Shown: positions 1-64,000 of the stretch, piece by piece
Numbering within the stretch: the stretch's first letter is position 1
Layout: every line of letters starts with the position of its first letter
The notes under the pieces: generated by a model
Databases searched by the model: none
Told to the model about the DNA's origin: nothing
What the model saw: only the letters and a program-made list of their open reading frames with translations
DNA from: Squalus acanthias
Taxonomy: Eukaryota
Assembly: GCA_030390025.1 (NCBI GenBank)
Contig: CM059432.1
Location: 91,638,001-91,702,000 of the forward strand
Direction: 5' to 3'
DNA: 64,000 nt
Translations under genes and position numbers: made by a program

Positions 1-559
1 AAGTTCGTAGAGGTGACGTTAAGTCGGCGTTGCGCGCTGACTGGCATCACCCTCTCTTCATTTACATCTCCAGGGTCAGTCCTGCTATCGGCAGCGCAAA
101 GGCCCTCACCAAAATGGCGGCCGCCGAGTCCTGCACAAGAGAAGGGCACTAGAGTGGTGGTCACCATTTTTCGTCAGGATAGAGGCGCATCCGGGTGCCG
201 GTAAGTAGCCCAATTTTTCTGGACCCATGTTTTCAGAACAACTGGGGATGGGTAATAAATGCAGTTTTGTTAGTATTGTCCACATCCTGAGAATCATTTT
301 TTTTGAAGTACCTTAAGGAGACACAGGTTCCAACTAGTAAAAGGCAAATTTTAGCTGCTATCAGGAACTTCTTCTTCACAAAGAGTAATCAATACATGAA
401 TGGATTCCCAGATATAGTAGTGGAGATAACATCCTCAATTGGATGCCTCAATAGGAGGACCTTAGCTTTTTTATGGATGGATGAACTAAGATGAGCCGAA
501 TGGCCCGCCTCATCTGTAGTTAACTTATAAATGCATTCCTGCCATGCCATTAGTAACAG

Positions 560-1060
560 ACATTGCTTCCACATGACCATGCTCAGTGAAAAAACAGCCC
601 TAATGGTTCCAATGAGATCAGTGAATCCCTGAGAGATACATGTCTGTATCCCAGCCTCAAACGCTTGGGGGTCAGAAGAGTCAGGCCTCTCCAATCTGGC
701 ATCGCAGCCTCTTTGGCAGCAGTCTGAGCATCCGTGAAAGATGCACAGACTGCCCTAAAGGCCTCTGTCATGGAGACCTCCACTACACTTGTTCCAATGC
801 AGACTGCAGTAACCATCCATTAGGGTATGACAGATGCAGGTACTGGATTCCTCCAATTAATCTGCCACAGTGTCAAAAACTGTTCCTAATGTCTGTACAA
901 ATGTTTGATGCTCCGCAAGCATCCTTCTTTTAAAGGGCTTTCAACTCTCCTGCAGATCTCCCTGACATTCTTTGGGATACATAGTTCAATTAATTCTGGC
1001 AGAACAATTTTTGATGTGCTGGCTCCTTCAAGCTGCTGCACGCATTTAAATTCTGCAACA
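560..1060 (-). pseudogene. Highly decayed Harbinger Myb-like gene C-terminal remnant
   Basis: Minus-strand translation FKRRMLAEHQ...LEESST...DAQTAA resembles FRRRVMGMH...VEESAS...SQTAL in the 52098 element. Confidence 0.4.
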
Positions 1061-1521
1061 GCACATTCTTCCTGGCCCCCAAAACTCCAAACACCATCAT
1101 CGGGAGCTGATCGTAATATTAAAATTAGGCAGATCCTGGGAAATACAGAAGGTAGCCCAGTTCACTTCTGACGGACGGGAATTCTGCTCTGCTATTTTTG
1201 CCTGAGCAGTACAGTTTTGCTATATTTTGCATGTGCTCACTGCCAGAATTACCGCAGACAAGTAGATTCCCTCCGATGTTGTTTCCTAAAAAATTTTAAA
1301 TAAAGAGATGGAGACAGCATTGTCATAAATGAGATTTCAGAAATCTATACATCATTTACAGTGCATGATCAATAATTTACAGACTATTGCGATAGACCTA
1401 TAGAATACTAAGTCGCTCTCATGGGTATTTTAAGTAATTCAGCATGTAGAATAAGTGAAGGTTGTTACTGAACTGAACTCATTCAATGAATGTTGACAGT
1501 GAGGAGTATTTTGTCATTTAT

Positions 1522-2213
1522 CAATCCCCCACCATCAACATCCTGGGGGTCACCATTGACCAGAAACTTAACTGGACCAGCCACATAAATACGGTGGCAA
1601 CAAGAGCAGATCAAAGGCTGGGTATTCTGCGGCAAGTGTCTCACCTCCTGACTCCCCAAAGCCTTTCCACCATCTACAAGGCACAAGTAAGGAGTGTGAT
1701 GGAATACTCTCCACTTGCCTGGACGAGTGCAGCTGCAACAACACTCAAGAAGCTCGACACCATCCAGGACAAAGCAGCCCGCTTGATTGGCACCCCATCG
1801 ACCACCTTAAACATTCACTCCCTCCACCACCGGCGTACCGTGGCTGCAGTATGTACCATCTAAAGATGCACTGCAACAACTCGCCAAGGCTTCTTCGGCA
1901 GCACCTCCCAAACCCGCAACCTCTACCACCTAGAAGGACAAGGACAGCAGGCGCATGGGAACACCACCACCTCCAAGTTCCCCTCCAAGTCACACACCAT
2001 CCTGACTTAGAAGTATATCGCCAATCCTTCATCGTCGCTGGGTCAAAATCCTGGAACTCCCTCCCTAACAGCACTGTGGGAGTACCTTCACCACATGGAC
2101 TGCAGCGGTTCAAGAAGGCGGCTCACCACCACCTTCTCAAGGGCAATGAGGGATGGGCAATAAATACTGGCCTTGCCAGCGACGCCCACATCCCATATAT
2201 GAATTAAAAAAAA
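1522..2213 (+). mobile_element. 3' fragment of a CR1/L2-group LINE (family A)
   Basis: ILGVTIDQKLNW, YKAQVRSVMEYSPLAW; ends ...CCCACATCCCATATATGAATTAAAA. Confidence 0.85.
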
Positions 2214-4419
2214 CTGAAAAGCAATGAGTTCTATGCATCGGTGTGTGAACAAAATAACTCCTTTAAAATGTTTTGAAATAAACGTTGCAGCTCTCAGCAG
2301 TGTTTGTGCCACTGACTATTGATACTGGAATTCATTTGTAGAAGATACTTCCCACCATACATAACGATAAATCTATCTCTGGTAGATTAAAAATCTTATG
2401 TCTGTATGCACTTCCTGTCTGCATCACTTGATTTCCTGTAGTCACATTTTTGTCACACTTTTTGTGCTTTTTTTCATTCATTCATGGGATGTGGGCGTCG
2501 CTGGAACGGCCAGCATTTATTGCTCATCCCTAATTGCCCTGGAGAAGGTGGTGGTGGTGAGCCGCCTTCTTGAACCGTTGCAGTCCGTATGGTGAAGTTA
2601 CTCCCACAGTGCTGTTAGGGAGAGATTTCCAGGATTTTAACCCAGTGACGATGAAGGAATAGCGATATATTTCCAAGTCAAGATAGTGTGTGACTTGGAG
2701 GGGAACTTGGAGGTGATGGTCTTCCCATGCACCTGCTGCCCTTGTCCTTCTAGGCAGTAGAAGTCGGGGAGGTGCTGCCGAAGAAGCTTTGGCGAGTTGC
2801 TGTGGTGCATCTTGTAGATGGAACACACTGTAGCCACAGTGTGGCAGTGGTGGAGGGAGTGAATGTTTAAGGTGGTGGATGGGGTGCCAATCAAGCGGGC
2901 TGCTTTGTCCTGGGTGGTGTCGAGCTTCTTGAGTGTTGTTGGAGCTGCACTCATCCAAGCAAGTGGAGAGTATTCCATCACACTCCTGACTTGTGCCTTG
3001 TAGATGGCGGAAAGGCTTTTGGGAGTCCTGGAGTTGAGATGATGGGCCTCCAAAAACCACAATAATCTCCCTTTGTGCTAGGTATGACTCCAGCCAGTGA
3101 AGAGCTTGCCCCCTGATTCCCATTGACTTCAATTTTACTAGGGCTTCTTGATGCCACACATGGTCAAATGCTGCCTTAATGTTCAGGGCAGTCACTCACC
3201 TCACTTCTGGAATTCAGTTCTTTTGTCCATGTTTCGACAAAGGCTGTAATGAGGTCTGGAGCTGAGTGGTCCTGGCGGATCCTAAACTGAGCATCAGTGA
3301 GCAGGTTGTTGGTGAGTAAGTGCCACTTGATAGCACTGTCGACGATATCTTCCATCACTTTGTTGATGATTGAGAGTAGACTGATGGGGCGGTAATTGCC
3401 GGATTGGATTTGTCCTGCTTTTTGTGGACAGGACATACCTGGGCAATTTTTCACATTGTCGGGTAGATGCCAGTGTTGTTGCTGTACTGGAACAGCTTGG
3501 CTAGAGGCACGGCTAGTTCTGGAGCACAAGTCTTCAGCACGACAGCCGGGGTGTTGTCAGGGCCCATAGCCTTTGCTGTATCCAGTGTGCTCAGCCATTT
3601 CTTGATATCACGTGGAGTAAATCGTATTGGCTGAAGACTGGTTTTTGTGATGGTGGGGACCTCAGGAGGAGGCCGAGATGGATCATCCACTCGGCACATC
3701 TGGCTGAAGATTGTTGCAAACACTTCAGCCTTGTCTTTTACACGCACGTGCTGGACTCCGCCATCATTGAGATTGGGGTTGTTTGTGGAGCCTCCTCCTC
3801 CCATTAATTGTTTAATTGTCCACCACCATTCACAACTAGATGCGGTAGGACTGCAGAGCTTTGATCTGATCCTTTAGTTGTGGGATCGCTTAGCTCTGAA
3901 TGCATGTAGCCCTGTGTTGCAGCTTCCCAGGTTGGTACCTCATTTTTAGATTCCCCTGGTGCTGCTCCTGGCATGCTCTTCTACACTCCTCACTGAACCA
4001 GGGTTGGTCCCCTGGTTTGATGGTAATGGTAGAGTGAGGGATATGCCGGGCCATGAGGTTACAGATTGTGGTGGAATACAATTCTGCTGCTGCTGATGCC
4101 CCACAGCACCTCATGGATGCCCAGTTTTGGGCTGCTAGATCTGATCTGAATCTATCCCATTTAGCACGGTGGTAGTGCCACACAACACGATGGAGGGTGT
4201 CCTCAGTGTGAAGACGGGACTGTCATGGACAGATACATCTGCGTCAGGTAAATTGATGTGGACGAAGTCAAATAGGTTTTTTCCTCATGTTGGTTCTCTC
4301 ACCACCTGCCTCAGCGCAGTCTGGCAGCTATGTCCTTCAGGACTCAGCCAGCTAGGTCAGTGGTGGTGCTACCGAGCCACTCTTAGTGATGGACATTGAA
4401 GTCCCCCAACCAGAGTACA

Positions 4420-6815
4420 CTGGTATGGAAGGTGGCATCGTCAGAGCAGATGCGGCAGAGATGGAGAAACTGGGAGAATGGAATAGAGTCTTTACAGGAA
4501 GCGGGGTGGGAGGAAGTGTAGTCCAGGTAGCTGTGGGAGTCGGTGGGCTTGTAGTGAATGTTTGTCAATAACCTATCCCCAGAGATGGAGACAGAGAAGT
4601 CGAGGAAGGGAAGGGAAGAGTCGGAGATGGACCGTGTGAAGATGAGGGAAGGGTGGAAATTGGAAGCAAAGTGAAAGAAATTATCTAGTTCAGGGCGAGA
4701 GCAGGAAACGGCACCGATACAGTCATAAATGTACTGGAAAAAGAGGTGAGGGAGGGGACCTGAGTAGGACTGGAACAAAGAATGTTCCACATATCCCACG
4801 AAAAGACAGGCATGGCTGGGACCCATGTGGGTTCCCGTAGCAACACCTTTAATTTGGAGGAAGTGAGTGGAGTCAAAGGAGAAGTTGTTCAATGTGAGAA
4901 CAAGTTCAGCCAGGCGAAGGAGGGTGGTGGTGGATGGGAACTGGTTGGGCCTCTGTTCAAGGAAGAAGTGGAGCGCCCTCAGGCCATCCTGGTGGGGCAT
5001 GGAGGTGTAGAGGGATTGGATGTCCATAGTGAAAAGGAGGCAGTTGGGGCCGGGAAACTGGAAACTGTTAAAGTGACGGAGGGCGTCGGAAGAGTCGCGG
5101 ATGTAGGTGGGAAGAGACTGGACAAGGGGAGAAAAAATAGAGTCGAGATAGGAAGAGATAAGTTCCGTTGAACAAGAACAGGCTGAAACGAAGGGTCTAC
5201 CAGGGCAGCCCTGTTTGTGGATCTTGGGAAGGAGGTAGAAGCGGGCTGTGCGGGGTTGGGGAATTATGAGGTTGGCGGCCATGGAGGGAAGATCTCCAGA
5301 GGAGATGAGGTCAGTGCCGGTCTTGGAAACCGTGGCTTGATGTTCGGTAGTGGGGTCATGGTCCAGGCGGAGGTAGGAGGAGGTGTCGGAGAGTTGGCGT
5401 TCAGCATCCGCTAGGTAGAGGTTGGTTCGCCAAACAACAACAACACCACCCTTGTCAGCAGGTTTAATGACAATGTTGGGGTTGGATCTGAGAGAATGGA
5501 GTGCTGCAAGTTCAGAGGGAGGTAGGTTGGAGTGAGTGAGGGGAGCAGAGAAATTGAGACGGCCGATGTCACGCCGGCAGTTTGCAATGAAAAGATCTAG
5601 AGAGGTTAAGAGGCCAGAGGGAAGGGTCCAGGTAGAACGAGAATTCTGAAAACGGGAGAAAGGGTCAGCTGTGCGGGGGGAAGACTCCTGGCCAAAGAAG
5701 TGGGCTCGGAGGCGAAGGCGACGGAAAAAGAGCTCAGCATCGTGCCGAGCTCAAAATTCATTGAGATGAGGGCGTAAGGGGATGAAGCTCAGGTCTTGGC
5801 TATGGACTGATCGTTCGAGGTCAGAGAGGGGTTGGGCAGAGGGGATAGTGAAGACACGGCAGGGGATGAGATTGGAAGAAGGGATGCGGTCAGAGGAAAG
5901 TGAAGGGGAAGAAGGTTCGGGAGGGGTGTTGGTGTACAAGAGTTGTTGAAGCTTGCGATCCTTGACACCTGAAAGGATGAAAAAAAGTTTTTTGTTAAAG
6001 CGCCAGATGAGGCGATGGATGAAATGGAACTGTGGACCAGGACAGCTTTGAGATAGAGTGAGTCGGTGCTGCTGAAGAGAGAGGTCGAGAGTGTTCATGT
6101 GGCGGCGCATGGCATTCAGCGTGGATCTCAGGATATGGCGAGAGCAGTGGTTCGAGGAACGCTGAATATCTTGGAGATCTCTGTAGTCCTGGGTGGATCC
6201 AAAACATGAGGGGTGGAATTTCAGTTGGAATCCACATGGAGTAAGTCGGAGCTGGAGACAGTTGCTGAGGAAAGATATGTGGCTGTGAAAGCGAGTTTTG
6301 GTAGATACCTGATCAAACACGAGAAGGGAGACAGAAAGCAATGAAGATGAAGAAGGTAAACGAGACAAACAGAAATCCCGTCGGAGAGAAGAGCAGAACT
6401 TCTTCAAGGTGGGCATTCTTAGAAGAGAAGTGGCAGTGAATTAAACACTAATATAAAAGCAAAATACTGCGGATGCTGGAAATACTCAGTTGGTCAGGCA
6501 GCATCTGTGGAGAGAGAAACAGAGTTAACGTTTCAGGTCGATGACCCTTCGTCAGAACTGGAAAAAGCTGAAGATCGAACAGGTTTTTAAGCAAGTGCAG
6601 GGGCAGGGAAAGAGGGGAGGGGAGGAAAGAACAAAAGGGAAGGTCTGTGATAGGATGGAAGGCAGGAGAGATTAAGAGACATTAAGAGATGGTGCAAGGC
6701 AAAAGGAGATGGTAATGGGACAAGTTAAGAAACAAAAGATGGCTCTAGATGAAGTGTAAATGGCACTGGCAGAATGAAAGACAGCTGCCATGTGGGAGAG
6801 AGAGAAAAAAAACTA
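4420..6815 (-). mobile_element. Penelope-like retroelement, decayed, 3'-truncated (RT present, GIY-YIG not seen)
   Basis: RFYLLPKIHK, GRP, LFTMDIQSLYT, NNFSF, GVATGTHMGPS and YKPTDSHSYL motifs typical of PLE RT; pseudo-LTR with a hammerhead at 6521-6561. Confidence 0.85.
6521..6561 (-). ncRNA. Minimal hammerhead ribozyme motif in the Penelope pseudo-LTR
   Basis: Minus strand reads AGTT-CTGACGA-AGGGTCATCGACCT-GAAACGTT-AACT: conserved CUGANGA and GAAA cores, stem I AGTT/AACT, stem II, palindromic AACGTT. Confidence 0.75.
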
Positions 6816-7127
6816 TGTCAGGCTGTTGCTTGACTAGTCTGTGGGACAGCTCTCCAATTTTGGTACAAGTGCCCAGATGTTAGTGAGGAGGACTTTGCAG
6901 GGTTGACTGGGCTGGGTATGCCTTTGACATGTCCGAAGCCAGTGCCTAGTTCGATGCTGGGTAGTCTGTCCGGTTTTATTCTTATTATTGTTTCTTGTAG
7001 TGGTTTTGTACAACTGAGTGGCTTGTTAGGCCATTTCACAGGGCAGTTAAGAGTCAACCACATCGCTGTAGGTCTGGAGTCACATGTAGGACAGACCAGG
7101 TAAAGACAGCAAATTTCCTTCCCTAAA

Positions 7128-8292
7128 TATGGACTTCCAGCAGGTATTTGATAAAATATCTCATAAGAGACTGTTAGCTAAAGTTTAAGCTCATAGATTG
7201 AAGGCAAATTATTGACCTGGTTAGAAATTGGCTGAGCGGCAGGAGACAGAGGGTAGGGATAATGGGCAGGTACTCTAATTGGCAGGATCTGACTAGTGTT
7301 GTCCCACAAGGACCTGTGTTGGGGCCTCAACTATTCACCGTATTTATTAATGACTTAGATGATGGGATAGAAAGCCACATATCCAAGTTTGCCAATGACA
7401 CAAAGATAGGCGGCATTGTAAGCAGTGTAGATGGAAGCATAAAATTACAAAGAGAGATTAATAGATTAAGCAAACGGGCAAAACTGTGGCAAATAGATTT
7501 CAATGTAAGCGAATGTGAGATCATCCACTTTGGACCTAAAAAGGAGAGAACAGATTACTTTCTAAATGGTGAAAAGCTAGAAACAGTGGAGGTCCAAAGG
7601 GGCTTGGGGGTCCATGTACATAGATCATTAAAATGTCATGGACAGGTACAGAAAATAATCAAAAACACTAATGGAATGCTGGACTTTATGTCTAGAGGAC
7701 TAGAAAACAAGGGGGTGCAAGTTATACTATACAAAGCCCCTGGTTAGACTACACCTGGAGTACTGTGAGAAGTCTGGGCACCACACCTTAGGAAGGATAT
7801 ATTGGCCTTAGAGGGAGTACAGCACAGATTTACCAGAATGACACCTGGACTCCAAGGGTTAAATTATAGGATTACATAAACTAGGGTTGTAGTCCCTGGA
7901 ATTTTTAAGGTTAAGGGATGATCTGATCGAAGTTTTCAAGATACTAAGGGAAACTGATCGGGTAGATAGAGAGAAACTATTTCCCCTGGTTAGGGAATCT
8001 AGGACTAGGAGGCATGGTCTAAAAATTAGAGCCAGACCTTTTAGGAGTGAAATTAGGAAGCACTTTTACACACAAAGGGTGGTAGAAGTTTGGAACTCTC
8101 TTTCACAAAGGCAATTGATGCTAAGACAATTGTTAATTTTAAATTTGAGATTGATAGATTTTTAAACAAATGTATTAAGGGATATGGGCCAAAGGCAGGT
8201 ATATGGAGTTAGGTCACAAATCAACCATGATCTCATTGAATGGTGGAACAGGCTCGAGGGACTACATGGCCTACTCTTATTCCTATGTTCCT
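7128..8292 (+). mobile_element. 5'-truncated CR1 LINE, decayed
   Basis: VVPQGPVLGPQLF and SKFANDTK motifs; CR1 3' tail ...ATGGCCTACTCTTATTCCTATGTTCCT. Confidence 0.85.
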
Positions 8293-8679
8293 AGAAGGTT
8301 GATCATGTTGAGTGGAGCGAGGCAGTAGAGTGATTTGAAGATGATAACAAAGATTTTGAAATGTATTCATTTGTGCACAGCGAGATGGGAGGTAACGGGC
8401 ACAGAGGAAGTTGTGTAGAGGACGATACGGAGTTCAGGATTAGCTGAACTTGGTGAAAGTCGGAGGATGGTGAGTAGACCATTTAAACTCAATACAGGCC
8501 TGTTTAAGGCTTCAGCAACAGTGAGGAAGAGGTAGTTGTGGTGGACAGGTGAAAAAGCTCAGCTTAGGGTCAACAAGATTCCATGGAATTACCAGTGCAG
8601 TCTGCTGGAGATAAGCTGTGCAAGAGAATTTAGTGGTCAAAATGCTGATGTGGTCAGAGAGGAACAATAGCCATGGTTA

Positions 8680-8795
8680 TAAGAAAGAAAGACTTGCATT
8701 TATATAGTGCCTTTCACGACCACCGGACATCCCAAAGCACTTTACAGCCAATGAAGCACTTTTGAAGTGTAATCACTGTTGTAATGTAGGAAATA
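8680..8795 (-). mobile_element. Deu-domain/SacSINE-type SINE 3' fragment
   Basis: AAGAAAGACTTGCATTTATATAG...CCCAAAGCACTTTACAGCCAAT tail; related copies on plus at ~9710-9808 and ~49000-49170. Confidence 0.6.
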
Positions 8796-10669
8796 ATCAC
8801 ACAGGATGTCCCTGGTGCCTTTGAGCAGGTAAAATCGGTATTATGAGTGGGTCGGAAAGCAGGGGGAAGTGACTCAAACAAGAATGGTGAAAGAGCTGAC
8901 CACATTTTTGGGTCTTGATGGTGCAGTCAAAGACCTTGGAGAATAGGATAGGTAAGAGCTGGAATGGTAGTTTGAGAAAATAGAGGGGGTGAGTGGTGAG
9001 GGGGTGGGGCGGCATTTAAGAAGCAGGATGGTGACAGCTTTGAAAAAGGTGGTGAAAGAAATGCCAGAGGATGGGCTATGGATGACAATGGGGCTGGGAA
9101 GTTGGGTAGTCAGGAGATGGGTTAGAAGGGGCTCAAATGGGAATATGATGGACTTCACGGAGGAGATGAATTTGAAGAGATTTGGAAAAACTCTAGAACA
9201 GGGATGCCCAATTTTTTTGTCTTTGTGAGCTGCATAGGCGTGTATCATGGAGCCTTGGAGGCCACATGTAGGGAGTGATCTTTAACTTCTGCCCAGAGTC
9301 ATACTAAGTCATCGAAGTGGCCTTGCCGCCCACAAAAAGCTGTCGCTAGGAGGACCAAACTATTTTCAGGTTCGGTCCACATTGAAATACCGCTGGCATT
9401 CTGTGGGCACTAAAAAAGGGACCCATTGCAGCTCGTTAGTAGCGGGAAGGCAGGAATCAGCCAACTCCCACGCTGGGGCTGGCAGAAATTGGTGTTCAGA
9501 TTTAGAAATTATCCACCAGTGAGCCAACAGCACCAAAAATAACCTTTTACACAACACCAGGCCCACAAAATTCAAACAAGGCAAATCAGGGAATGAGAAA
9601 CTTACGCCGGTATAAGACTGAGCTGCTTGGGCTTTGAGGATTGAACTGCTAGATCTTGGGGTCTGTCAATATATGGGAAATACACACATATTTATATATA
9701 GGCTGCCAAGTTTACCTGCATAACAACAGTCACTGCACTTTACAATAGCATAATTGAAGTGCTTTAATATGTCCTGACAGATACTATTAAATGCAAGTTC
9801 TTTCTTGTTCCTTCAGGGACTTTGTCTTGAAGCAAGGTTACTTTGTCTTTTGTCTGATTTCACTGTTGGAGTGCTGCAGGAAGCAAATGTAGGGGGCTCC
9901 CAGACTGATCTTTGCTTCAAAATGCCAATGGTATGTTCTATGATGTTCCTGGTGATCTCTTGGCTCTCTTTGTACTTGTGTTGTTCAGGCAAAGTAGCTT
10001 TGCGCATGGGTGTCATCAGCCATGTATGTAGAAGGTATCCCTTGCCCCTAGCAGCCGTCCTCTGACGTTCGTGGCTGGGTGGTAAAGTGGGGGTGTGGGG
10101 GGGGGGAAGATGGATGAAATTTTCAGAATTAAGGCGTTACAGCAGCTGCCAGCAATACTGGCAACACTTGCAATTCCCTTCTGCAGTTATCACACACCAG
10201 TTCAACATTGATGGAGTGGAAGCCCTGTTCACATAAGCTGCTGGCTCATATTCTAGTGCCCTGATAGCTACATGAGTGCAGTCTACAATGCCCTGGACAC
10301 GAGGGAAGCTGACCACTGCTGCAAATCCCACAGACCTCTCATTCTGTCTGTTGGCATCCATCGCAAAGGTAATGTACTGGTTTTCTCTGATAAGGAGGCC
10401 ATTGGTAACATGCTTGATGCAGCTGTTCACTGTAGACTGGGAAATGCAGGTGATGTCATCTGTAGCAGCCTTGAAGGAACCTGTGATGACTTTGACAGCC
10501 ACTAGCAAAACATGGCCCGCTGGTCCCTACAATAGGCTGTATAGGTCAGCAACTGTCTGCCTGGTGAAACATAGAAACATAGAAACATAGAAAATAGGTG
10601 CAGGAGTAGACCATTCGGTCCTTCGAGCCTGCACCGCCATTTAATGCGTTCATGGCTGAACATGCTACC

Positions 10670-12982
10670 TCAGTACCCCATTCCTGCTTTCTCGCCATAC
10701 CCCTTGATCCCCCTAGTTGTGAGTATTATATCTAACTCCCTTTTGAATATATTTAGCGAACTGGCCTCAACAACCTTCTGTGGTAGAGAATTCCACAGAT
10801 TCACCACTCTCTGGGTGAAGAAGTTCCTCCTCATCTCAGTCTTAAATGGCTTCCCCTTTATCCTTAGACTGTGACCCCTGGTTTTAGTTTTCCCTAACAT
10901 TGGAAACATTCTGCCCGCATCTAATTTGTCTAAACCAGTCAGGATTTTAAACGTCTCTATAAGATTCCCCCTCATTCTTCTGAACTCCAGAGGATACAAG
11001 TTCAGTTGATCCAGTCTTTCTTGATATGTCAGTCTGGCCATCCCAGGAATCAATCTAGTGAACCTTCGTTGCACTCCCTCAATAGCAAGAATGTCCTTCC
11101 TCAAGTGAGGAGACCAAAACTGCACACAATACTCCAGGTGTGGCCTCACCAAGGCCCTGTACAACTGTAGCATCACCTCCCTACTCCTGTACTCAAATCC
11201 CCTTGCTATGAAGGCCATCATGCCATTTGCTTTCTTGACTGCCTGCTGCACTTGCCTTCCCACCTTCAGTGACTGATGTACCATGACGCCCAGGTCTCGT
11301 TGCACCTCCCCTTTCCCTAATCTGCCACCATTCAGGTAATAGTCTGCCTCCCTATTTTTACCACCAAAGTGGATAACCTCACATTTATCCACATTGTACT
11401 TCATCTGCCATACATTTGCCCATTCACCCAACCTGTCCAAGTCACTCTGTAGCCTCCTAGCATCCTCCTCATTGTTCACACTGCCTCCCAATTTAGTGTC
11501 ATTCGTAAATTTGGAGATATTACAATTAATCCCTTCGTCCAAATCATTAATATATAATGTAAACAGCTGGGGCCCCAGCACCGAACCCTGCGGTACCCCG
11601 CTGGTCACTGCCTGCCATTCTGAAAAGTACCCATTTACTCCGACTCTTTGTTTCCTGTGTGCCAACCAGTTCTCAATCCACGTCAACACATTACCCCCAA
11701 TCCCATGTGCTTTAACTTTGCACACCAATCTCTTGTGTGGGACCTTGTCGAAGGCTTCTGAAAGTCCAAATACACCACATCTACTGGTTCCCCCCCGTCC
11801 ACCCTATTGGAAACATCCTCAAAAAATTCCAGAAGATTTGTCAAGCATGATTTCCCTTTCACAAATCCATGCTGACTTGGACCTATCATGTCGCCACTTT
11901 CCAAATGGTCTGTTATGACATCTTTAATAATTGATTCCATCATTTTACCCACCACCGATGTCAGGCTGACCGGTCTATAATTCCTTGCTTTCTCCCTCCC
12001 TCCTTTTTTAAAAAGAGGGGTTACATTAGCCACCCTCCACTCCTTCGGAACTGATCCAGAGTCTAAGGAATGTTGGAAAATGATCGTCAATGCATCCACT
12101 ATTTCCAAGGCCACCTCCTTAAGTACTCTGGGATGCAGACCATCAGGCCCTGGGGATTTATCAGCCTTCAGTCCCATCAATTTCCCCAACACCTTTTCCC
12201 GACTGATAAGGATTTCCCTCAGCTCCTCCCTCTTACCAGATCCTTTGATCTCTTTTATTTCCGGAAGGTTGTTTGTGTCCTCCACAGTAAACACCGAACC
12301 AAAGTACTTGTTCAATTGATCTGCCATTTCTTTGTTCCCCATTATGACTTCCCCTGTTTCTGACTGCAGGGGACCTACGTTTGTTTTTACTAACCTCTTT
12401 CTTTTTACATATTTATAGAAGCTTTTGCAGTCCGTTTTAATGTTCTCCGCAAGCTTCCTTTCATATTTTATTTTCCCTGCCCTAATCAAACCCTTCGTCC
12501 TCCTCTGCTGAGTTTTAAAGTTCTCCCAGTCCCCGGGTTTGCTGCTACTTCTGGCCAATTTGTATGCCACTTCCTTGCTTTTAATACTATCCCTGATTTC
12601 CCTTGTTAGCCATGGTTGAGCCACCTTCCCTTTTTTATTTTTACGCCAGACAGGGATGTACAATTGCTGTAGTTCATCCATGCGATCTCTAAATGTCTGC
12701 CATTGCCCTTCCACTGATAACTCCTTAAATATCGCTTGCCAATCTAACCTCGCCAATTCACGCCTCATACCCTCAAAGTTGCCCTTATTTAAGTTCTGGA
12801 CCATGGTCTCTGAATTAACTGTTTCCTTCTCCATCCTAATGTAGAACTCCACCATACTATGGTCACTCTTCCCCAAGGGGCGTCGCACCACAAGATTGCT
12901 GATTAGTCCTTCCTCATTACACAACACCCAGTCCAGGATGGCCTCCCCTCTAGTTGGTTCCTCAACATATTGGTTTAGGAAA
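10670..12982 (-). pseudogene. CR1 ORF2 remainder (reverse transcriptase), one frameshift near 11755, catalytic motif degenerate (KFTND)
   Basis: KSPGPDG, NYRPVSLTS, QHGF, YLDFQK, GVPQGSVLGP and YCVQFWSP motifs across the 414-aa and 352-aa ORFs. Confidence 0.9.
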
Positions 12983-13405
12983 GCGGGGAAGGAGGAGCGG
13001 ACCTGGTTGGAGCGGCGGTGAGTCGATAAAGGGAGCCCCGAGGCTCAGGTAGGCCTCACACCAGCGTCGACAGCGGCGGAGGAGGAGCCTTTCTTTCTTC
13101 CACAGAGCGGTCGGCAGCGGGGAAGGAGGAGCGGACCTGGTTGGAGCGGCGGGAGCGGCGGCGAGTCGATAATGGGAGCCCCGAGGCTCAGGTAGGCCTC
13201 ACACCAGCGTCGACAGCGGCAGAGGAGGAGCCTTTCTTTCTTCCACAGAGCGGTCGGCAGCGGGGAAGGAGGAGCGGACCTGGTTGGAGCGGCGGGGAGT
13301 CGATAAAGGGAGCCCCGAGGCTCAGGTAGGCCTCACACCAGCATCGACAGCGGCGGAGGAGGAGCCTTTCTTTCTTCCACAGAGCGGTCGGCAGCGGGGA
13401 AGGAG
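12983..13405 (+). repeat. Tandem ~134-143 bp GC/CpG-rich monomers (3 full plus a partial) forming the CR1 5'UTR
   Basis: Units start GCGGGGAAGGAGGAGCGGACC at 12983, 13117 and 13260; a partial unit starts at 13394. Confidence 0.9.
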
Positions 13406-13619
13406 CTTCGCGGGCTTTTTCAAAGTCAGAGGGCGGGGCCAATTCATTGGTACCCGTATATAGGTGGAGCTGTTGCTAAGCCCGAGACACTACACTCGTA
13501 GTGTCTCCCACCCTCCCACCTCTTCTAACCTTTAGAGGTAGAGGGAATTTAAAAGGTAGGTTCAATTTATATTTTGTTTTCAGGGACTTAACTTAATAAA
13601 GTAATATAAGGGTTAAGTC

Positions 13620-14564
13620 ATGGCAGGAAATCTCGGGGCTGTGTCGTGCTCCTCCTGTGCTATGTGGGAAATCAGGGACACTTCCAGTGTCCCTGACAAC
13701 TATGTGTGCAGGAAGTGCGTCCAGCTGCAGCTCCTGACGGACCGCATGGCGGCACTGGAGCTGCGGATGGACTCACTCTGGAGCATCCACGATGCCGAGA
13801 ACTTTGTGGATTACTCATTTAGTGAGTTGAACACACCGTGGGTAAAGGCTAGGTCAGACAGTAAATGGGTGCCCAAGAGGCAGGGCAATATCAGGAAGGT
13901 AGTGCAGGAGTCCCCTGCGGTCGTCTCCCTCCAAAACAGATATACCGTTTTGGATACTGTTGGGGGAAATGACCTACCAGGGGAAGGCACCAGCAGCCAG
14001 GTTCATGGCACCATGGCTGGCTCTGCTGCACAGCAGGGCGGGAAAAAGAGTGGTAGAGCTATAGTGATAGGGGACTCAATTGTAAGGGGAATAGACAGGA
14101 GTTTCTGTGGCCGCAACCGAGATTCCAGGATGGTATGTTGCCTCCCTGGTGCAAGGGTCAAGGATGTCTCGGAGCGGCTGCAGAACATTCTGGAAAGGGA
14201 GGGTGAAGAGCCAGCTGTCGTGGTGCATGTAGGTACCAACGATATAGGTAAAAAGCGGGAAGAGGTCCTACAAGCAGAATTTAGGGAGCTAGGAGCTAAA
14301 TTGAAAAATAGGACCTCAAAGGTAGTAATCTCTGGGTTGCTACCAGTGCCACGTGCTAATCAGAGTAGCATGAACAGGATAGCGAGATTAAATACGTGGC
14401 TTGAGCAGTGGTGCAGGAGGGAGAGATTCAAATATCTGAGGCATTGGAACCAGTTCTGGGGGAAGTGGGACCTGTACAAAAGGGACGGTCTGCACTTGGG
14501 CAGGACTGGAACCGATGTCCTCGGGGTAATATTTGCTAAGGCAGTTCGGGAGGATTTAAACTAA
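13620..14564 (+). CDS. CR1 ORF1 protein (CxxC zinc finger/leucine zipper plus SGNH esterase-like domain), intact 314 aa
   Basis: CSSCAMW...CRKC; IVIGDSIVR, VHVGTND and DGLH esterase blocks typical of CR1 ORF1. Confidence 0.88.
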   Translation: MAGNLGAVSCSSCAMWEIRDTSSVPDNYVCRKCVQLQLLTDRMAALELRMDSLWSIHDAENFVDYSFSELNTPWVKARSDSKWVPKRQGNIRKVVQESPAVVSLQNRYTVLDTVGGNDLPGEGTSSQVHGTMAGSAAQQGGKKSGRAIVIGDSIVRGIDRSFCGRNRDSRMVCCLPGARVKDVSERLQNILEREGEEPAVVVHVGTNDIGKKREEVLQAEFRELGAKLKNRTSKVVISGLLPVPRANQSSMNRIARLNTWLEQWCRRERFKYLRHWNQFWGKWDLYKRDGLHLGRTGTDVLGVIFAKAVREDLN

Positions 14565-14611
14565 TATGGCAGGGGAATGGGAACCTATGTAGCGAAACAG
14601 GGGGAAGTAAT

Positions 14612-15212
14612 ATGCAGTCAGAAACAAATGTTAGAAGGGTGAGAAACAATAAGGGAAATCCGAGTAAACAAAGGCAAGAAACACAAAGGGCCATACTAAA
14701 TCATAAGTCTAAAAGGACAAAGGGTGTTAATAAAACAAGCCTGAAGGCTCTGTGTCTTAATGCAAGGAGTATCCGTAATAAGGTGGATGAATTGACTGTG
14801 CAAATTGATGTTAACGGATATGATGTGATTGGGATTACAGAGACGTGGCTCCAGAACAATCAAGGCTGGGAACTGAATATCCAGGGGTATTCAACATTCA
14901 GGAAGGATAGAATAAAAGGAAAAGGGGGTGGGGTAGCATTGCTGGTTAAAAAGGAGATTAATGCAATAGCTAGGAAGGACATTAGCTTGGAGGATGTGGA
15001 ATCAATATGGGTTGAGCTGCAGAACACCAAAGGGCAGAAAACGTTAGTGGGGGTTGTGTACAGACCTCCAAACAGTAGTAGTGAGGTGGGGGAGGGTATG
15101 AAACAGGAAATCAGAGGGGCATGCAAAAAAGGCGCAGCAGTTATCATGGGTGACTTTAAAATGCATATAGATTGGGCTACTCAAACTGGAAGCAATACGG
15201 TGGAGGAGGATT
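14612..15212 (+). pseudogene. CR1 ORF2 N-terminal apurinic endonuclease, cut by the inversion
   Basis: LNARSIRNK, GITETW, GGGVAL, VYRPP and IMGDF motifs. Confidence 0.88.
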
Positions 15213-15904
15213 TCCTCCTCCTCCTACACTGCTCCTCAGAGATATCCAAGAAATGAACCCTTGGCCTCTAGACCCAGTGGGCTGGGTAACGCCTTCTACA
15301 AGCGACTCCCCTCACCTGCCTTCCTATTGACCCAGCTGCTGCTTGTCCTGATTCTTCAGGCAGCTTCTGCTGCTCCTCTTCCTCCAACTATTAACAAAGG
15401 AAGCAAATTGGAAACTCAGATCCCTCACACCATGGCACACAGATCTTAATGACCTAAGCCCCTGCAGGTGAGTGCCTCTTTAAATTCAGCTTCCAGTCAC
15501 GTCAGTCAGTTTGTGAAGGCAATCCTGTTAAATTCCACTGAGGTTTGGCCGCTGGGTAGAACTACTGACCCGGCCAGTTAAAATCGCGTTGGGGTCCCAA
15601 TGATGTCATCAGAATATTGAATATATTCACGAGACAACACCTCTCTCCAGTGGGTGAGTTTGCAGCCTCAGATCAGCTGCAGAGTTAAATTAGCGATCAG
15701 CGAGTTTCCAGTGGCAACGGGGCGGTAATTTGATTTTCCCGATTCTAACTGCTCGCCCATCCCATTCCTGCTCGGCAGGTTGGGTTAAAATCGGGGCCAA
15801 TCTCTCACTATTTAGTCTCCGAAAACCTTTCATCATCTTGAAAACTTTTTATCAGGTTTCCCCTTAACCTTCTCTATTCCAGTAAGAAAAGCTCCAATTT
15901 TCTG

Positions 15905-16625
15905 CAGTACAGAGGGATCTGGGGGTCCTCGTACATGAAACACAAAAAGTTAGCATGCAGGTACAGCAAGTAATTAGGAAGGCAAATGGAATATTGGCCT
16001 TTATTGCAAGGGGGATGGAGTATAAAAGTAGGGAAGTCTTGCTACAATTGTACAGGGCGTTGGTGAGACCACACCTGGAGTACTGCGTACAGTTTTGGTC
16101 TCCTTATTTAAGGAGGGATATACTTGAATTGGAGGCAGTTCAGAAAAGGTTCATGAGGTTAATTCCTGGGATGAAGGGGTTGTCTTATGAAGAAAGGTTG
16201 AGCAGGTTGGGCCTTTACTCATTGGAGTTTAGAAGAATGAGAGGTGATCTTATTGAAACATATAAGATTCTGAGGGGGCTCGACAGGGTAGATGCTGAGA
16301 GGATGTTTCCCCTCATGGGGAATCTAGAACGAGGGGGCATAGTCTCAGAATAAGGGGTCGCCTATTTAAATGGAGATGAGGAGGAATTTCTTCTCTCAGA
16401 GGGTCGTGAATCTTTGGAATTCTCTACCCCAGAGAGCTGTGGAGGCGGAGTCATTGAATATATTCAAAGTGGAGATAGACAGATGTTTGAGCTACAGGGG
16501 AGTCAAGGGTTATGGGGAGCGGGAAAGTGGAGTTGAGGCCATGATCACCATGATCTCATTGAATGGCGGGGCAGGCTCGAGGGGCCGAATGGCCTACTCC
16601 TACTCCTATTTCTTATGTTCTTATG
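15905..16625 (+). mobile_element. CR1 3' fragment
   Basis: LYRALVRPHLEYCVQFWSP and RRMRGDLIETYK; tail ...TTTCTTATGTTCTTATG. Confidence 0.88.
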
Positions 16626-19600
16626 CTCTTATAATTTTTCCAAGCATTTCTACATTTCAATAACTGCTGATTCCTGGTATCATTCTAGTTAATCTTCACT
16701 GTACTCTTTCCATGGCTCGAATATCCTTTCTATAATGGAGTGTTCAATACAGCAAACTGTGGCCTAACCAGTATCTTCAATATAATTTTTTGCTTTTATA
16801 TTCAATGTCCCTATATACAAATCCCAGAATCGCACATCTTTATTATCTACCTGCACTCCCACCTGCATCATTGATCTCTCTGATCCCCCCCTCAGTTAAG
16901 TCTTTCCATTTTAGGCATACTTCCTTTCACCATTCTTTTTCCCAAAATGCATAATTTCACATTTTTCTATTTCTCTGCTTTGAATTGCATCTGCTCCCTA
17001 TTTGCCCACTCTACTAACCTGCCTATATCTTCCTGTAATGTTCCTTACAGTTTAACCACTCAATGACCTCTATTATTGTCTGTTTGAAGGAGTTGAGGGG
17101 TTACGTCTCTTGAGACCTCTCTGCCGGTATGCCTCAGCATCTTTTGTTGTGCGCCACCTTCTTCTGTAAGAAGAAATAGATTCATTTAATGAAGTGATGT
17201 TTTGTGTTGTGCATTTTAGCTTGCAACACAGCAGTTTGCCTTACACGTGAGCGATGACTGATTGCATTGAAATTGTCAGTTTTGTGTGTGAATATATTCA
17301 GTCTTCTTTTTTTCCCCTAGATGCATCTTTCTATATGATCCCTTTTTGGCCAGCAGGACTAGTTCTCACCTTCCTTCTTATTTTCTTTTGTACAGAAATT
17401 CCAGGTTACTGGATATACTTGGGTTAGGTGCATTAAACGTGTTTGATATCTGCTTCGGCTCCTCCTGGCCCACCAGGAAACTAAAAAAAATGTTTTCGAT
17501 CCAGCTCCCGGCAGGTTTGGCCTGGCAAGGAAGCCACTACTGCTCCCTCACTCAGGCCTCTGGTTAAAATAACAGATTTGCATATTTAAAGAGGACCCCG
17601 ACGGTGGTCAGATTGGGGTGAGAAAGGAGTGGGTAAGTCCACCTCCCACCTGGTTTCCGCCAGGTGGAGGGAATTAAAATCGGGGCCAATTGTTTATTGA
17701 CACTTTCACACTACACTTCACCATCGTTTACTCAATTTTTTGTTAACATTAGAATATTGGTCCCTAAAGTACTTTAAGTAGTCACAAAATGACACTCATT
17801 TAAATAGGGCCATGCGACTCCATGAATTATGGTTTAATTTCATGAGTGAGACTGACTATGTTGCACTTGTCACATAAAATGTAATCATTCCATTTTTAAC
17901 CTCAGGAAGCTATAGTAAACACCAAGCATTGAGGCATCAATTGTGGAAATATTTCTACAATTGCCAGACTCTACAAGTGTGACAAATTGAGCTAATCAAT
18001 GTTTAACAATAAAACGTTTTTCAAATTCTAACGATTTAGTTTAATAATGAATTGGACTACAGACTCTCAAGTTTGATCATTTTTCATTAAACTTTATTGA
18101 ACCAGTTTCCATTGATAGCTTAGATCAGTATAATTTTAAGACATTGTCTAAAACATTATTCAGTCTTTCAAAATGTTTTACATCATTTTGTTGAAGCAAT
18201 TAATTAATAAGGATATGCATATTAAACAATACATCATATAGCTAGCCTGCTTTTACAAATATAATACTAGACTTCCAGTGTCATGTTCCAGACAATGTTG
18301 CTTGATGATGAGAGCTCCAATCCCTGATGCCGATTCTTGCCTAATGCACCTCCACGAGGCAAAAACCCCATAATAAATCACAGAGACTCAGCCTTTCCCA
18401 AAGAATACCATCTATGAAAACAGTGAGAAACCGCAACCCATACCCATCATTATCAGACCATTGTAGAAGCTCAGCAGGACACCAACCCAAAAAACCCTCA
18501 TGACAATCCTGTCCAAATCAAGGAAGAGAAAAATCAAAGTCCAGATAGTGAATAACAATTAATTTACAAACTCTAATCACAGACACTCAACAGCTCACAC
18601 TGAGTTCTCAACAATGCTCAAAAATAGTATCTCAGTGGGGCGGGGAGGTAGAAGTACTAGTCCTCCCCCCATTCAGCTTTTCTGGGCAACAATCCAGAAG
18701 CCCACAGAGAGCATGAAAGGTCTCCAGACCCTGCTGATCATAGACTTTGCGTGCTGAGCTTACCCCTGAAAGAGAAAATCCCTCCTGCAACAGCAAACAA
18801 TGCTTCCTCCCATTGTGGCAGAGCACTACTCTCCCCAAAACAAACATGTGGATGGAACATCTGAGGGACTTGTCCCAGGCACAAGTGATATATGCATTCC
18901 TCCTGGAACTCAGGAAGTACCAGTCTGGGACCCACTCCTGGGAGCCCACGCAACGCATGCTCCCCCAACACAGACTCATTCCATCCCTCAAGTGGAACCA
19001 CAGACTAGCAATCCCTGCAGAAGTGCTCCACAAAGGACAAGGCCCATCATCAAACCTACAAGGCTCTTGATGCCCACTAACGCAAGCAAACCTCATGGAG
19101 GGTCATTAAATTGTCATGACCGCCCACATCCCCTCCCCCCACCCCACCCAGAGCACACATTTTTGTTTTTAAAATAGTGATAGCTGTTTAAATGCAATTA
19201 AATTTGATACTTTTGCTTGCTATTAATATGCTTCAATAACATATCCATGAAGCTTATATAAAAATAACTAGCTCCAAATATCAATGTGACTTCCTTAATC
19301 TACATGAAAGTTGTTCTGATTTCAAGAGAATCTAGGCCTTATAGTAGCTGACCAGTCCTTTTCAGCAGGGCTGAAATTATAAAAATAAAATAAAAACTGG
19401 TCTTCTCTCTTAAAACTTTTTGAAGTGCCCTCTACATACTTAAAAGGACCACTTTAATTTGAGAGGATGTATACCGAATTTATACACTTAAATCATTAGA
19501 AATAGTCAGATACAAATTTGTCGGAAAGTGTAAAGGTAAATCCGCCCCTTCAAATCTTTCTTGGGATTAAAAAATGTAGCTATTTTCCATTGCAATAGGC

Positions 19601-20158
19601 GTCAATTACAAAGGCACCGCTTAAACCGTATTAAGCGGACCGGCTATTTTGGGGAAGTCAAGCAGTTGTTCGCACCTCACGATTACCTGTCATTAAGTCC
19701 TAACCCCCCGTGGCCTCTAGAACTTCTGCCACTGCTGCGAGCACTTCATTCCGACTTGCTGAGCTTGACACATTCCGGCTCGGTTTTAAACTTTGGAAAG
19801 AGTTTAAAGAGGCCAATTTTTTGTTCTCAATGGAAAAAATTGGGGTTAAGTAAGATCCAACTTAAAAATAATAAAGAATGGAGGTGACACATTCCGGCTG
19901 ATGGTTCCAGGGCTTTAATCTCAACTAAACTGACAGATTCATCGGTTGTCAGTGCAGGCTTCTGAATCACCCTCTGTAGGTTTTATCATTTATCTATCAT
20001 TTGTTACACCGACCAGCGCATATAGCGGGCAAATGGCAGTCGCACGAATGTGCCCGCTATAAGCAATGGGGACTGTATTGAAGAGCAAAAACACACCTTG
20101 TTTGAAGCAGTTAACTACTTGTTGCTGGTTAACACGGAGCATTATCTTTAATAAACTT

Positions 20159-20266
20159 TTAATTGTAGCAAGCTTTTTGTTCCATTCCATATGCCTGATA
20201 CAGCTGATTCAGGAGTTCTTCTTTTTCCTCTGAACAGAGGAAACTAGAGTGAGCTGCATTAAGATT
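20159..20266 (-). CDS. ADA: Adenosine deaminase terminal coding exon, NLNAAHSSFLCSEEKEELLNQLYQAYGMEQKACYN*
   Basis: tttttgttttgcAG acceptor, phase 0; aligns by eye to human [28 protein letters not shown]; stop TAA at 20161-20159. Confidence 0.92.
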   Translation of the reverse strand, partial: NLNAAHSSFLCSEEKEELLNQLYQAYGMEQKACYN

Positions 20267-20502
20267 CTGCAAAACAAAAATACTGTGTAAACTTTCTAGA
20301 ACCTGGATGATGGTATTTTATTATAAAATTATTTTCCAGTCAGTCTTTTTATATGAAATTCTGAAATATATTCCATCTAAGTTCCAAAAGCTGTTGTACA
20401 CATGTTTCCTCCTCTCTAAATCCTCCTTGTATCAAAATAAAGACTCATTGCACAGTCACTTTAACTTATTCTTACCAGGGCCTCAAGGCTATGGAACTAA
20501 AT

Positions 20503-21243
20503 GGGCCAGAATTTGCTGAAGCGTTCCCTGTTTGTTACATTGTTTTCCCCACCTTTCAGCTCAAAAATTCTTTGCGCTGCAAATTGCTGGAAGTGCGAGC
20601 TGACAATGGGGCATCTAGGACCTTGGTGAACACACAGGACTAACAGTCTATATCCTTAACCAATAAGATTTTTAAGGATAGAGAAAAAAAGAGGAATGAT
20701 ATAAAAGGAAATAGGGTGAATTAGAGTCAAATTAGATACAGAAAGAGAAATAATGAGAGGGAAAGAAAGACTGGATTGAGAGAGAGAGAAAATAGACAGA
20801 AAAGTCAGAATTAAAAAAAAAAAAAAATTATTTTATTTTAAATTTTAAAACCTCGAGGAACAATTTACTACCTGCCGTAATGAGACTGCACAGTTTCAAT
20901 TGGTCCCTTTCTGAGCCAGAGAGGTTGAGTGGCATTTCAGGAACATAAATTCCATCATTAAATAGGCACTGACGCTGTTAAATGTTAGCCCTAATTTTCC
21001 ACGGTTGAGTTTAATGGACAATTAATGTACAAATGCCGCAATTTCATGAAAGTCACAGGGAGATTGAGGGCGAGCTGCCGTTTTGTGAGGCTAACGGCGG
21101 AGTGGTGCGAATCATCCAGCAACTTGTGGGGACTTGCAATTCATGGGGTATCTCTTCCTCCCCACAAGTTGCTGGACAACATACACATTTATAACACAAA
21201 GTGCCATTAAACTCGCCATTAATTTGGCAGCAAAATCTGGGCC
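20503..21243. mobile_element. Non-autonomous TIR element (Harbinger-like MITE)
   Basis: TIRs GGGCCAGAATTTGCTG / CAGCAAAATCTGGGCC; AAT and ATT flanks. Confidence 0.6.
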
Positions 21244-21249
21244 ATTGTA

Positions 21250-23316
21250 TTACATAAGAAATAGGATCAGGAGTAGGCCATACGGCCTTCAAGCCTGCTC
21301 CACCATTCAATAAGATCATAGCTGATCTTCAACCTCAACTCCACTTTCCCGCCCGATCCTCATATCGATTGATTCCGAGAGTCCAAAAATCTATTGATCT
21401 CAGCCTTGAATATACTCAATGACTGAGTATCCACAGGTCTTTGGGGTAGAGAATTTCAGAGATTCACAACTCAGTGAAGAAATTCCTCCTCATCTCAGTC
21501 CTAAATGGCCGACTCTTTATCCTGAGACTATGCCCCCTAGTTCTAGACTCTCCAGCCAGGGGAAACAACCTCTCAGCATCTACCCTGTCAATCCCCCTCA
21601 GAATCTTGTATGTTTCAATGAGATCACCTCTCATTCTTCTAAACTCCAGAGAGTATAGGCCTAATCTACTCAATCTCTCCTCATAGGCCAACCCTCTCAT
21701 CCCAGGAATCAATCTAGTGAACCTTCGTTGCACCCCCTCCAAGGCAAGTATATCCTTCCTTAGGTACGGAGACCAAAATTGTACACAGTACTCCAGGTGT
21801 GGTCTCACTAAAGCCCTGTACAATTGTAGCAAGACTTCCTTACTCTTGTACTCCAACCCCCTTGCAATAAAAGCCAACATACCATTTGCCTTCCTAATTG
21901 CTTGCTGTAACTGCATGTTAACATTCTGTGTTTAGTGTACAAGGACACCCAAATCCCTCTGAACACCAACATTTACTAGTTTCTCAACATTTGCAGAATA
22001 TTCTGTTTTTCCATTCTTCCTACCAAAGTGAACAAACTCACATTTCCCCACATTATACTCCATCTGCCAACTTCATGCCCACTCAATTAACCTGTCTATA
22101 TCCTTTTGCAGACTATTTGGGGCGAATTTTAACACAAAAAACGTGTGGGTTGGGGTCTGGTGGGAGGTTAAAGAGTTAATAAAACTGAACCCTGGCCACA
22201 ACCCACCTCCAACTCGCCCACTTCCGGTTTTAACGGAGGAGGGACGGGGGTTGGGCAGCCAACCCGCTCCCAGGAGGCGGGTCACCCATTTAAATATTAT
22301 AATAGCTTTACACTTACCTGCTGGATCCAGCATCCTTGACTCACCCACCCACTGAGATCAGACACGGCCCAACTAATGTTCCCTGTAATTTTTTGGGGGC
22401 CGTGCGGCCCCTTTAACAGGCTGCACGGCCCATTCAAAATTCTGCGCATGCGCGGTTTTTTCAATTTAAATGCCGGCTCACTGGCTGCGCGGGACCCCTG
22501 GAGCACTGCATGGCCGTGTGGCCACGCAACTTTAAGGGAACATTTCCCCCAGCTCCTCTAATCTCCCCTGACCTTCCCCCCCACCCCGAGGCCTCCGACC
22601 TCCCACCCCGAGGCCTCCAATCCCCCACCACGAGGCCTCCCACCCAGAGGCCTCCGATCCCCCACCACAAGGCCTCCGATCTCCCCCTGACCTCCCCCCC
22701 CCCCACCCTACCTCCCTCCCCCACCACCTCCCCGACCTACCACCCCCACCCCACCCCGAGGCCTCCGACCTCCCCCCCCGCCCGAGGCCTCCGATCTGTG
22801 CTCACGAGGCCTCCGACTTCCCCCCCCACCCAGAGGCCTCCGACTCCCCCCCGACCTCCCTCCTCCAGCCTGCGATCGCCTTCCCGGCCTTCCAACCTCC
22901 CTCCTCCAGCACCCGATCGCCTTCCAGGCCACCCCCCGCTGGCTGCGGGTGGGAAACAGAGCTTTGAAATGTTTCAGGCCCTGCTTTCCTGTTCACTTTC
23001 CACCCTTCCACCCCCCCGCATCCAGATTAAAATTCCAACCTTTGTGTCCTCACAGCTTATTTTCCCACCTAGCCTTGCATCATCAGCAAACTTGGATATA
23101 TTACACTCGGTCCCTTCATCCAAGTCGTTAATATAGATTGTAAATAGCTGAGGCCCCAACACTGATCCTTGCGGCACCCTACTAGTAACAGCCTGGCAAC
23201 CTGAAAATAACCTGTTTATTCCTACTCTCTGTTTTCTGTCCTTTAACCAATCCTCAATCCATGCGAGTATATTACCCCCAACCCATGAGCCCTTATCTTG
23301 TGCAACAACCTTTTGT
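21250..23316 (-). mobile_element. CR1 3' fragment interrupted by a GC-rich TIR element (~22118-23040) containing C-rich GAGGCCTCCGAC repeats
   Basis: RT motifs at 23040-23316 (GSVLGPQLF, KFADD) resume at 22112-21250; the insert is bounded by GGGGCGAATTTTAAC / GATTAAAATTCCAACC. Confidence 0.8.
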
Positions 23317-23623
23317 GTATTGTTAGATTTGATAGTCAAAGCCAAGACCAAAAATAATAATGAGGCTGCACAGAGATTTGGTAAAGCAGATTTTAAAGCT
23401 TGAAAAGAATCATAGGCAATATTAATTGGAAACCATGCACAAAAATAGATCTATGGAAGAAAAATAGAATGTATTTAAGCCTATTACACAGGATGAGGAC
23501 AGAACATGTATTCCATTTTAAAAATCAAAGCACGGTACAGATCACATAGATTTAATAAGGAGGTTAAAAGGAACATTAAAAAAAACTTTTAAAAGACTAG
23601 CAAAGTTAAAGGAAGTGTTACAA

Positions 23624-24617
23624 TCACTGTAGGAGTTCCTCATGGCAGTGTCCTAGGCCCAATCATTTTCAACTGCTTCATCAATGACCTTCCCTCCATC
23701 ATAAGGTCAGAAGTGGGGTTGTTCGCTGATGATTGCTCAGTGTTCAGTTCCATTCGCAACTTTTCAGATAATGAAGCAGTTCATACCTGCATACAGCAAG
23801 ACCTGGACAACATTCAGGCTTGCCTGATAAGTGGTAAGTAACATTTGTGCCACGAAAGTGCCAGGCAATGACTATCTCCAACAAGAGTCTAATCACCACC
23901 CATTGACATTCAACGACATTATCATTGCCGAATCCCCCATAATCAATATCCTGGGGTGACCATTGACCAGAAACTTAACTGGACCAGCCACATAAATACT
24001 GTGGCTACAAGAGCAGGTCAGAGGCTACATATTCTGCATGAGTGACTCACCTCCCGACTCCCCAAAGCCTTTCCACCATCCACAAGACACAAGTCAGGAG
24101 TGTGATGGAATACTCTCCACTTGCCCGAATGAGTGCAGCTCCAACAACACTCAAGAAGCTCGACACCACCCAGGACAAAGCAGCCCGTTTGATTGGCACC
24201 CTATCCACGACCTTAAACATTCACTCCCTCCACCACCGGCGTACCGTGGCTGCAGTGTGTACTATCTACAAGATGCACTGCAACAACTCGCCAAGGCTTC
24301 TTCGGCAGCACCTCCCAAACCTGCGACCTCTTCCACCTAGAAGGACAAGGGCAGCAGGCGCATGGGAACACCACCACCTCCAAATTCCCCTCCAATTCAC
24401 ACACCACCCTGACTTAGAAGTATATCGCCGTTTCTTTATCGTCGCTGGGTCAAAATCCTGGAACTCCCTACCTAACAGCACTGTGGGAGTACCTTCACCA
24501 CGCGGACTGCAGCGGTTCAAGAAGACAGCTCACCACCACCTTCTCAAGGGCAATTAGGGATGGGCAATAAATGCTGGCCTTGCCAGTGACGCCCACATCC
24601 CATGAATGAATAAAAAA
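23624..24617 (+). mobile_element. Family-A LINE 3' fragment
   Basis: GVPHGSVLGP and LFADD motifs; C-terminus near-identical to 1522-2213; AATGAATAAAAAA tail. Confidence 0.85.
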
Positions 24618-25097
24618 GTAGAGACACAATTCGCAGAGAGCAGCAAGAGGGATTCAGAAATGTTTTACAACTATATTAATCAGGCAGGTCCATATAAAGG
24701 ATAAAATGGATAAAACTATATAATTCACCCAGCATGCTCCTTGGAGATTAACCTCTCTAACCCCTCTCATCCTCTCTTACCTTTTCCACTGCACCCTCTA
24801 ATCCTACAAGTGGATTTTTTTTTTAAATCACCATCCTTCTCCGCATTGCTACCTTGAGAATATTCGTTCTCTTGCAAATTCATGGCCTCATTATGGATGA
24901 ATCCATTGTCATCCTGACACTGACAGATACTTGGCTTACAGGAAGCAACTCCATCCCCCTCACTAAAGCTTCCTCACCTGGCTACAGGTTTCATCTCTTG
25001 CTCCACCCAAACTGCCGTAGTGGTGTTGTGGCTCTGATCATCAAACCCCACCTTGGTCTCTCCCCCTACTTCACTGTCACTTTTTTCTTTGAGTACC

Positions 25098-26794
25098 TGT
25101 AGAATTCGCAATATATCGCGATTTTATTAATAAGGAGAAAACACAAAGTTTCGTTCAAACAGCTTTTATTTCAGTAGAATGCTGGCAGGTTTAAAGTGGA
25201 CACAAGCAGCCTGTAAAATGGCCGCCGCACCTCGTGACAGAACATTCTAGACTTTTCAACAGGCAGACAAGATGGCGTTCCAATAAACATTTGTGCAAGA
25301 TCGATTAAGATTCAGCACAGTGAAGATAATACACGAGACATTATGGGTTTGCAGTATACACATAGATACTGAAATCGGTCTCCCAGGTACAAAGGAAGGC
25401 CATTGTACCGAGTAATCAAGGGCCCATCCAAAAGACATTAATATGTAAAATCCCAACGACTCTACGATGAGAGAGCCGTTAGCAGGTAGTTATACAGGAC
25501 ACTTGGAAGCCCCAAACCCCTCCAGGGAGAACACCGACCGATTTAACAATGGGAGAAATATTAACAGGTACTCAGACATTTACGAGTAGCCCCGAAACCC
25601 ATTAAGAACGGAGATCACCCATACAAGACATTTGAGCGCCAGACCTTAAACAAAAGAATGGACATTATAGTTGGGCGGGAAACGGAAGATTTTGCACTAT
25701 AATTGCAGGCTCCAAACCGTCCAGCTTTCTCTTGCTCCTGTGCTTTTATCCGGTCGATTCGTAACCTCGTGGCTGCTCCTGTGTACTCGTAGTTGGGCTC
25801 GCTCCTGCTTGCCTGTTGCCTCTTCTGAAAAGACTGTTGAACTTTCTGATCCGTTCGGATCTACCTCGTGTCGCGTAACGAAGACCTATGTTGGTAACTG
25901 GCAGCGGAACCGAAGGCCCGAGATGAGATAAGATGAGATGAGATGAGAAGAGAGGAAGACCATATCCATCGCCACGGTCAGTAAATCCCGACCGCGCCTG
26001 TAGGTCGATTAGCCAAGTTTTCCTCGCCAGGAAGACTTCTTCGAACTTATAACGAAACATATTGCATCGAAGATAACTGGACTGTGCCCAAAGTAACTGG
26101 AACGTGAAAACATATCGTATCGACGATATTGACAACTGTGCTCGAAGAGTACCTGTTAAACCAACCAACACAGGTCTTCATCACAGCAGACGGTCCAGCC
26201 TGCTAGCCGGAGCAGCAGAAGCAAGTAAACAAGTGGGACCAGGAGATCTCCTGACCGACACGTGGGTGCTGCGGTGAAAAACATCCGATCAGCTATTCGG
26301 AATTTCTCCGAGTTATCACGAGTGGTGAGCATGAGTCTCGAAATCCTACGAATCTAGTTTAGGATAGATATTGATAGGGGAGGGTTTAAGGATTAAGGAT
26401 ATTTGTAATGTGTGCCCCTATTTACTTTGTGCCGTTCGTTCCTCGTTTCCCTAAGATCGACTATATAACTGTTTTGTAAGATTGTACTGTCATTAATCTG
26501 TGCTTATGACATGTATTTCATAATCTTAAGTAACATGCAATAAAGATTTTCCATTTCGTACCATTCAAACCAAGTCTACATGAGTTTTATCTCCATTACT
26601 GCTCTCGCATCTAAGTCCAGTGTCTAGAACCGTAAGGGAGAGTGATTCGAACCACTCACAGGTGTGTCTAGTGTTCCCAGACTGGCTGGAGACCAGAACA
26701 GGCAGCAAGGCCTAGACCCGCACTGACATACAGGCTGCACAGAGCCGCGTGAATCTCACAGGCCACGAGACACGCAGGGTCAGAATCCCTTACA
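25098..26794 (+). repeat. 5' LTR (1697 bp), TG...CA
   Basis: TGTAG...CTTACA termini; AATAAA at 26539-26544; followed 5 nt later by a PBS; boundaries coincide with the related solo LTR at 52529-54205. Confidence 0.92.
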
Positions 26795-26799
26795 GAAAA

Positions 26800-26817
26800 T
26801 GGCGACCGCGGCAGGAC
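26800..26817 (+). promoter_or_regulatory. Primer-binding site, tRNA-Arg(UCG)-type
   Basis: TGGCGACCGCGGCAGGAC is the 18-nt reverse complement of ...GTCCTGCCGCGGTCG-CCA, the 3' end of a vertebrate tRNA-Arg-TCG (recalled, not searched). Confidence 0.85.
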
Positions 26818-26852
26818 ACTGGCAGCGAGAGGGTAGTGTGTTAGATTTTGGA

Positions 26853-28610
26853 ATGACTGTACGAAATGTTATGCAGGAAAAGATAGCGGATTATGTGTTT
26901 GGAAAGGTTAATCTAACTAAGAAATGGATAAGTGAATTGTTAGCGGATAAGAGCCCACTAGAGGCAGCTGAAAGGTGGACAGATAGTAAAGAACATAGAA
27001 AGACACTTGAGAAAGCAGTCTAGCTTATGTGTTACAAAAGGCAGGTTCAGATTTCAAACCAGACCATTACAGCGCTAGTAGCTCGAATCAGTCATTTAGA
27101 GGGAGAAATGGAGGAGAAGGTTTCTGGAGGGGAGGTGCTCATTAAGAATTTAAATGAGTTACACCAAGAAAGCCAGGAAGTCTCCAGTCACCTTAAAACA
27201 AGGATAGATTATCTCGAGTGCCAGGTCACTGAGGCAAAATTGAATGAGAGCAGGTTAAAGGAAAGATTTAACCGCCAAGCTGCCCAGATAAGAACTCAAG
27301 AAGAAAGCTTGATGGGGGTTAGGGCGGCATATAAGTTGGCCCTTGAGGATAAGTTTCAGGGAGCCGATCATAGCGCCTGCCAAAGGGAGATAGAGCACCT
27401 CAAAAAGGCCGTGAACAACGCGAACGGCATGGTGTGCCTTATCAATCTGTCGGCGCACCAGCCGCTAGTAAATGAGAGATTTAGAAAATCCCCACCAAAT
27501 AAAGCAGAAGAAGTAGTAGCCACTGCGCCCTCCGCGCCACCCAGCTATTCAGAAACCTGGGTTAGGGAGGAAGCAATGGAAGAAACAAAAGAGCCCATTG
27601 AAAAAGAAGTAGGAAAGGGATCGTTATATCCAGTAACGGGTATTAAAAGGGGCCCAAGCAGAAACGGTGGGGAAGAACCGGGGGATCTCCTCGGACAGCT
27701 GGTGTTGCCTCACAGTTCACATCAGCTGAGAGCTATGATAAATCACGTACGGAAGCTGACCGAGGCAGACGACCCTTCCGTACATTTCAGAGAAGTTGAG
27801 CAAGCCGCAGCCATTAACGGCTGCGATGATGGGGAAACAGCAAAAATGCTGCTGTTCTCATTAGACAGCTCGGTCCTTCAGTGTCTCTCAGGCGAGAGCA
27901 AGAGGGGAACCAAGAGTTATGAGGAATTAAAGAATGAGGTCCTAGAAGTGTTGGGGGCGAACGACGAAGGTCCGTTTGCTAGAGTGGGACAGACAGTGCA
28001 GATGGAGGGAGAACCCCCGAAGGTTTTTGCCGACAGGCTGTGGCCAGTATATGAGCGCAGCTGTCTAGGTGCGCCCGAGCGCGAAGATGTGGAAGGTTTA
28101 GCTTTAACTCATTGGCTTAGGTGCATAATAGCCAACAGTTTACCAGCCGTCAGAGAGCAGGCAAAAGCATGGTTTGATCCCAATGACCCCAACATTACGG
28201 AAGAGTCGGTCTTGAATCGACTCACGTTAGGTTATCGCAATATAAGGGGTATGGCAACACGTCCCCTTAAGGGAAGAGTACATGAGGTACGACCCGCAGC
28301 CCCGTATCAAAGAGAGTGGCATCAGGAGGGTAATCGCGCCCCACAGGCAAGTAATGCTTGTTACGGGTGTGGGAAGACAGGGCACTGGCGCAAGCATTGC
28401 AGGAACCCTTGGAAGGATTCCAAGAATAAAAATCCCGCGGTCCGAGCCCAGGCGCCTGTCCCGGCTAAGGAAGCCAAGGCACCCACCCCTCCCGACGACC
28501 TCGAAGCAGTGTTAGGAGCCATGCGCAAGCTGGTCCTGAATGCGCGTGGACAGGTGGCGGTCGCAACCGGCCCCGTAGGTGCCGCAGGACCGTCTAATAG
28601 TACCCAATGA
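26853..28610 (+). pseudogene. gag: Gag-like protein: N-terminal coiled coil, PSAPPSY late domain, capsid-like region, CCHC zinc knuckle; one in-frame TAG at 27021-27023
   Basis: The 74-aa ORF (26799-27023) and the 527-aa ORF (27027-28610) are in the same frame, separated by a single TAG (probably TGG>TAG); CYGCGKTGHWRKHC at 28359-28400; PSAPPSY at 27528-27548. Confidence 0.85.
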
Positions 28611-29771
28611 CTAGAGCCCACGCAGTCTGCCTACCTGTGTCCTTTTAAAAGACACGCACAGGAGGGGGTCTGCGGTGAGGAGGCCAGGTTAAAAGAGCAG
28701 GCCTTGCGGGAGGAGAACGCCCGCTTAATAGGGAAAATAGATAGGCTGGAAGGGCAGCTTAGAGAGCAGGCCCTGCGGGAGGAGAACGCCCGATCAATGG
28801 GAAAGTTAGACGTGCTCAGGCTAGAAGCGCAGCTTAGTGAGATAAAAGCAGCCTACAGGGTAGCCAAGAGCCGGGAGTATGAGGATGCAAACCAGTGCAA
28901 ACTGTACAAGCCAGGTGCGCAAGGGAAAACCACAGGGGTAAATCCCGCCAATGGGAAAGCACAGCCCCAGGTAGGACCACAAGGCACACAGGCAGGCATA
29001 GCAGCTTGCATCAGGGGAAGGGACATCCCGGACGATCATGCAGCGTTTTTCTGGAATTGGGGGTTAGATGAGGAAGAATTCAGGGTACCCGGGTCAGATG
29101 AGGATAGTGCAGATGAGGATAGTGATGACGACGGGTGGTTTCGGAGGAACGGTCCCTTTTACGATATGGAGGGGACGGGGGCTGCAGGTAGAGATCCACA
29201 CAGGGTGGACACACGAGCTGCAGGTCCCGAAGACAGGAGGGAGGAGCTAGAGGAGGCAGGGCCAGCCGCTATGGGAGCACAGAGAGTACCGGTGTGGCTC
29301 CCAGAGATGTGGCCGCCCGCTTTGAACGTCCAGTCCTCAGGGGAGGCAGAGATCACGAGTGAAGGGCCGCCTGCTGGGCCGAGCAGGGCGGAGCCACGAA
29401 CTGCCAGCCCCGAGGTTAGGGAGGCGGAGTCAGCGGAGGCGGAGCCAGCGACTGTGATGGAACCCCAGGTCATCCCGATGGAAGTCTCGGAACCCGGTCC
29501 GTCCGTCACGGAAACCCCGCCCATGGCAACTCCCCGTAGGTCAAGTAGAGAACCCCAGCCCAGGAGGATGTGGTCATGTCCCCAGACTGCCCCAAGGCGA
29601 AAATTTAAGGTTAAGATAACCCAGATACAGACCGGCCACATCGCAGCAGTAACAGGCTGCGGCAGATCAGAGGGAAGGGTCAGCGCAGCAACAGGCTGCG
29701 GCAGATCAGAGGGAAGGGTCAGTGCCCTCCCACCGTCGGGAAGAGCTCGCAGCAGCCTTCTCAGAATTTAA
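28611..29771 (+). CDS. Unknown ORF in the pol position, in frame with gag behind a TGA-CTAG stop (coiled coil, acidic, Pro/Glu-rich, basic tail)
   Basis: Open from 28611 to TAA 29769-29771 in the gag frame; no recognisable protease DTG, RT (Y/F)xDD or integrase HHCC/DDE motif. Confidence 0.6.
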   Translation, partial: LEPTQSAYLCPFKRHAQEGVCGEEARLKEQALREENARLIGKIDRLEGQLREQALREENARSMGKLDVLRLEAQLSEIKAAYRVAKSREYEDANQCKLYKPGAQGKTTGVNPANGKAQPQVGPQGTQAGIAACIRGRDIPDDHAAFFWNWGLDEEEFRVPGSDEDSADEDSDDDGWFRRNGPFYDMEGTGAAGRDPHRVDTRAAGPEDRREELEEAGPAAMGAQRVPVWLPEMWPPALNVQSSGEAEITSEGPPAGPSRAEPRTASPEVREAESAEAEPATVMEPQVIPMEVSEPGPSVTETPPMATPRRSSREPQPRRMWSCPQTAPRRKFKVKITQIQTGHIAAVTGCGRSEGRVSAATGCGRSEGRVSALPPSGRARSSLLRI

Positions 29772-30083
29772 AGGGGCCGCCCTGAGAACGGGCGGCACTG
29801 TATAGTAAGTAGTAATAAGTTTTAAGTTTATAGTTCAAGGTTAAGTTTTAAGTTTATAGTTCAAGGTTAAGTTTATAGTTTTATTAAGGTTAAGTTTGTA
29901 GTGTTTTTAACAGAAAACGATAAAATGATGGGAGCTTTAAAGATAGGTTTAGTTGAAGTTTATTCAGCGAACGTTGAAGTTTACGTGAGGCGAGGTCAGG
30001 GGACCCGCTCACCCTTCACAAAAGCCAGAGACTCTTGCGAGGCTGGCTACCTCATTCTATCTGATCACAGGAACCAAGGAAGG

Positions 30084-31214
30084 ATGGAACGAATTCTAGT
30101 ACTGCTCGCGGCAATCGGATGTGGATTGGCCTATCGAGGCCGCACCAAGGATGTCGTGGTGTTTGGATGTTCCGGGGACACGGCCCCCATCGCGGTGGAT
30201 GGGACCGGAAGACGGGAGGCAGAGGAGACCAGCACCTATTTCCACAAGGGAAGGTGGCCAGGATGGCTGGGAACGAACTCAACGGAGTATTCCAGCACAT
30301 CGGGGTTTGCCTACAAAGAGACTTCTTTACTGTGCCCCAAAGTAAGGATCATCGCACCCAGGATCAGCGTCACCGTCGGCAAACGGATTTGTTTGACTTG
30401 TAGTGGGAAGGTCCCATTGAGCCGATGGTGGTGGCTGCGAAAGCTGAGCAAAACTATGAGGAACTCTTCGGTCGAGTGGGAACGACTGGGTAATAATACC
30501 CATCGGACAATTACGGGGACAGACGGACAAGTGAAAGTCTGTTGGGACAAATGGTGGGAACCGGATGAGGGAATTTATGTATGTATGTGGGGGTCAAGGT
30601 ACGTTTGCCCCAAAGGCATCTCCATATTTTTTATTAATCAATGGCAGGATAACGGACAGGGGATGAGGTGGGATGCGAGCACCAGGGGGTGCGGAGCCCC
30701 ATTCTCCCCGATCCCAGTAAATGCCACTGAGCTCATTACGCGCCCACGCAAAGCCCCGCCCACGATTCCGGTGGTTCTAGCTGAGGAAGAAGGGTGCCCT
30801 AAAACTAGTAAGGGACCCGGGAATGGTTTGGTACTGGTCCCCACAGACCAGATACTATTTCAGGGGGTACATTACGCGGTGGCCTCGGTGATTTTAAATC
30901 TCACTGAGGTGCGGTTACCAGAGTGGTGCCCCAAAAAGACGGAACAGTTGTATCAGGTCCTGTTGACCAAGATGTTCAGACAATTTTACGAATTCGATTT
31001 CGCGGAAATTGATAAAACAAGTTTCTACACCGCACCACAGGAAGTTTTGGATCAAGTAGGGAGGCAAAGAAGGGGTTTGGTGAACGATGCGTTCACTGCT
31101 TTTAACACAGGTCTTCATCACAGCAGACGGTCCAGCCTGCTAGCCGAAGCAGCAGAAGCAAGTAAACAAGTGGGACCAGGAGATCTCCTGACCGACACGT
31201 GGGTGCTGCGGTGA
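30084..31214 (+). pseudogene. env: Env-like glycoprotein: signal peptide, Ig-like domain, F2-like region, furin site RQRR, start of fusion peptide; truncated by a deletion at ~31104
   Basis: MERILVLLAAIGCGLA signal peptide; VTVGKRICLTC...W...DEGIYVC Ig signature; five N-glycosylation sequons; RQRR/GLVNDAFTAFNTG at 31062-31112; candidate acceptor ...ctatctgatcacAG at 30070. Confidence 0.75.
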
Positions 31215-31730
31215 AAAACATCCGATCAGCTATTCGGAATTTCTCCGAGTTATCACGAGTGGTGAGCATGAGTCTCGAAATCCTACGAATCTAGTTTAGG
31301 ATAGATATTGATAGGGGAGGGTTTAAGGATTAAGGATATTTGTAATGTGTGCCCCTATTTATTTTGTGCCGTTCGTTCCTCGTTTCCCTAAGATCGACTA
31401 TATAACTGTTTGTAAGATTGTACTGTCATTAATCTGTGCTTATGACATGTATTTCATAATCTTAAGTAACATGCAATAAAGATTTTCCATTTCGTACCAT
31501 TCAAACCAAGTCTACATGAGTTTTATCTCCATTACTGCTCTCGCATCTAAGTCCAGTGTCTAGAACCGTAAGGGAGAGTGATTCGAACCACTCACAGGTG
31601 TGTCTAGTGTTCCCAGACTGGCTGGAGACCAGAACAGGCAGCAAGGCCTAGACCCGCACTGACATACAGGCTGCACAGAGCCGCGTGAATCTCACAGGCC
31701 ACGAGACACGCAGGGTCAGAATCCCTTACA
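31104..31730 (+). repeat. Partial 3' LTR (R-U5 part; equals 26167-26794) followed by a second PBS copy (31736-31753)
   Basis: Near-identical to the 3' 628 bp of the 5' LTR; joined to env at AACACAGG. Confidence 0.92.
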
Positions 31731-31759
31731 GAAAATGGCGACCGCGGCAGGACATTTTC

Positions 31760-33455
31760 TGTAAGGGATTCTGACCCTGCGTGTCTCGTGGCCTGTGAGA
31801 TTCACGCGGCTCTGTGCAGCCTGTATGTCAGTGCGGGTCTAGGCCTTGCTGCCTGTTCTGGTCTCCAGCCAGTCTGGGAACACTAGACACACCTGTGAGT
31901 GGTTCGAATCACTCTCCCTTACGGTTCTAGACACTGGACTTAGATGCGAGAGCAGTAATGGAGATAAAACTCATGTAGACTTGGTTTGAATGGTACGAAA
32001 TGGAAAATCTTTATTGCATGTTACTTAAGATTATGAAATACATGTCATAAGCACAGATTAATGACAGTACAATCTTACAAACAGTTATATAGTCGATCTT
32101 AGGGAAACGAGGAACGAACGGCACAAAATAAATAGGGGCACACATTACAAATATCCTTAATCCTTAAACCCTCCCCTATCAATATCTATCCTAAACTAGA
32201 TTCGTAGGATTTCGAGACTCATGCTCACCACTCGTGATAACTCGGAGAAATTCCGAATAGCTGATCGGATGTTTTTCACCGCAGCACCCACGTGTCGGTC
32301 AGGAGATCTCCTGGTCCCACTTGTTTACTTGCTTCTGCTGCTCCGGCTAGCAGGCTGGACCGTCTGCTGTGATGAAGACCTGTGTTGGTTGGTTTAACAG
32401 GTACTCTTCGAGCACAGTTGTCAATATCGTCGATACGATATGTTTTCACGTTCCAGTTACTTTGGGCACAGTCCAGTTATCATCGATGCAATATGTTTCG
32501 TTATAAGTTCGAAGAAGTCTTCCTGGCGAGGAAAACTTGGCTAATCGACCTACAGGCGCGGTCGGGATTTACTGACCGTGGCGATGGATATGGTCTTCCT
32601 CTCTTCTCATCTCATCTCATCTTATCTCATCTCGGGCCTTCGGTTCCGCTGCCAGTTACCAACATAGGTCTTCGTTACGCGACACGAGGTAGATCCGAAC
32701 GGATCAGAAAGTTCAACAGTCTTTTCAGAAGAGGCAACAGGCAAGCAGGAGCGAGCCCAACTACGAGTACACAGGAGCAGCCACGAGGTTACGAATCGAC
32801 CGGATAAAAGCACAGGAGCAAGAGAAAGCTGGACGGTTTGGAGCCTGCAATTATAGTGCAAAATCTTCCGTTTCCCGCCCAACTATAATGTCCATTCTTT
32901 TGTTTAAGGTCTGGCGCTCAAATGTCTTGTATGGGTGATCTCCGTTCTTAATGGGTTTCGGGGCTACTCGTAAATGTCTGAGTACCTGTTAATATTTCTC
33001 CCATTGTTAAATCGGTCGGTGTTCTCCCTGGAGGGGTTTGGGGCTTCCAAGTGTCCTGTATAACTACCTGCTAACGGCTCTCTCATCGTAGAGTCGTTGG
33101 GATTTTACATATTAATGTCTTTTGGATGGGCCCTTGATTACTCGGTACAATGGCCTTCCTTTGTACCTGGGAGACCGATTTCAGTATCTATGTGTATACT
33201 GCAAACCCATAATGTCTTGTGTATTATCTTCACTGTGCTGAATCTTAATCGATCTTGCACAAATGTTTATTGGAACGCCATCTTGTCTGCCTGTTGAAAA
33301 GTCTAGAATGTTCTGTCACGAGGTGCGGCGGCCATTTTACAGGCTGCTTGTGTCCACTTTAAACCTGCCAGCATTCTACTGAAATAAAAGCTGTTTGAAC
33401 GAAACTTTGTGTTTTCTCCTTATTAATAAAATCGCGATATATTGCGAATTCTACA
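31760..33455 (-). repeat. Full-length inverted LTR copy (1696 bp)
   Basis: Reverse complement of 25098-26794 with only a few substitutions and one indel (e.g. antisense ORF SSYLR vs SSYHR; THNVS vs THNVL). Confidence 0.93.
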
Positions 33456-35308
33456 TACCTCAACCTCTCCCATCCTCTCACTTAAACTACTTGTGGTGCA
33501 TGGTCCTCCAAAGCTGCACACTAACTTCCTCACCGAGATCTCCTCATGAACCCTCTACACCAAGCAACTTCTCAATGTCAGTGATACAACCTATACCCAA
33601 ACTCCCCCAGCCCTCTCACATCTAACTTCTCTGCCTTACTACCTTTACTTAATCTCACCCTTCACATAAACTCTCAGCCACACCCATGGTCATTCCCTTG
33701 ACCTCACCATCACTTACAATCTCTCCACTTCCTCATCTTGCTTATCACCTCCATTGCCTTCCCCCAATCCTGGAAAGAACTCTTCCCCAGTTCCCGCAAT
33801 AATTCACTGTCAAATCCCAACTTCCTGCACCCACAACACATCTGTAAAAAACGTTTAGTCATAGCAAATGGGACTCATTGATGCATGACATATACAGAAG
33901 TTAATGAAGAAATTGGAAGGAATAAATATCGACAAGAGTCCTGGGCCAGATGGGATGCATACATGCTAGAATCCTCAAAGAATTAAAGATGGAAATTAGA
34001 GATGCTTTGCTTAATGTTTTTAGAGCTCCATAAATACGAGATAAGCACTTGAGGATTGATGTGTTGAGGGTTGGAGGATACAAATGTAATTCTAATGAAT
34101 AAGCTACAAACATGACAATTACAGACCAATTAGCCTAGCACAGAAGGAGAAATGCTTTGAGGCATTCCAAATTATGCCATTAATGAAGATTTAAAGAATA
34201 CAAATATCATAGGAAGCAGCCAGCATGAAGTTAGATGTAATAAGACATGCCTTTAAAACTTACTGGGATTCATTGAGGGGGTAATAAACTATTGGACATG
34301 GATAATCCAGTCAATGTACTTTTCAAAACAGGAACGAGCTTGGTTATGATGCTTCCTATGTTTGAATAGCCAGCTGACATTCACTATCATGAATCACACA
34401 TGAAGAATGGCCAATTGAGTAAGGTAATGGATGACTATTAGCACCAACCAGTTGGAGTCAATACTTCAGATTTCTACAGGAAACACCTGAATTTTGCCCA
34501 GTATGAACAATTTTAAGTATGAATGTACTTATTTCTTCTTTTAAACAAAAAACATTTTTATGGTTCTTCCATCTGCACACAGAGTGAAATAACTATTGCT
34601 GGGAATTTCCTCAGGGGTTGCACCAATTGTCCATTAAAAATTCAGTGGAAGATCAGCAGAAACTCTGGCTAAACAATATAAATGGCGCCCAATCGGGAGA
34701 ACCCCCCAAGGAAATTCCTGATGATGTGCTGTAACTTTTGAGTACAGTATTTTTTTGTTTATTTTAAATTGTACATACCTACCAACCAAATGTTAACTGT
34801 GCATCTGATCTCTGGTGATCTAGCGAGGGTTGCATTGGTAAATGTTTGGCAAATCATTGTGGTAAATGAAGATAAGGAGGTTTGCATTTCTCACTGGCCT
34901 AGATAGACTTCAGCCAGATGTTGATCGTCATCATGTTAGAGCTATATGTAGCTTTAATCATCTGCCATTTTCTAGCTGGTTTCTTTTTAAAAATAATATC
35001 AGATTGTGATGAAGATAAAAAAAGAGTGCTTTGATTTGTTGTGAACTACTGTAAAATCTGATATAAGTGTAGATTCACACAGCCCCTGAACCTTTTGTTG
35101 TCCTGCAATAAAGCTGCTGTAGTGAAGTCAAAACTCAAGAGGCAGAACATCAGTACTGCACCGACTTTGTAAAATATATTGACAGTTGGATGGTTGGTAT
35201 TATTGACCTAACAGTTCCAATAATAAATGTTGCAAGTCAAGTAGTGAACCTATAAATAATTAACTTACATTTAACAGTAAGTAGAGAAACACATTGTTTT
35301 CCACTTAC

Positions 35309-35438
35309 CGTTGTCATGAACTCTAATTCGGTAAAGTTCATGTACTCTGCGGCTATCCTATAATCAGTGTGAATTGTTGAATTGAAAATCAATGGATCAT
35401 CTGTACTGAGTGAAAAGTTTGCTTTATCTTTCTTGAAT
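35309..35438 (-). CDS. ADA: Adenosine deaminase internal exon (human exon 10 equivalent), [43 protein letters not shown]
   Basis: 130-bp exon with tttattttacAG acceptor and GTaagt donor; contains the ADA catalytic S-L-x-T-D-D-P motif; phases are consistent with both neighbouring exons. Confidence 0.95.
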
Positions 35439-35875
35439 CTGTAAAATAAATACAATTCAATTAATTAACTTAACAGACTATGAGAATTTTATCTTAAATT
35501 GTTTCAAAGTTAATTTATTCATAAGCTACTACTTTTTGGCTGCATTAGTGTAGAATATTAGCTGGCAACATTTATATTAAAATTTTACCCTCTACAATTC
35601 AGTTCACTCCAGAATAATATAGTTTCTGGTGTGTTGTGCCTTGTGTGATGCTGATCTGTATCCTAACTCCATCCTTGGTTCCATATTCGTTAATACCCTT
35701 GGCTAGCAATAATCTATCGACTTCAGATTTAAAATGATTATTTGAGCTAGCATCTACTGCTTTTTGTGGGAGAGAGTTCCACACTTCTACCACCCTTTGT
35801 GTGAGGAAGTGTTTCCTAACTTCTCTCCTGAATGACCTGGCTCCGATTTTAAGGTTATGTCCCCTTGTCCTAGAT

Positions 35876-38800
35876 GTAAAAAGTCGCATAGGTGGTGAAG
35901 GTCGAGTACTAGAGCCCAGTCTTTAGTTGCTTACACCTTTTATGTTGAATTTGGTCATTGATGGCTGGTGTCATCACCAATAAAAGAAGGAAGCAAGTGC
36001 CCCCTTTTAAAGGGGCACAGCCAATAAACCATTAATTAAACCAAATTTAAATGAAACTTAAATCAAATCAGAATTTTGTTTCTGGGGGTGATGAAGTACT
36101 CCAGTCCCTCCGATGCCCACGGAAGGCCTCAAGTGTACTGGCAGACACTGCATGCTCCATCTCCAGGGACACCCGGGCGTGAACATAACCACAGAAGAGA
36201 GGCAGGCAGTCGGGCCGAACGACCCCCTCGACCGCCCGCTGCCTGGACCCGTTAATGGTCACCTTGGCCAGGCCCAGGAGCAGTCCAACAAGGAGGTCCT
36301 CCGATCTGCCCACTGCCCTCCGCACCGGGTGCCCAAGGATCCGGAGCCTGGGACTGAAGTACAACCAAAATTGGAGAGCAGCCCCTTCACAAATTGGAAG
36401 CGGGGCTGCAACCTCTCACACTGTGTATACACGGAACACCGACTCAGAAACTGCAGGCGGCCCGAGAGGCCGCAAACCTACTTCAAAATCTGTTGCATGG
36501 GACTGCTCCATGCAACACCTCCCACGCCAAGTCCCCAGTAGAAAAGGGGAGGACTCCCACATAGAGAGCCCTCCACTGGGGACCTCTGCCTCCTTCGGAT
36601 GGCAAGCCAAGGAGTGTCCAGACGGCAGACGAGGATGACAAAGTAGAGAGTGTGCAAGAGCAGCCCATACAGGAAACCCCTCCGTGCAGAGTGGAAAGGC
36701 CAGAAGGGATCTCTGAGAGACGGCTCAAGTTGTGAGGCACCGGCTCCTGAGGGAGGTTTCGGGGCCTAGTGCCGATGAGAAATTCTGTCTGAACTGGGGT
36801 CAGCTCGGACGGGATCGTTCCGCATGCTTGAGCTTCCTCGACACACCTAGTGGAGTCAGGGCCAAGTGCCTCTTTTATTGTCTCGATGGCTTTGGCTGCG
36901 GACTGGATGCCGTGCCAGGACATGCGCTGTGCCAGCTCCTCTGGCGACATCCAGCCTGCTCCTCCACCATTCAGTACATCCCTGACTCTGGTCACCTTGC
37001 CAGCCAGGGCCATCCCCTCCATCAACCACCTGAAACCACGGTCATGGAGGTACGGATTCCTGAGCAGCAGCTCCCGGAGGCTAGCTGCCACTCCTGACGG
37101 GGGAGAACTCCAGCCGGAAGCGACCATGTTCCAGATCCTGATCAGTTCCTGGTAAAAGACAGGAAGCTCCTGCAAGGAGGCATGGCTACACTACAATTTT
37201 ATAAACAGGAGCTGCGTGTCATAATTGAGGCCGTGCAGCTGGCGGAAGAAATACATCGCCAGCACACACCATATGGGAGGATCCTGAACGTACAGGTATC
37301 GCTGCAGGGTCTGAAGATGGAAAGTCGCAGCCTGGGTACACACACACACCAGCGCCTGACTGCCCTCCCTAAGCAGGAGACTCAGAACCACAGCAGAGAC
37401 GCAATGCTTCCTTTTGTCCCAGGAGAAGTCAATAAGCTTCTTCTGTATCTTAGCGATAAACTCAGGGGGAGATATCAAAGTGACCAACCGGTACCACAGT
37501 ATAGCGACCACCAGTTGATTTATGACCAGCGCTCGACTCCTGTAGGACAGCACTCGTAAGCAGAGAGGACGACCTCCACGCCGGGCCCTTGCAGAGCCAG
37601 TCCCGTCAATCTCTTCCGCAAAAGGCTCGGGAAAGGCTCCACGCAGATGGCATATAACTGGCCAGACATGGGCCATCCCTGACGCACCCCTCTGCTGAAG
37701 CAAAGGGGCGCCATCAAAGACCCGTTAACCTTAATCAGACACTCCACGCCAGTGTACAGAAGTAGAATCCAGGTGGAAAAATGCGTTCCGAACCCGAATG
37801 CGCGCAGAGTCTCGAAGAGGTACTCGTGATCCATCCTGTCGAACGCCTTCGCCTGATCCAGGGAATGGCAGGCATCTGACAGACCAGCCCTCTGGGAATG
37901 GTGGACCAGGACCAGATGGATATAGTCGTGGATGGTCTGGCCTGGGACCGTGTAGGACTGGTCGGGGTAGATCATGTGGACCAGCATGGTGCCAAGGCGA
38001 GCAGACGTTGCCCTGGCAAAGATCTTGTAATCCATGCTGAGGAGGGCGCCAGTTCTTAAGAAGGCGGAGATCACCCCTCTTGGGCAGCAGGACGATGGCT
38101 GCCCTGTGCCAAGAGAGGGGCATCTCCCCGGTCGCCAAACTTGCCCCCAGGACCCACACATAGTCGCCCCGCCAGGAGATCCCAGAACGCCATGTGAAAC
38201 TCCACGATCAGCCCATCTAGCCCCGGGGACTTGCCCCTCGAGAGTTGGCCAAGGGCGCCGGTCAGCTCCGCCAGGCTTTGCGAAGCATCATGCTGTTCGG
38301 CGCCCTCTGGGCTGACCTTCGGCAGGTCCTCCCACAAAACTCTGAGCATCCTCGCTGGACGGATCCGGAGAGAACAGGACCCCGTAATAGGCCCAAGCCT
38401 TGGCACTGATGCCCTCCGGATCTGAGACCAGGGATCCGTTGCCAGCCAGCAGCCCCAAGAGCTGCTTAAGGACCCTCTGCCTTTTTCCCCAATGAGTAGA
38501 AGACAGGGGAGCCGCGGTCCAAGTTCTGGAGGAACCAGATCCACGACCTCATGTACGCACCTCGGGACCAGAGGAGCTGCAGGTCCTTCAGCGCGTCCCT
38601 CTTCTCTTCGTACACCTTTTGCAGGGCCGGGTTTTCGACGACTAGACCGAGATGGGATTCCAGGTCGAGCACCTCCTTCTCCAACCGCCTAACCTGGGCC
38701 TTCCGCCTTTTGGTCGACCCCCTCACATACTCCTGACAGAAGAGACGGACATGAGCCTTGCCCATGTCCCACCATGGCCTCAAGGAGGGGAAGCCACCTG

Positions 38801-41800
38801 GCTTCCTTCTCCAGTCGGCTCAGAATCAACGGAACGAATCCCGGTACAGCTTGTTCTCCAGCAGCAGGTTGTTAAAATGCCAGTAGTGGATGCGACCCGT
38901 GCGCAGAGCAGAGCGAGCTCCACCCACACCTGGTGGTGATCCAAGCATGGCACCGGCCGCATGGATGCTGCCAGAACGCGGGAGACGTACGCCCGGGAAA
39001 TGTAAAGGCGGTCATTTCTGGACCTTCCTCCTCCAGACTTCACGTGAGTGAAGGTGCTGGAGTTGGGATGGAGATTTTGCCAGACGTCCACCAAGTCGAA
39101 GGACCCGACTAGATCCCTCAACTTCCTCATCGCCACCATGCTGCACCAGAGCGGTCCTTCGCCTCGAGGGTGCAGTTGAAATCCACCCCCCCACCGAGGA
39201 TAATGCATCCGCTGGAGTCGATGGAGCCTAAAAGAGTGGGCACTTCTTCAAAGAAGCGCACTTGCTGCGCACCGGTCCGGGGAGCGTACACGTTCACTAG
39301 GTGGAGCAGCACATCCCCTAGGCCAACAGTGAGATGGAGCAAGCGGCCTGGCACTGGCTCCTTGACCTCAAGATCTTCAGCCGAAAACATGGGGCCAGCA
39401 AGATAGCCACCCCGCAAGAAGTGGTAGCGAGGTGGCTCATGCAGATCTCTCCTTGGCCATTTCAGGAGCCACGTAACCTCGTCTCCCAGAATGGTGTGGG
39501 TTTCCTGCTGGAAGCACACTGCATACTTCCCTTCCTTAAGAACCGAGAAGTTAATAACTCTGCAGCATGTCTCTCTGCTGCCGTTGATGTTAAGGCTGGC
39601 TATGGTTATCTTCATGACAAGAGCATAGTGCAACCTCTACTTAACCCTACTGTGGGGAGCGGAGTCTCTCGTTACCCTCCACTCCCTCTGCAGCCCAGTG
39701 AGGATCGTCTTGAGCTGGCGCAGCTCGTGGTGGCTCACGCCCTTGCCCACACTCAGGCTCTTAGCAGCAGAGCAGACGGACCTGATGAGCAGCGCCAGCT
39801 CCGACCATCTGTCTAGGGCCAGCTGGGCTTTATTGCGATGACCCAGGCAGCCAACCAGAAATTCCTGGAGCTCCTCAAAGGGGATGAGGGGAGACTCGGT
39901 AGGGAACACGAGGACATCCACAACCTCACTGGTGATGGACTCCATATTGTCCCCACTGCCCTCCACCGAGTCGCCGTCCTCGGCCAGCGGCTGACCCGCG
40001 CACCGCACAGGGTGCAGTGAATAGCTCAGCCGCAGCAGCCGGTCCCACCTCTGACACGATCCCACCCACCAGGATCGACGGCAGAGGAATCCTCCCTGGG
40101 CTCCTCTGGGGGGCCTGGGTTGGAGGGCGGTAGCAGTTCAGGGCCTCCCTCTGCCTCAGGCACCGGGCCGTATGGCGAAACCGGGGAAAGAACCATCCCA
40201 AGTTCCCCCAACACACCTGGCACAAAGGTGAGAGAAGTAAAAAGGAGCGGCATCCCTTTACCCGCCGCCACCCACTGACCCAACAGGCAGGGGGTTTCTA
40301 TTAAAATCAATCATCGAGCAACTCCTGGGGGATGTCAGGGTGTGGCTGGGCGAGCTTAGTCACATCGGCCTCGCCGCCCCAGCCTCCAGGATGCCCGACC
40401 CGGCAACGAGTGACGGTGTTATTTTGTGCGGATCCACGACGCCCCCCCCCCCCACCATGGGCAGGGCTTCCTTACCACCCCCAGGAGGCACAGGCGGGAC
40501 AGATGGATCTGTCTCACCCTCCCGAGGGATGCGTGACTCCCGCTGACTGTGCGTGCTGGTGGTGGGGGGGCCACAGGACCCGTGACGGGCGCCATCTCCT
40601 CTTCCACGGAGGGACATGTGTCCTCCTCCGTTTCCAAGGAGCAGCGCCTTTGTCTCTTCCTCCCGCAAGGGGTGCAGAGGGAGGGAGACCGGCTTGTCGG
40701 CAGAGGCCTCCACCTTCAACTTCACATCCTCCTTCTGTTTTTGGCTCCTTATCCTGAGCCCAACTGCAGGATGCAAGTTTTCCGCAGAAGCGGGCATGAT
40801 CGTGGGCTCAGATCACTTGCAGGCACGGGATCGCGAATGAGCCTCAGACGTCGACTGCGCATTTGGTGTTACTGGCGCGGGGACGGCCTTAGTGGTTTTG
40901 TCAGCCTTGGAGGCGGGGCAGTTTTTACATACATGCCCCACCTCCTTGCAGGCGTGGCACCGCACATCGTCCGACGTCCAGAAGGCGCGGTAGGGAGTCC
41001 CCTGGTGGATAATCACAAATCCACCCTCTGGGTCCTCCTCCCTTGCCAGCTGAATGTAAAGTTGGCGCCGGAAGGAGAAGACATGACGGAGGCTGGCCTC
41101 CCTGAAGCTGAGCGGGATCGGCGCTAGCCCCGACCTCACCTCCCCCGGTTGACGTAGGTGGGGGAGGAGGAGCTCACTGGGGATAAAGGGTGGGACAATG
41201 GATAAAACAATTCACTGCGCGGTGGCCTCGAGAGGATCCACCAGCAGGAAGGTTCCGCCTCCCGTGAGCCCCTTATTAAGGGCCAGGAACACCACCCGCT
41301 CAGACCTCAGGAACATTTGAGAGATGGCAAAGGTGGCCAACAACCCCATCCATGCCTCAATGGTCAAGTTGGGGTGAGTGTAGCACTTCATCCCATGTTT
41401 TTTGGTGATCAGGGTGAAAGGTGACAGGGCAGCAGGCGTGGCTGTAGCTGCCATGCCCGCGTATGTCCTTGCTTGCCCGTTCACTGGCGAAGATGGAGTT
41501 TCCATTGCTGTTGCTAAAGGGCTACACTCACCCCAAGTTACAGAGTAATATGACCTTTCCTTAAAACAGAGGGGTTTTAGGGAAAAAAAAGCAAAGAAAA
41601 AATCCACCTCCCCCTGTGATGTCAGGATGGGAGAGGTGCCTTCTCACCTCTGCTTAAAAAGGTAAAGGAAACAATAATAACAACAAAGGGAGAGGTTGCC
41701 TCTCAAGAGTGAGAGGGGGAAGGAAGGAGGGAGGCTGCAGAGGTGGGGTCACCACTCAAAACGGGCCTCGATGGGTGGGTGTGTTGCAGGGGTGCACTTT

Positions 41801-42125
41801 CCAGTTGTTAAATACAAGTCTTTAGGATCTTCCTGGTAGGGGGAGGGGATGTCTTCACTGGGACAGCTGAAACTGCCCAGGCACAGTCCTCCACCAAGTC
41901 TTGTTAATGGGAAAAAGTAAGAAAAAAACTTCACCCAGGCAGCTCCAGCTGTCCCGGGCCAGACAATGGGGGGCAGTGTTTATATGTGTGTGCGGCCTAG
42001 TTGATATTGAAAGAACACACACACCCACACCCCTCACAATCTTTCAGCCTTTATCTTCTTTCCTCCCCCCACCTAGAGGTAATAGTCTTGGAGAAAGTGC
42101 ACCAACACCCACCTTATGTTGATCT
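35876..42125 (-). mobile_element. Decayed near-full-length Tx1-like (L1-clade) LINE; ORF1 ~41505-39637, ORF2 ~39615-36060
   Basis: ORF1 zinc knuckle CHACKEVGHVCKNC; ORF2 KITIASLNING, QETH, NVYAP, DFNC, KSPGLDG, SLDQAKAFDR and GVRQG motifs, with many frameshifts. Confidence 0.82.
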
Positions 42126-42131
42126 TTGGTT

Positions 42132-42650
42132 CATAGAATAGAATCATAGAATGGTTACAGCACAGAAGGAGGCCATTCGGCCCATCGAGCCCGTGCCAGC
42201 TCTCTGCAAGAGCACTTCAGCTAGTCCCACTCCCCCACCCTTTCCCCATAGCCCTGCAATTTTTTTTCCTTCAAGTACTTATCCAATTCCTTTTGAAAGC
42301 CATGATTGAATCGGTCTCCACCACCCTTTCAGGCAGTGCATTCCAGATCCTAACCACTCACTGCATATAAAAGTTTTTCCTCATGTCACCTTTGGTTCTT
42401 CTGCCAATCACCTTAAATCTGTGTCCTCTGGTTCTCGACCCTTTCGCCAACGGGAACAGTTTCTCTCTATCTACTCTGTCTAGACCCCTCATGATTTTGA
42501 ACACCTCTATCAAATCTCCTCTCAGCCTTCTCTGCTCCAAGGAGAACAACCCCAGCTTCTCCAGTCTATCCACGTAACTGAAGTCCCTCATCCCTGGAAC
42601 CATTCTTGTAAATCTTTTCTGCACCCTCTCTAAGGCCGTCACATCCTTCC
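42132..42650 (-). mobile_element. CR1 3' fragment
   Basis: LERVQKRFTRMVPG and RRLRGDLIEVFK; (ATTCT)n-type tail at 42132-42150. Confidence 0.85.
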
Positions 42651-42654
42651 TGGT

Positions 42655-42942
42655 TGTTAGTAGTCTCCCTCCTTCCAAGTAGATGTTATTTTCTTCCAGT
42701 TGTAGAAGTTGTAGTTCTCCCTCAGTAAGCAAACAAATTGCTCCCCTTCTCCCTACTTTTGAGTAGAGCCAGTAGAAAAACTAAAGCCTAGTTGCTTACA
42801 AGCCTTTATTCACAGAGAGACACACATTACATACCATCAGTTGGGCACCAAGATAATCTTGCAACCCTTCCCCAGTCTACTCCCCTATATATGAGAGCAA
42901 GAGAGTCCCCAATTAATTCCCACCACCTGCATATAATTAACA
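42655..42942 (-). repeat. Possible short solo LTR
   Basis: TGTTA...TAACA termini, a TATA-like ATATATAG and an AATAAA on minus; no TSD found. Confidence 0.35.
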
Positions 42943-45900
42943 CGAGGCTCCCCTACCAACGGAAAAAGTTTCTCTCTGTCTACCCCATCAATTCACATAG
43001 AGGAGACATGATTAAAGGGAGCCACTTCACTTGTGGGAAGGAGTGAAAAATCAGAGGCAGAGGCAACCTGTTGCGTATCTCTTCATTGCTATTCTAAGGA
43101 TAGCATTGCAGAGGCTTGGGCACTTTCCCACTTTCAAAATTGGGAAATAAGTGGATAACCTCGCATTTACCCACATTATACTCCATCTGTCAGATTTTTA
43201 CCCACTCACTTAGCTTATCTATATCCCTTTGGAGATTCTTTGTGTCCTCCACACAATTTGCTTTCCCACCTATTTTCGTATCGCCGGGCCGACCTCCGCT
43301 CACAGGACGGTAGTTAAAGGGGAGGTGCAGCTGCGACCCGCGCAGCCATTTTTTTGGGCCTACCTCTAGGTCGGCCCTCCGTGGTGTGCCATGGCGTGGT
43401 CCTGGCCGCCATCGCGCAGCCCGGCACCGTGTCTCCTTGGTGGCCTAGTTGGGGAGCGATAATTAAAGGCAGTGGTGGTCAGGTAGCCCAAAACATTATT
43501 CTTTGCACCAGTCTGGTACCTGCTGAAAGTTTTTGAAACCTCATTGCTGTGCGATGCCCAAACCCTCCACTCTCAGTGATTGGGGCTATAATGGAAGTCG
43601 CGCAGGTCCCCTGGCCCCACAGAACTAAGAAGAAGAATGTTGCAAGCCATCATTGGCCCTTCCCTTTAAGCGAGGGAAGCAGCATCTGATGCCGGTAGCA
43701 CTGCACATTCTTCAGCGCTCTGCCACTACTGCCCCTCTCACACACTTTAGCCCCCTAAGAGAAGTGGTTAGCATTTGATTTACCGTTCCACTTCCCTCTT
43801 GGAGCGCTAAAACTGTAGTTCCCGGGATCAACAAAGGATTATCACCTGGCGATAATTTTCTCAGATTTCAAAAGTTAACGCCCCAAACGGGACGCAACAG
43901 AATTTCTTGCCCTTAAAATCTCTCAGCCTGCTTAGTAGATTGATAATGTGAATAAGCTGGGCTACTAATTTAATATTTCTGTACTTATGGAATGGAGAGA
44001 CAAATACCTTGTTTAGTGTTACAAAGGGACATCAGATTTGTATGTTATTTCTCATGACCATTGTAGAAATAACCTCTGCAAACTCTTAGTCCAGATTTGG
44101 ATTAGCCCTTGGTCTAAGACCCAGTGCAATTCTGAATCACTGACAAGTAACGAGCATCTTTGCCTGAATACCATTTGTCTAAAAGGACCTCTGCTGAATG
44201 TAACTGCTCCTATAATCCTTTAGCTGGCTTTCCAACCCTTGAAATTGTTTTTCACTTATTTACATTGACAATTGCACATTGACCAACTGGAGAAATATTG
44301 GATATTGACAGTATTGCTTCCACTAATGAGATTTGGGCATGTGGAAACCACGAAACTGGGTGTTGCACGATGTCGGCTTGTCCCTGCAGAAATCTCTCCA
44401 GTCACAATTTTTTGATTGGGTTGAGCACCTCCAAAGATTGCATCTTGACCATTGTGTACAAGAGCTTCAATGTAATATGGGTGTGACCATGTAACCTGCG
44501 CCTCAATGGAGATGGGCCAAGAATATTAGGGCCACTATGCGTGAAATTTGTGCAGTTTATGTCTGTCCCATGAGAGTGGATGACAAGGGGATAAGACATC
44601 AGATCAATGTGGGCTGACAAAAGGCTTGAATGAAAAGATATGTTTTGAGAAGGTTTTTAAAGGGTTGTGGAAAGGCAATGAGGTTTAGAAAAGAGATATT
44701 AAAAAGTACAACATAGCCTTTGCTGCCAATGGAGGGACAAAGAGTGGGGGAAGGATACCAAAAGACCAGAATCAGAGAAATGGAGGCCCCAATATTTAAG
44801 GGGAGGCGAGGAGGGTGTGGGTGAGGCCGAAAATGACCAAAGAACCTGGCAAGGCCAATCTTAACGGCAGGGCCTCATTAATGTCTTGTAGCTCTGCCTC
44901 TTGCCCAGCAGCCAGCCAAATGGACAGCCTGGCCAGCGGGCAGGAGGTTAACACCAGCGGCAGGAGGCCGCAGCCGGGGACCCTTGGGAATGATCCCTGG
45001 CAATCGGGAGTGGGGGTGAGGGAGAGGGCTACAATCGGGAGTGATGGGGGAAGGCTGGTGATCTGGGCTGAGGGAGGCCAAAAGCTTCCTTGAAGAATTT
45101 GGGGGAGCACGCCTGCTCCTCCTGGCCCACAAGGAGTGCTGAAACACCTTTGTTACAATGCCAAGTTTCCCGACCCTTGGGATACCCCGTGCAGCAGCAG
45201 TTAAATTCAAATCGGGCTCCCAATTACACTGTAGGAGCCCAATTTATATATGTTCATAAGCGTCCCGCCGCTCCACGATGGGACACTCGGACGCCCCAAT
45301 ATCCACCACTAGCAGTGGCAGCGAGCGAGTGCGCGACTGAATGGGGTTGCGTTCCACGCATTTCACTTTTTAACCCCACCCCCTAACCCTCTCCAGCCCA
45401 GTTAATATCGAGGCTGGAGTGTTTTGGGGTGAAGGGGCATGAAGGAATTTAAAGAGGAGGACATTGATTTTAAATTGAATGTGTTGGGAGGCCAATGTAG
45501 ATCAGCAAGGACAGGGGTGATGGGCGAGTGAGATTTAGCACCAGGCAGGATGTGAGCAGTAGAGTTTAAATACATTAAAATTTATGGCAGCTGGAGGAAG
45601 AAAGACCAGCAAGCAAAGCATTGGAGTAGTTGAGTCCAGAGGTGGCAATGAGGGTTTCAGTAGCAATATGGTTGAGGTAGCAGCAGAGACAGGCAATGTT
45701 ACGTACGTGCAAATAAACAGTCTTTTTGATGGAGAGGACAGGGGATGTGAAACGAAGTTCAGGGTCGAACCGGGTGCTAACCTGTCTGGTTGAGCCTGAG
45801 ACAATGGCTGAAGAATGGTACATAATCAGTGGCAAAGTTTGTGGCAGGGACTGAAGACAATGGCTTTGGTCTTCCTTATGTTGAGCTGGAGGAAATTGTG

Positions 45901-46064
45901 ACTCATCCAATACAAGATGTCAGATAAACTATCTGATAACACAGGCAGTCAAGGAGTCAAGCAAAATGGTGGAGAGGTAAAGCTGGCTGTCATCAGCATG
46001 CATGTGGAACTCGACCCCATGCCTGCAGATGATGTCCTAAGGGTAGCATATAGATAAAGTTTAT

Positions 46065-46864
46065 GGCTTAGAAATTCGGGTGGTTTGCGGCACTCGTTAG
46101 CGCCATGAAATGGCGGCAAAACGCTGGCTGGCACTCTTCCGCCAGCTGATATCGGTGAGAATATTTTAATGAAATGGAGCATGACGTCAATCAGCGTGCA
46201 ACGGCGAGTTGATGGCAGCTGATCCATTTTGGAGTTCTCCGCTTGCATTGCTGCCCGCGCTAATTCACGCCAGTATTTGCTGCTGCTAAAAGGTCTTTCA
46301 GTGGCATTAACGGCCATAGGGAGTCTGGCAGGACTTATGAGGATGGACGCCAGAACTTCAAACGCCTCCTTTGCCAAGGTTCTTCTTTTAAACTTTCATT
46401 TTTTGCCTATCAGTGGTGGGGGGGCGGGGGTTTGTATTTTCTGGCAGCTTTCCTGGAGGCCTACAGTGTTTGTGGGTCAGTAAATCAATGGGTGAACTCC
46501 ATTGCAATGATTGAAGATGATCTGTGATAAAATCTCTTATCTGCATTCATGTCATAAACAAACAAATAAATCAACAAACATCAGATGGCAGCTAATTTTT
46601 TTGGAGCACGTACGGCAACTGTTCAGGTCACTCCTTTCTTCCCCGCTCCCCTACACTGCGAGCGGGAGACCGAGGCAACCTTTGGCCTCCTACTGAGATT
46701 AGCGCTGCAAAGAGCGCGTTGCAGGAGCAAATCACCGCCACACTGATGAGACTAAGCAGGCAGTACCAAAATGCGAGTACAGCCTGTGCTCTCTCGGCCG
46801 GTGGTCATTATCCTTGGTCGCCAATGTTACCGGCAGATTTCCAGCATTCCCCAATTTCTAGGCT
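46065..46864. mobile_element. Non-autonomous Harbinger-like MITE
   Basis: TIRs GGCTTAGAAATT / AATTTCTAGGCT; TSD TAT. Confidence 0.6.
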
Positions 46865-47742
46865 TATATATTTTTCATATTTATAAAATATAACAGTTAC
46901 TTTAAATTTGGTTATGTTTGGTTTTGCCACGTTAAAGGTGGTATTGTAATACAAGTTGTTATTTATTGCTAGCTGCTTTTCCCAAGCTAGTGAAGATATA
47001 CTTTATTGTTTAGTATGCAAAATGTTACTTCAAAGGCATTTTTCTTATGCAAATAGGTTTTGATTCCACAGCAAGTAGAAATTAATTAGCCCTAGCTTTG
47101 TCCAGAAATATATCAAATTAAAGTAAAATGATTAATAACATGCGCCAACAACTGGGTTATCACAGGTGGGGAGTTCAGGAAACCATTGCATTAATTTGAT
47201 AAACTGGGTTTAACTAAGGGAGACTCCTCTGGTTCTCCTGCAGCTCAGTTTTCAATTTCAACAGGTATGAGAAGTACATCCCAGGAATGTTATTCCCAGT
47301 TCACCAGTTCTTCTTGTATCGCTGATTAACAGCTCAACTCAAGGTGGTTCTCGTGGAGCTTCATGAGCCATTACGATTTATCACAATAAGAATTGCAGTA
47401 AAGACTTGTTATTATTAGTTGAGTTAGCGAGCTTTCACGTAATTTGTTATTTTTGTATCCAAACAGGGTGCGTGAGTTAAAAGTTCCTTAAAAATAGTGC
47501 AAGCTGTTGTATTGTCTCTTGCATGGCTTATCTGTTAGTTTTAATAAACTTGTTCCATAGTTTATAGTCTAAACTATGGTTTAATCACCATGATTTGTTG
47601 GCTGCTGTGATCATTGCTTTCTCCATTTACAGTTTTGAACATACATTCATTATGGTGGGAAAGAGAAGTCTGAAGCCATATTTGGCTTTTTGAAGCTTTA
47701 CCATTTATAATTGCAAACAGGAGCTGAAAGATGAATCACCTG

Positions 47743-47765
47743 ATATATATATATATATATATATA
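47743..47765. repeat. (AT)n microsatellite
   Basis: ATATATAT run of about 23 nt. Confidence 0.9.
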
Positions 47766-48514
47766 AATAATTAGCAAAACATTCCTCTGCTTCTCAAGCG
47801 CAAAAACGGTTTCATATTTATATATATTTCTGTAAAAGATAATTCACACTGTACATTTTGCTTATTTTTGTCTTCCTGGGACAGCCATTTAAAAAAAGTC
47901 ATCTCACACTGTGATACTGAAAGAACTATTATTATGCCACATGAGCTGCTCAGTAGATTGCTTTGCTTTCACTGATCGGTGAGACTGTAAGAAGACAGAG
48001 TAAGGAGAAGGCACAAATTTAAGATAAGGACGAAGGCACAAATTTAAGATAATCACAAAAATGAATTCAACAGAGTGTTAGAAACAATTTCTTTACATCG
48101 AGGTGATTCGAATATGGTATTCCCTGCTACAAAATGTAGCTAAAACAGAGTCCATGAGTTATTTGAAAAGGGAATTAAGTGGTTGCTTGAAAAAGAGGAA
48201 TATTAAAGTAGGAGAATGGGATTAGACTACACTCTCATTTTGGAGGTGGGAGCAACTTCTTTTGTAAAAGGCTTTCAATGGTTAAAAGCGAGCCATTGAT
48301 TTGAGAAACTGACCGGGCTGCATCATATAACCAGAACAAACATAGAAATGCTCCACTGACCCCTGCAGGCCAACAACACCAAAACAAATAAACTCATCCA
48401 TGGCACTCAGAACTAAGATGTGGAAAATGCATAAACCCCTGTTCTTGCAATACTTTTGAAAATGGTTAAGAAAGGCTACACAATGTCAAATAAACAGGAT
48501 GTGAAAAGACTTAC

Positions 48515-48582
48515 GTGACAACTGGATGATTTGTATAATCAGAATCACATGCTCCTGTGAGAACACTGGAGAGGGGGCATGC
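48515..48582 (-). CDS. ADA: Adenosine deaminase internal exon (human exon 9 equivalent), ACPLSSVLTGACDSDYTNHPVV(T)
   Basis: 68-bp exon with aaaAG acceptor and GTaagt donor, after a 100-bp intron; contains the CPxSS..TGA motif of ADA; ends in phase 2, matching the next exon. Confidence 0.92.
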
Positions 48583-48682
48583 CTTTTTATAAAAAATAAA
48601 AATATAAATAGCAAAAACATTCTTTCAAATACAACTACAAGTTCTATTGTCATTTGTATTTACTAGAAACATTTTTTTTTAC

Positions 48683-48784
48683 CTCAATATGGATTTGCTT
48701 CTGTAGTAGTTCCTTATAGAGTGCAGGATCCTTAATGGCTGAGTACCCATGGCCGATTCTTTCAGCCTTCAAAATTTCCACAGC
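48683..48784 (-). CDS. ADA: Adenosine deaminase internal exon (equivalent to human exon 8), AVEILKAERIGHGYSAIKDPALYKELLQKQIHIE
   Basis: 102-bp phase-0/0 exon with ttgatAG acceptor and GTaaaa donor; translation carries the ERIGHG motif and aligns by eye to vertebrate ADA (human [34 protein letters not shown]). Confidence 0.93.
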
Positions 48785-49379
48785 CTATCAAAGTAATAAT
48801 TTCAAATGTGTTACTCTTCAGAGTGCTCACTCTGGAATCATAAACAGGTGAATATTCAAAATTTCCAAGTCCACTTGGAACTTAAATTGTTTGCAGGCAG
48901 CACACATTGATTTTTTTTACAATTGGAGAAGGTTTTCAAACATGTGACGCTTGGTATTTTGGAAATTCTCCCTCTGACCAACACTGCCAAAAACAAGCTG
49001 GTCATTCATCTAGTTGCTGTGCGTGAGACATTGCTTTGCACAGCATGGTTGCCATGTTTGCCAAAGTAACAACAGCAACTGCACTTCAAAGCAATTAATC
49101 GTATGTGAAGCACTTTGGGACATCACTAGGAGATGTGGTAAGGCAATACATAAACGCAAGTTCTTTCTTATGACAGCTGCTTGGTGGTAAATTAACTATT
49201 TTTAAGCCTTTATTTATCATGTTTTAATCAAAGCTTTTTTTTGTTCCCCATAGTCCAGTGGCTTATTCTGACTCACTAGCAACAAATTGTTGAATATAAT
49301 TTTTCTTGTTGATGTGTAAACGTATAAACTACTGTGTGAGATTACAATATCAACACTTTGTACCACAGCAATGGTGACC

Positions 49380-51942
49380 AAGAAATTGCCGGATTGTCGT
49401 AAAAACCCATCTGGTTCACTAATGTCCTTTAGGGAAGGAAATCTGCCGTCCTTACCTGGTCTGGCCTATATGTGACTCCAGATCCACAGCAATCTGGTTG
49501 ACACTTAACTGCCCTCTGAAATGGCCCAGCAAGCCACTCAGTTATAACAAACAGCTACGAAAAACAAGAAGAATAAAACTGGACGGACATTGGACCTGGC
49601 ATTGACCTCGGCACCAGCTTTAGACACGACAAAGGCAAACGCAGCCCAGTCGACCCTGCAAAGTCCTCCTCACCAACATCTGGGGACTTGTGCCAAAATT
49701 GGGAGAGCTGTCACACAGACTAGACAAGAAACAGCCTGACAGTCATACTCACAGAATCATACCTTTCAGTCAATGTCCCAAACTCCTCCATCACTATCCC
49801 TGGGTATGTCCTGTCCCATCAGCAGGACAGATCCACCAGCGGAGGCAGCACATTGGTATACAGTCGGGAAGGAGTGGCCCTGGGAGTCCTCAAAATTGAC
49901 TCCAGACCACATGCAGTCTTATGGCTTCAGGTCAAGCATGGGCAAGGAAACCTCCTGCTGATTACCACCTACCGCCCTCCCTCAGCTGATGAATCAGCAC
50001 TCTGCCATGTTGAACACCACTTAGAAGAAGCACTGAGGGTAGCAAGGGCACAGAATGTAATCTGAGTGGAGGGACTTCAATGTCCATCACCAATAGAGGC
50101 TCGGTAGCACCACTACTGACCAAGCTGGCCGAGTCCTGAAGGACACAGCTGCCAAACTGGGCCTGTGGCAAGTGGTGACAGAACCAACATGAAGGAGAAA
50201 CCTACATGATCTTGTCTTCACCAATCTACCTGTCGTAGATGCATCTGTCCACGACAGTATTGGTAGCAGTGACCACCGTACAGTCCTTGGAGATGAAGTC
50301 CCGTCTTCACACTGAGGACACCCTCTATCGTGTTGTGTGGCACTACAACTGTGCAAAATGGGAAAGATTCAAAAAAGAACTAGCAGCTCAAAACTGGGCA
50401 TCCATGAAGTGCTGTGGGCCATCAGCAGCAGCAGAATTGTATTGCAGCACAATCTGTAACCTCATGGCCTGGCATATCCCTCACTCTACCATTACCATCA
50501 AGCCAGGGGACCAACCCTGGTTCAATAAGGAGTGTAGAAGAGCATGCCAGGAGCAGCACCAGGCGTACCTAAAAATGAGGTGCCAACCTGGTGAACCTGC
50601 AACACAGGACTACATGCATGCTAAAAAGCGGTAGCAGCATGCTATAGACAGGGCTAAGCGATCCCACAACCAATGGATCAGATCAAAGCTCTATAGTCCT
50701 GCCACATCCAGTCGTGAATGGTGGTGGATAATTAAACAACTAATGGGAGGAGGAGGCTCCATAAATATCCCCATCCTCAATGATGGTGGAGCCCAGCATG
50801 TGAGTGCAAAAGACAAGGCTGAAGGGTTTGCAACCATCTTCGGCCAGAAGTGCCGAGTGGATGATCCATCTCGGCTTCCTCCTGAGATCCCCACCATCAC
50901 AGAAACCAGTCTTCAGCCAATTCGATTCACTCCACATTCTCCCCGTGTCTGCGTGGGTTTCCTCCGGGTGCTCCGGTTTCCTCCCACAGTCCAAAAATGT
51001 GCGGGTTAGGTTGATTTGGCTATGATAAATTGACCCTTAGTGTTAGGGGGGGATTAAATATGTGGGGTTACGGGGAAAGGATGGGATATGTTAGGGGGAA
51101 TTAAATACGTGGGGATACGGGGATAGGGTTGGATATGTGTCGGTGCAGGCTCGATGGGGATTCTGTGTGAGAAAGCAGGGACAGGGTACTGGATTTGGAT
51201 GATCAGCCATGATCGTATTGAATGGTGGAGCAAGCTCGACGGGCCGAATGGCCTACTCCTGCTCCTAGTTTCTATGTTTCTATGTTTCTATGATATCAAG
51301 AAACGGCTGAGCACACTGGATACAGCAAAGGCTATGGGCCCCGACAACATCCCGGCTGTCGTGCTGAAGACTTGTGCACCAGAACTAGCTGTGCCTCCGG
51401 ACAAACTGTTCCGGTACATCTACCTGACAATGTGGAAAACTGCCCAGGTATGTCCTGTCCACGAAAAGCAGGACAAATCCAATCCAGCCAATTACCACCC
51501 CATCAGTCTACTCTCAATCAGCAGCAAAGTGATGGAAGGTGTCGTCGACAGTGCTATCAAGTGGCACTTACTCACCAATAACCTGTTTACCGATGCTCAG
51601 TTTGGGTTCTGCCAAGACCACTCGGCTCCAGACCTTATTACAGCCTTGGTCCAAACATGGACAAATGAGCTGAATTCCAGAGGTGAGGTGAGAGTAACTG
51701 CCCTTGACATCAAGGCAGCATTTGACTGAGTGTGGCATCAAGGAGCTGTTGTAAAACTGAAGTCCTTCATCTGGGTCAAAATCCTGGAACTCCCTCCCTA
51801 ACAACACTATGGGAATACCTTCACCTTACGGACTGCAGCGGTTCAAGAAGGCGGCTCACCATCACCTTCTCAAGGGCAATTAGGGATGGGCAATAAATGC
51901 TGGCCTTGCCAGCAACGCCAACATCCCATGAATGAATAAAAA
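49380..51942 (+). mobile_element. Family-A LINE from its 5' end, with the RT core deleted (~51766) and a SINE inserted
   Basis: NIWGLVPKLGELSH, TTYRPPS, NYHPISLLS and ALDIKAAFD, then a jump to the 3' end; AATGAATAAAAAA tail. Confidence 0.82.
50933..51291 (+). mobile_element. HE1/V-SINE, 5'-truncated, with a CR1-derived tail
   Basis: V-domain TCTCCCCGTGTCTGCGTGGGTTTCCTCCGGGTGCTCCGGTTTCCTCCCACAGTCC; tail GGGCCGAATGGCCTACTCCTG...(TTTCTATG)3. Confidence 0.82.
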
Positions 51943-52097
51943 AACATAAATGTTTCTATTGTGACTTGTTTATTTTAAGCATTTGTAAACTAATATCACA
52001 GTCATTTCTTATTTGTAGTGACTTCAGTCACTTGGTGATTATTTTCAGCTTTCCCAACACTACTGAAAATAAGGTGAACTGTGTAATTTACATTATA

Positions 52098-55000
52098 GGG
52101 GGAGAAATTCATTATAGCCCAGGAATGGGCGTTAACTTTTGAAAAGGTTGAGAATTAGCACCAGACGCTAATGCTTCAGACTGCATGCAAAATTTAGTCT
52201 CATTGTACAAAGAAAGGATTGGAGCGCTAAATTAAGCGCTAATGGCCTAGCTCAGAGGTGTTAAACTCGAAGCGCTGACCAATATCAGGTGCAGTCTAAA
52301 CATAAGTCATCATTGCCACAGGCTCTTCCCAGTTCTTAAAAGGGGAGGATCATTGATGCTGCAGAACCTCATTCTCATCATTGCTGGCTGTGCAGCCATC
52401 TCAACCAGCCGCAGCAGGTCAAGGAGAAGGAGTCGGATGACTCAAGCAGCCGTAATGATGGCAAATCCACGCCCCTGGGAGAGAGCGTGCAGATTCTGCG
52501 ACCATGCATTGGAGGCATTGGTGATCGTTGTAGAAATCACAATATTATCGCGATTTTATAAATAAGGAGGAGACACATAGTTTCGTACAAACAGCTTTAT
52601 TTCAGCAGAATACTGTCAGGTTTTCAAAGTGGACACAAGCAGCCTGTAAAATAGCCGCCACGCCTCGTGGCAGAATGTTCTAGACTTTTCAATAAGCAGA
52701 CAAGATGGCGTTCCAATAAACATTTGTGCGAGATCGTACAAGACTCAGCACATTTGAGATAATTCACAAGACATAATGGGTTTGCATTTTACACATAAAT
52801 ACTGGAATCGGTCTCCCAGGTGCGAATAAGGGCTATTGTACCGAGCGATCAAGAACCCATCCAAAGACATTAATATGCAAAATCCCCACGACTCTACGAT
52901 GAGAGAGCCGTTTGCGGGTAGTTACAGAAACATTTGGAAGCCCCAAAACCCCTCCAGGGAGAATACTGACCGGTTACACAATGGGAGAAGTATTAACGGG
53001 TACTCAAGCAGTTACAAGTATCACCGAAACCCATTAAACGGAGATCACCCTATACAAGAAGTTTGAGCGCCAAAACCCTGACAAAAGAAAAGACATTAAG
53101 ATTGGGCGGGAAAAGAGGAATTGCAGCACTATAACTGTAAGGTACAACCGTCCATCTGTCTCTTGCCGCTTGCTCTTGCTCTTGCCGCTTGATCTTGACT
53201 CTTAGATCCTGACTCTTGCTGCTCGACTTGCTGGAAGACTATTGAACTTTCTGATCCGCCAGGATCAACCTCGTGGCTTGCCGCGAAGATCTGTGTAGAA
53301 CTGGGCTGTGAAGCCTTGAAAGGGCACACCATCCCGAGAAGTCGGTAAACGGTGTTGGAACCGAAGGCCCGAGATGAGATGAGATGAGATGAGAAGAGAA
53401 GAGAAGACGACCATACGTATCGCCATGGTCAGTAAGCCCCGACCGCGCCTGTAGGTCGAATAAACACTTTCCTTGCCCAGGAAGGCTATTCTTTGAGTTT
53501 TACAAACTGGCGTGAGGGCACAGGAAGACCATTCTTCGAGTTTTATCGCATCGGTGCGAGGGCACAGGAAGACTATTTTTCGAGTCGTGTCGGAACTCCG
53601 AGGACAACACAGATCTTCATGACAGCAGACGGTCCAGCCTGCTAGCCGGAGCAGAAACGAGTAAACAAGTGGGGTACAGAGACCCCTGATCAACACATGG
53701 GCGGGCAGGTGCTGCGGTAAAAACATCCGAGCAGAGTTTCGGAATTCTCCGAGGTTATCACGAGTGGTGAGCATGAGTCTCGATCCTACAAAATCTAGTT
53801 TAGGTCAGGTATTGATAGGGGAGGGTTTAAGTTTTAAGGATAATTGTAATGTGTGCCCCCTTTTACGATGTGTCGTGCGCTCCTCGTTTCCCTAAAATTA
53901 GTTACATAACTGCGTGTAAGATTGTACTGTCATTAATCTGTGCTTATGACATGTATTTCGTAATCTTGAATAATATGCAATAAAGATTTTCCATTTCGCT
54001 CTATTCAACCGGGTCTACCTGAGTTTTCTCTGCATTATTGCTCTCGCACCCAAGTCCAGTGTCAGAACCGTAAGGGCGAGTGGGTCGAACCACTCACAGG
54101 TGTCTAGTGTTACCAGGCTGGCTGGAGACCAGAACAGGCAACAAGGCCTAACCTCGCACTAGCACCCAGGCTAAGCACAGAGCCACAGGCGTGTCACCCC
54201 TTACATCGTGGTGGAAAGATGGTGGGCGGTGCTCAACCTGGCAAGTAGCAGGAGGCCCTCGCCGCAAGCCTTCCGCACCATGTGAAGGGAGGTAGCCCAG
54301 CATGTCTCTGGCAGCACCGTGGTCCCCAGGACCCCCACACAGTGCAGAAAGAAATTTAACAACCTCACATGGGTGGTCAGGGTGAGTCAATGCTTCAACA
54401 AATGCTGCATACCACCATTTGAAACAGAGTCTGAACACACTGCAGAAAGCACCACACTCCCAGCACTCACCCACCAACAATCTCTGCCTACCAACACTCA
54501 CATCTTAAACCTTGCACACAATGACAGCTATTCAACTATGGCAGGCACATCACCCAAACACATTCCTCCACACTCACTAATACACTTTCCTTTCTCTTGC
54601 AGGCCAAGGTGGCTCACAACAGGAGGGAGCAGGAGCTCACAGGCGGGGTACAAGCCGACATCCAACCACTGTCTGAGCTAGAGAATCGAGTGCTGCAGAT
54701 TATTTGGGCGCCATGGCCACCGGCGACATTGACCCCCTTGGGGACAACAACCGTATGTTCATCCCTACTCCTTCCTCTCACATCCCACTTCCCCCCTCAT
54801 CCCACAAGCCTTTCGCACTTTCCAGCTAATCATGCTGTATGCATGCATTTCTCCTTTCCTGCCCCCCCCTCCACTCACCTTAACCCAAATCTTATGCCTT
54901 TATGCTTTCAGATAATGAGCAAGCACCTGAGCAGCCTGTCCCTGAGGGCACCGTTGAGAGCGAGGCAGGAGAAGAGAAGGAGGAAGAAGACACCGCGTCA

Positions 55001-57614
55001 CTGCATGTCTCACCTCAGCTCAGATACTGTCACTACGCGTTCTTTAGAGGCTAGTATAGTAGCGGGATCTGCACAGGGTGAGGCACCGGGGATGAGCGGG
55101 CTGCAGCAAGGCCAGCGGGAAAGGGTAGCTCGGGGGCCAGCTCCCCGGAGGGCGAGTACACGCGCAAGTTCTGCTGCACAGGACTCAGATGAGGACCTCG
55201 ATGGGGAGGCCTTTAGAAGAAGGGTGATGGGCATGCACACGGAGATGATAGGTGCAATGGCAAGGGTGCCCGAGAGCCTCTTGGCAATGGTAAGGAGCGT
55301 GGAGGAGTCCGCCTCCAACATTGTACAGAGCTCTGCGCACACCACGGAACCCATTATTTCCAGTCTGCAAAGGATGGTAGACTCCCAGAGAGACCGTGGC
55401 AACCCAGACCTGATGCCGTGTGTGATGGGCAATCTGGCAGCTTCCATTGCAGCACAGGCGGAAGTGACGCAATGCCTTAGTGCTGTAATGCAGTCTATGC
55501 TTGGTGGCATTCAATCTCAGACTGCTCTCATGCAGTCTCAGCTTGATGCCACACAAGCTCTGACTGCTGCCATCGTGGCTGGGTCTACCACCGTCGACCG
55601 GGGCTTTCACGGTGTCACAGCAGACCAGCAATCTCAGTTGCAACAGATTGCTAAGGATGCTGAGGTGCTGCCCCGGGGGAGTGGCAGTGGGTCAGTGGAG
55701 CAGGAAGCTGCTGTCCTCTCAGGATGACAGCATTTCTGCTCCCACCACTGGCAGTCCGCCAATGTCCTTGTCGCTGCCAGTCATCCAGCCAGCCCAGACT
55801 GCTGCTGCCTATGCTGAGGTGGTGCCGTCTACAGCCGGCCCTTACAGGCCCAGAACTGGTCGAGGGCATCCTGCAAGGCCATCTGAAGTCTCCTGCATGG
55901 ACACTCAGCAGCCTTCCACCAGCCCTGCTGCAGCCATTGGGCCAACACGTCATAGGAGCACTAGAGTAGGCAAAGGCACAGTAACGAGAGGCACTAAGGG
56001 ATTGCACAAGGGTGAATAGGTAATATTGTTGTAAATGTGTTCACTGATTAGTGATAAATTTATTAATTCCATTTGGATTATTTTGTGGTGTGTCTCATTT
56101 CAGCTTTGCGCTGTGATATGGCTTGCGACAGGGATGGAATGATGGGAATGTGGTGAGCAATGGGGATCTGGGGTTTAATTTATTGGAACCGCAGACTGAG
56201 GAGGCGATCACGGACTGCCGTTTCGGAAGGCCAATTGAGAGGCTGCCGCCTCCTCGTCTTCCTCCGGAGGTGGTCGCGCAATCCCTGGTGGCAAGGGCTG
56301 GGCCCTCATGATGGCCAAGTTGTGGAGCATGCAGCTGACCATCACGAGATGGGACACCCGCTCAGCTGAGTACTGGAGGGCTCCTAGAGTGGTCAATGCA
56401 GCAGAACCATTGCTTGAGCACCCCGATGGTCTGCTCGATGATGTTCCTGGTGGTGGCTTGGCTCTCATTATATGAGTGCTGGGCAGGAGTGTTGAGGTTG
56501 CAGAGGGGAGTCATGAGCCAGGTGGAGAGCGGATAACCCTTGTCTCCAACCAGCCGACTGCAAGCTTGACATGGTGGCTGGAAGAATGCTAGCACACCAG
56601 TCTGGCGCAGGATGGCTGCTGCCAGGATAGCGGGCATTGACATTGGAGGATTCGCTGTCTGTGGTCACACACCAATTGCACATTAAGTGGTAGCCTTTGC
56701 AGTTACGGAAGATCTCAGGATTGTTATGCATTGCCCGCAAAGCCACATGGGTGCAGTCAATGGTGCCCTGCACCATGGGGAAGCCCGCTATCCTGGCAAA
56801 GCCACATGCACACTCATCCTGCTCCTCTCTGGTGATGGGGAAGGAAATGTAGTCCCTTCTCCTACCGTAGAGAGCCTCTGTGACCTCCCAGATGCAGTAA
56901 TGGACGGCGAACTGCGAGATGTTAGCTAGATTTCCTGTTGCAGACTTGAAGGATCCACTGGCAAAGAAATTGAGGGCGGCGGTGACTTTGACTGCCACTG
57001 AGAAAGCCGTGGTTGCCCTGATCTGGGGCTCGAGGTCTGGTTGGAGGATATGGCAGAGTTCTAAGACCACCTCCTTGCTGAAGCAGAGCCTTCTAATACA
57101 CTGCTCCTCACTTAATTGAAGGTAGAAGTGCTTTCGGAATACCCGTGGAGGGTAAGGCTTCCTGTTGAGAGCCCTCATGGCTCTTCTCCTCCCTCTGCCT
57201 CTGCTCCCTCCGCAGTAGATCCTGGAGGGCAAGGTTGACTGCCAGCACAGCCCCCATTAATATAAGGAAGTGCAGCACTTTGATATGTTGAGAATAAGTG
57301 TAACTAATTGTTAGTAGCCACAACACTCCTGATACTAAACAACCTTTAAATGACTGAATTAAACTGTTGCACAATGTCAAACTGACAATGAAGCAGTGAA
57401 ACAGCACTAACAGGACACCTGCGACTCATTACTCATGATCCCTTTAAGTAGCGCCCCTGGAGCTGGCATCCACCTGCTTGATGCCTCCTCTCCCTGTCGC
57501 TGTCGTTGCAAGGCGCTAAGGCTGGGGGGCGACAATGAATTTTGCTGATTGGGCGCCCAGTGAGCGCCCTTAGTGCCCCCCGCCAGGCGCTAACCAACTG
57601 AATTTTTCCCCCCC
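52098..57614. mobile_element. Harbinger transposon: spliced Myb/SANT-like gene on plus (~52456-56019, split by the solo LTR), transposase pseudogene on minus (~57260-56180)
   Basis: TIRs GGGGGAGAAATTCA / TGAATTTTTCCCCCC; RTPTQCRKKFNNL; QGTIDCTHVALR, GDKGYPL and RNIIEQTIGVLKQ motifs. Confidence 0.85.
52529..54205 (+). mobile_element. Solo LTR of a sister subfamily of the 25098 element, inserted in a Harbinger Myb-like gene
   Basis: TGTAGAAAT...CCTTACA; 4-bp TSD TCGT; colinear similarity with 25098-26794 over its whole length; no PBS follows. Confidence 0.9.
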
Positions 57615-58118
57615 ATGATCTTTTTCTTGACAAAGAGAATCTCCATATCAATTAGTACAATCCAAATAGGAGCTGTAATTATGTAACTCTTGGCTATTAA
57701 ATGTAATCTGATGTGTCAACGTGTTCAGATCAAGAAACACTGCTTAACTGTTAGTTACATTTTTGTTCAAGTTTTGCTTAATTTTATCTAAAAATTATAC
57801 TGAATATTACTACTTTGGCTAATTTATTCTTCTATAGTTTGGAGTTATGAATGATAAGTGAATTCCATTGTGCAAGCACTAGCCACCAATTTAAGATAGT
57901 CATTAAATAGGAACAAAACTAAGGAGCACCTATACGGAAGTAACCTACTAAATGGCAGCTAGCACCGTTTCCGAAGGGGAAAACCCGGTCTGCCCAACTT
58001 ACTTTTTTGAGGAGGCAACATCCCAACTGGATGTCGGAAAGTCCTATTATAAAGTAAATGTATGCTTTCAGAAAGCCTCAAAAAAAATTCCACATGAAAG
58101 GCTGCTATGAAAGCTTAA

Positions 58119-58443
58119 TGATGCGGAGGTGCCGACGTTGGACTGGGGTGGACAAAAATGAGAAGTCGCACAACACCAGGTTATAGTCCAACAGATTTAT
58201 TTAAAATTACAAGCTTTCGGAGCTATTGATCGTCCCTTCTTCAGGTAAAGTTACTAAGAGTGAATCTACAAAAATTCACAGAATATAAACAGAGAAAATG
58301 CAGAGATACAGTGTTTATATTCTGTGAATTTTTGTAGATTCACTCTTAGTAACTTTACCTGAAGAAGGGGCGATCAATAGCTCCGAAAGCTTGTAATTTT
58401 AAATAAATCTGTTGGACTATAACCTGGTGTTGTGCGACTTCTC
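58119..58443. mobile_element. Palindromic Penelope-derived non-autonomous element with hammerhead motifs in both arms
   Basis: 134-bp arms (58158-58291 / 58312-58445) with a 20-nt loop; 12-bp TSD ATGAAAGCTTAA (58107-58118 / 58444-58455) in a decayed CR1. Confidence 0.8.
58355..58396 (+). ncRNA. Minimal hammerhead ribozyme motif
   Basis: TTAC-CTGAAGA-AGGGGCGATCAATAGCTCC-GAAAGCTT-GTAA: core boxes, stem I TTAC/GTAA, palindromic AAGCTT; mirror copy on minus at ~58207-58248. Confidence 0.72.
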
Positions 58444-59884
58444 ATGAAAGCTTAAGGCAGTGGACATCCCAGATAAAACTCACAGGTGTGTAAGGAATTA
58501 TTTAAAAGAAAGCAAGCAGTGGATACCAATTAGGGGCAGATTGATGTTGGGGAGGAGAGATGGACTGCCCCAGGGATGGATGCTGGGGCCCCTACTAATT
58601 CTGATTTACATAAATAATTTGCATACAGTAATGCAAAATAAATTGGTCAAATTCCACAGCAGATACTAGACTAAGGGGGTAAGTGGGTAGTAGTGTCTGA
58701 CAAAAAGACCTACACAATAATTTACATGGGTAGAACTATTGCAGATGAAGTAAAATACAGATAAATGCATGGTCTTTCTCATAAGAAAAAAATGGGGTGC
58801 ATTTGTAATAAATAAAGTCAAACTAGCTGAGGAAGAGAGGATGAAAGAAAGATGAGAGAGTAGACTCAACACTGACCATGTTCAGTCATTTCAGAGCAGC
58901 AATTAACAAAGCAAATAGAATGCTGAGCACCCAATAGCGGAGTTAGCCCTTATAAATCTGAAACAAGTGTGCTGAAGCTCTCTAGTGCTCTGGTCAGCCT
59001 GCATCTGGATTCAGCTCTCGTCTGAGGCACTATGGAAACATCCAAGCCCTGGAAGTGATAGAAAGAAGGGCCACAAGGGTCAGAGGACTAAGGAAAGTTT
59101 ATAATAACTTGGACTCTTCAATCTTGAAATGAGGTGACTGAGAGGGGGTCTTATACAGGTATCTTATATACTATGTGGAATAGAAGAGGTTAATCCGAAG
59201 CATTATTTCAACTTAAAGCCCAATTGCAAGACAAGTGATAATATGTACAAACAGGTAAAAAGGTGGACAGCTTATAAAGAGGAGAATGGGGCAGATAGAA
59301 AAAAAAATGGTTTGAGAGTGGATGGAGGACAGGAGATGATTAAATGACAGAAGAAGTGATAATGGTGTTACAAAAGGAAGCAATAGTGAGAGAAATTAGA
59401 GAAATAAAAGTTGTATCTACGACTCAGAGGAGGTGTAAATGGTTACAACAGAATAGCGGAGGGAGAGGGAAGCATGGAAAATTTGGCAAAGTGGAGAAGG
59501 CTCCAATGGCCCAGGAGTATGGTGGAAGAATAAGGCTGGTAACACCAGGGTTGCAGACCCCCAAAGATAGAGGATGGTCATGTTTTCTCATGGATACAGC
59601 TATGTTTTTAACCTTCCTACTCATGAAACAGCCACCAGTGTAAATGGGCTGGGATGAGTGTGCTTCATGAATAGGGGATTGCACCTCCAAAGAGTTAGAT
59701 CGAGATTCTGGCTGGGATTTTCTACTTTGGCAGAATTCCGATGCAACTTTGGTAGGGTGACCTGCCGCTGACCGAGTTTTCCAAGGTTTAGATTCATAGA
59801 CAATTTTTGCATGCTCCCCCTGGGACTTGCACCTTGGTTGAGGAGCCCATCTCAGAGTAGGAAGGGAATTGTATCTGACTTTTG

Positions 59885-62800
59885 AAATAAAAACAGAAAA
59901 TGCTGTTAATACTCAGCAGGTCAGGCAGCATCTGTGGAGAGAGAAACAGAGTTAATGGGCCGGATTTTGATACTGGGGCGGGTTGGGGTCGTGTTATCCG
60001 CTTTTCGTGTTGCCCACCCGAATCTGGATCGATGTGGGAGAATGATGCGATTTTAACTTAATTGGCCAATTGAGTTCCAACGTGTGGGAACCCATGGCCA
60101 ATGAGTTATTCCAGTCTGAAAGTCGCCTCCGATGATGTCATCATTGCTGCTGCATGCAAGGTCTGCAACAAGCCTTGCTTCTTCTGCAGACTGCCAACCA
60201 TTTGGACTTGTATCTCCGAGGCAACTACAGGAGGAATGGCCAGCCAAAGACACAGGTCTGCTCCCAGGTTCGATGACATTGCCCTGCAAGCTTTAGTGGA
60301 GGGAGCAAGAGGCAACAAAGAGGTGCTCTTCCCTTCCTCAGGGAGGAAGAAGCCTCTCCAGCAGACCAAGGCTGTGTGGGTCCAGGTCACCCAGGACCTT
60401 CAGTGCAGGAAGAGGTTTCATGACCTTCTACGCACTGCAAAAGTGAGTATGACTTTCCCTTCACCCTCAATCTGATCCCCATTGCCTCTCCTCACCAGCA
60501 CTCAGCTTTAGCAACCTCTTCCTCCATATCCCACTTGACACTGACATCCATGCACCCTTACCCATTCCCTCTCCCTCTATGGTCACATTCACCTTACTAT
60601 TCGACTATGCAGCCCTCACACTCCCTATCACTGTCATGCTATGAAAACAACTTACAACACACAGGGAGGGCCCTTGGTCTTGCCACCTCACTCCATCTTT
60701 GTCTCCTTCTAAGCATCTATGCTATGGATTCTCTACACTCACTCCTTCAAACTCACTCAAACTCCACTTGTCTCCCTCATTGCAGGAAAAGAGAGCTCAC
60801 AATAAAAGGGCAAGAGCCAGGATGAGGGCCACCTTCATTAGCCCAGCTCACCCCCTGGGAGGATGCGGTTCTGGAGATCATGGGAGTGGAGGAAGCTGCA
60901 ACATCTGAGGGCGCCGCGTCAGCAGAATTCAGCGCACCCAGCACCAGCGCAGAGACTCACACCTCGGTGGGACCCTCGGGACATAGAGTAGTGTTGTCAC
61001 CTGGTGTAGCACAGCTCACAAGTGAGCATCAGCAGATGGTGGAGACAGGGACAGCAGTGGAGAGTCCTAGTCGGAGGGCGCAGGACTCTGCCAGCTCGGC
61101 TCAGCGGCATGTCGACCCTCTGCCTCTGGGTCCATCCACAAGATCAGCGGTGCTGGAACTCCAGGAACAGATGCAGGAGTCTCGGACAGGTTTTGTCTCC
61201 AGCGTCGCTGCGAGTGTGGAGCGAATGGAGGAGTCCATTGCGAACATGAGCAGAGCCTTTGTGGAATCATTGGCGCATGAATGCATCACCATGGAAAGGA
61301 TGGCAACCTCCGTGCAAATGATGGCAACCTCCGTCAAAAGGATGGCTACAGTAGTTGAAGAGGATGGCTACAGTCATGGAGGAGGTAAGTCGCCAGAGTG
61401 CAGAAAACATGGTGAGTGTTCAGAATAGAATGACATCTCTGGAGGAGCGATGGTCATCTATTGAACACAGAAACCAGACCTTCATGGAAGTCCTTCTGAG
61501 TAGGCCTTCCAGTGCAGATACGGGTCCCCATGGCCCCCCTGATGTGCAGCAAGGTGCTCTCAATCCACTTGCAAGCGCTGAGGTGGACCTGACCCATGAG
61601 AGGGATGATGGTGGCAGAGAACAAGGAGGTGGGGGCTCCTCTCCAAGCGCTCACACTTCCATGCCACTGACAAGCCCTCGGTCAGAGCCCCACCAGAGTC
61701 TGCACCCAACTGAGATTGGCGTCTCAACCCCTGCACAGCAGCAGGAGCAGCAGACTGTTGGCGAGCCCTCACAGGTTCGCAACCCCAGGAGGACGCCCAC
61801 CAAAGGTGTCGAGACAGGAGCAGCAACAAACTGAGCAGGGGGCCTCCACCTCTGCTGAAGCCACAGGGGAAGCACCATGTAGGAGCACGTGTAAGAGAAA
61901 GATACTGCACAAATAGTCACAAGGGTAGTCACTTGGGTGAAATTTGATGTTTAATGTAAAAAAGTCATCAGATGTTAAGTGTAAAAAAAAACTCTGATGG
62001 CTACTGCTGCAGTTGTGGCGTCTGTCATTTCACTAATGAGACTTCCACAATGAGGCCTTAGGATAACTTGCACTTGTCAGTATGGTGGTCAAATTGTTAG
62101 GGATCCGTTGGTTCTTGGCCATTGTCGAAGCTCTGGTAAGAAGCTGCGAGGCAAAAGTGCTCGATTGTCTAGGCTGAGCAAATCTGGCCAAGATGAGTGC
62201 ATTCCGTGAAGCTATGGTCTCGCGTAATGCTGCCGCTGGTTGATGGGACTCTGCAAGTTGTTCGTTCTCTCTCTCCTCCTGCTCCTCCACCTCCTCCTCA
62301 TCTGAGGAGGATGTGAAGAGCCACTTGGTCCTCCGGCATCTGCAAGTCACGACGCTGTGCCATGTTGTGAAATGCACAGCAAACCACGACGATTCTGGAG
62401 ACCCTGGCTGCTGAGTATTGCAGGGCTCCACCTGATCTATCCAGGCATCTGAAGCGCATCTTCAGCATACCGATGGTTTGCTCGATTATGGCTCTGGTGG
62501 AAATGTGGCTGGAGTTGTAGCTCTCCTCAGCTGCGTTGGATGGGCTCCTCAACGGCGTCATTAGCCACGTCTTCAGGGGATAGCCCGTCTCCAAGTAGCC
62601 ATCCGTTAAGTTGGTCTGGCGGACTGAATAGCGGAGGCACACTAGACTGGCGCAGTATGAAGGAGTCATGGCAACTGCCAGGGTACTTGGCACAAACATG
62701 CAGAACTTCCTTCTTGTGGTCACACACCAGCTGAACGTTGAGGGTGTGGAAGCCCTTGCGGTTGACAAAAATACCTGGATTGCGATGGGGTGCCTTAAGA

Positions 62801-64000
62801 GCCACATGTGTGCAGTCAACGACGCCCTGCACCCTTGGAAAGCCTGCCAGATTAGCTTATCCAACCGCACGCGCCGTGACACTTGCTCGATCCTTGGTGA
62901 AATGGATGTGATTGTGCGGGATGGCAAGGAGGGCATCGGTTACCTGCGTGATGCAGGTGTGTGTGGCCGCCTGGGAGATGCCGCTGATGATCCCTGGAAT
63001 GAGCCTGAGGCAAAAAAGTTGAGTGCGGTGGTGACTTTGACGGCCACTGGTAAGGGGTGTCCACCTGGTCCTCTGGGCTCCAGGTCTTGTTGCAGCATTG
63101 CACAGATGTCACCCACTACCTCTCGCGAAAGTCGGAGCCGCCTTTGGCACTGCTGCTCAGACAGGTTGAGATAGCTGACCCTGTGTCTGTAGACCCTGTT
63201 TGGGGGGTATCTCCTGCGCCGACGGCCTTCCATGCGCTGGTCTGTGCAGCTTCAGGCGGGTGAGCAGCAGCTTGGCGCTCCTGTTGTTGGTGCTGCTGTT
63301 GGTGCTGCTGTTGTTCATGGTTCTGCTGCTGCCACGGCTGGTGTCGTCCTCATCTGATGCCCAGGAGGGAAGGAAATAAATGGCTCCCATGCCTCTGGTA
63401 TATGCCTCAGTTGAGGAAGCGCTCAATGAGGGCGGCGAGAGGGGTTTCCCAGGAGGTCACACTGGAGATGGGTGTCAGGCTCAAAACTTCCAGAGCTGTG
63501 GTTATGCCTTCTAAAAGTTCCCCCAGACCTGTGACAACAAAGTTCTGCCACCTGCAAATGATGGCTGATCAAATCTCCTATTTAATGGTTGAGCTGCAGC
63601 TGAGAGTCAGCAATCCACTTGTGCTCCCGCCAGGTTTCACCGGCGTGTTTCAGATCAGGAGTGCTTCATGTGGGAAAAGGGTTAAACTAGCAAATAACTA
63701 TCAAAATGGCATTACAGAGCCAATTTAGGGCTTGTTAAGGGCATTAATGGCCTCTCCCGCCTCTTGGAGGCGGGACCAGCAGACACGATTTCATCAAAAT
63801 TGCGTGGAGGCGGGATGGAGGCAGGTTTGGGCCCACCCGCCAGTTTCTTCAATTTTAACCCCCCACACGCCTCCAATCCCGCCTCAATGGCCCTATCAAA
63901 ATCCAGCCCAATGTTTCCATTAACTCTTTCTCTCTCCACAGATGCTGCCTGACTGCTGAGTATTTCCAGCATTTTCTGTTTATTTCAGATTTCCAGCATC
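59885..64000. repeat. Penelope pseudo-LTR-derived inverted repeat whose loop carries the Harbinger insertion
   Basis: 59889-59956 (CAGCATCTGTGGAGAGAGAAACAGAGTTAA) is the reverse complement of ~63918-63985 and matches 6470-6530. Confidence 0.7.
59957..63909. mobile_element. Full-length Harbinger transposon: Myb/SANT-like gene on plus (from ~60236), transposase on minus (~63380-62180, frameshifted)
   Basis: TIRs GGGCCGGATTTT / AAAATCCAGCCC; TSD AAT; RSAPRFDDIALQALVE...[32 protein letters not shown] and RAIIEQTIGMLKMRFRCLD motifs. Confidence 0.9.

Follow-up and report, generated by a model that had tools for sequence, protein, structure and literature searches.

The locus at positions 25098–33455 of the window (the whole 64,000-nucleotide stretch of Squalus acanthias DNA analysed here) is a damaged, folded-back, one-off member of a large and young family of endogenous retroviruses (ERVs) that are arranged as gag-X-env without pol. 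Family members lack PR, RT, RNase H and the core of integrase, and a Gag-like coil bridges, in frame, the first 11 and last ~290 codons of pol that they retain. We consider it quite probable that they arose from an SnRV-like (clade Huo) ERV by deletion and swap, as a non-autonomous derivative, and that the locus itself is a dead-end by-product. The family RNA would be packaged in mixed particles with Gag-Pol from helper proviruses, the pol-less family contributing its own Gag and Env and the helper RT and IN copying and inserting the genome, while co-packaging would keep swapping env and LTR ends between the family and its helpers.

Genome-wide searches recovered 35 full-length matches at 97–100% identity in the assembly, and the same layout of gag, TGA CTA G, X and env, with pol absent, was present in 30/30 fetched loci. 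Counted by junctions, X-type copies amount to 1,102 versus 2,142 of the pol type (controls, 0), with a sister pol-less type adding 317 junction matches. Direct LTRs and distinct 4-bp target-site duplications (TSDs) were found in all four copies checked, and the pol-less state is thus represented by many separate integrations; 18 of the 30 loci have open frames for gag as well as env. Among the pol-bearing relatives, L039 encodes PR, RT, tether, RNase H and IN, with a dual RNase H, and L043 matches the first 30 bases of the window LTR at 29 positions and has an identical primer-binding site (PBS). Relative to L043 and L044, gag is 83–90% and the X tail 75–94% identical, yet positions 29939–30379, which take in the env start, reach 97–99%, a mosaic that, with the shared ends, suggests mobilisation by helpers; gag was compared in three of the about 2,100 pol-bearing copies only, and the nearest helper may lie elsewhere. 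Judged from these copies, the family is young and non-autonomous, and its copying enzymes are most likely borrowed from an abundant complete relative. A preliminary description of this DNA had proposed a young, non-autonomous gag-X-env lineage and had put forward its recurrence as a family, and a pol-bearing helper with the same LTR and PBS, as checks; the family is corroborated, and the helpers share its LTR ends and PBS.

That description took the element for a pol-less lokiretrovirus, a reading we now regard as highly improbable. An F-like Env with an RXXR furin site and a TM, together with a coiled-coil Gag, does match the Loki description, and automatic database names of the Pol relatives ('NYNRIN-like') point the same way. 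The helper RT, however, carries the motifs LPQGFHNSP and QYVDD, as in SnRV, and not the CPFGYxNSPA(E/D)F of the Loki rows. In an approximate by-eye count over four blocks against five rows of a published alignment, it agrees with the SnRV row at about 85 of 165 columns and with Loki-Lca, MuLV, FFV and WDSV at about 64–70. Its identity to a Loki-signature RT is 33%, versus 50–56% to amphibian and coelacanth relatives; Gag_p30-bearing relatives stand at 33–38%, and neither an RT relative in viral contigs nor, in two homologue searches, an SnRV protein was found. In a 20-row RT tree, built without published Loki sequences or SnRV and using as Loki proxy a protein picked by motif (P0108), the helper fell outside P0108 with support of 97/94, and an AU test rejected a clade of helper and proxy (p 0.019). 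A wider group including the proxy was rejected only marginally (p 0.047), and the deep branches of this tree are soft, which leaves the Loki reading some room. The F-like Env is not exclusive to lokiretroviruses either, being present also in foamy viruses and, by structure search, in walleye viruses, and the tether and second RNase H that L039 has in common with lokiretroviruses are general to all retroviruses. The helper looks SnRV-like on these sequence characters, to which can be added a single-zinc-finger Gag with an N-terminal coil and a pol in frame behind a candidate suppressed stop. A Ty3/gypsy LTR retrotransposon is ruled out by the dual RNase H and by the separation of the helper RT from gypsy-like rows at 100/98, and a gamma/epsilon-type (class I) ERV by the absence of CX6CC, by the 33–38% RT identity to Gag_p30-bearing relatives and by WDSV and MuLV rows scoring below SnRV.

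The gag gene (26799–28610, plus strand; candidate starts at 26799, 26853 and 26871) encodes an N-terminal coiled coil, PSAP/PPSY motifs at ~27528–27548, a capsid region that atlas features call capsid-like with high confidence, and a single CCHC knuckle at ~28356–28403, in agreement with the coil, late domain and knuckle noted before, although the locus copy has an in-frame stop at 27021–27023. Across the family, gag is open from the 26853-equivalent in 26/30 loci and broken in the other four over 585 codons. Within-family pN/pS, calculated on open frames only (about 21 distinct rows for gag, 21 for X and 17 for env, with L005, L007, L022 and L026 of the 30 loci left out for gag and X), is 0.28 for gag. 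The gene ends in the context TGA CTA G (28608–28614, plus strand), which is the same in all 30 pol-less loci and identical in the pol-bearing L041 and L043, and was evidently inherited from the helper gag-pol junction.

Directly after this stop lies ORF X, 386 codons in frame and on the plus strand, which resolves into three parts. The first (28611–28643) corresponds to the first 11 codons of pol, similarity to L039, L041 and L043 ending at 28642. The second (28644–28888) is an internally duplicated, Gag-like coiled-coil segment: X matches the P0002 Gag at E 1.4e-5 (E 0.046 against the window's own Gag, too weak to count by itself), while the sister X, to which this segment is 83% identical at the nucleotide level, matches five Gags in its L040 copy at E 1e-13 to 3e-10. 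The third (28889–29771) is the C-terminal tail of the pol frame seen in pol-bearing loci, acidic and rich in proline; its about 290 codons lie downstream of the integrase SH3-like domain, in the same frame as integrase in L042 and L044, with 65% amino acid identity to L044, and read runs X9 and X10 switch into integrase sequence at 28889. ORF X is thus a pol start, a Gag-like coil and a pol tail joined in frame and weakly constrained. The novel accessory gene of the preliminary description gives way to a leftover of pol that is in frame and holds a Gag-like insert, and whose tail, compared with the helper tail, has a dN/dS of 1.24 (0.08 for integrase), that is, no purifying selection. An out-of-frame pol remnant, which had been named there as one outcome that would overturn the proposal, is right as to pol but excluded as to frame, the frame being continuous with pol. 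Identity with the Loki smc gene is disfavoured, since in comparisons with Gags the coil matches Gag coils.

A dN/dS comparison of X across copies had been proposed. Within the family, pN/pS is 0.54 for the whole frame and 0.42 for the tail (0.33 on shared variants), versus 2.06 for the coil, whose shared variants comprise 0 synonymous and 9 non-synonymous changes. X may therefore be under some selection: it is open in 29/30 loci, its tail ratio is 0.42, and the coil insert common to the two pol-less types runs in frame into a 3' junction that differs between them. A stronger version would make X a functional readthrough product, the second coil of Gag-X co-assembling with Gag and favouring pol-less RNA or recruiting helper Gag-Pol, and the family a genuine satellite equipped with an accessory protein of its own. 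Such a role would suit the invariant TGA CTA G, the recurrence of the insert in two subfamilies with one-third divergence between their gags, and the contigs that bridge the junction in sequencing runs filed under two other organism codes; we nevertheless judge it unlikely, given the coil ratio, which is still 0.80 between subfamilies on 40 codons, and the tail comparison with the helper. An open frame is moreover a lenient measure here, few breaks being expected at 1–2% divergence anyway, as the four broken gags indicate. X is instead probably tolerated filler, neither an enzyme nor a true accessory protein, kept open for reasons acting in cis, such as 3' pol RNA signals or protection from nonsense-mediated decay; leaky reading of UGA-CUAG would then yield some Gag-X where the helper makes Gag-Pol.

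The env of the locus (30084–31103, plus strand) retains the 5' 340 of the 783 codons found in sister copies and is cut just past the furin site RQRR (aa 327; 31062–31073). Of the signal-peptide glycoprotein with a furin site described earlier, the furin site holds, the signal peptide is recognised by eye only, and the gene is truncated; a 19-residue hydropathy scan flagged only the C-terminal TM of a sister copy. Searches of Env against PDB sequences and Pfam returned nothing significant, PF00523 included, and the CX6CC motif is missing. A structural model from a 25-row alignment (mean pLDDT 59.5) was paramyxovirus-F-like by Foldseek (E 1.7e-11), residues 245–653 aligning to F with a Z of about 12 and an rmsd of 5–7 Å over about 300 residues; a single-sequence fold (pLDDT 33.9) was discarded. 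The Ig-like domain lies at ~30345–30584, upstream of the F-like part that starts at ~30816, and because pLDDT in the Ig region is only about 40–65, its assignment leans on a profile search, a weak Pfam Ig_3 match (E 0.18) and fairly strong atlas leads. Env is thus predicted to be a fusogen of class I and F type that bears an Ig-like head, probably its receptor-binding part; the F-type, Ig-fused design is as the preliminary description had proposed. The same Ig-F envelope is present in the helpers, and it is a trait of the whole lineage rather than of the pol-less design. The within-family pN/pS of env is 0.09, a low value that may have come in from helpers through recombination instead of marking selection on the pol-less family. 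The retrovirus that here carries an Ig-headed F-type fusogen is neither a lokiretrovirus nor a foamy virus, and an F-like Env is therefore unusable for calling lokiretroviruses.

Pol-less ERVs usually lose genes or retain gag alone. The two pol-less types counted here by junctions total about 1,400 copies, beside about 2,100 pol-type junctions; in the sampled pol-less copies, gag and env are for the most part uninterrupted, at dN/dS well below 1. Genome data alone can thus be used to test for parasite-of-parasite dynamics and for spread by reinfection. A broader reading would see a long-lived SnRV-like satellite lineage of cartilaginous fish, with its own selected Gag and Ig-headed F Env, Pol supplied in trans, a Gag-X coil biasing assembly or packaging, and an insert moved between subfamilies by recombination; the F-type fusogen, present also in foamy viruses, walleye viruses and lokiretroviruses, would then be the ancestral retroviral envelope and not something particular to Loki. 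We hold this broader reading to be unlikely.

The closest known systems are SnRV and SnRV-like (clade Huo) ERVs, including the elephant-shark CmiERV lineage I, by virtue of the RT agreement and a cartilaginous-fish host (PMC4422223; PMC6001957, PMC4977317, PMC2717909). SnRV has a Gag with an N-terminal coil and one zinc finger and expresses pol via stop suppression (PMC2717909); the dogfish elements likewise combine such a Gag with a pol behind a stop. They differ from SnRV-like ERVs in being young and numbering in the thousands instead of few and old, in their large branch without pol, in LTRs of 1.7 kb and in a UGA stop, and no Ig-plus-F Env for the SnRV-like clade was found in the sections searched. 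A central swap for another retroelement piece, with flanks kept and complementation in trans, is also seen in bovine ERVK[2-1-LTR] D/C, ETn/MusD, RecKoRV/KoRV and IAP I-delta-1 (PMC10924933); the bovine D-type, however, has no intact ORF, whereas in the shark family many loci have gag and env open, with dN/dS well below 1, and reading through the stop continues uninterrupted into the swapped piece. The zebrafish elements BHIKHARI Bik-1/Bik-2 are also pol-less, Gag-coding and recently mobile, with an N-terminal Gag coil, but are Loki-related, and Bik-2 is without env (10.1101/2024.03.25.586437); grouse TERV, cited in PMC2717909, is also pol-less and Gag-coding and has only a truncated env. Lokiretroviruses likewise have an F-like Env with a furin site, a dual RNase H (here in the helper) and a coiled-coil Gag, whereas RT motifs and tree set the helper apart, and no Loki is listed among the chondrichthyan orders screened in the available text of PMC7947760. 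Paramyxo/pneumovirus F and foamy Env have the F-type fold too, but the foamy RBD is inserted inside the F scaffold (PMC11468914), while here the Ig-like head precedes the F-type body; the gamma-type RBD-C is also an Ig-like N-terminal domain (10.1101/2024.03.17.585361), in Envs that differ from this one in CX6CC. A search of the open-licence literature turned up no account of an SnRV-like family with gag-X-env, of SnRV-like viruses with an F/Ig Env or of a provirus with inverted LTRs.

The locus itself departs from its family in structure. Its termini, 25098 and 33455, are each flanked by TACC (25094–25097 and 33456–33459, plus strand, by flank comparison), and both flanks are consecutive parts of a single old repeat, colinear across the insertion. 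The 5' LTR (25098–26794, plus strand, TG...CA) is 1,697 bp long, with an AATAAA at 26539–26544 and no TATA box evident; U3 would span 25098–26166 and R begin at about 26167, because a partial LTR copy starts there and LTR subfamilies converge there. After a 5-nt spacer, the PBS (26800–26817, plus strand) is complementary at 18/18 positions to a host tRNA-Arg(TCG) gene plus CCA, and the primer of SnRV is also tRNA-Arg. The 4-bp TSD, the 1.7-kb left LTR, the perfect PBS and the absence of PR, RT and IN between 25098 and 33455 all stand as previously described. Downstream of the truncated env, a third, partial LTR copy (R-U5; 31104–31754, plus strand) includes a PBS copy that stops at 18 bases (31736–31753) and is followed by a complete LTR (31760–33455) with its spacer in inverted orientation (31753–33455, minus strand). 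The near-identity of the terminal LTRs holds (25098–26801 versus 33455–31753; 3 substitutions and 1 indel), but they are not the ordinary direct pair they had been taken for, and direct LTRs in all four other copies checked rule out terminal inverted repeats as a family trait.

The env/partial-LTR join has 9 bases in common (31104–31112) and the fold-back join 2 (31753–31754). Because both junctions are unique in the genome and the 4-bp TSD is nevertheless intact, the locus probably arose when reverse transcription went astray and its product was integrated by way of two U3 ends. Minus-strand strong-stop DNA would have jumped to the 9-base match inside env, the plus strand would have run through U5 into the 18 bases of the uncleaved primer, and a fold-back on the 2-base match would have let the LTR be copied in reverse, after which the two resulting U3 ends could be inserted normally by integrase. 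Long palindromes are a familiar long-read artefact, and a chimeric read folded back on itself, or a rearrangement after insertion, at an otherwise ordinary provirus would account for junctions seen once only and for the lack of a run bridging 31104 among the pieces listed. We rate this as decidedly unlikely: the inverted arm stops precisely where U3 does and is followed by TACC within one continuing repeat, the arms have private differences (equivalents of 25335, 26071, 26210 and 26472) not expected of a read chimera, and the breakpoints fall on replication landmarks, namely the 18-nt PBS end and the inferred R start. If reads confirm the structure, the locus would preserve in the germline a rarely recorded event, the integration via two U3 ends of strong-stop DNA that had mis-jumped. 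A variant at 26425 is common to the partial copy and the inverted arm and absent from the left LTR and from 28/29 other 5' LTRs. The one-off rearranged state of the locus had escaped the preliminary description.

The pol-less layout proposed for the element (window 25098–33455) recurs as a family: its internal region has at least 35 full-length matches at 97–100% (35 scored of 5643 candidates), and gag-TGA CTA G-X-env, with no space for pol, is present in all 30 fetched loci, which were chosen by likeness to the window and are thus biased towards young copies. Among these loci, the open frame is retained for gag in 26, for ORF X in 29, for env in 19 and for all three in 18. The four sister copies checked all have direct LTRs and distinct 4-bp target-site duplications (TSDs), with 1–4 LTR–LTR mismatches per ~1490 bases, which corresponds to roughly 1.5–6 million years since insertion if the rate that PMC4422223 assumes for sharks applies, and to a tenth of that at the mammalian rate. 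The pol/X junction has 1102 genome matches (junction counts take in unplaced contigs and tandem units), and the gag-X junction is bridged by contigs in sequencing runs of two other organism codes (X5 record 20, X10 record 11). A Gag relative is annotated in skate (51%) and a Pol fragment in shark (90%). Tandem copies ~7.4–7.8 kb apart, with one LTR in common, occur on contigs C1, C7, C16, C264 and C3448 of the assembly (G000) and could stem either from unequal recombination between LTRs or from duplication in the assembly.

The skate Gag, used as query, led to a related subfamily, from which two loci, L039 and L040, were fetched. L039 is laid out as gag-TGA-pol-env, its pol containing PR, RT, tether, RNase H and IN; the helper RT has at least 91 scored matches at 98–100%, many within long open frames, and the pol-type junction has 2142. 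Another pol-bearing copy, L043/L044, matches the window element in PBS, in stop context and in 29 of 30 LTR-start bases, bearing out the postulated helper that shares LTR ends and PBS. Its identity to the window is 83–90% in gag, 75–94% in the X tail and 97–99% at the env start; the closeness of the last points to a recent exchange, which would be best explained by co-packaging. L040 represents a sister pol-less type (G000:C9; 317 junction matches) with the same 5′ junction and Gag-like insert, the insert being longer and reaching a capsid-start motif, and with a 3′ junction that differs; gag and env of L040 are 94–96% identical to those of L039. The helper pol frame (L042, L044) extends ~280 codons beyond the SH3-like domain of integrase; this tail is acidic, rich in proline and internally duplicated, and between two helpers it has a dN/dS of 0.62 versus 0.08 for integrase.

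ORF X, a 386-codon frame behind TGA CTA G, had been taken for a novel accessory ORF where pol should be. Its codons 1–11 equal the pol start, similarity to the helper ends at 28642 and restarts at 28889, and from there X tracks the helper pol frame to the stop (65% at the amino acid level to L044). The 82 codons between resemble a Gag coil, weakly in direct comparison (E 1.4e-5, Gag protein P0002) and clearly when L040's X, its sister, serves as intermediate (E 1e-13). Because the ends follow the pol frame and the middle matches the Gag coil, X is a remnant of pol, still in frame, into which a piece of Gag has been swapped. The dN/dS check suggested for X did not favor the accessory reading: within-family pN/pS (open frames only; four loci left out for gag and X) is 0.28 for gag, 0.09 for env and 0.54 for X, the latter splitting into 0.42 for the tail and 2.06, on few sites, for stub plus coil, and dN/dS between X tail and helper tail is 1.24. 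In human genes, UGA with CUAG after it has been validated as a context for readthrough (10.64898/2026.07.14.738498). Since X sits behind this context by inheritance from gag-pol, readthrough is likely, by analogy, to yield some Gag-X. An open frame past gag may also shield the RNA from decay, an idea drawn from work on MLV.

The natural Env of a sister copy (783 codons) has RQRR at 327, ten sequons and a TM near 734, and lacks a CX6CC motif. Fifty relatives were recovered, and a model built on 25 aligned rows (pLDDT 59.5) matched hPIV3 F (E 1.7e-11), residues 245–653 reaching Z up to 12.2 against paramyxo-/pneumovirus F; the N-terminal part matches Ig domains by profile (best E 3.8e-8). The family, helper and F-type envelope of the preliminary description stand. 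As the helper Env is 89% identical across its full length, the Ig-plus-F Env is a trait of the whole lineage; by analogy with the gamma-type RBD-C (10.1101/2024.03.17.585361), the Ig head may bind receptor. An F-like Env is present in foamy viruses (PMC11468914). The Envs of walleye epidermal hyperplasia virus 1 and walleye dermal sarcoma virus rank 3 and 19 in BFVD (E 3.5e-13 and 3e-9), among F proteins in the same ranking; these model comparisons suggest that the epsilonretrovirus Env may also be F-like.

The lokiretrovirus affinity first proposed was not upheld. Loki RT rows in the supplement of PMC7947760 read CPFGYxNSPA(E/D)F; the helper RT has LPQGFHNSP and QYVDD, as in the row of snakehead retrovirus (SnRV). 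By eye, over 165 columns, it matches SnRV at ~85 positions, WDSV at 70, FFV at 67, MuLV at 65 and Loki-Lca at 64. In a 22-row tree (SnRV not among the rows), amphibian, coelacanth and gamma-like RTs form its group, and P0108, a Loki-motif protein serving as proxy, lies outside (97/94); a helper–P0108 clade was rejected (AU p 0.019; 20 rows, P0071 and a duplicate omitted). What is described for SnRV, a coil and one zinc finger in Gag and pol expressed by suppression of a stop (PMC6001957, PMC4977317 and PMC2717909), fits the helper lineage, and SnRV-like ERVs are recorded from elephant shark (PMC4422223). ERVs that have had their central segment swapped and are complemented in trans are known (PMC10924933), as are pol-less ERVs coding Gag (10.1101/2024.03.25.586437; PMC2717909); a limited literature search outside Repbase found no account of a family in which selection appears to maintain both gag and env while the readthrough remnant is open, or of an Ig-plus-F Env in an SnRV-like clade.

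At the window locus, 5 bases separate the left LTR (25098–26794) from the 18-base PBS, which is complementary throughout to the sequence of a tRNA-Arg(TCG) gene of the host with CCA added; the tRNA-Arg assignment is as first described. Gag comprises an N-terminal coil, a late domain (PSAP/PPSY), a middle that is capsid-like (0.93 by atlas features, to Retrotrans_gag clusters) and a single CCHC knuckle (profile match to HIV NC, E 3e-5), with this copy interrupted by a stop at 27021–27023. Of the two LTRs and 4-bp TSD described, the TSD (TACC on both sides) is intact, but the right LTR is inverted. The env at this locus, starting at 30084, is cut at 31103 and joined there, via 9 shared bases, to a partial LTR. 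This partial copy, equivalent to 26167–26818 and ending in the 18-base PBS, switches to the inverted LTR over 2 shared bases. Both odd junctions are single-copy in the 3.7-Gb assembly, and the flanks are colinear on all three paralogous repeats, to within ~10–25 bases of the expected distance. The inverted arm terminates precisely at the U3 end with the TSD next, the expected leavings of integrase. A variant at 26425 is common to the partial copy and inverted arm; the left LTR lacks it, as do 28 of the 29 other 5′ LTRs; four more differences are each private to one arm. We infer an aberrant reverse transcript, in which strong-stop DNA would have jumped into env (the R start is itself inferred, and template order is not fixed by sequence), the plus strand would have extended through the 18 bases of the primer before folding back, and the two U3 ends would then have been integrated. 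The target is an old repeat (24827–25097 and 33456–33900) with 40 relatives at 72–81% and a frame that looks LINE endonuclease-like by eye.

Gag's earliest in-frame ATG lies partly within the PBS (26799–26817; also L039, L040, P0001), and the initial residues of Gag could therefore be encoded by the primer site. The skate relative is annotated from this start; L039 and L041 carry a second variant of the PBS that alters these residues, and the invariant Met lies 24 codons downstream. The primer tRNA motif has 431 matches genome-wide, and at G000:C26 39.0–41.9 Mb tRNA-Arg(TCG) and tRNA-Ser(GCT) genes are repeated in a large tandem array with a 1623-bp period. Elsewhere in the window, a solo LTR of a related subfamily (52529–54205; TG...CA; 4-bp TSD TCGT) is 77–84% identical to the element's LTR, and 75 bases around its inferred R start are identical to L043. 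It interrupts one (54525–57256) of two presumably Harbinger-like transposon remnants with frames that we take to be Myb-like and transposase-like, the other lying at 60826–62939. Between them, inverted arms at 58158–58445 (134 bp each, 99% complementary, 20 bases apart) resemble a fold-back or MITE-like element that is short and recent.

Follow-up and report, generated by a model that had tools for sequence, protein, structure and literature searches.

How can a provirus come to meet its host with two U3 ends? The locus that raises this question lies in a 64,000-nt stretch of Squalus acanthias DNA (contig CM059432.1, positions 91,638,001 to 91,702,000; here called the window), in which a first-pass annotation had described an 8,358-bp provirus ending in a full inverted LTR, joined tail-to-tail and bounded by a TACC TSD. 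This structure is real, and the sequence confirms it: the element occupies 25098–33455 (8,358 bp), carries the 4-bp TSD TACC on either side and reads, in order, LTR (copy A), GAAAA, PBS, interior, partial LTR (copy B), GAAAA, PBS, A, TTTTC and inverted LTR (copy C) (Table 1). The local chance of a 4-mer match on both flanks is about 0.006. The TG...CA termini with a short TSD are those of an integrase-made provirus and a tRNA-Arg(TCG) PBS follows the 5′ LTR as in a normal one, but both host junctions are U3 ends, where one U3 and one U5 are expected. The interior between the PBS and copy B spans 4.3 kb and holds gag-like, intermediate and env-like ORFs, and the arms of the palindrome, 634 nt each, are separated by 15 nt. 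The LTRs are about 0.2% apart, copy A differing from C at four places and from B at three, and B from C at one.

Table 1. Features of the element and its flanks, numbered from the first nucleotide of the window
Feature	Position	Strand	Remarks
Left TSD	25094–25097		TACC
Full 5′ LTR (copy A)	25098–26794	+	1,697 bp, TG...CA; the same CA ends normal copies
GAAAA spacer and PBS	26795–26817	+	PBS at 26800–26817, complementary to the last 18 nt of tRNA-Arg(TCG), CCA included
gag-like ORF	27024–28610	+	Coiled coil; weak CCHC zinc-knuckle match, below cut-off
Intermediate ORF	28611–29771	+	Spans the spot where the pol-less class is without pol
env-like ORF, 5′ half	29871–31112	+	Broken soon after the RQRR site
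Microhomology	31104–31112	+	8–9 nt, AACACAGG(T), common to env and LTR nt 1070
Partial LTR (copy B)	31104–31730	+	LTR nt 1070–1697
Tail-to-tail junction	31731–31759	+	Two unprocessed U5 ends: GAAAA (31731–31735), 18-nt PBS (31736–31753), A (31754), TTTTC (31755–31759)
Full inverted LTR (copy C)	31760–33455	-	Right terminus is its U3 end
Right TSD	33456–33459		TACC; contigs of three runs stop matching the window exactly here

Both flanks of the element appear to resemble a LINE endonuclease; a search of the fetched loci for a paralogue of the flanks, as a check on their continuity, found none. Elsewhere in the window, a solo LTR of a diverged subfamily (77–84% identity, TSD TCGT) lies 19 kb from the element at 52529–54205, presumably within a Harbinger-type DNA transposon, and an inverted repeat unrelated to the LTR occupies 58158–58445, with 134-nt arms that are 99% complementary and 20 nt apart.

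The family to which the element belongs is large. The 3.7-Gb genome contains 2,932 matches to the LTR end followed by the PBS (at most one mismatch), and very young copies of the family number in the thousands; they fall into at least two size classes, one with pol and one without, and tandem arrays are frequent. Among 12 relatives picked by equal PBS–env spacing, 11 have direct LTRs and a PPT ending 2 bases before the 3′ LTR, and the remaining one shows a single LTR within the stretch fetched. Of the 18 TSD pairs found, around elements or solo LTRs, 14 are 4 bp long. A relative with pol codes for PR, RT, tether, RNase H, an rve integrase and Integrase_H2C2; its RT matches Ty3, gammaretroviral and foamy RT in the PDB about equally well. 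A part of the relative's env scores 0.94 in Atlas language-model features to Fusion_gly clusters (Mononegavirales F, PF00523), whereas the family's env yields no Fusion_gly match in Pfam or the PDB and the cleavage site in the element reads RQRR against the lokiretroviral RXKR. Judged by its sequences, the family appears lokiretrovirus-like.

The junction between copies B and C records the state of the ends that were joined. GAAAA lies between the LTR end and the PBS in every normal copy inspected, so that only the retention of the following T is new information at the junction; because GAAAA never trails the integrated 3′ ends of inspected relatives, the fused ends must have been unprocessed, as the annotation had supposed and as two further junctions of this kind (below) bear out. 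Unprocessed ends of the family thus carry the 5-nt spacer plus T at U5, versus 2 nt at U3. The annotation had also read the PBS insert as a copy of the tRNA primer, and this reading is supported: the PBS complements the 3′ end of tRNA-Arg(TCG) plus CCA, the next upstream tRNA base is A58 (one tRNA gene read), and the copy stops at the base preceding A58.

The base that follows this copy is less simple. Faithful read-through past the PBS predicts T, and the junction has A. An A also follows the PBS in the element's own leader (26818) and at 25 other loci inspected, and CA/TG gives the palindrome arms an overlap of 1–2 nt, so that the insert reads as either 18 or 19 nt. The 18 PBS bases claimed earlier are therefore all present, but the ambiguous A takes away the claimed exactness. 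The terminal A said to be retained from the tRNA is likewise in place, but it equals the next genomic base; besides being a ribonucleotide left over from the tRNA, it could have been misinserted, added without a template or taken from genomic sequence. The PBS contains the self-complementary CCGCGG, and a join made through it was ruled out, the junction being asymmetric. Separately, long tandem arrays with a 1,623-bp period at C26:40.5–41.9 Mb carry the tRNA-Arg(TCG) 3′ motif, and tRNA-Arg and tRNA-Ser genes were confirmed at two loci near them.

A second lesion, beyond those in the annotation, lies at the left edge of copy B, where env jumps into LTR nt 1070 through 8–9 nt of microhomology. 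Compared with a relative (L070), the element lacks 1,785 bp of interior, including the PPT, together with LTR nt 1–1069, and no PPT motif occurs anywhere in it, whereas a normal provirus has one before the 3′ LTR. The env–LTR junction at 31104 is unique in the genome (1 match, against 1,913 for the env motif), and the microhomology is present in intact env: of 30 relatives, 23 have at least 8 exact bases (8 of them have 9) and the other 7 have one mismatch. Loss of the PPT and of the U3 part of the right LTR would explain why a primer copy was kept at the right end. Within the LTR, similarity between diverged subfamilies resumes at nt 1066–1078 (window 26163–26175), approximately where copy B begins; judged from the sequence, this may be the U3/R boundary. 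TATA-like words occur at LTR nt 601, 951 and 1365.

How often do such fusions occur? The exact junction has 1 genome match against 2,932 LTR–PBS matches and 11 of the 12 size-matched relatives are normal, which rules out the inverted form as a systematic trait of the family, a possibility for which the annotation had proposed a genome search. A relaxed pattern returned four loci, one of them (C1:49559531) dropped as neither side matches the LTR, and a second pattern returned the same three; because the patterns are limited to junctions of at most 30 nt with near-exact ends, three is a lower bound. On both sides of each of the three, GAAAA is still followed by the first PBS base (T). They differ in the PBS remnant, which measures 18 nt in the element, about 7 nt with one mismatch and an extra A on C12, and 5–6 nt on C1147; in two of the three, the A beside TTTTC also equals the next base on the PBS side, as pairing over 1–2 nt would allow. 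The C12 junction (C12:18979051) lies in an LTR-only tail-to-tail dimer (C12:18977419–18980728) with two U3 ends and the TSD CACA, a 3.3-kb near-perfect palindrome whose arms differ at 2 bases and by one microsatellite unit. At C1147:1636, a tandem array closes with an LTR that has a PPT before it, and this LTR is fused to an extra full inverted LTR, the far end of which lies outside the contig; the count is therefore two TSD-bearing loci and a probable third. C1147 itself is an unplaced contig consisting almost wholly of a head-to-tail provirus array that ends in the U5–U5 junction.

No further stop at 18 nt was seen among 30 inspected of the 125 LTR–PBS matches with a next base other than A, all 30 running on into the leader. 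A search for an unprocessed U5 joined to other DNA gave 19 matches: 7 PBS variants, 3 on two of the known junction loci, 1 without an LTR, 1 internal inversion and 7 LTR ends with GAAAA and non-viral DNA, the last being compatible with chance. The mirror form with two U5 termini was not found, and the sole U3–U3 junction lies inside a rearranged copy with normal ends. This copy, at C16:73337855–73352221, has the TSD GTCT and an inverted full LTR directly after the PPT; its head-to-head U3–U3 junction keeps three of four unprocessed bases and is autointegration-like. At C1:75042114, LTR nt 1207–1697 plus GAAAAT is joined to an inverted piece of a diverged-subfamily LTR that starts at nt 1208.

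The structure is best read as a rare accident of reverse transcription and integration, one that has happened repeatedly, though at low frequency, in a very young family; with 3 junctions against 2,932 LTR–PBS matches, it is not a new replication strategy. We consider it very probable that ends were fused from pre-integration DNA and that two U3 ends were inserted in concert. At two loci the termini stop exactly at CA and the TSD is 4 bp long, which points to concerted integration of two U3 ends, as the annotation had proposed, rather than to host insertion of one end or to double insertion: both outer ends of the element are processed U3 ends and its TSD has the length typical of the family. 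Two-donor integration with U3 ends is known to occur in vitro.

A path to this outcome can be proposed in four steps. First, as the element shows, one minus strand skipped from LTR nt 1070 to env at the microhomology and so came to lack both the PPT and the attachment end of U3. Second, plus-strand strong-stop DNA made on a second RNA could have moved to the PBS of the mutant strand and been extended to its end. By the standard scheme of retroviral reverse transcription, a minus strand without a PPT has no plus strand of its own to trigger primer removal, so that tRNA-Arg would still have been attached when the incoming strand arrived and 18 nt would have been copied, up to A58. Third, the resulting right end, with its CA 23 nt inside a single-stranded tail, would have been a poor substrate for integrase. 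Fourth, a second cDNA, either an LTR-length duplex or a longer molecule later collapsed to one LTR by recombination between direct repeats, may have brought another U3 end. Integrase would have inserted the two U3 ends in concert, giving the 4-bp TSD observed, and host end joining would have linked the unprocessed U5 ends to each other, whether ahead of strand transfer or following it. The enzymes would have acted in trans, this size class being without pol. Variable trimming is typical of end joining, and the variable PBS remnants together with the extra base fit that route for the U5–U5 join. We regard the full path, with intermolecular joining of the U5 ends, as evenly poised between right and wrong.

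The strongest competitor keeps the two U3 ends and makes the fusion in cis. Here the 3′ tail of the plus strand (PBS and A) would have paired with the TG of its own PBS, or been ligated to its own minus strand; copy B would then have been copied, followed by a switch to a full LTR template or by collapse of a full palindrome between B′ and A′, before integrase used both U3 ends. The LTR alleles bear on this. Copy A has C at LTR nt 1328 and copies B and C have T, at a position that is polymorphic in the family (C in 12 and T in 16 of 28 close relatives) and at which the LTRs of one element agree in 7 of 7 sets; copies A and C, for their part, share a U3 haplotype present in only 3 of 28 other close LTRs. 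If only two RNAs took part, the split at nt 1328 would point to C having been copied from B, or to later conversion, and one shared site can be explained by conversion within the 634-bp palindrome. The CA/TG overlap at the junction, and an A/T overlap at that on C1147, also agree with folding back, but priming would have rested on just 1–2 bp, and no fold stands out in the PBS tail by itself (z -0.8). A stop at A58 would not predict the shorter PBS remnants or the extra A on C12, and the extra LTR on C1147 differs from its neighbour at nt 50 while agreeing with other LTRs of the array, a weak indication at a contig end. A single site such as nt 1328 cannot decide between end joining and snap-back, so the annotation's joining of two right ends holds for their unprocessed state and less firmly for their descent from separate molecules. 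We rate a fold-back origin as possible but rather unlikely.

An artefact of assembly or of fold-back reads is improbable. Long palindromes are a recognized artefact of long-read data, and when 4 of 23 listed runs were compared with window positions 31715–33800, none of the 24 read pieces inspected (of about 17,000) crossed the PBS junction. Three DNA runs from two samples instead yielded a contig of 2.4–2.8 kb that matches 33456–33800 without a difference and continues for 469–503 letters that do not fit the LTR. This overrun is about as long as the stretch that separates the left junction from the nearest repeat edge beyond it, at 24618, so that the contigs of both samples probably represent the empty site, and the insertion is probably polymorphic, in line with the closeness of its LTRs. 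The one raw RNA run had no match to 31715–33800. A fold-back read would mirror env rather than add LTR nt 1–1069 and a new TSD-bearing junction between U3 and host; in addition, the LTR copies differ from one another, and the C12 locus repeats the same design with a TSD of its own.

Two routes that start from integration itself fare worse. Two insertions in opposite orientation at one site, one of them a tandem array with an internal LTR–PBS, followed by deletions, would draw on the tandem arrays common in the family and on the agreement of the post-PBS A with the genomic leader, and double insertion does yield inverted LTR tandems according to the accessible text of PMC5932611. However, that process leaves the target site in the junction, as described there, where the element has GAAAA and the PBS. 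All three breakpoints fall at GAAAA-T on both sides, among 40 candidates scored, copy A finds its best full-length match in C and C in A, and the env–LTR deletion has no second copy in the genome; such a route is highly improbable. So, to the same degree, is a one-ended route in which integrase inserted only the left U3 end, while a host polymerase started from the faulty right end and copied the 5′ LTR, the product being joined to host DNA, for although priming from an unintegrated 3′ end on either viral strand at short homology is described in the available part of PMC5041404, that route produces host deletions or duplications, whereas the element and the C12 dimer end exactly at CA with a 4-bp TSD, and copy C has the nt-1328 allele of B and not that of A.

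Two TSD-bearing loci and a probable third are evidence from within a genome that two U3 ends suffice for a retrovirus-like integrase to carry concerted integration through, and that right ends left unprocessed persist and become fused. The junctions thus record the end chemistry of a family known from genome copies alone. Such copies escape LTR finders that require direct repeats, and they leave palindromes of 1.3–3.3 kb in the germ line. A bolder and unlikely extension is that the family makes free LTR-length double-stranded cDNA, strong-stop DNA turned duplex, that integrase uses, and that germ-line intasomes pair U3 ends belonging to different molecules. On that view, the C12 dimer would have been built from LTR-only cDNAs and some solo LTRs would have been born solo and not by recombination, biasing the solo-to-full ratios by which element removal is gauged.

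Each part of the proposed path can be set beside a known system. In the accessible text of Joseph et al. 2022 (PMC9278108), HIV-1 proviruses with asymmetric LTRs keep the 5′ LTR intact and, as in the element, have a deletion that extends upstream from the 3′ LTR; they are proposed to arise from a deleted minus strand and strong-stop DNA of a second RNA. Unlike those proviruses, which have a processed U5 at the host junction, the element has its PBS-bearing right end, with an unprocessed and internal U5, fused to an inverted LTR, and its right terminus is a second U3. HIV-1 2-LTR circle junctions, as far as the available text of PMC5618025 describes them, likewise join unprocessed cDNA ends by host repair and carry primer-derived bases, including PBS inserts and the retained last tRNA ribonucleotide (rA); those circles join U5 to U3 and are unintegrated, whereas the element joins U5 to U5 and is an integrated, TSD-flanked product. 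Aberrant one-ended integrations (PMC5041404, in part) also bring into the genome a cDNA with an end that integrase cannot use, but host enzymes insert that end with host rearrangements, whereas both host junctions of the element look integrase-made. Drosophila inverted tandem LTR elements, attributed to double insertion in the consulted portion of PMC5932611, share inverted LTR–LTR junctions fixed in a genome, although theirs hold a target-site motif and the element's holds GAAAA-PBS-A-TTTTC; Supplemental Table S2 of that paper catalogues inverted LTR junctions and may bear on novelty.

The parent family appears to have its nearest likeness in the Lokiretroviruses (PMC7947760), whose RT is placed as sister to sampled retroviruses, and BHIKHARI (bioRxiv 10.1101/2024.03.25.586437), which, in the text available, share gag and pol with tether and RNase H; by language-model features, the C-terminal half of the family's env resembles Mononegavirales F. 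The host repeats look like those of a cartilaginous fish; cartilaginous fish are not among the lokiretrovirus hosts named in the accessible part of PMC7947760. The inverted end belongs to rare copies and not to the parent family as such. Inverted terminal repeats with an internal partial repeat recall DIRS elements at first sight, but those elements use a tyrosine recombinase, whereas the family combines direct LTRs and TSDs of 4 bp with an rve integrase. In the literature searched, whose coverage stops short of most subscription papers and supplements, no provirus with two U3 termini is described; the two-U3 provirus is unreported there, though each step of its making has a known counterpart.
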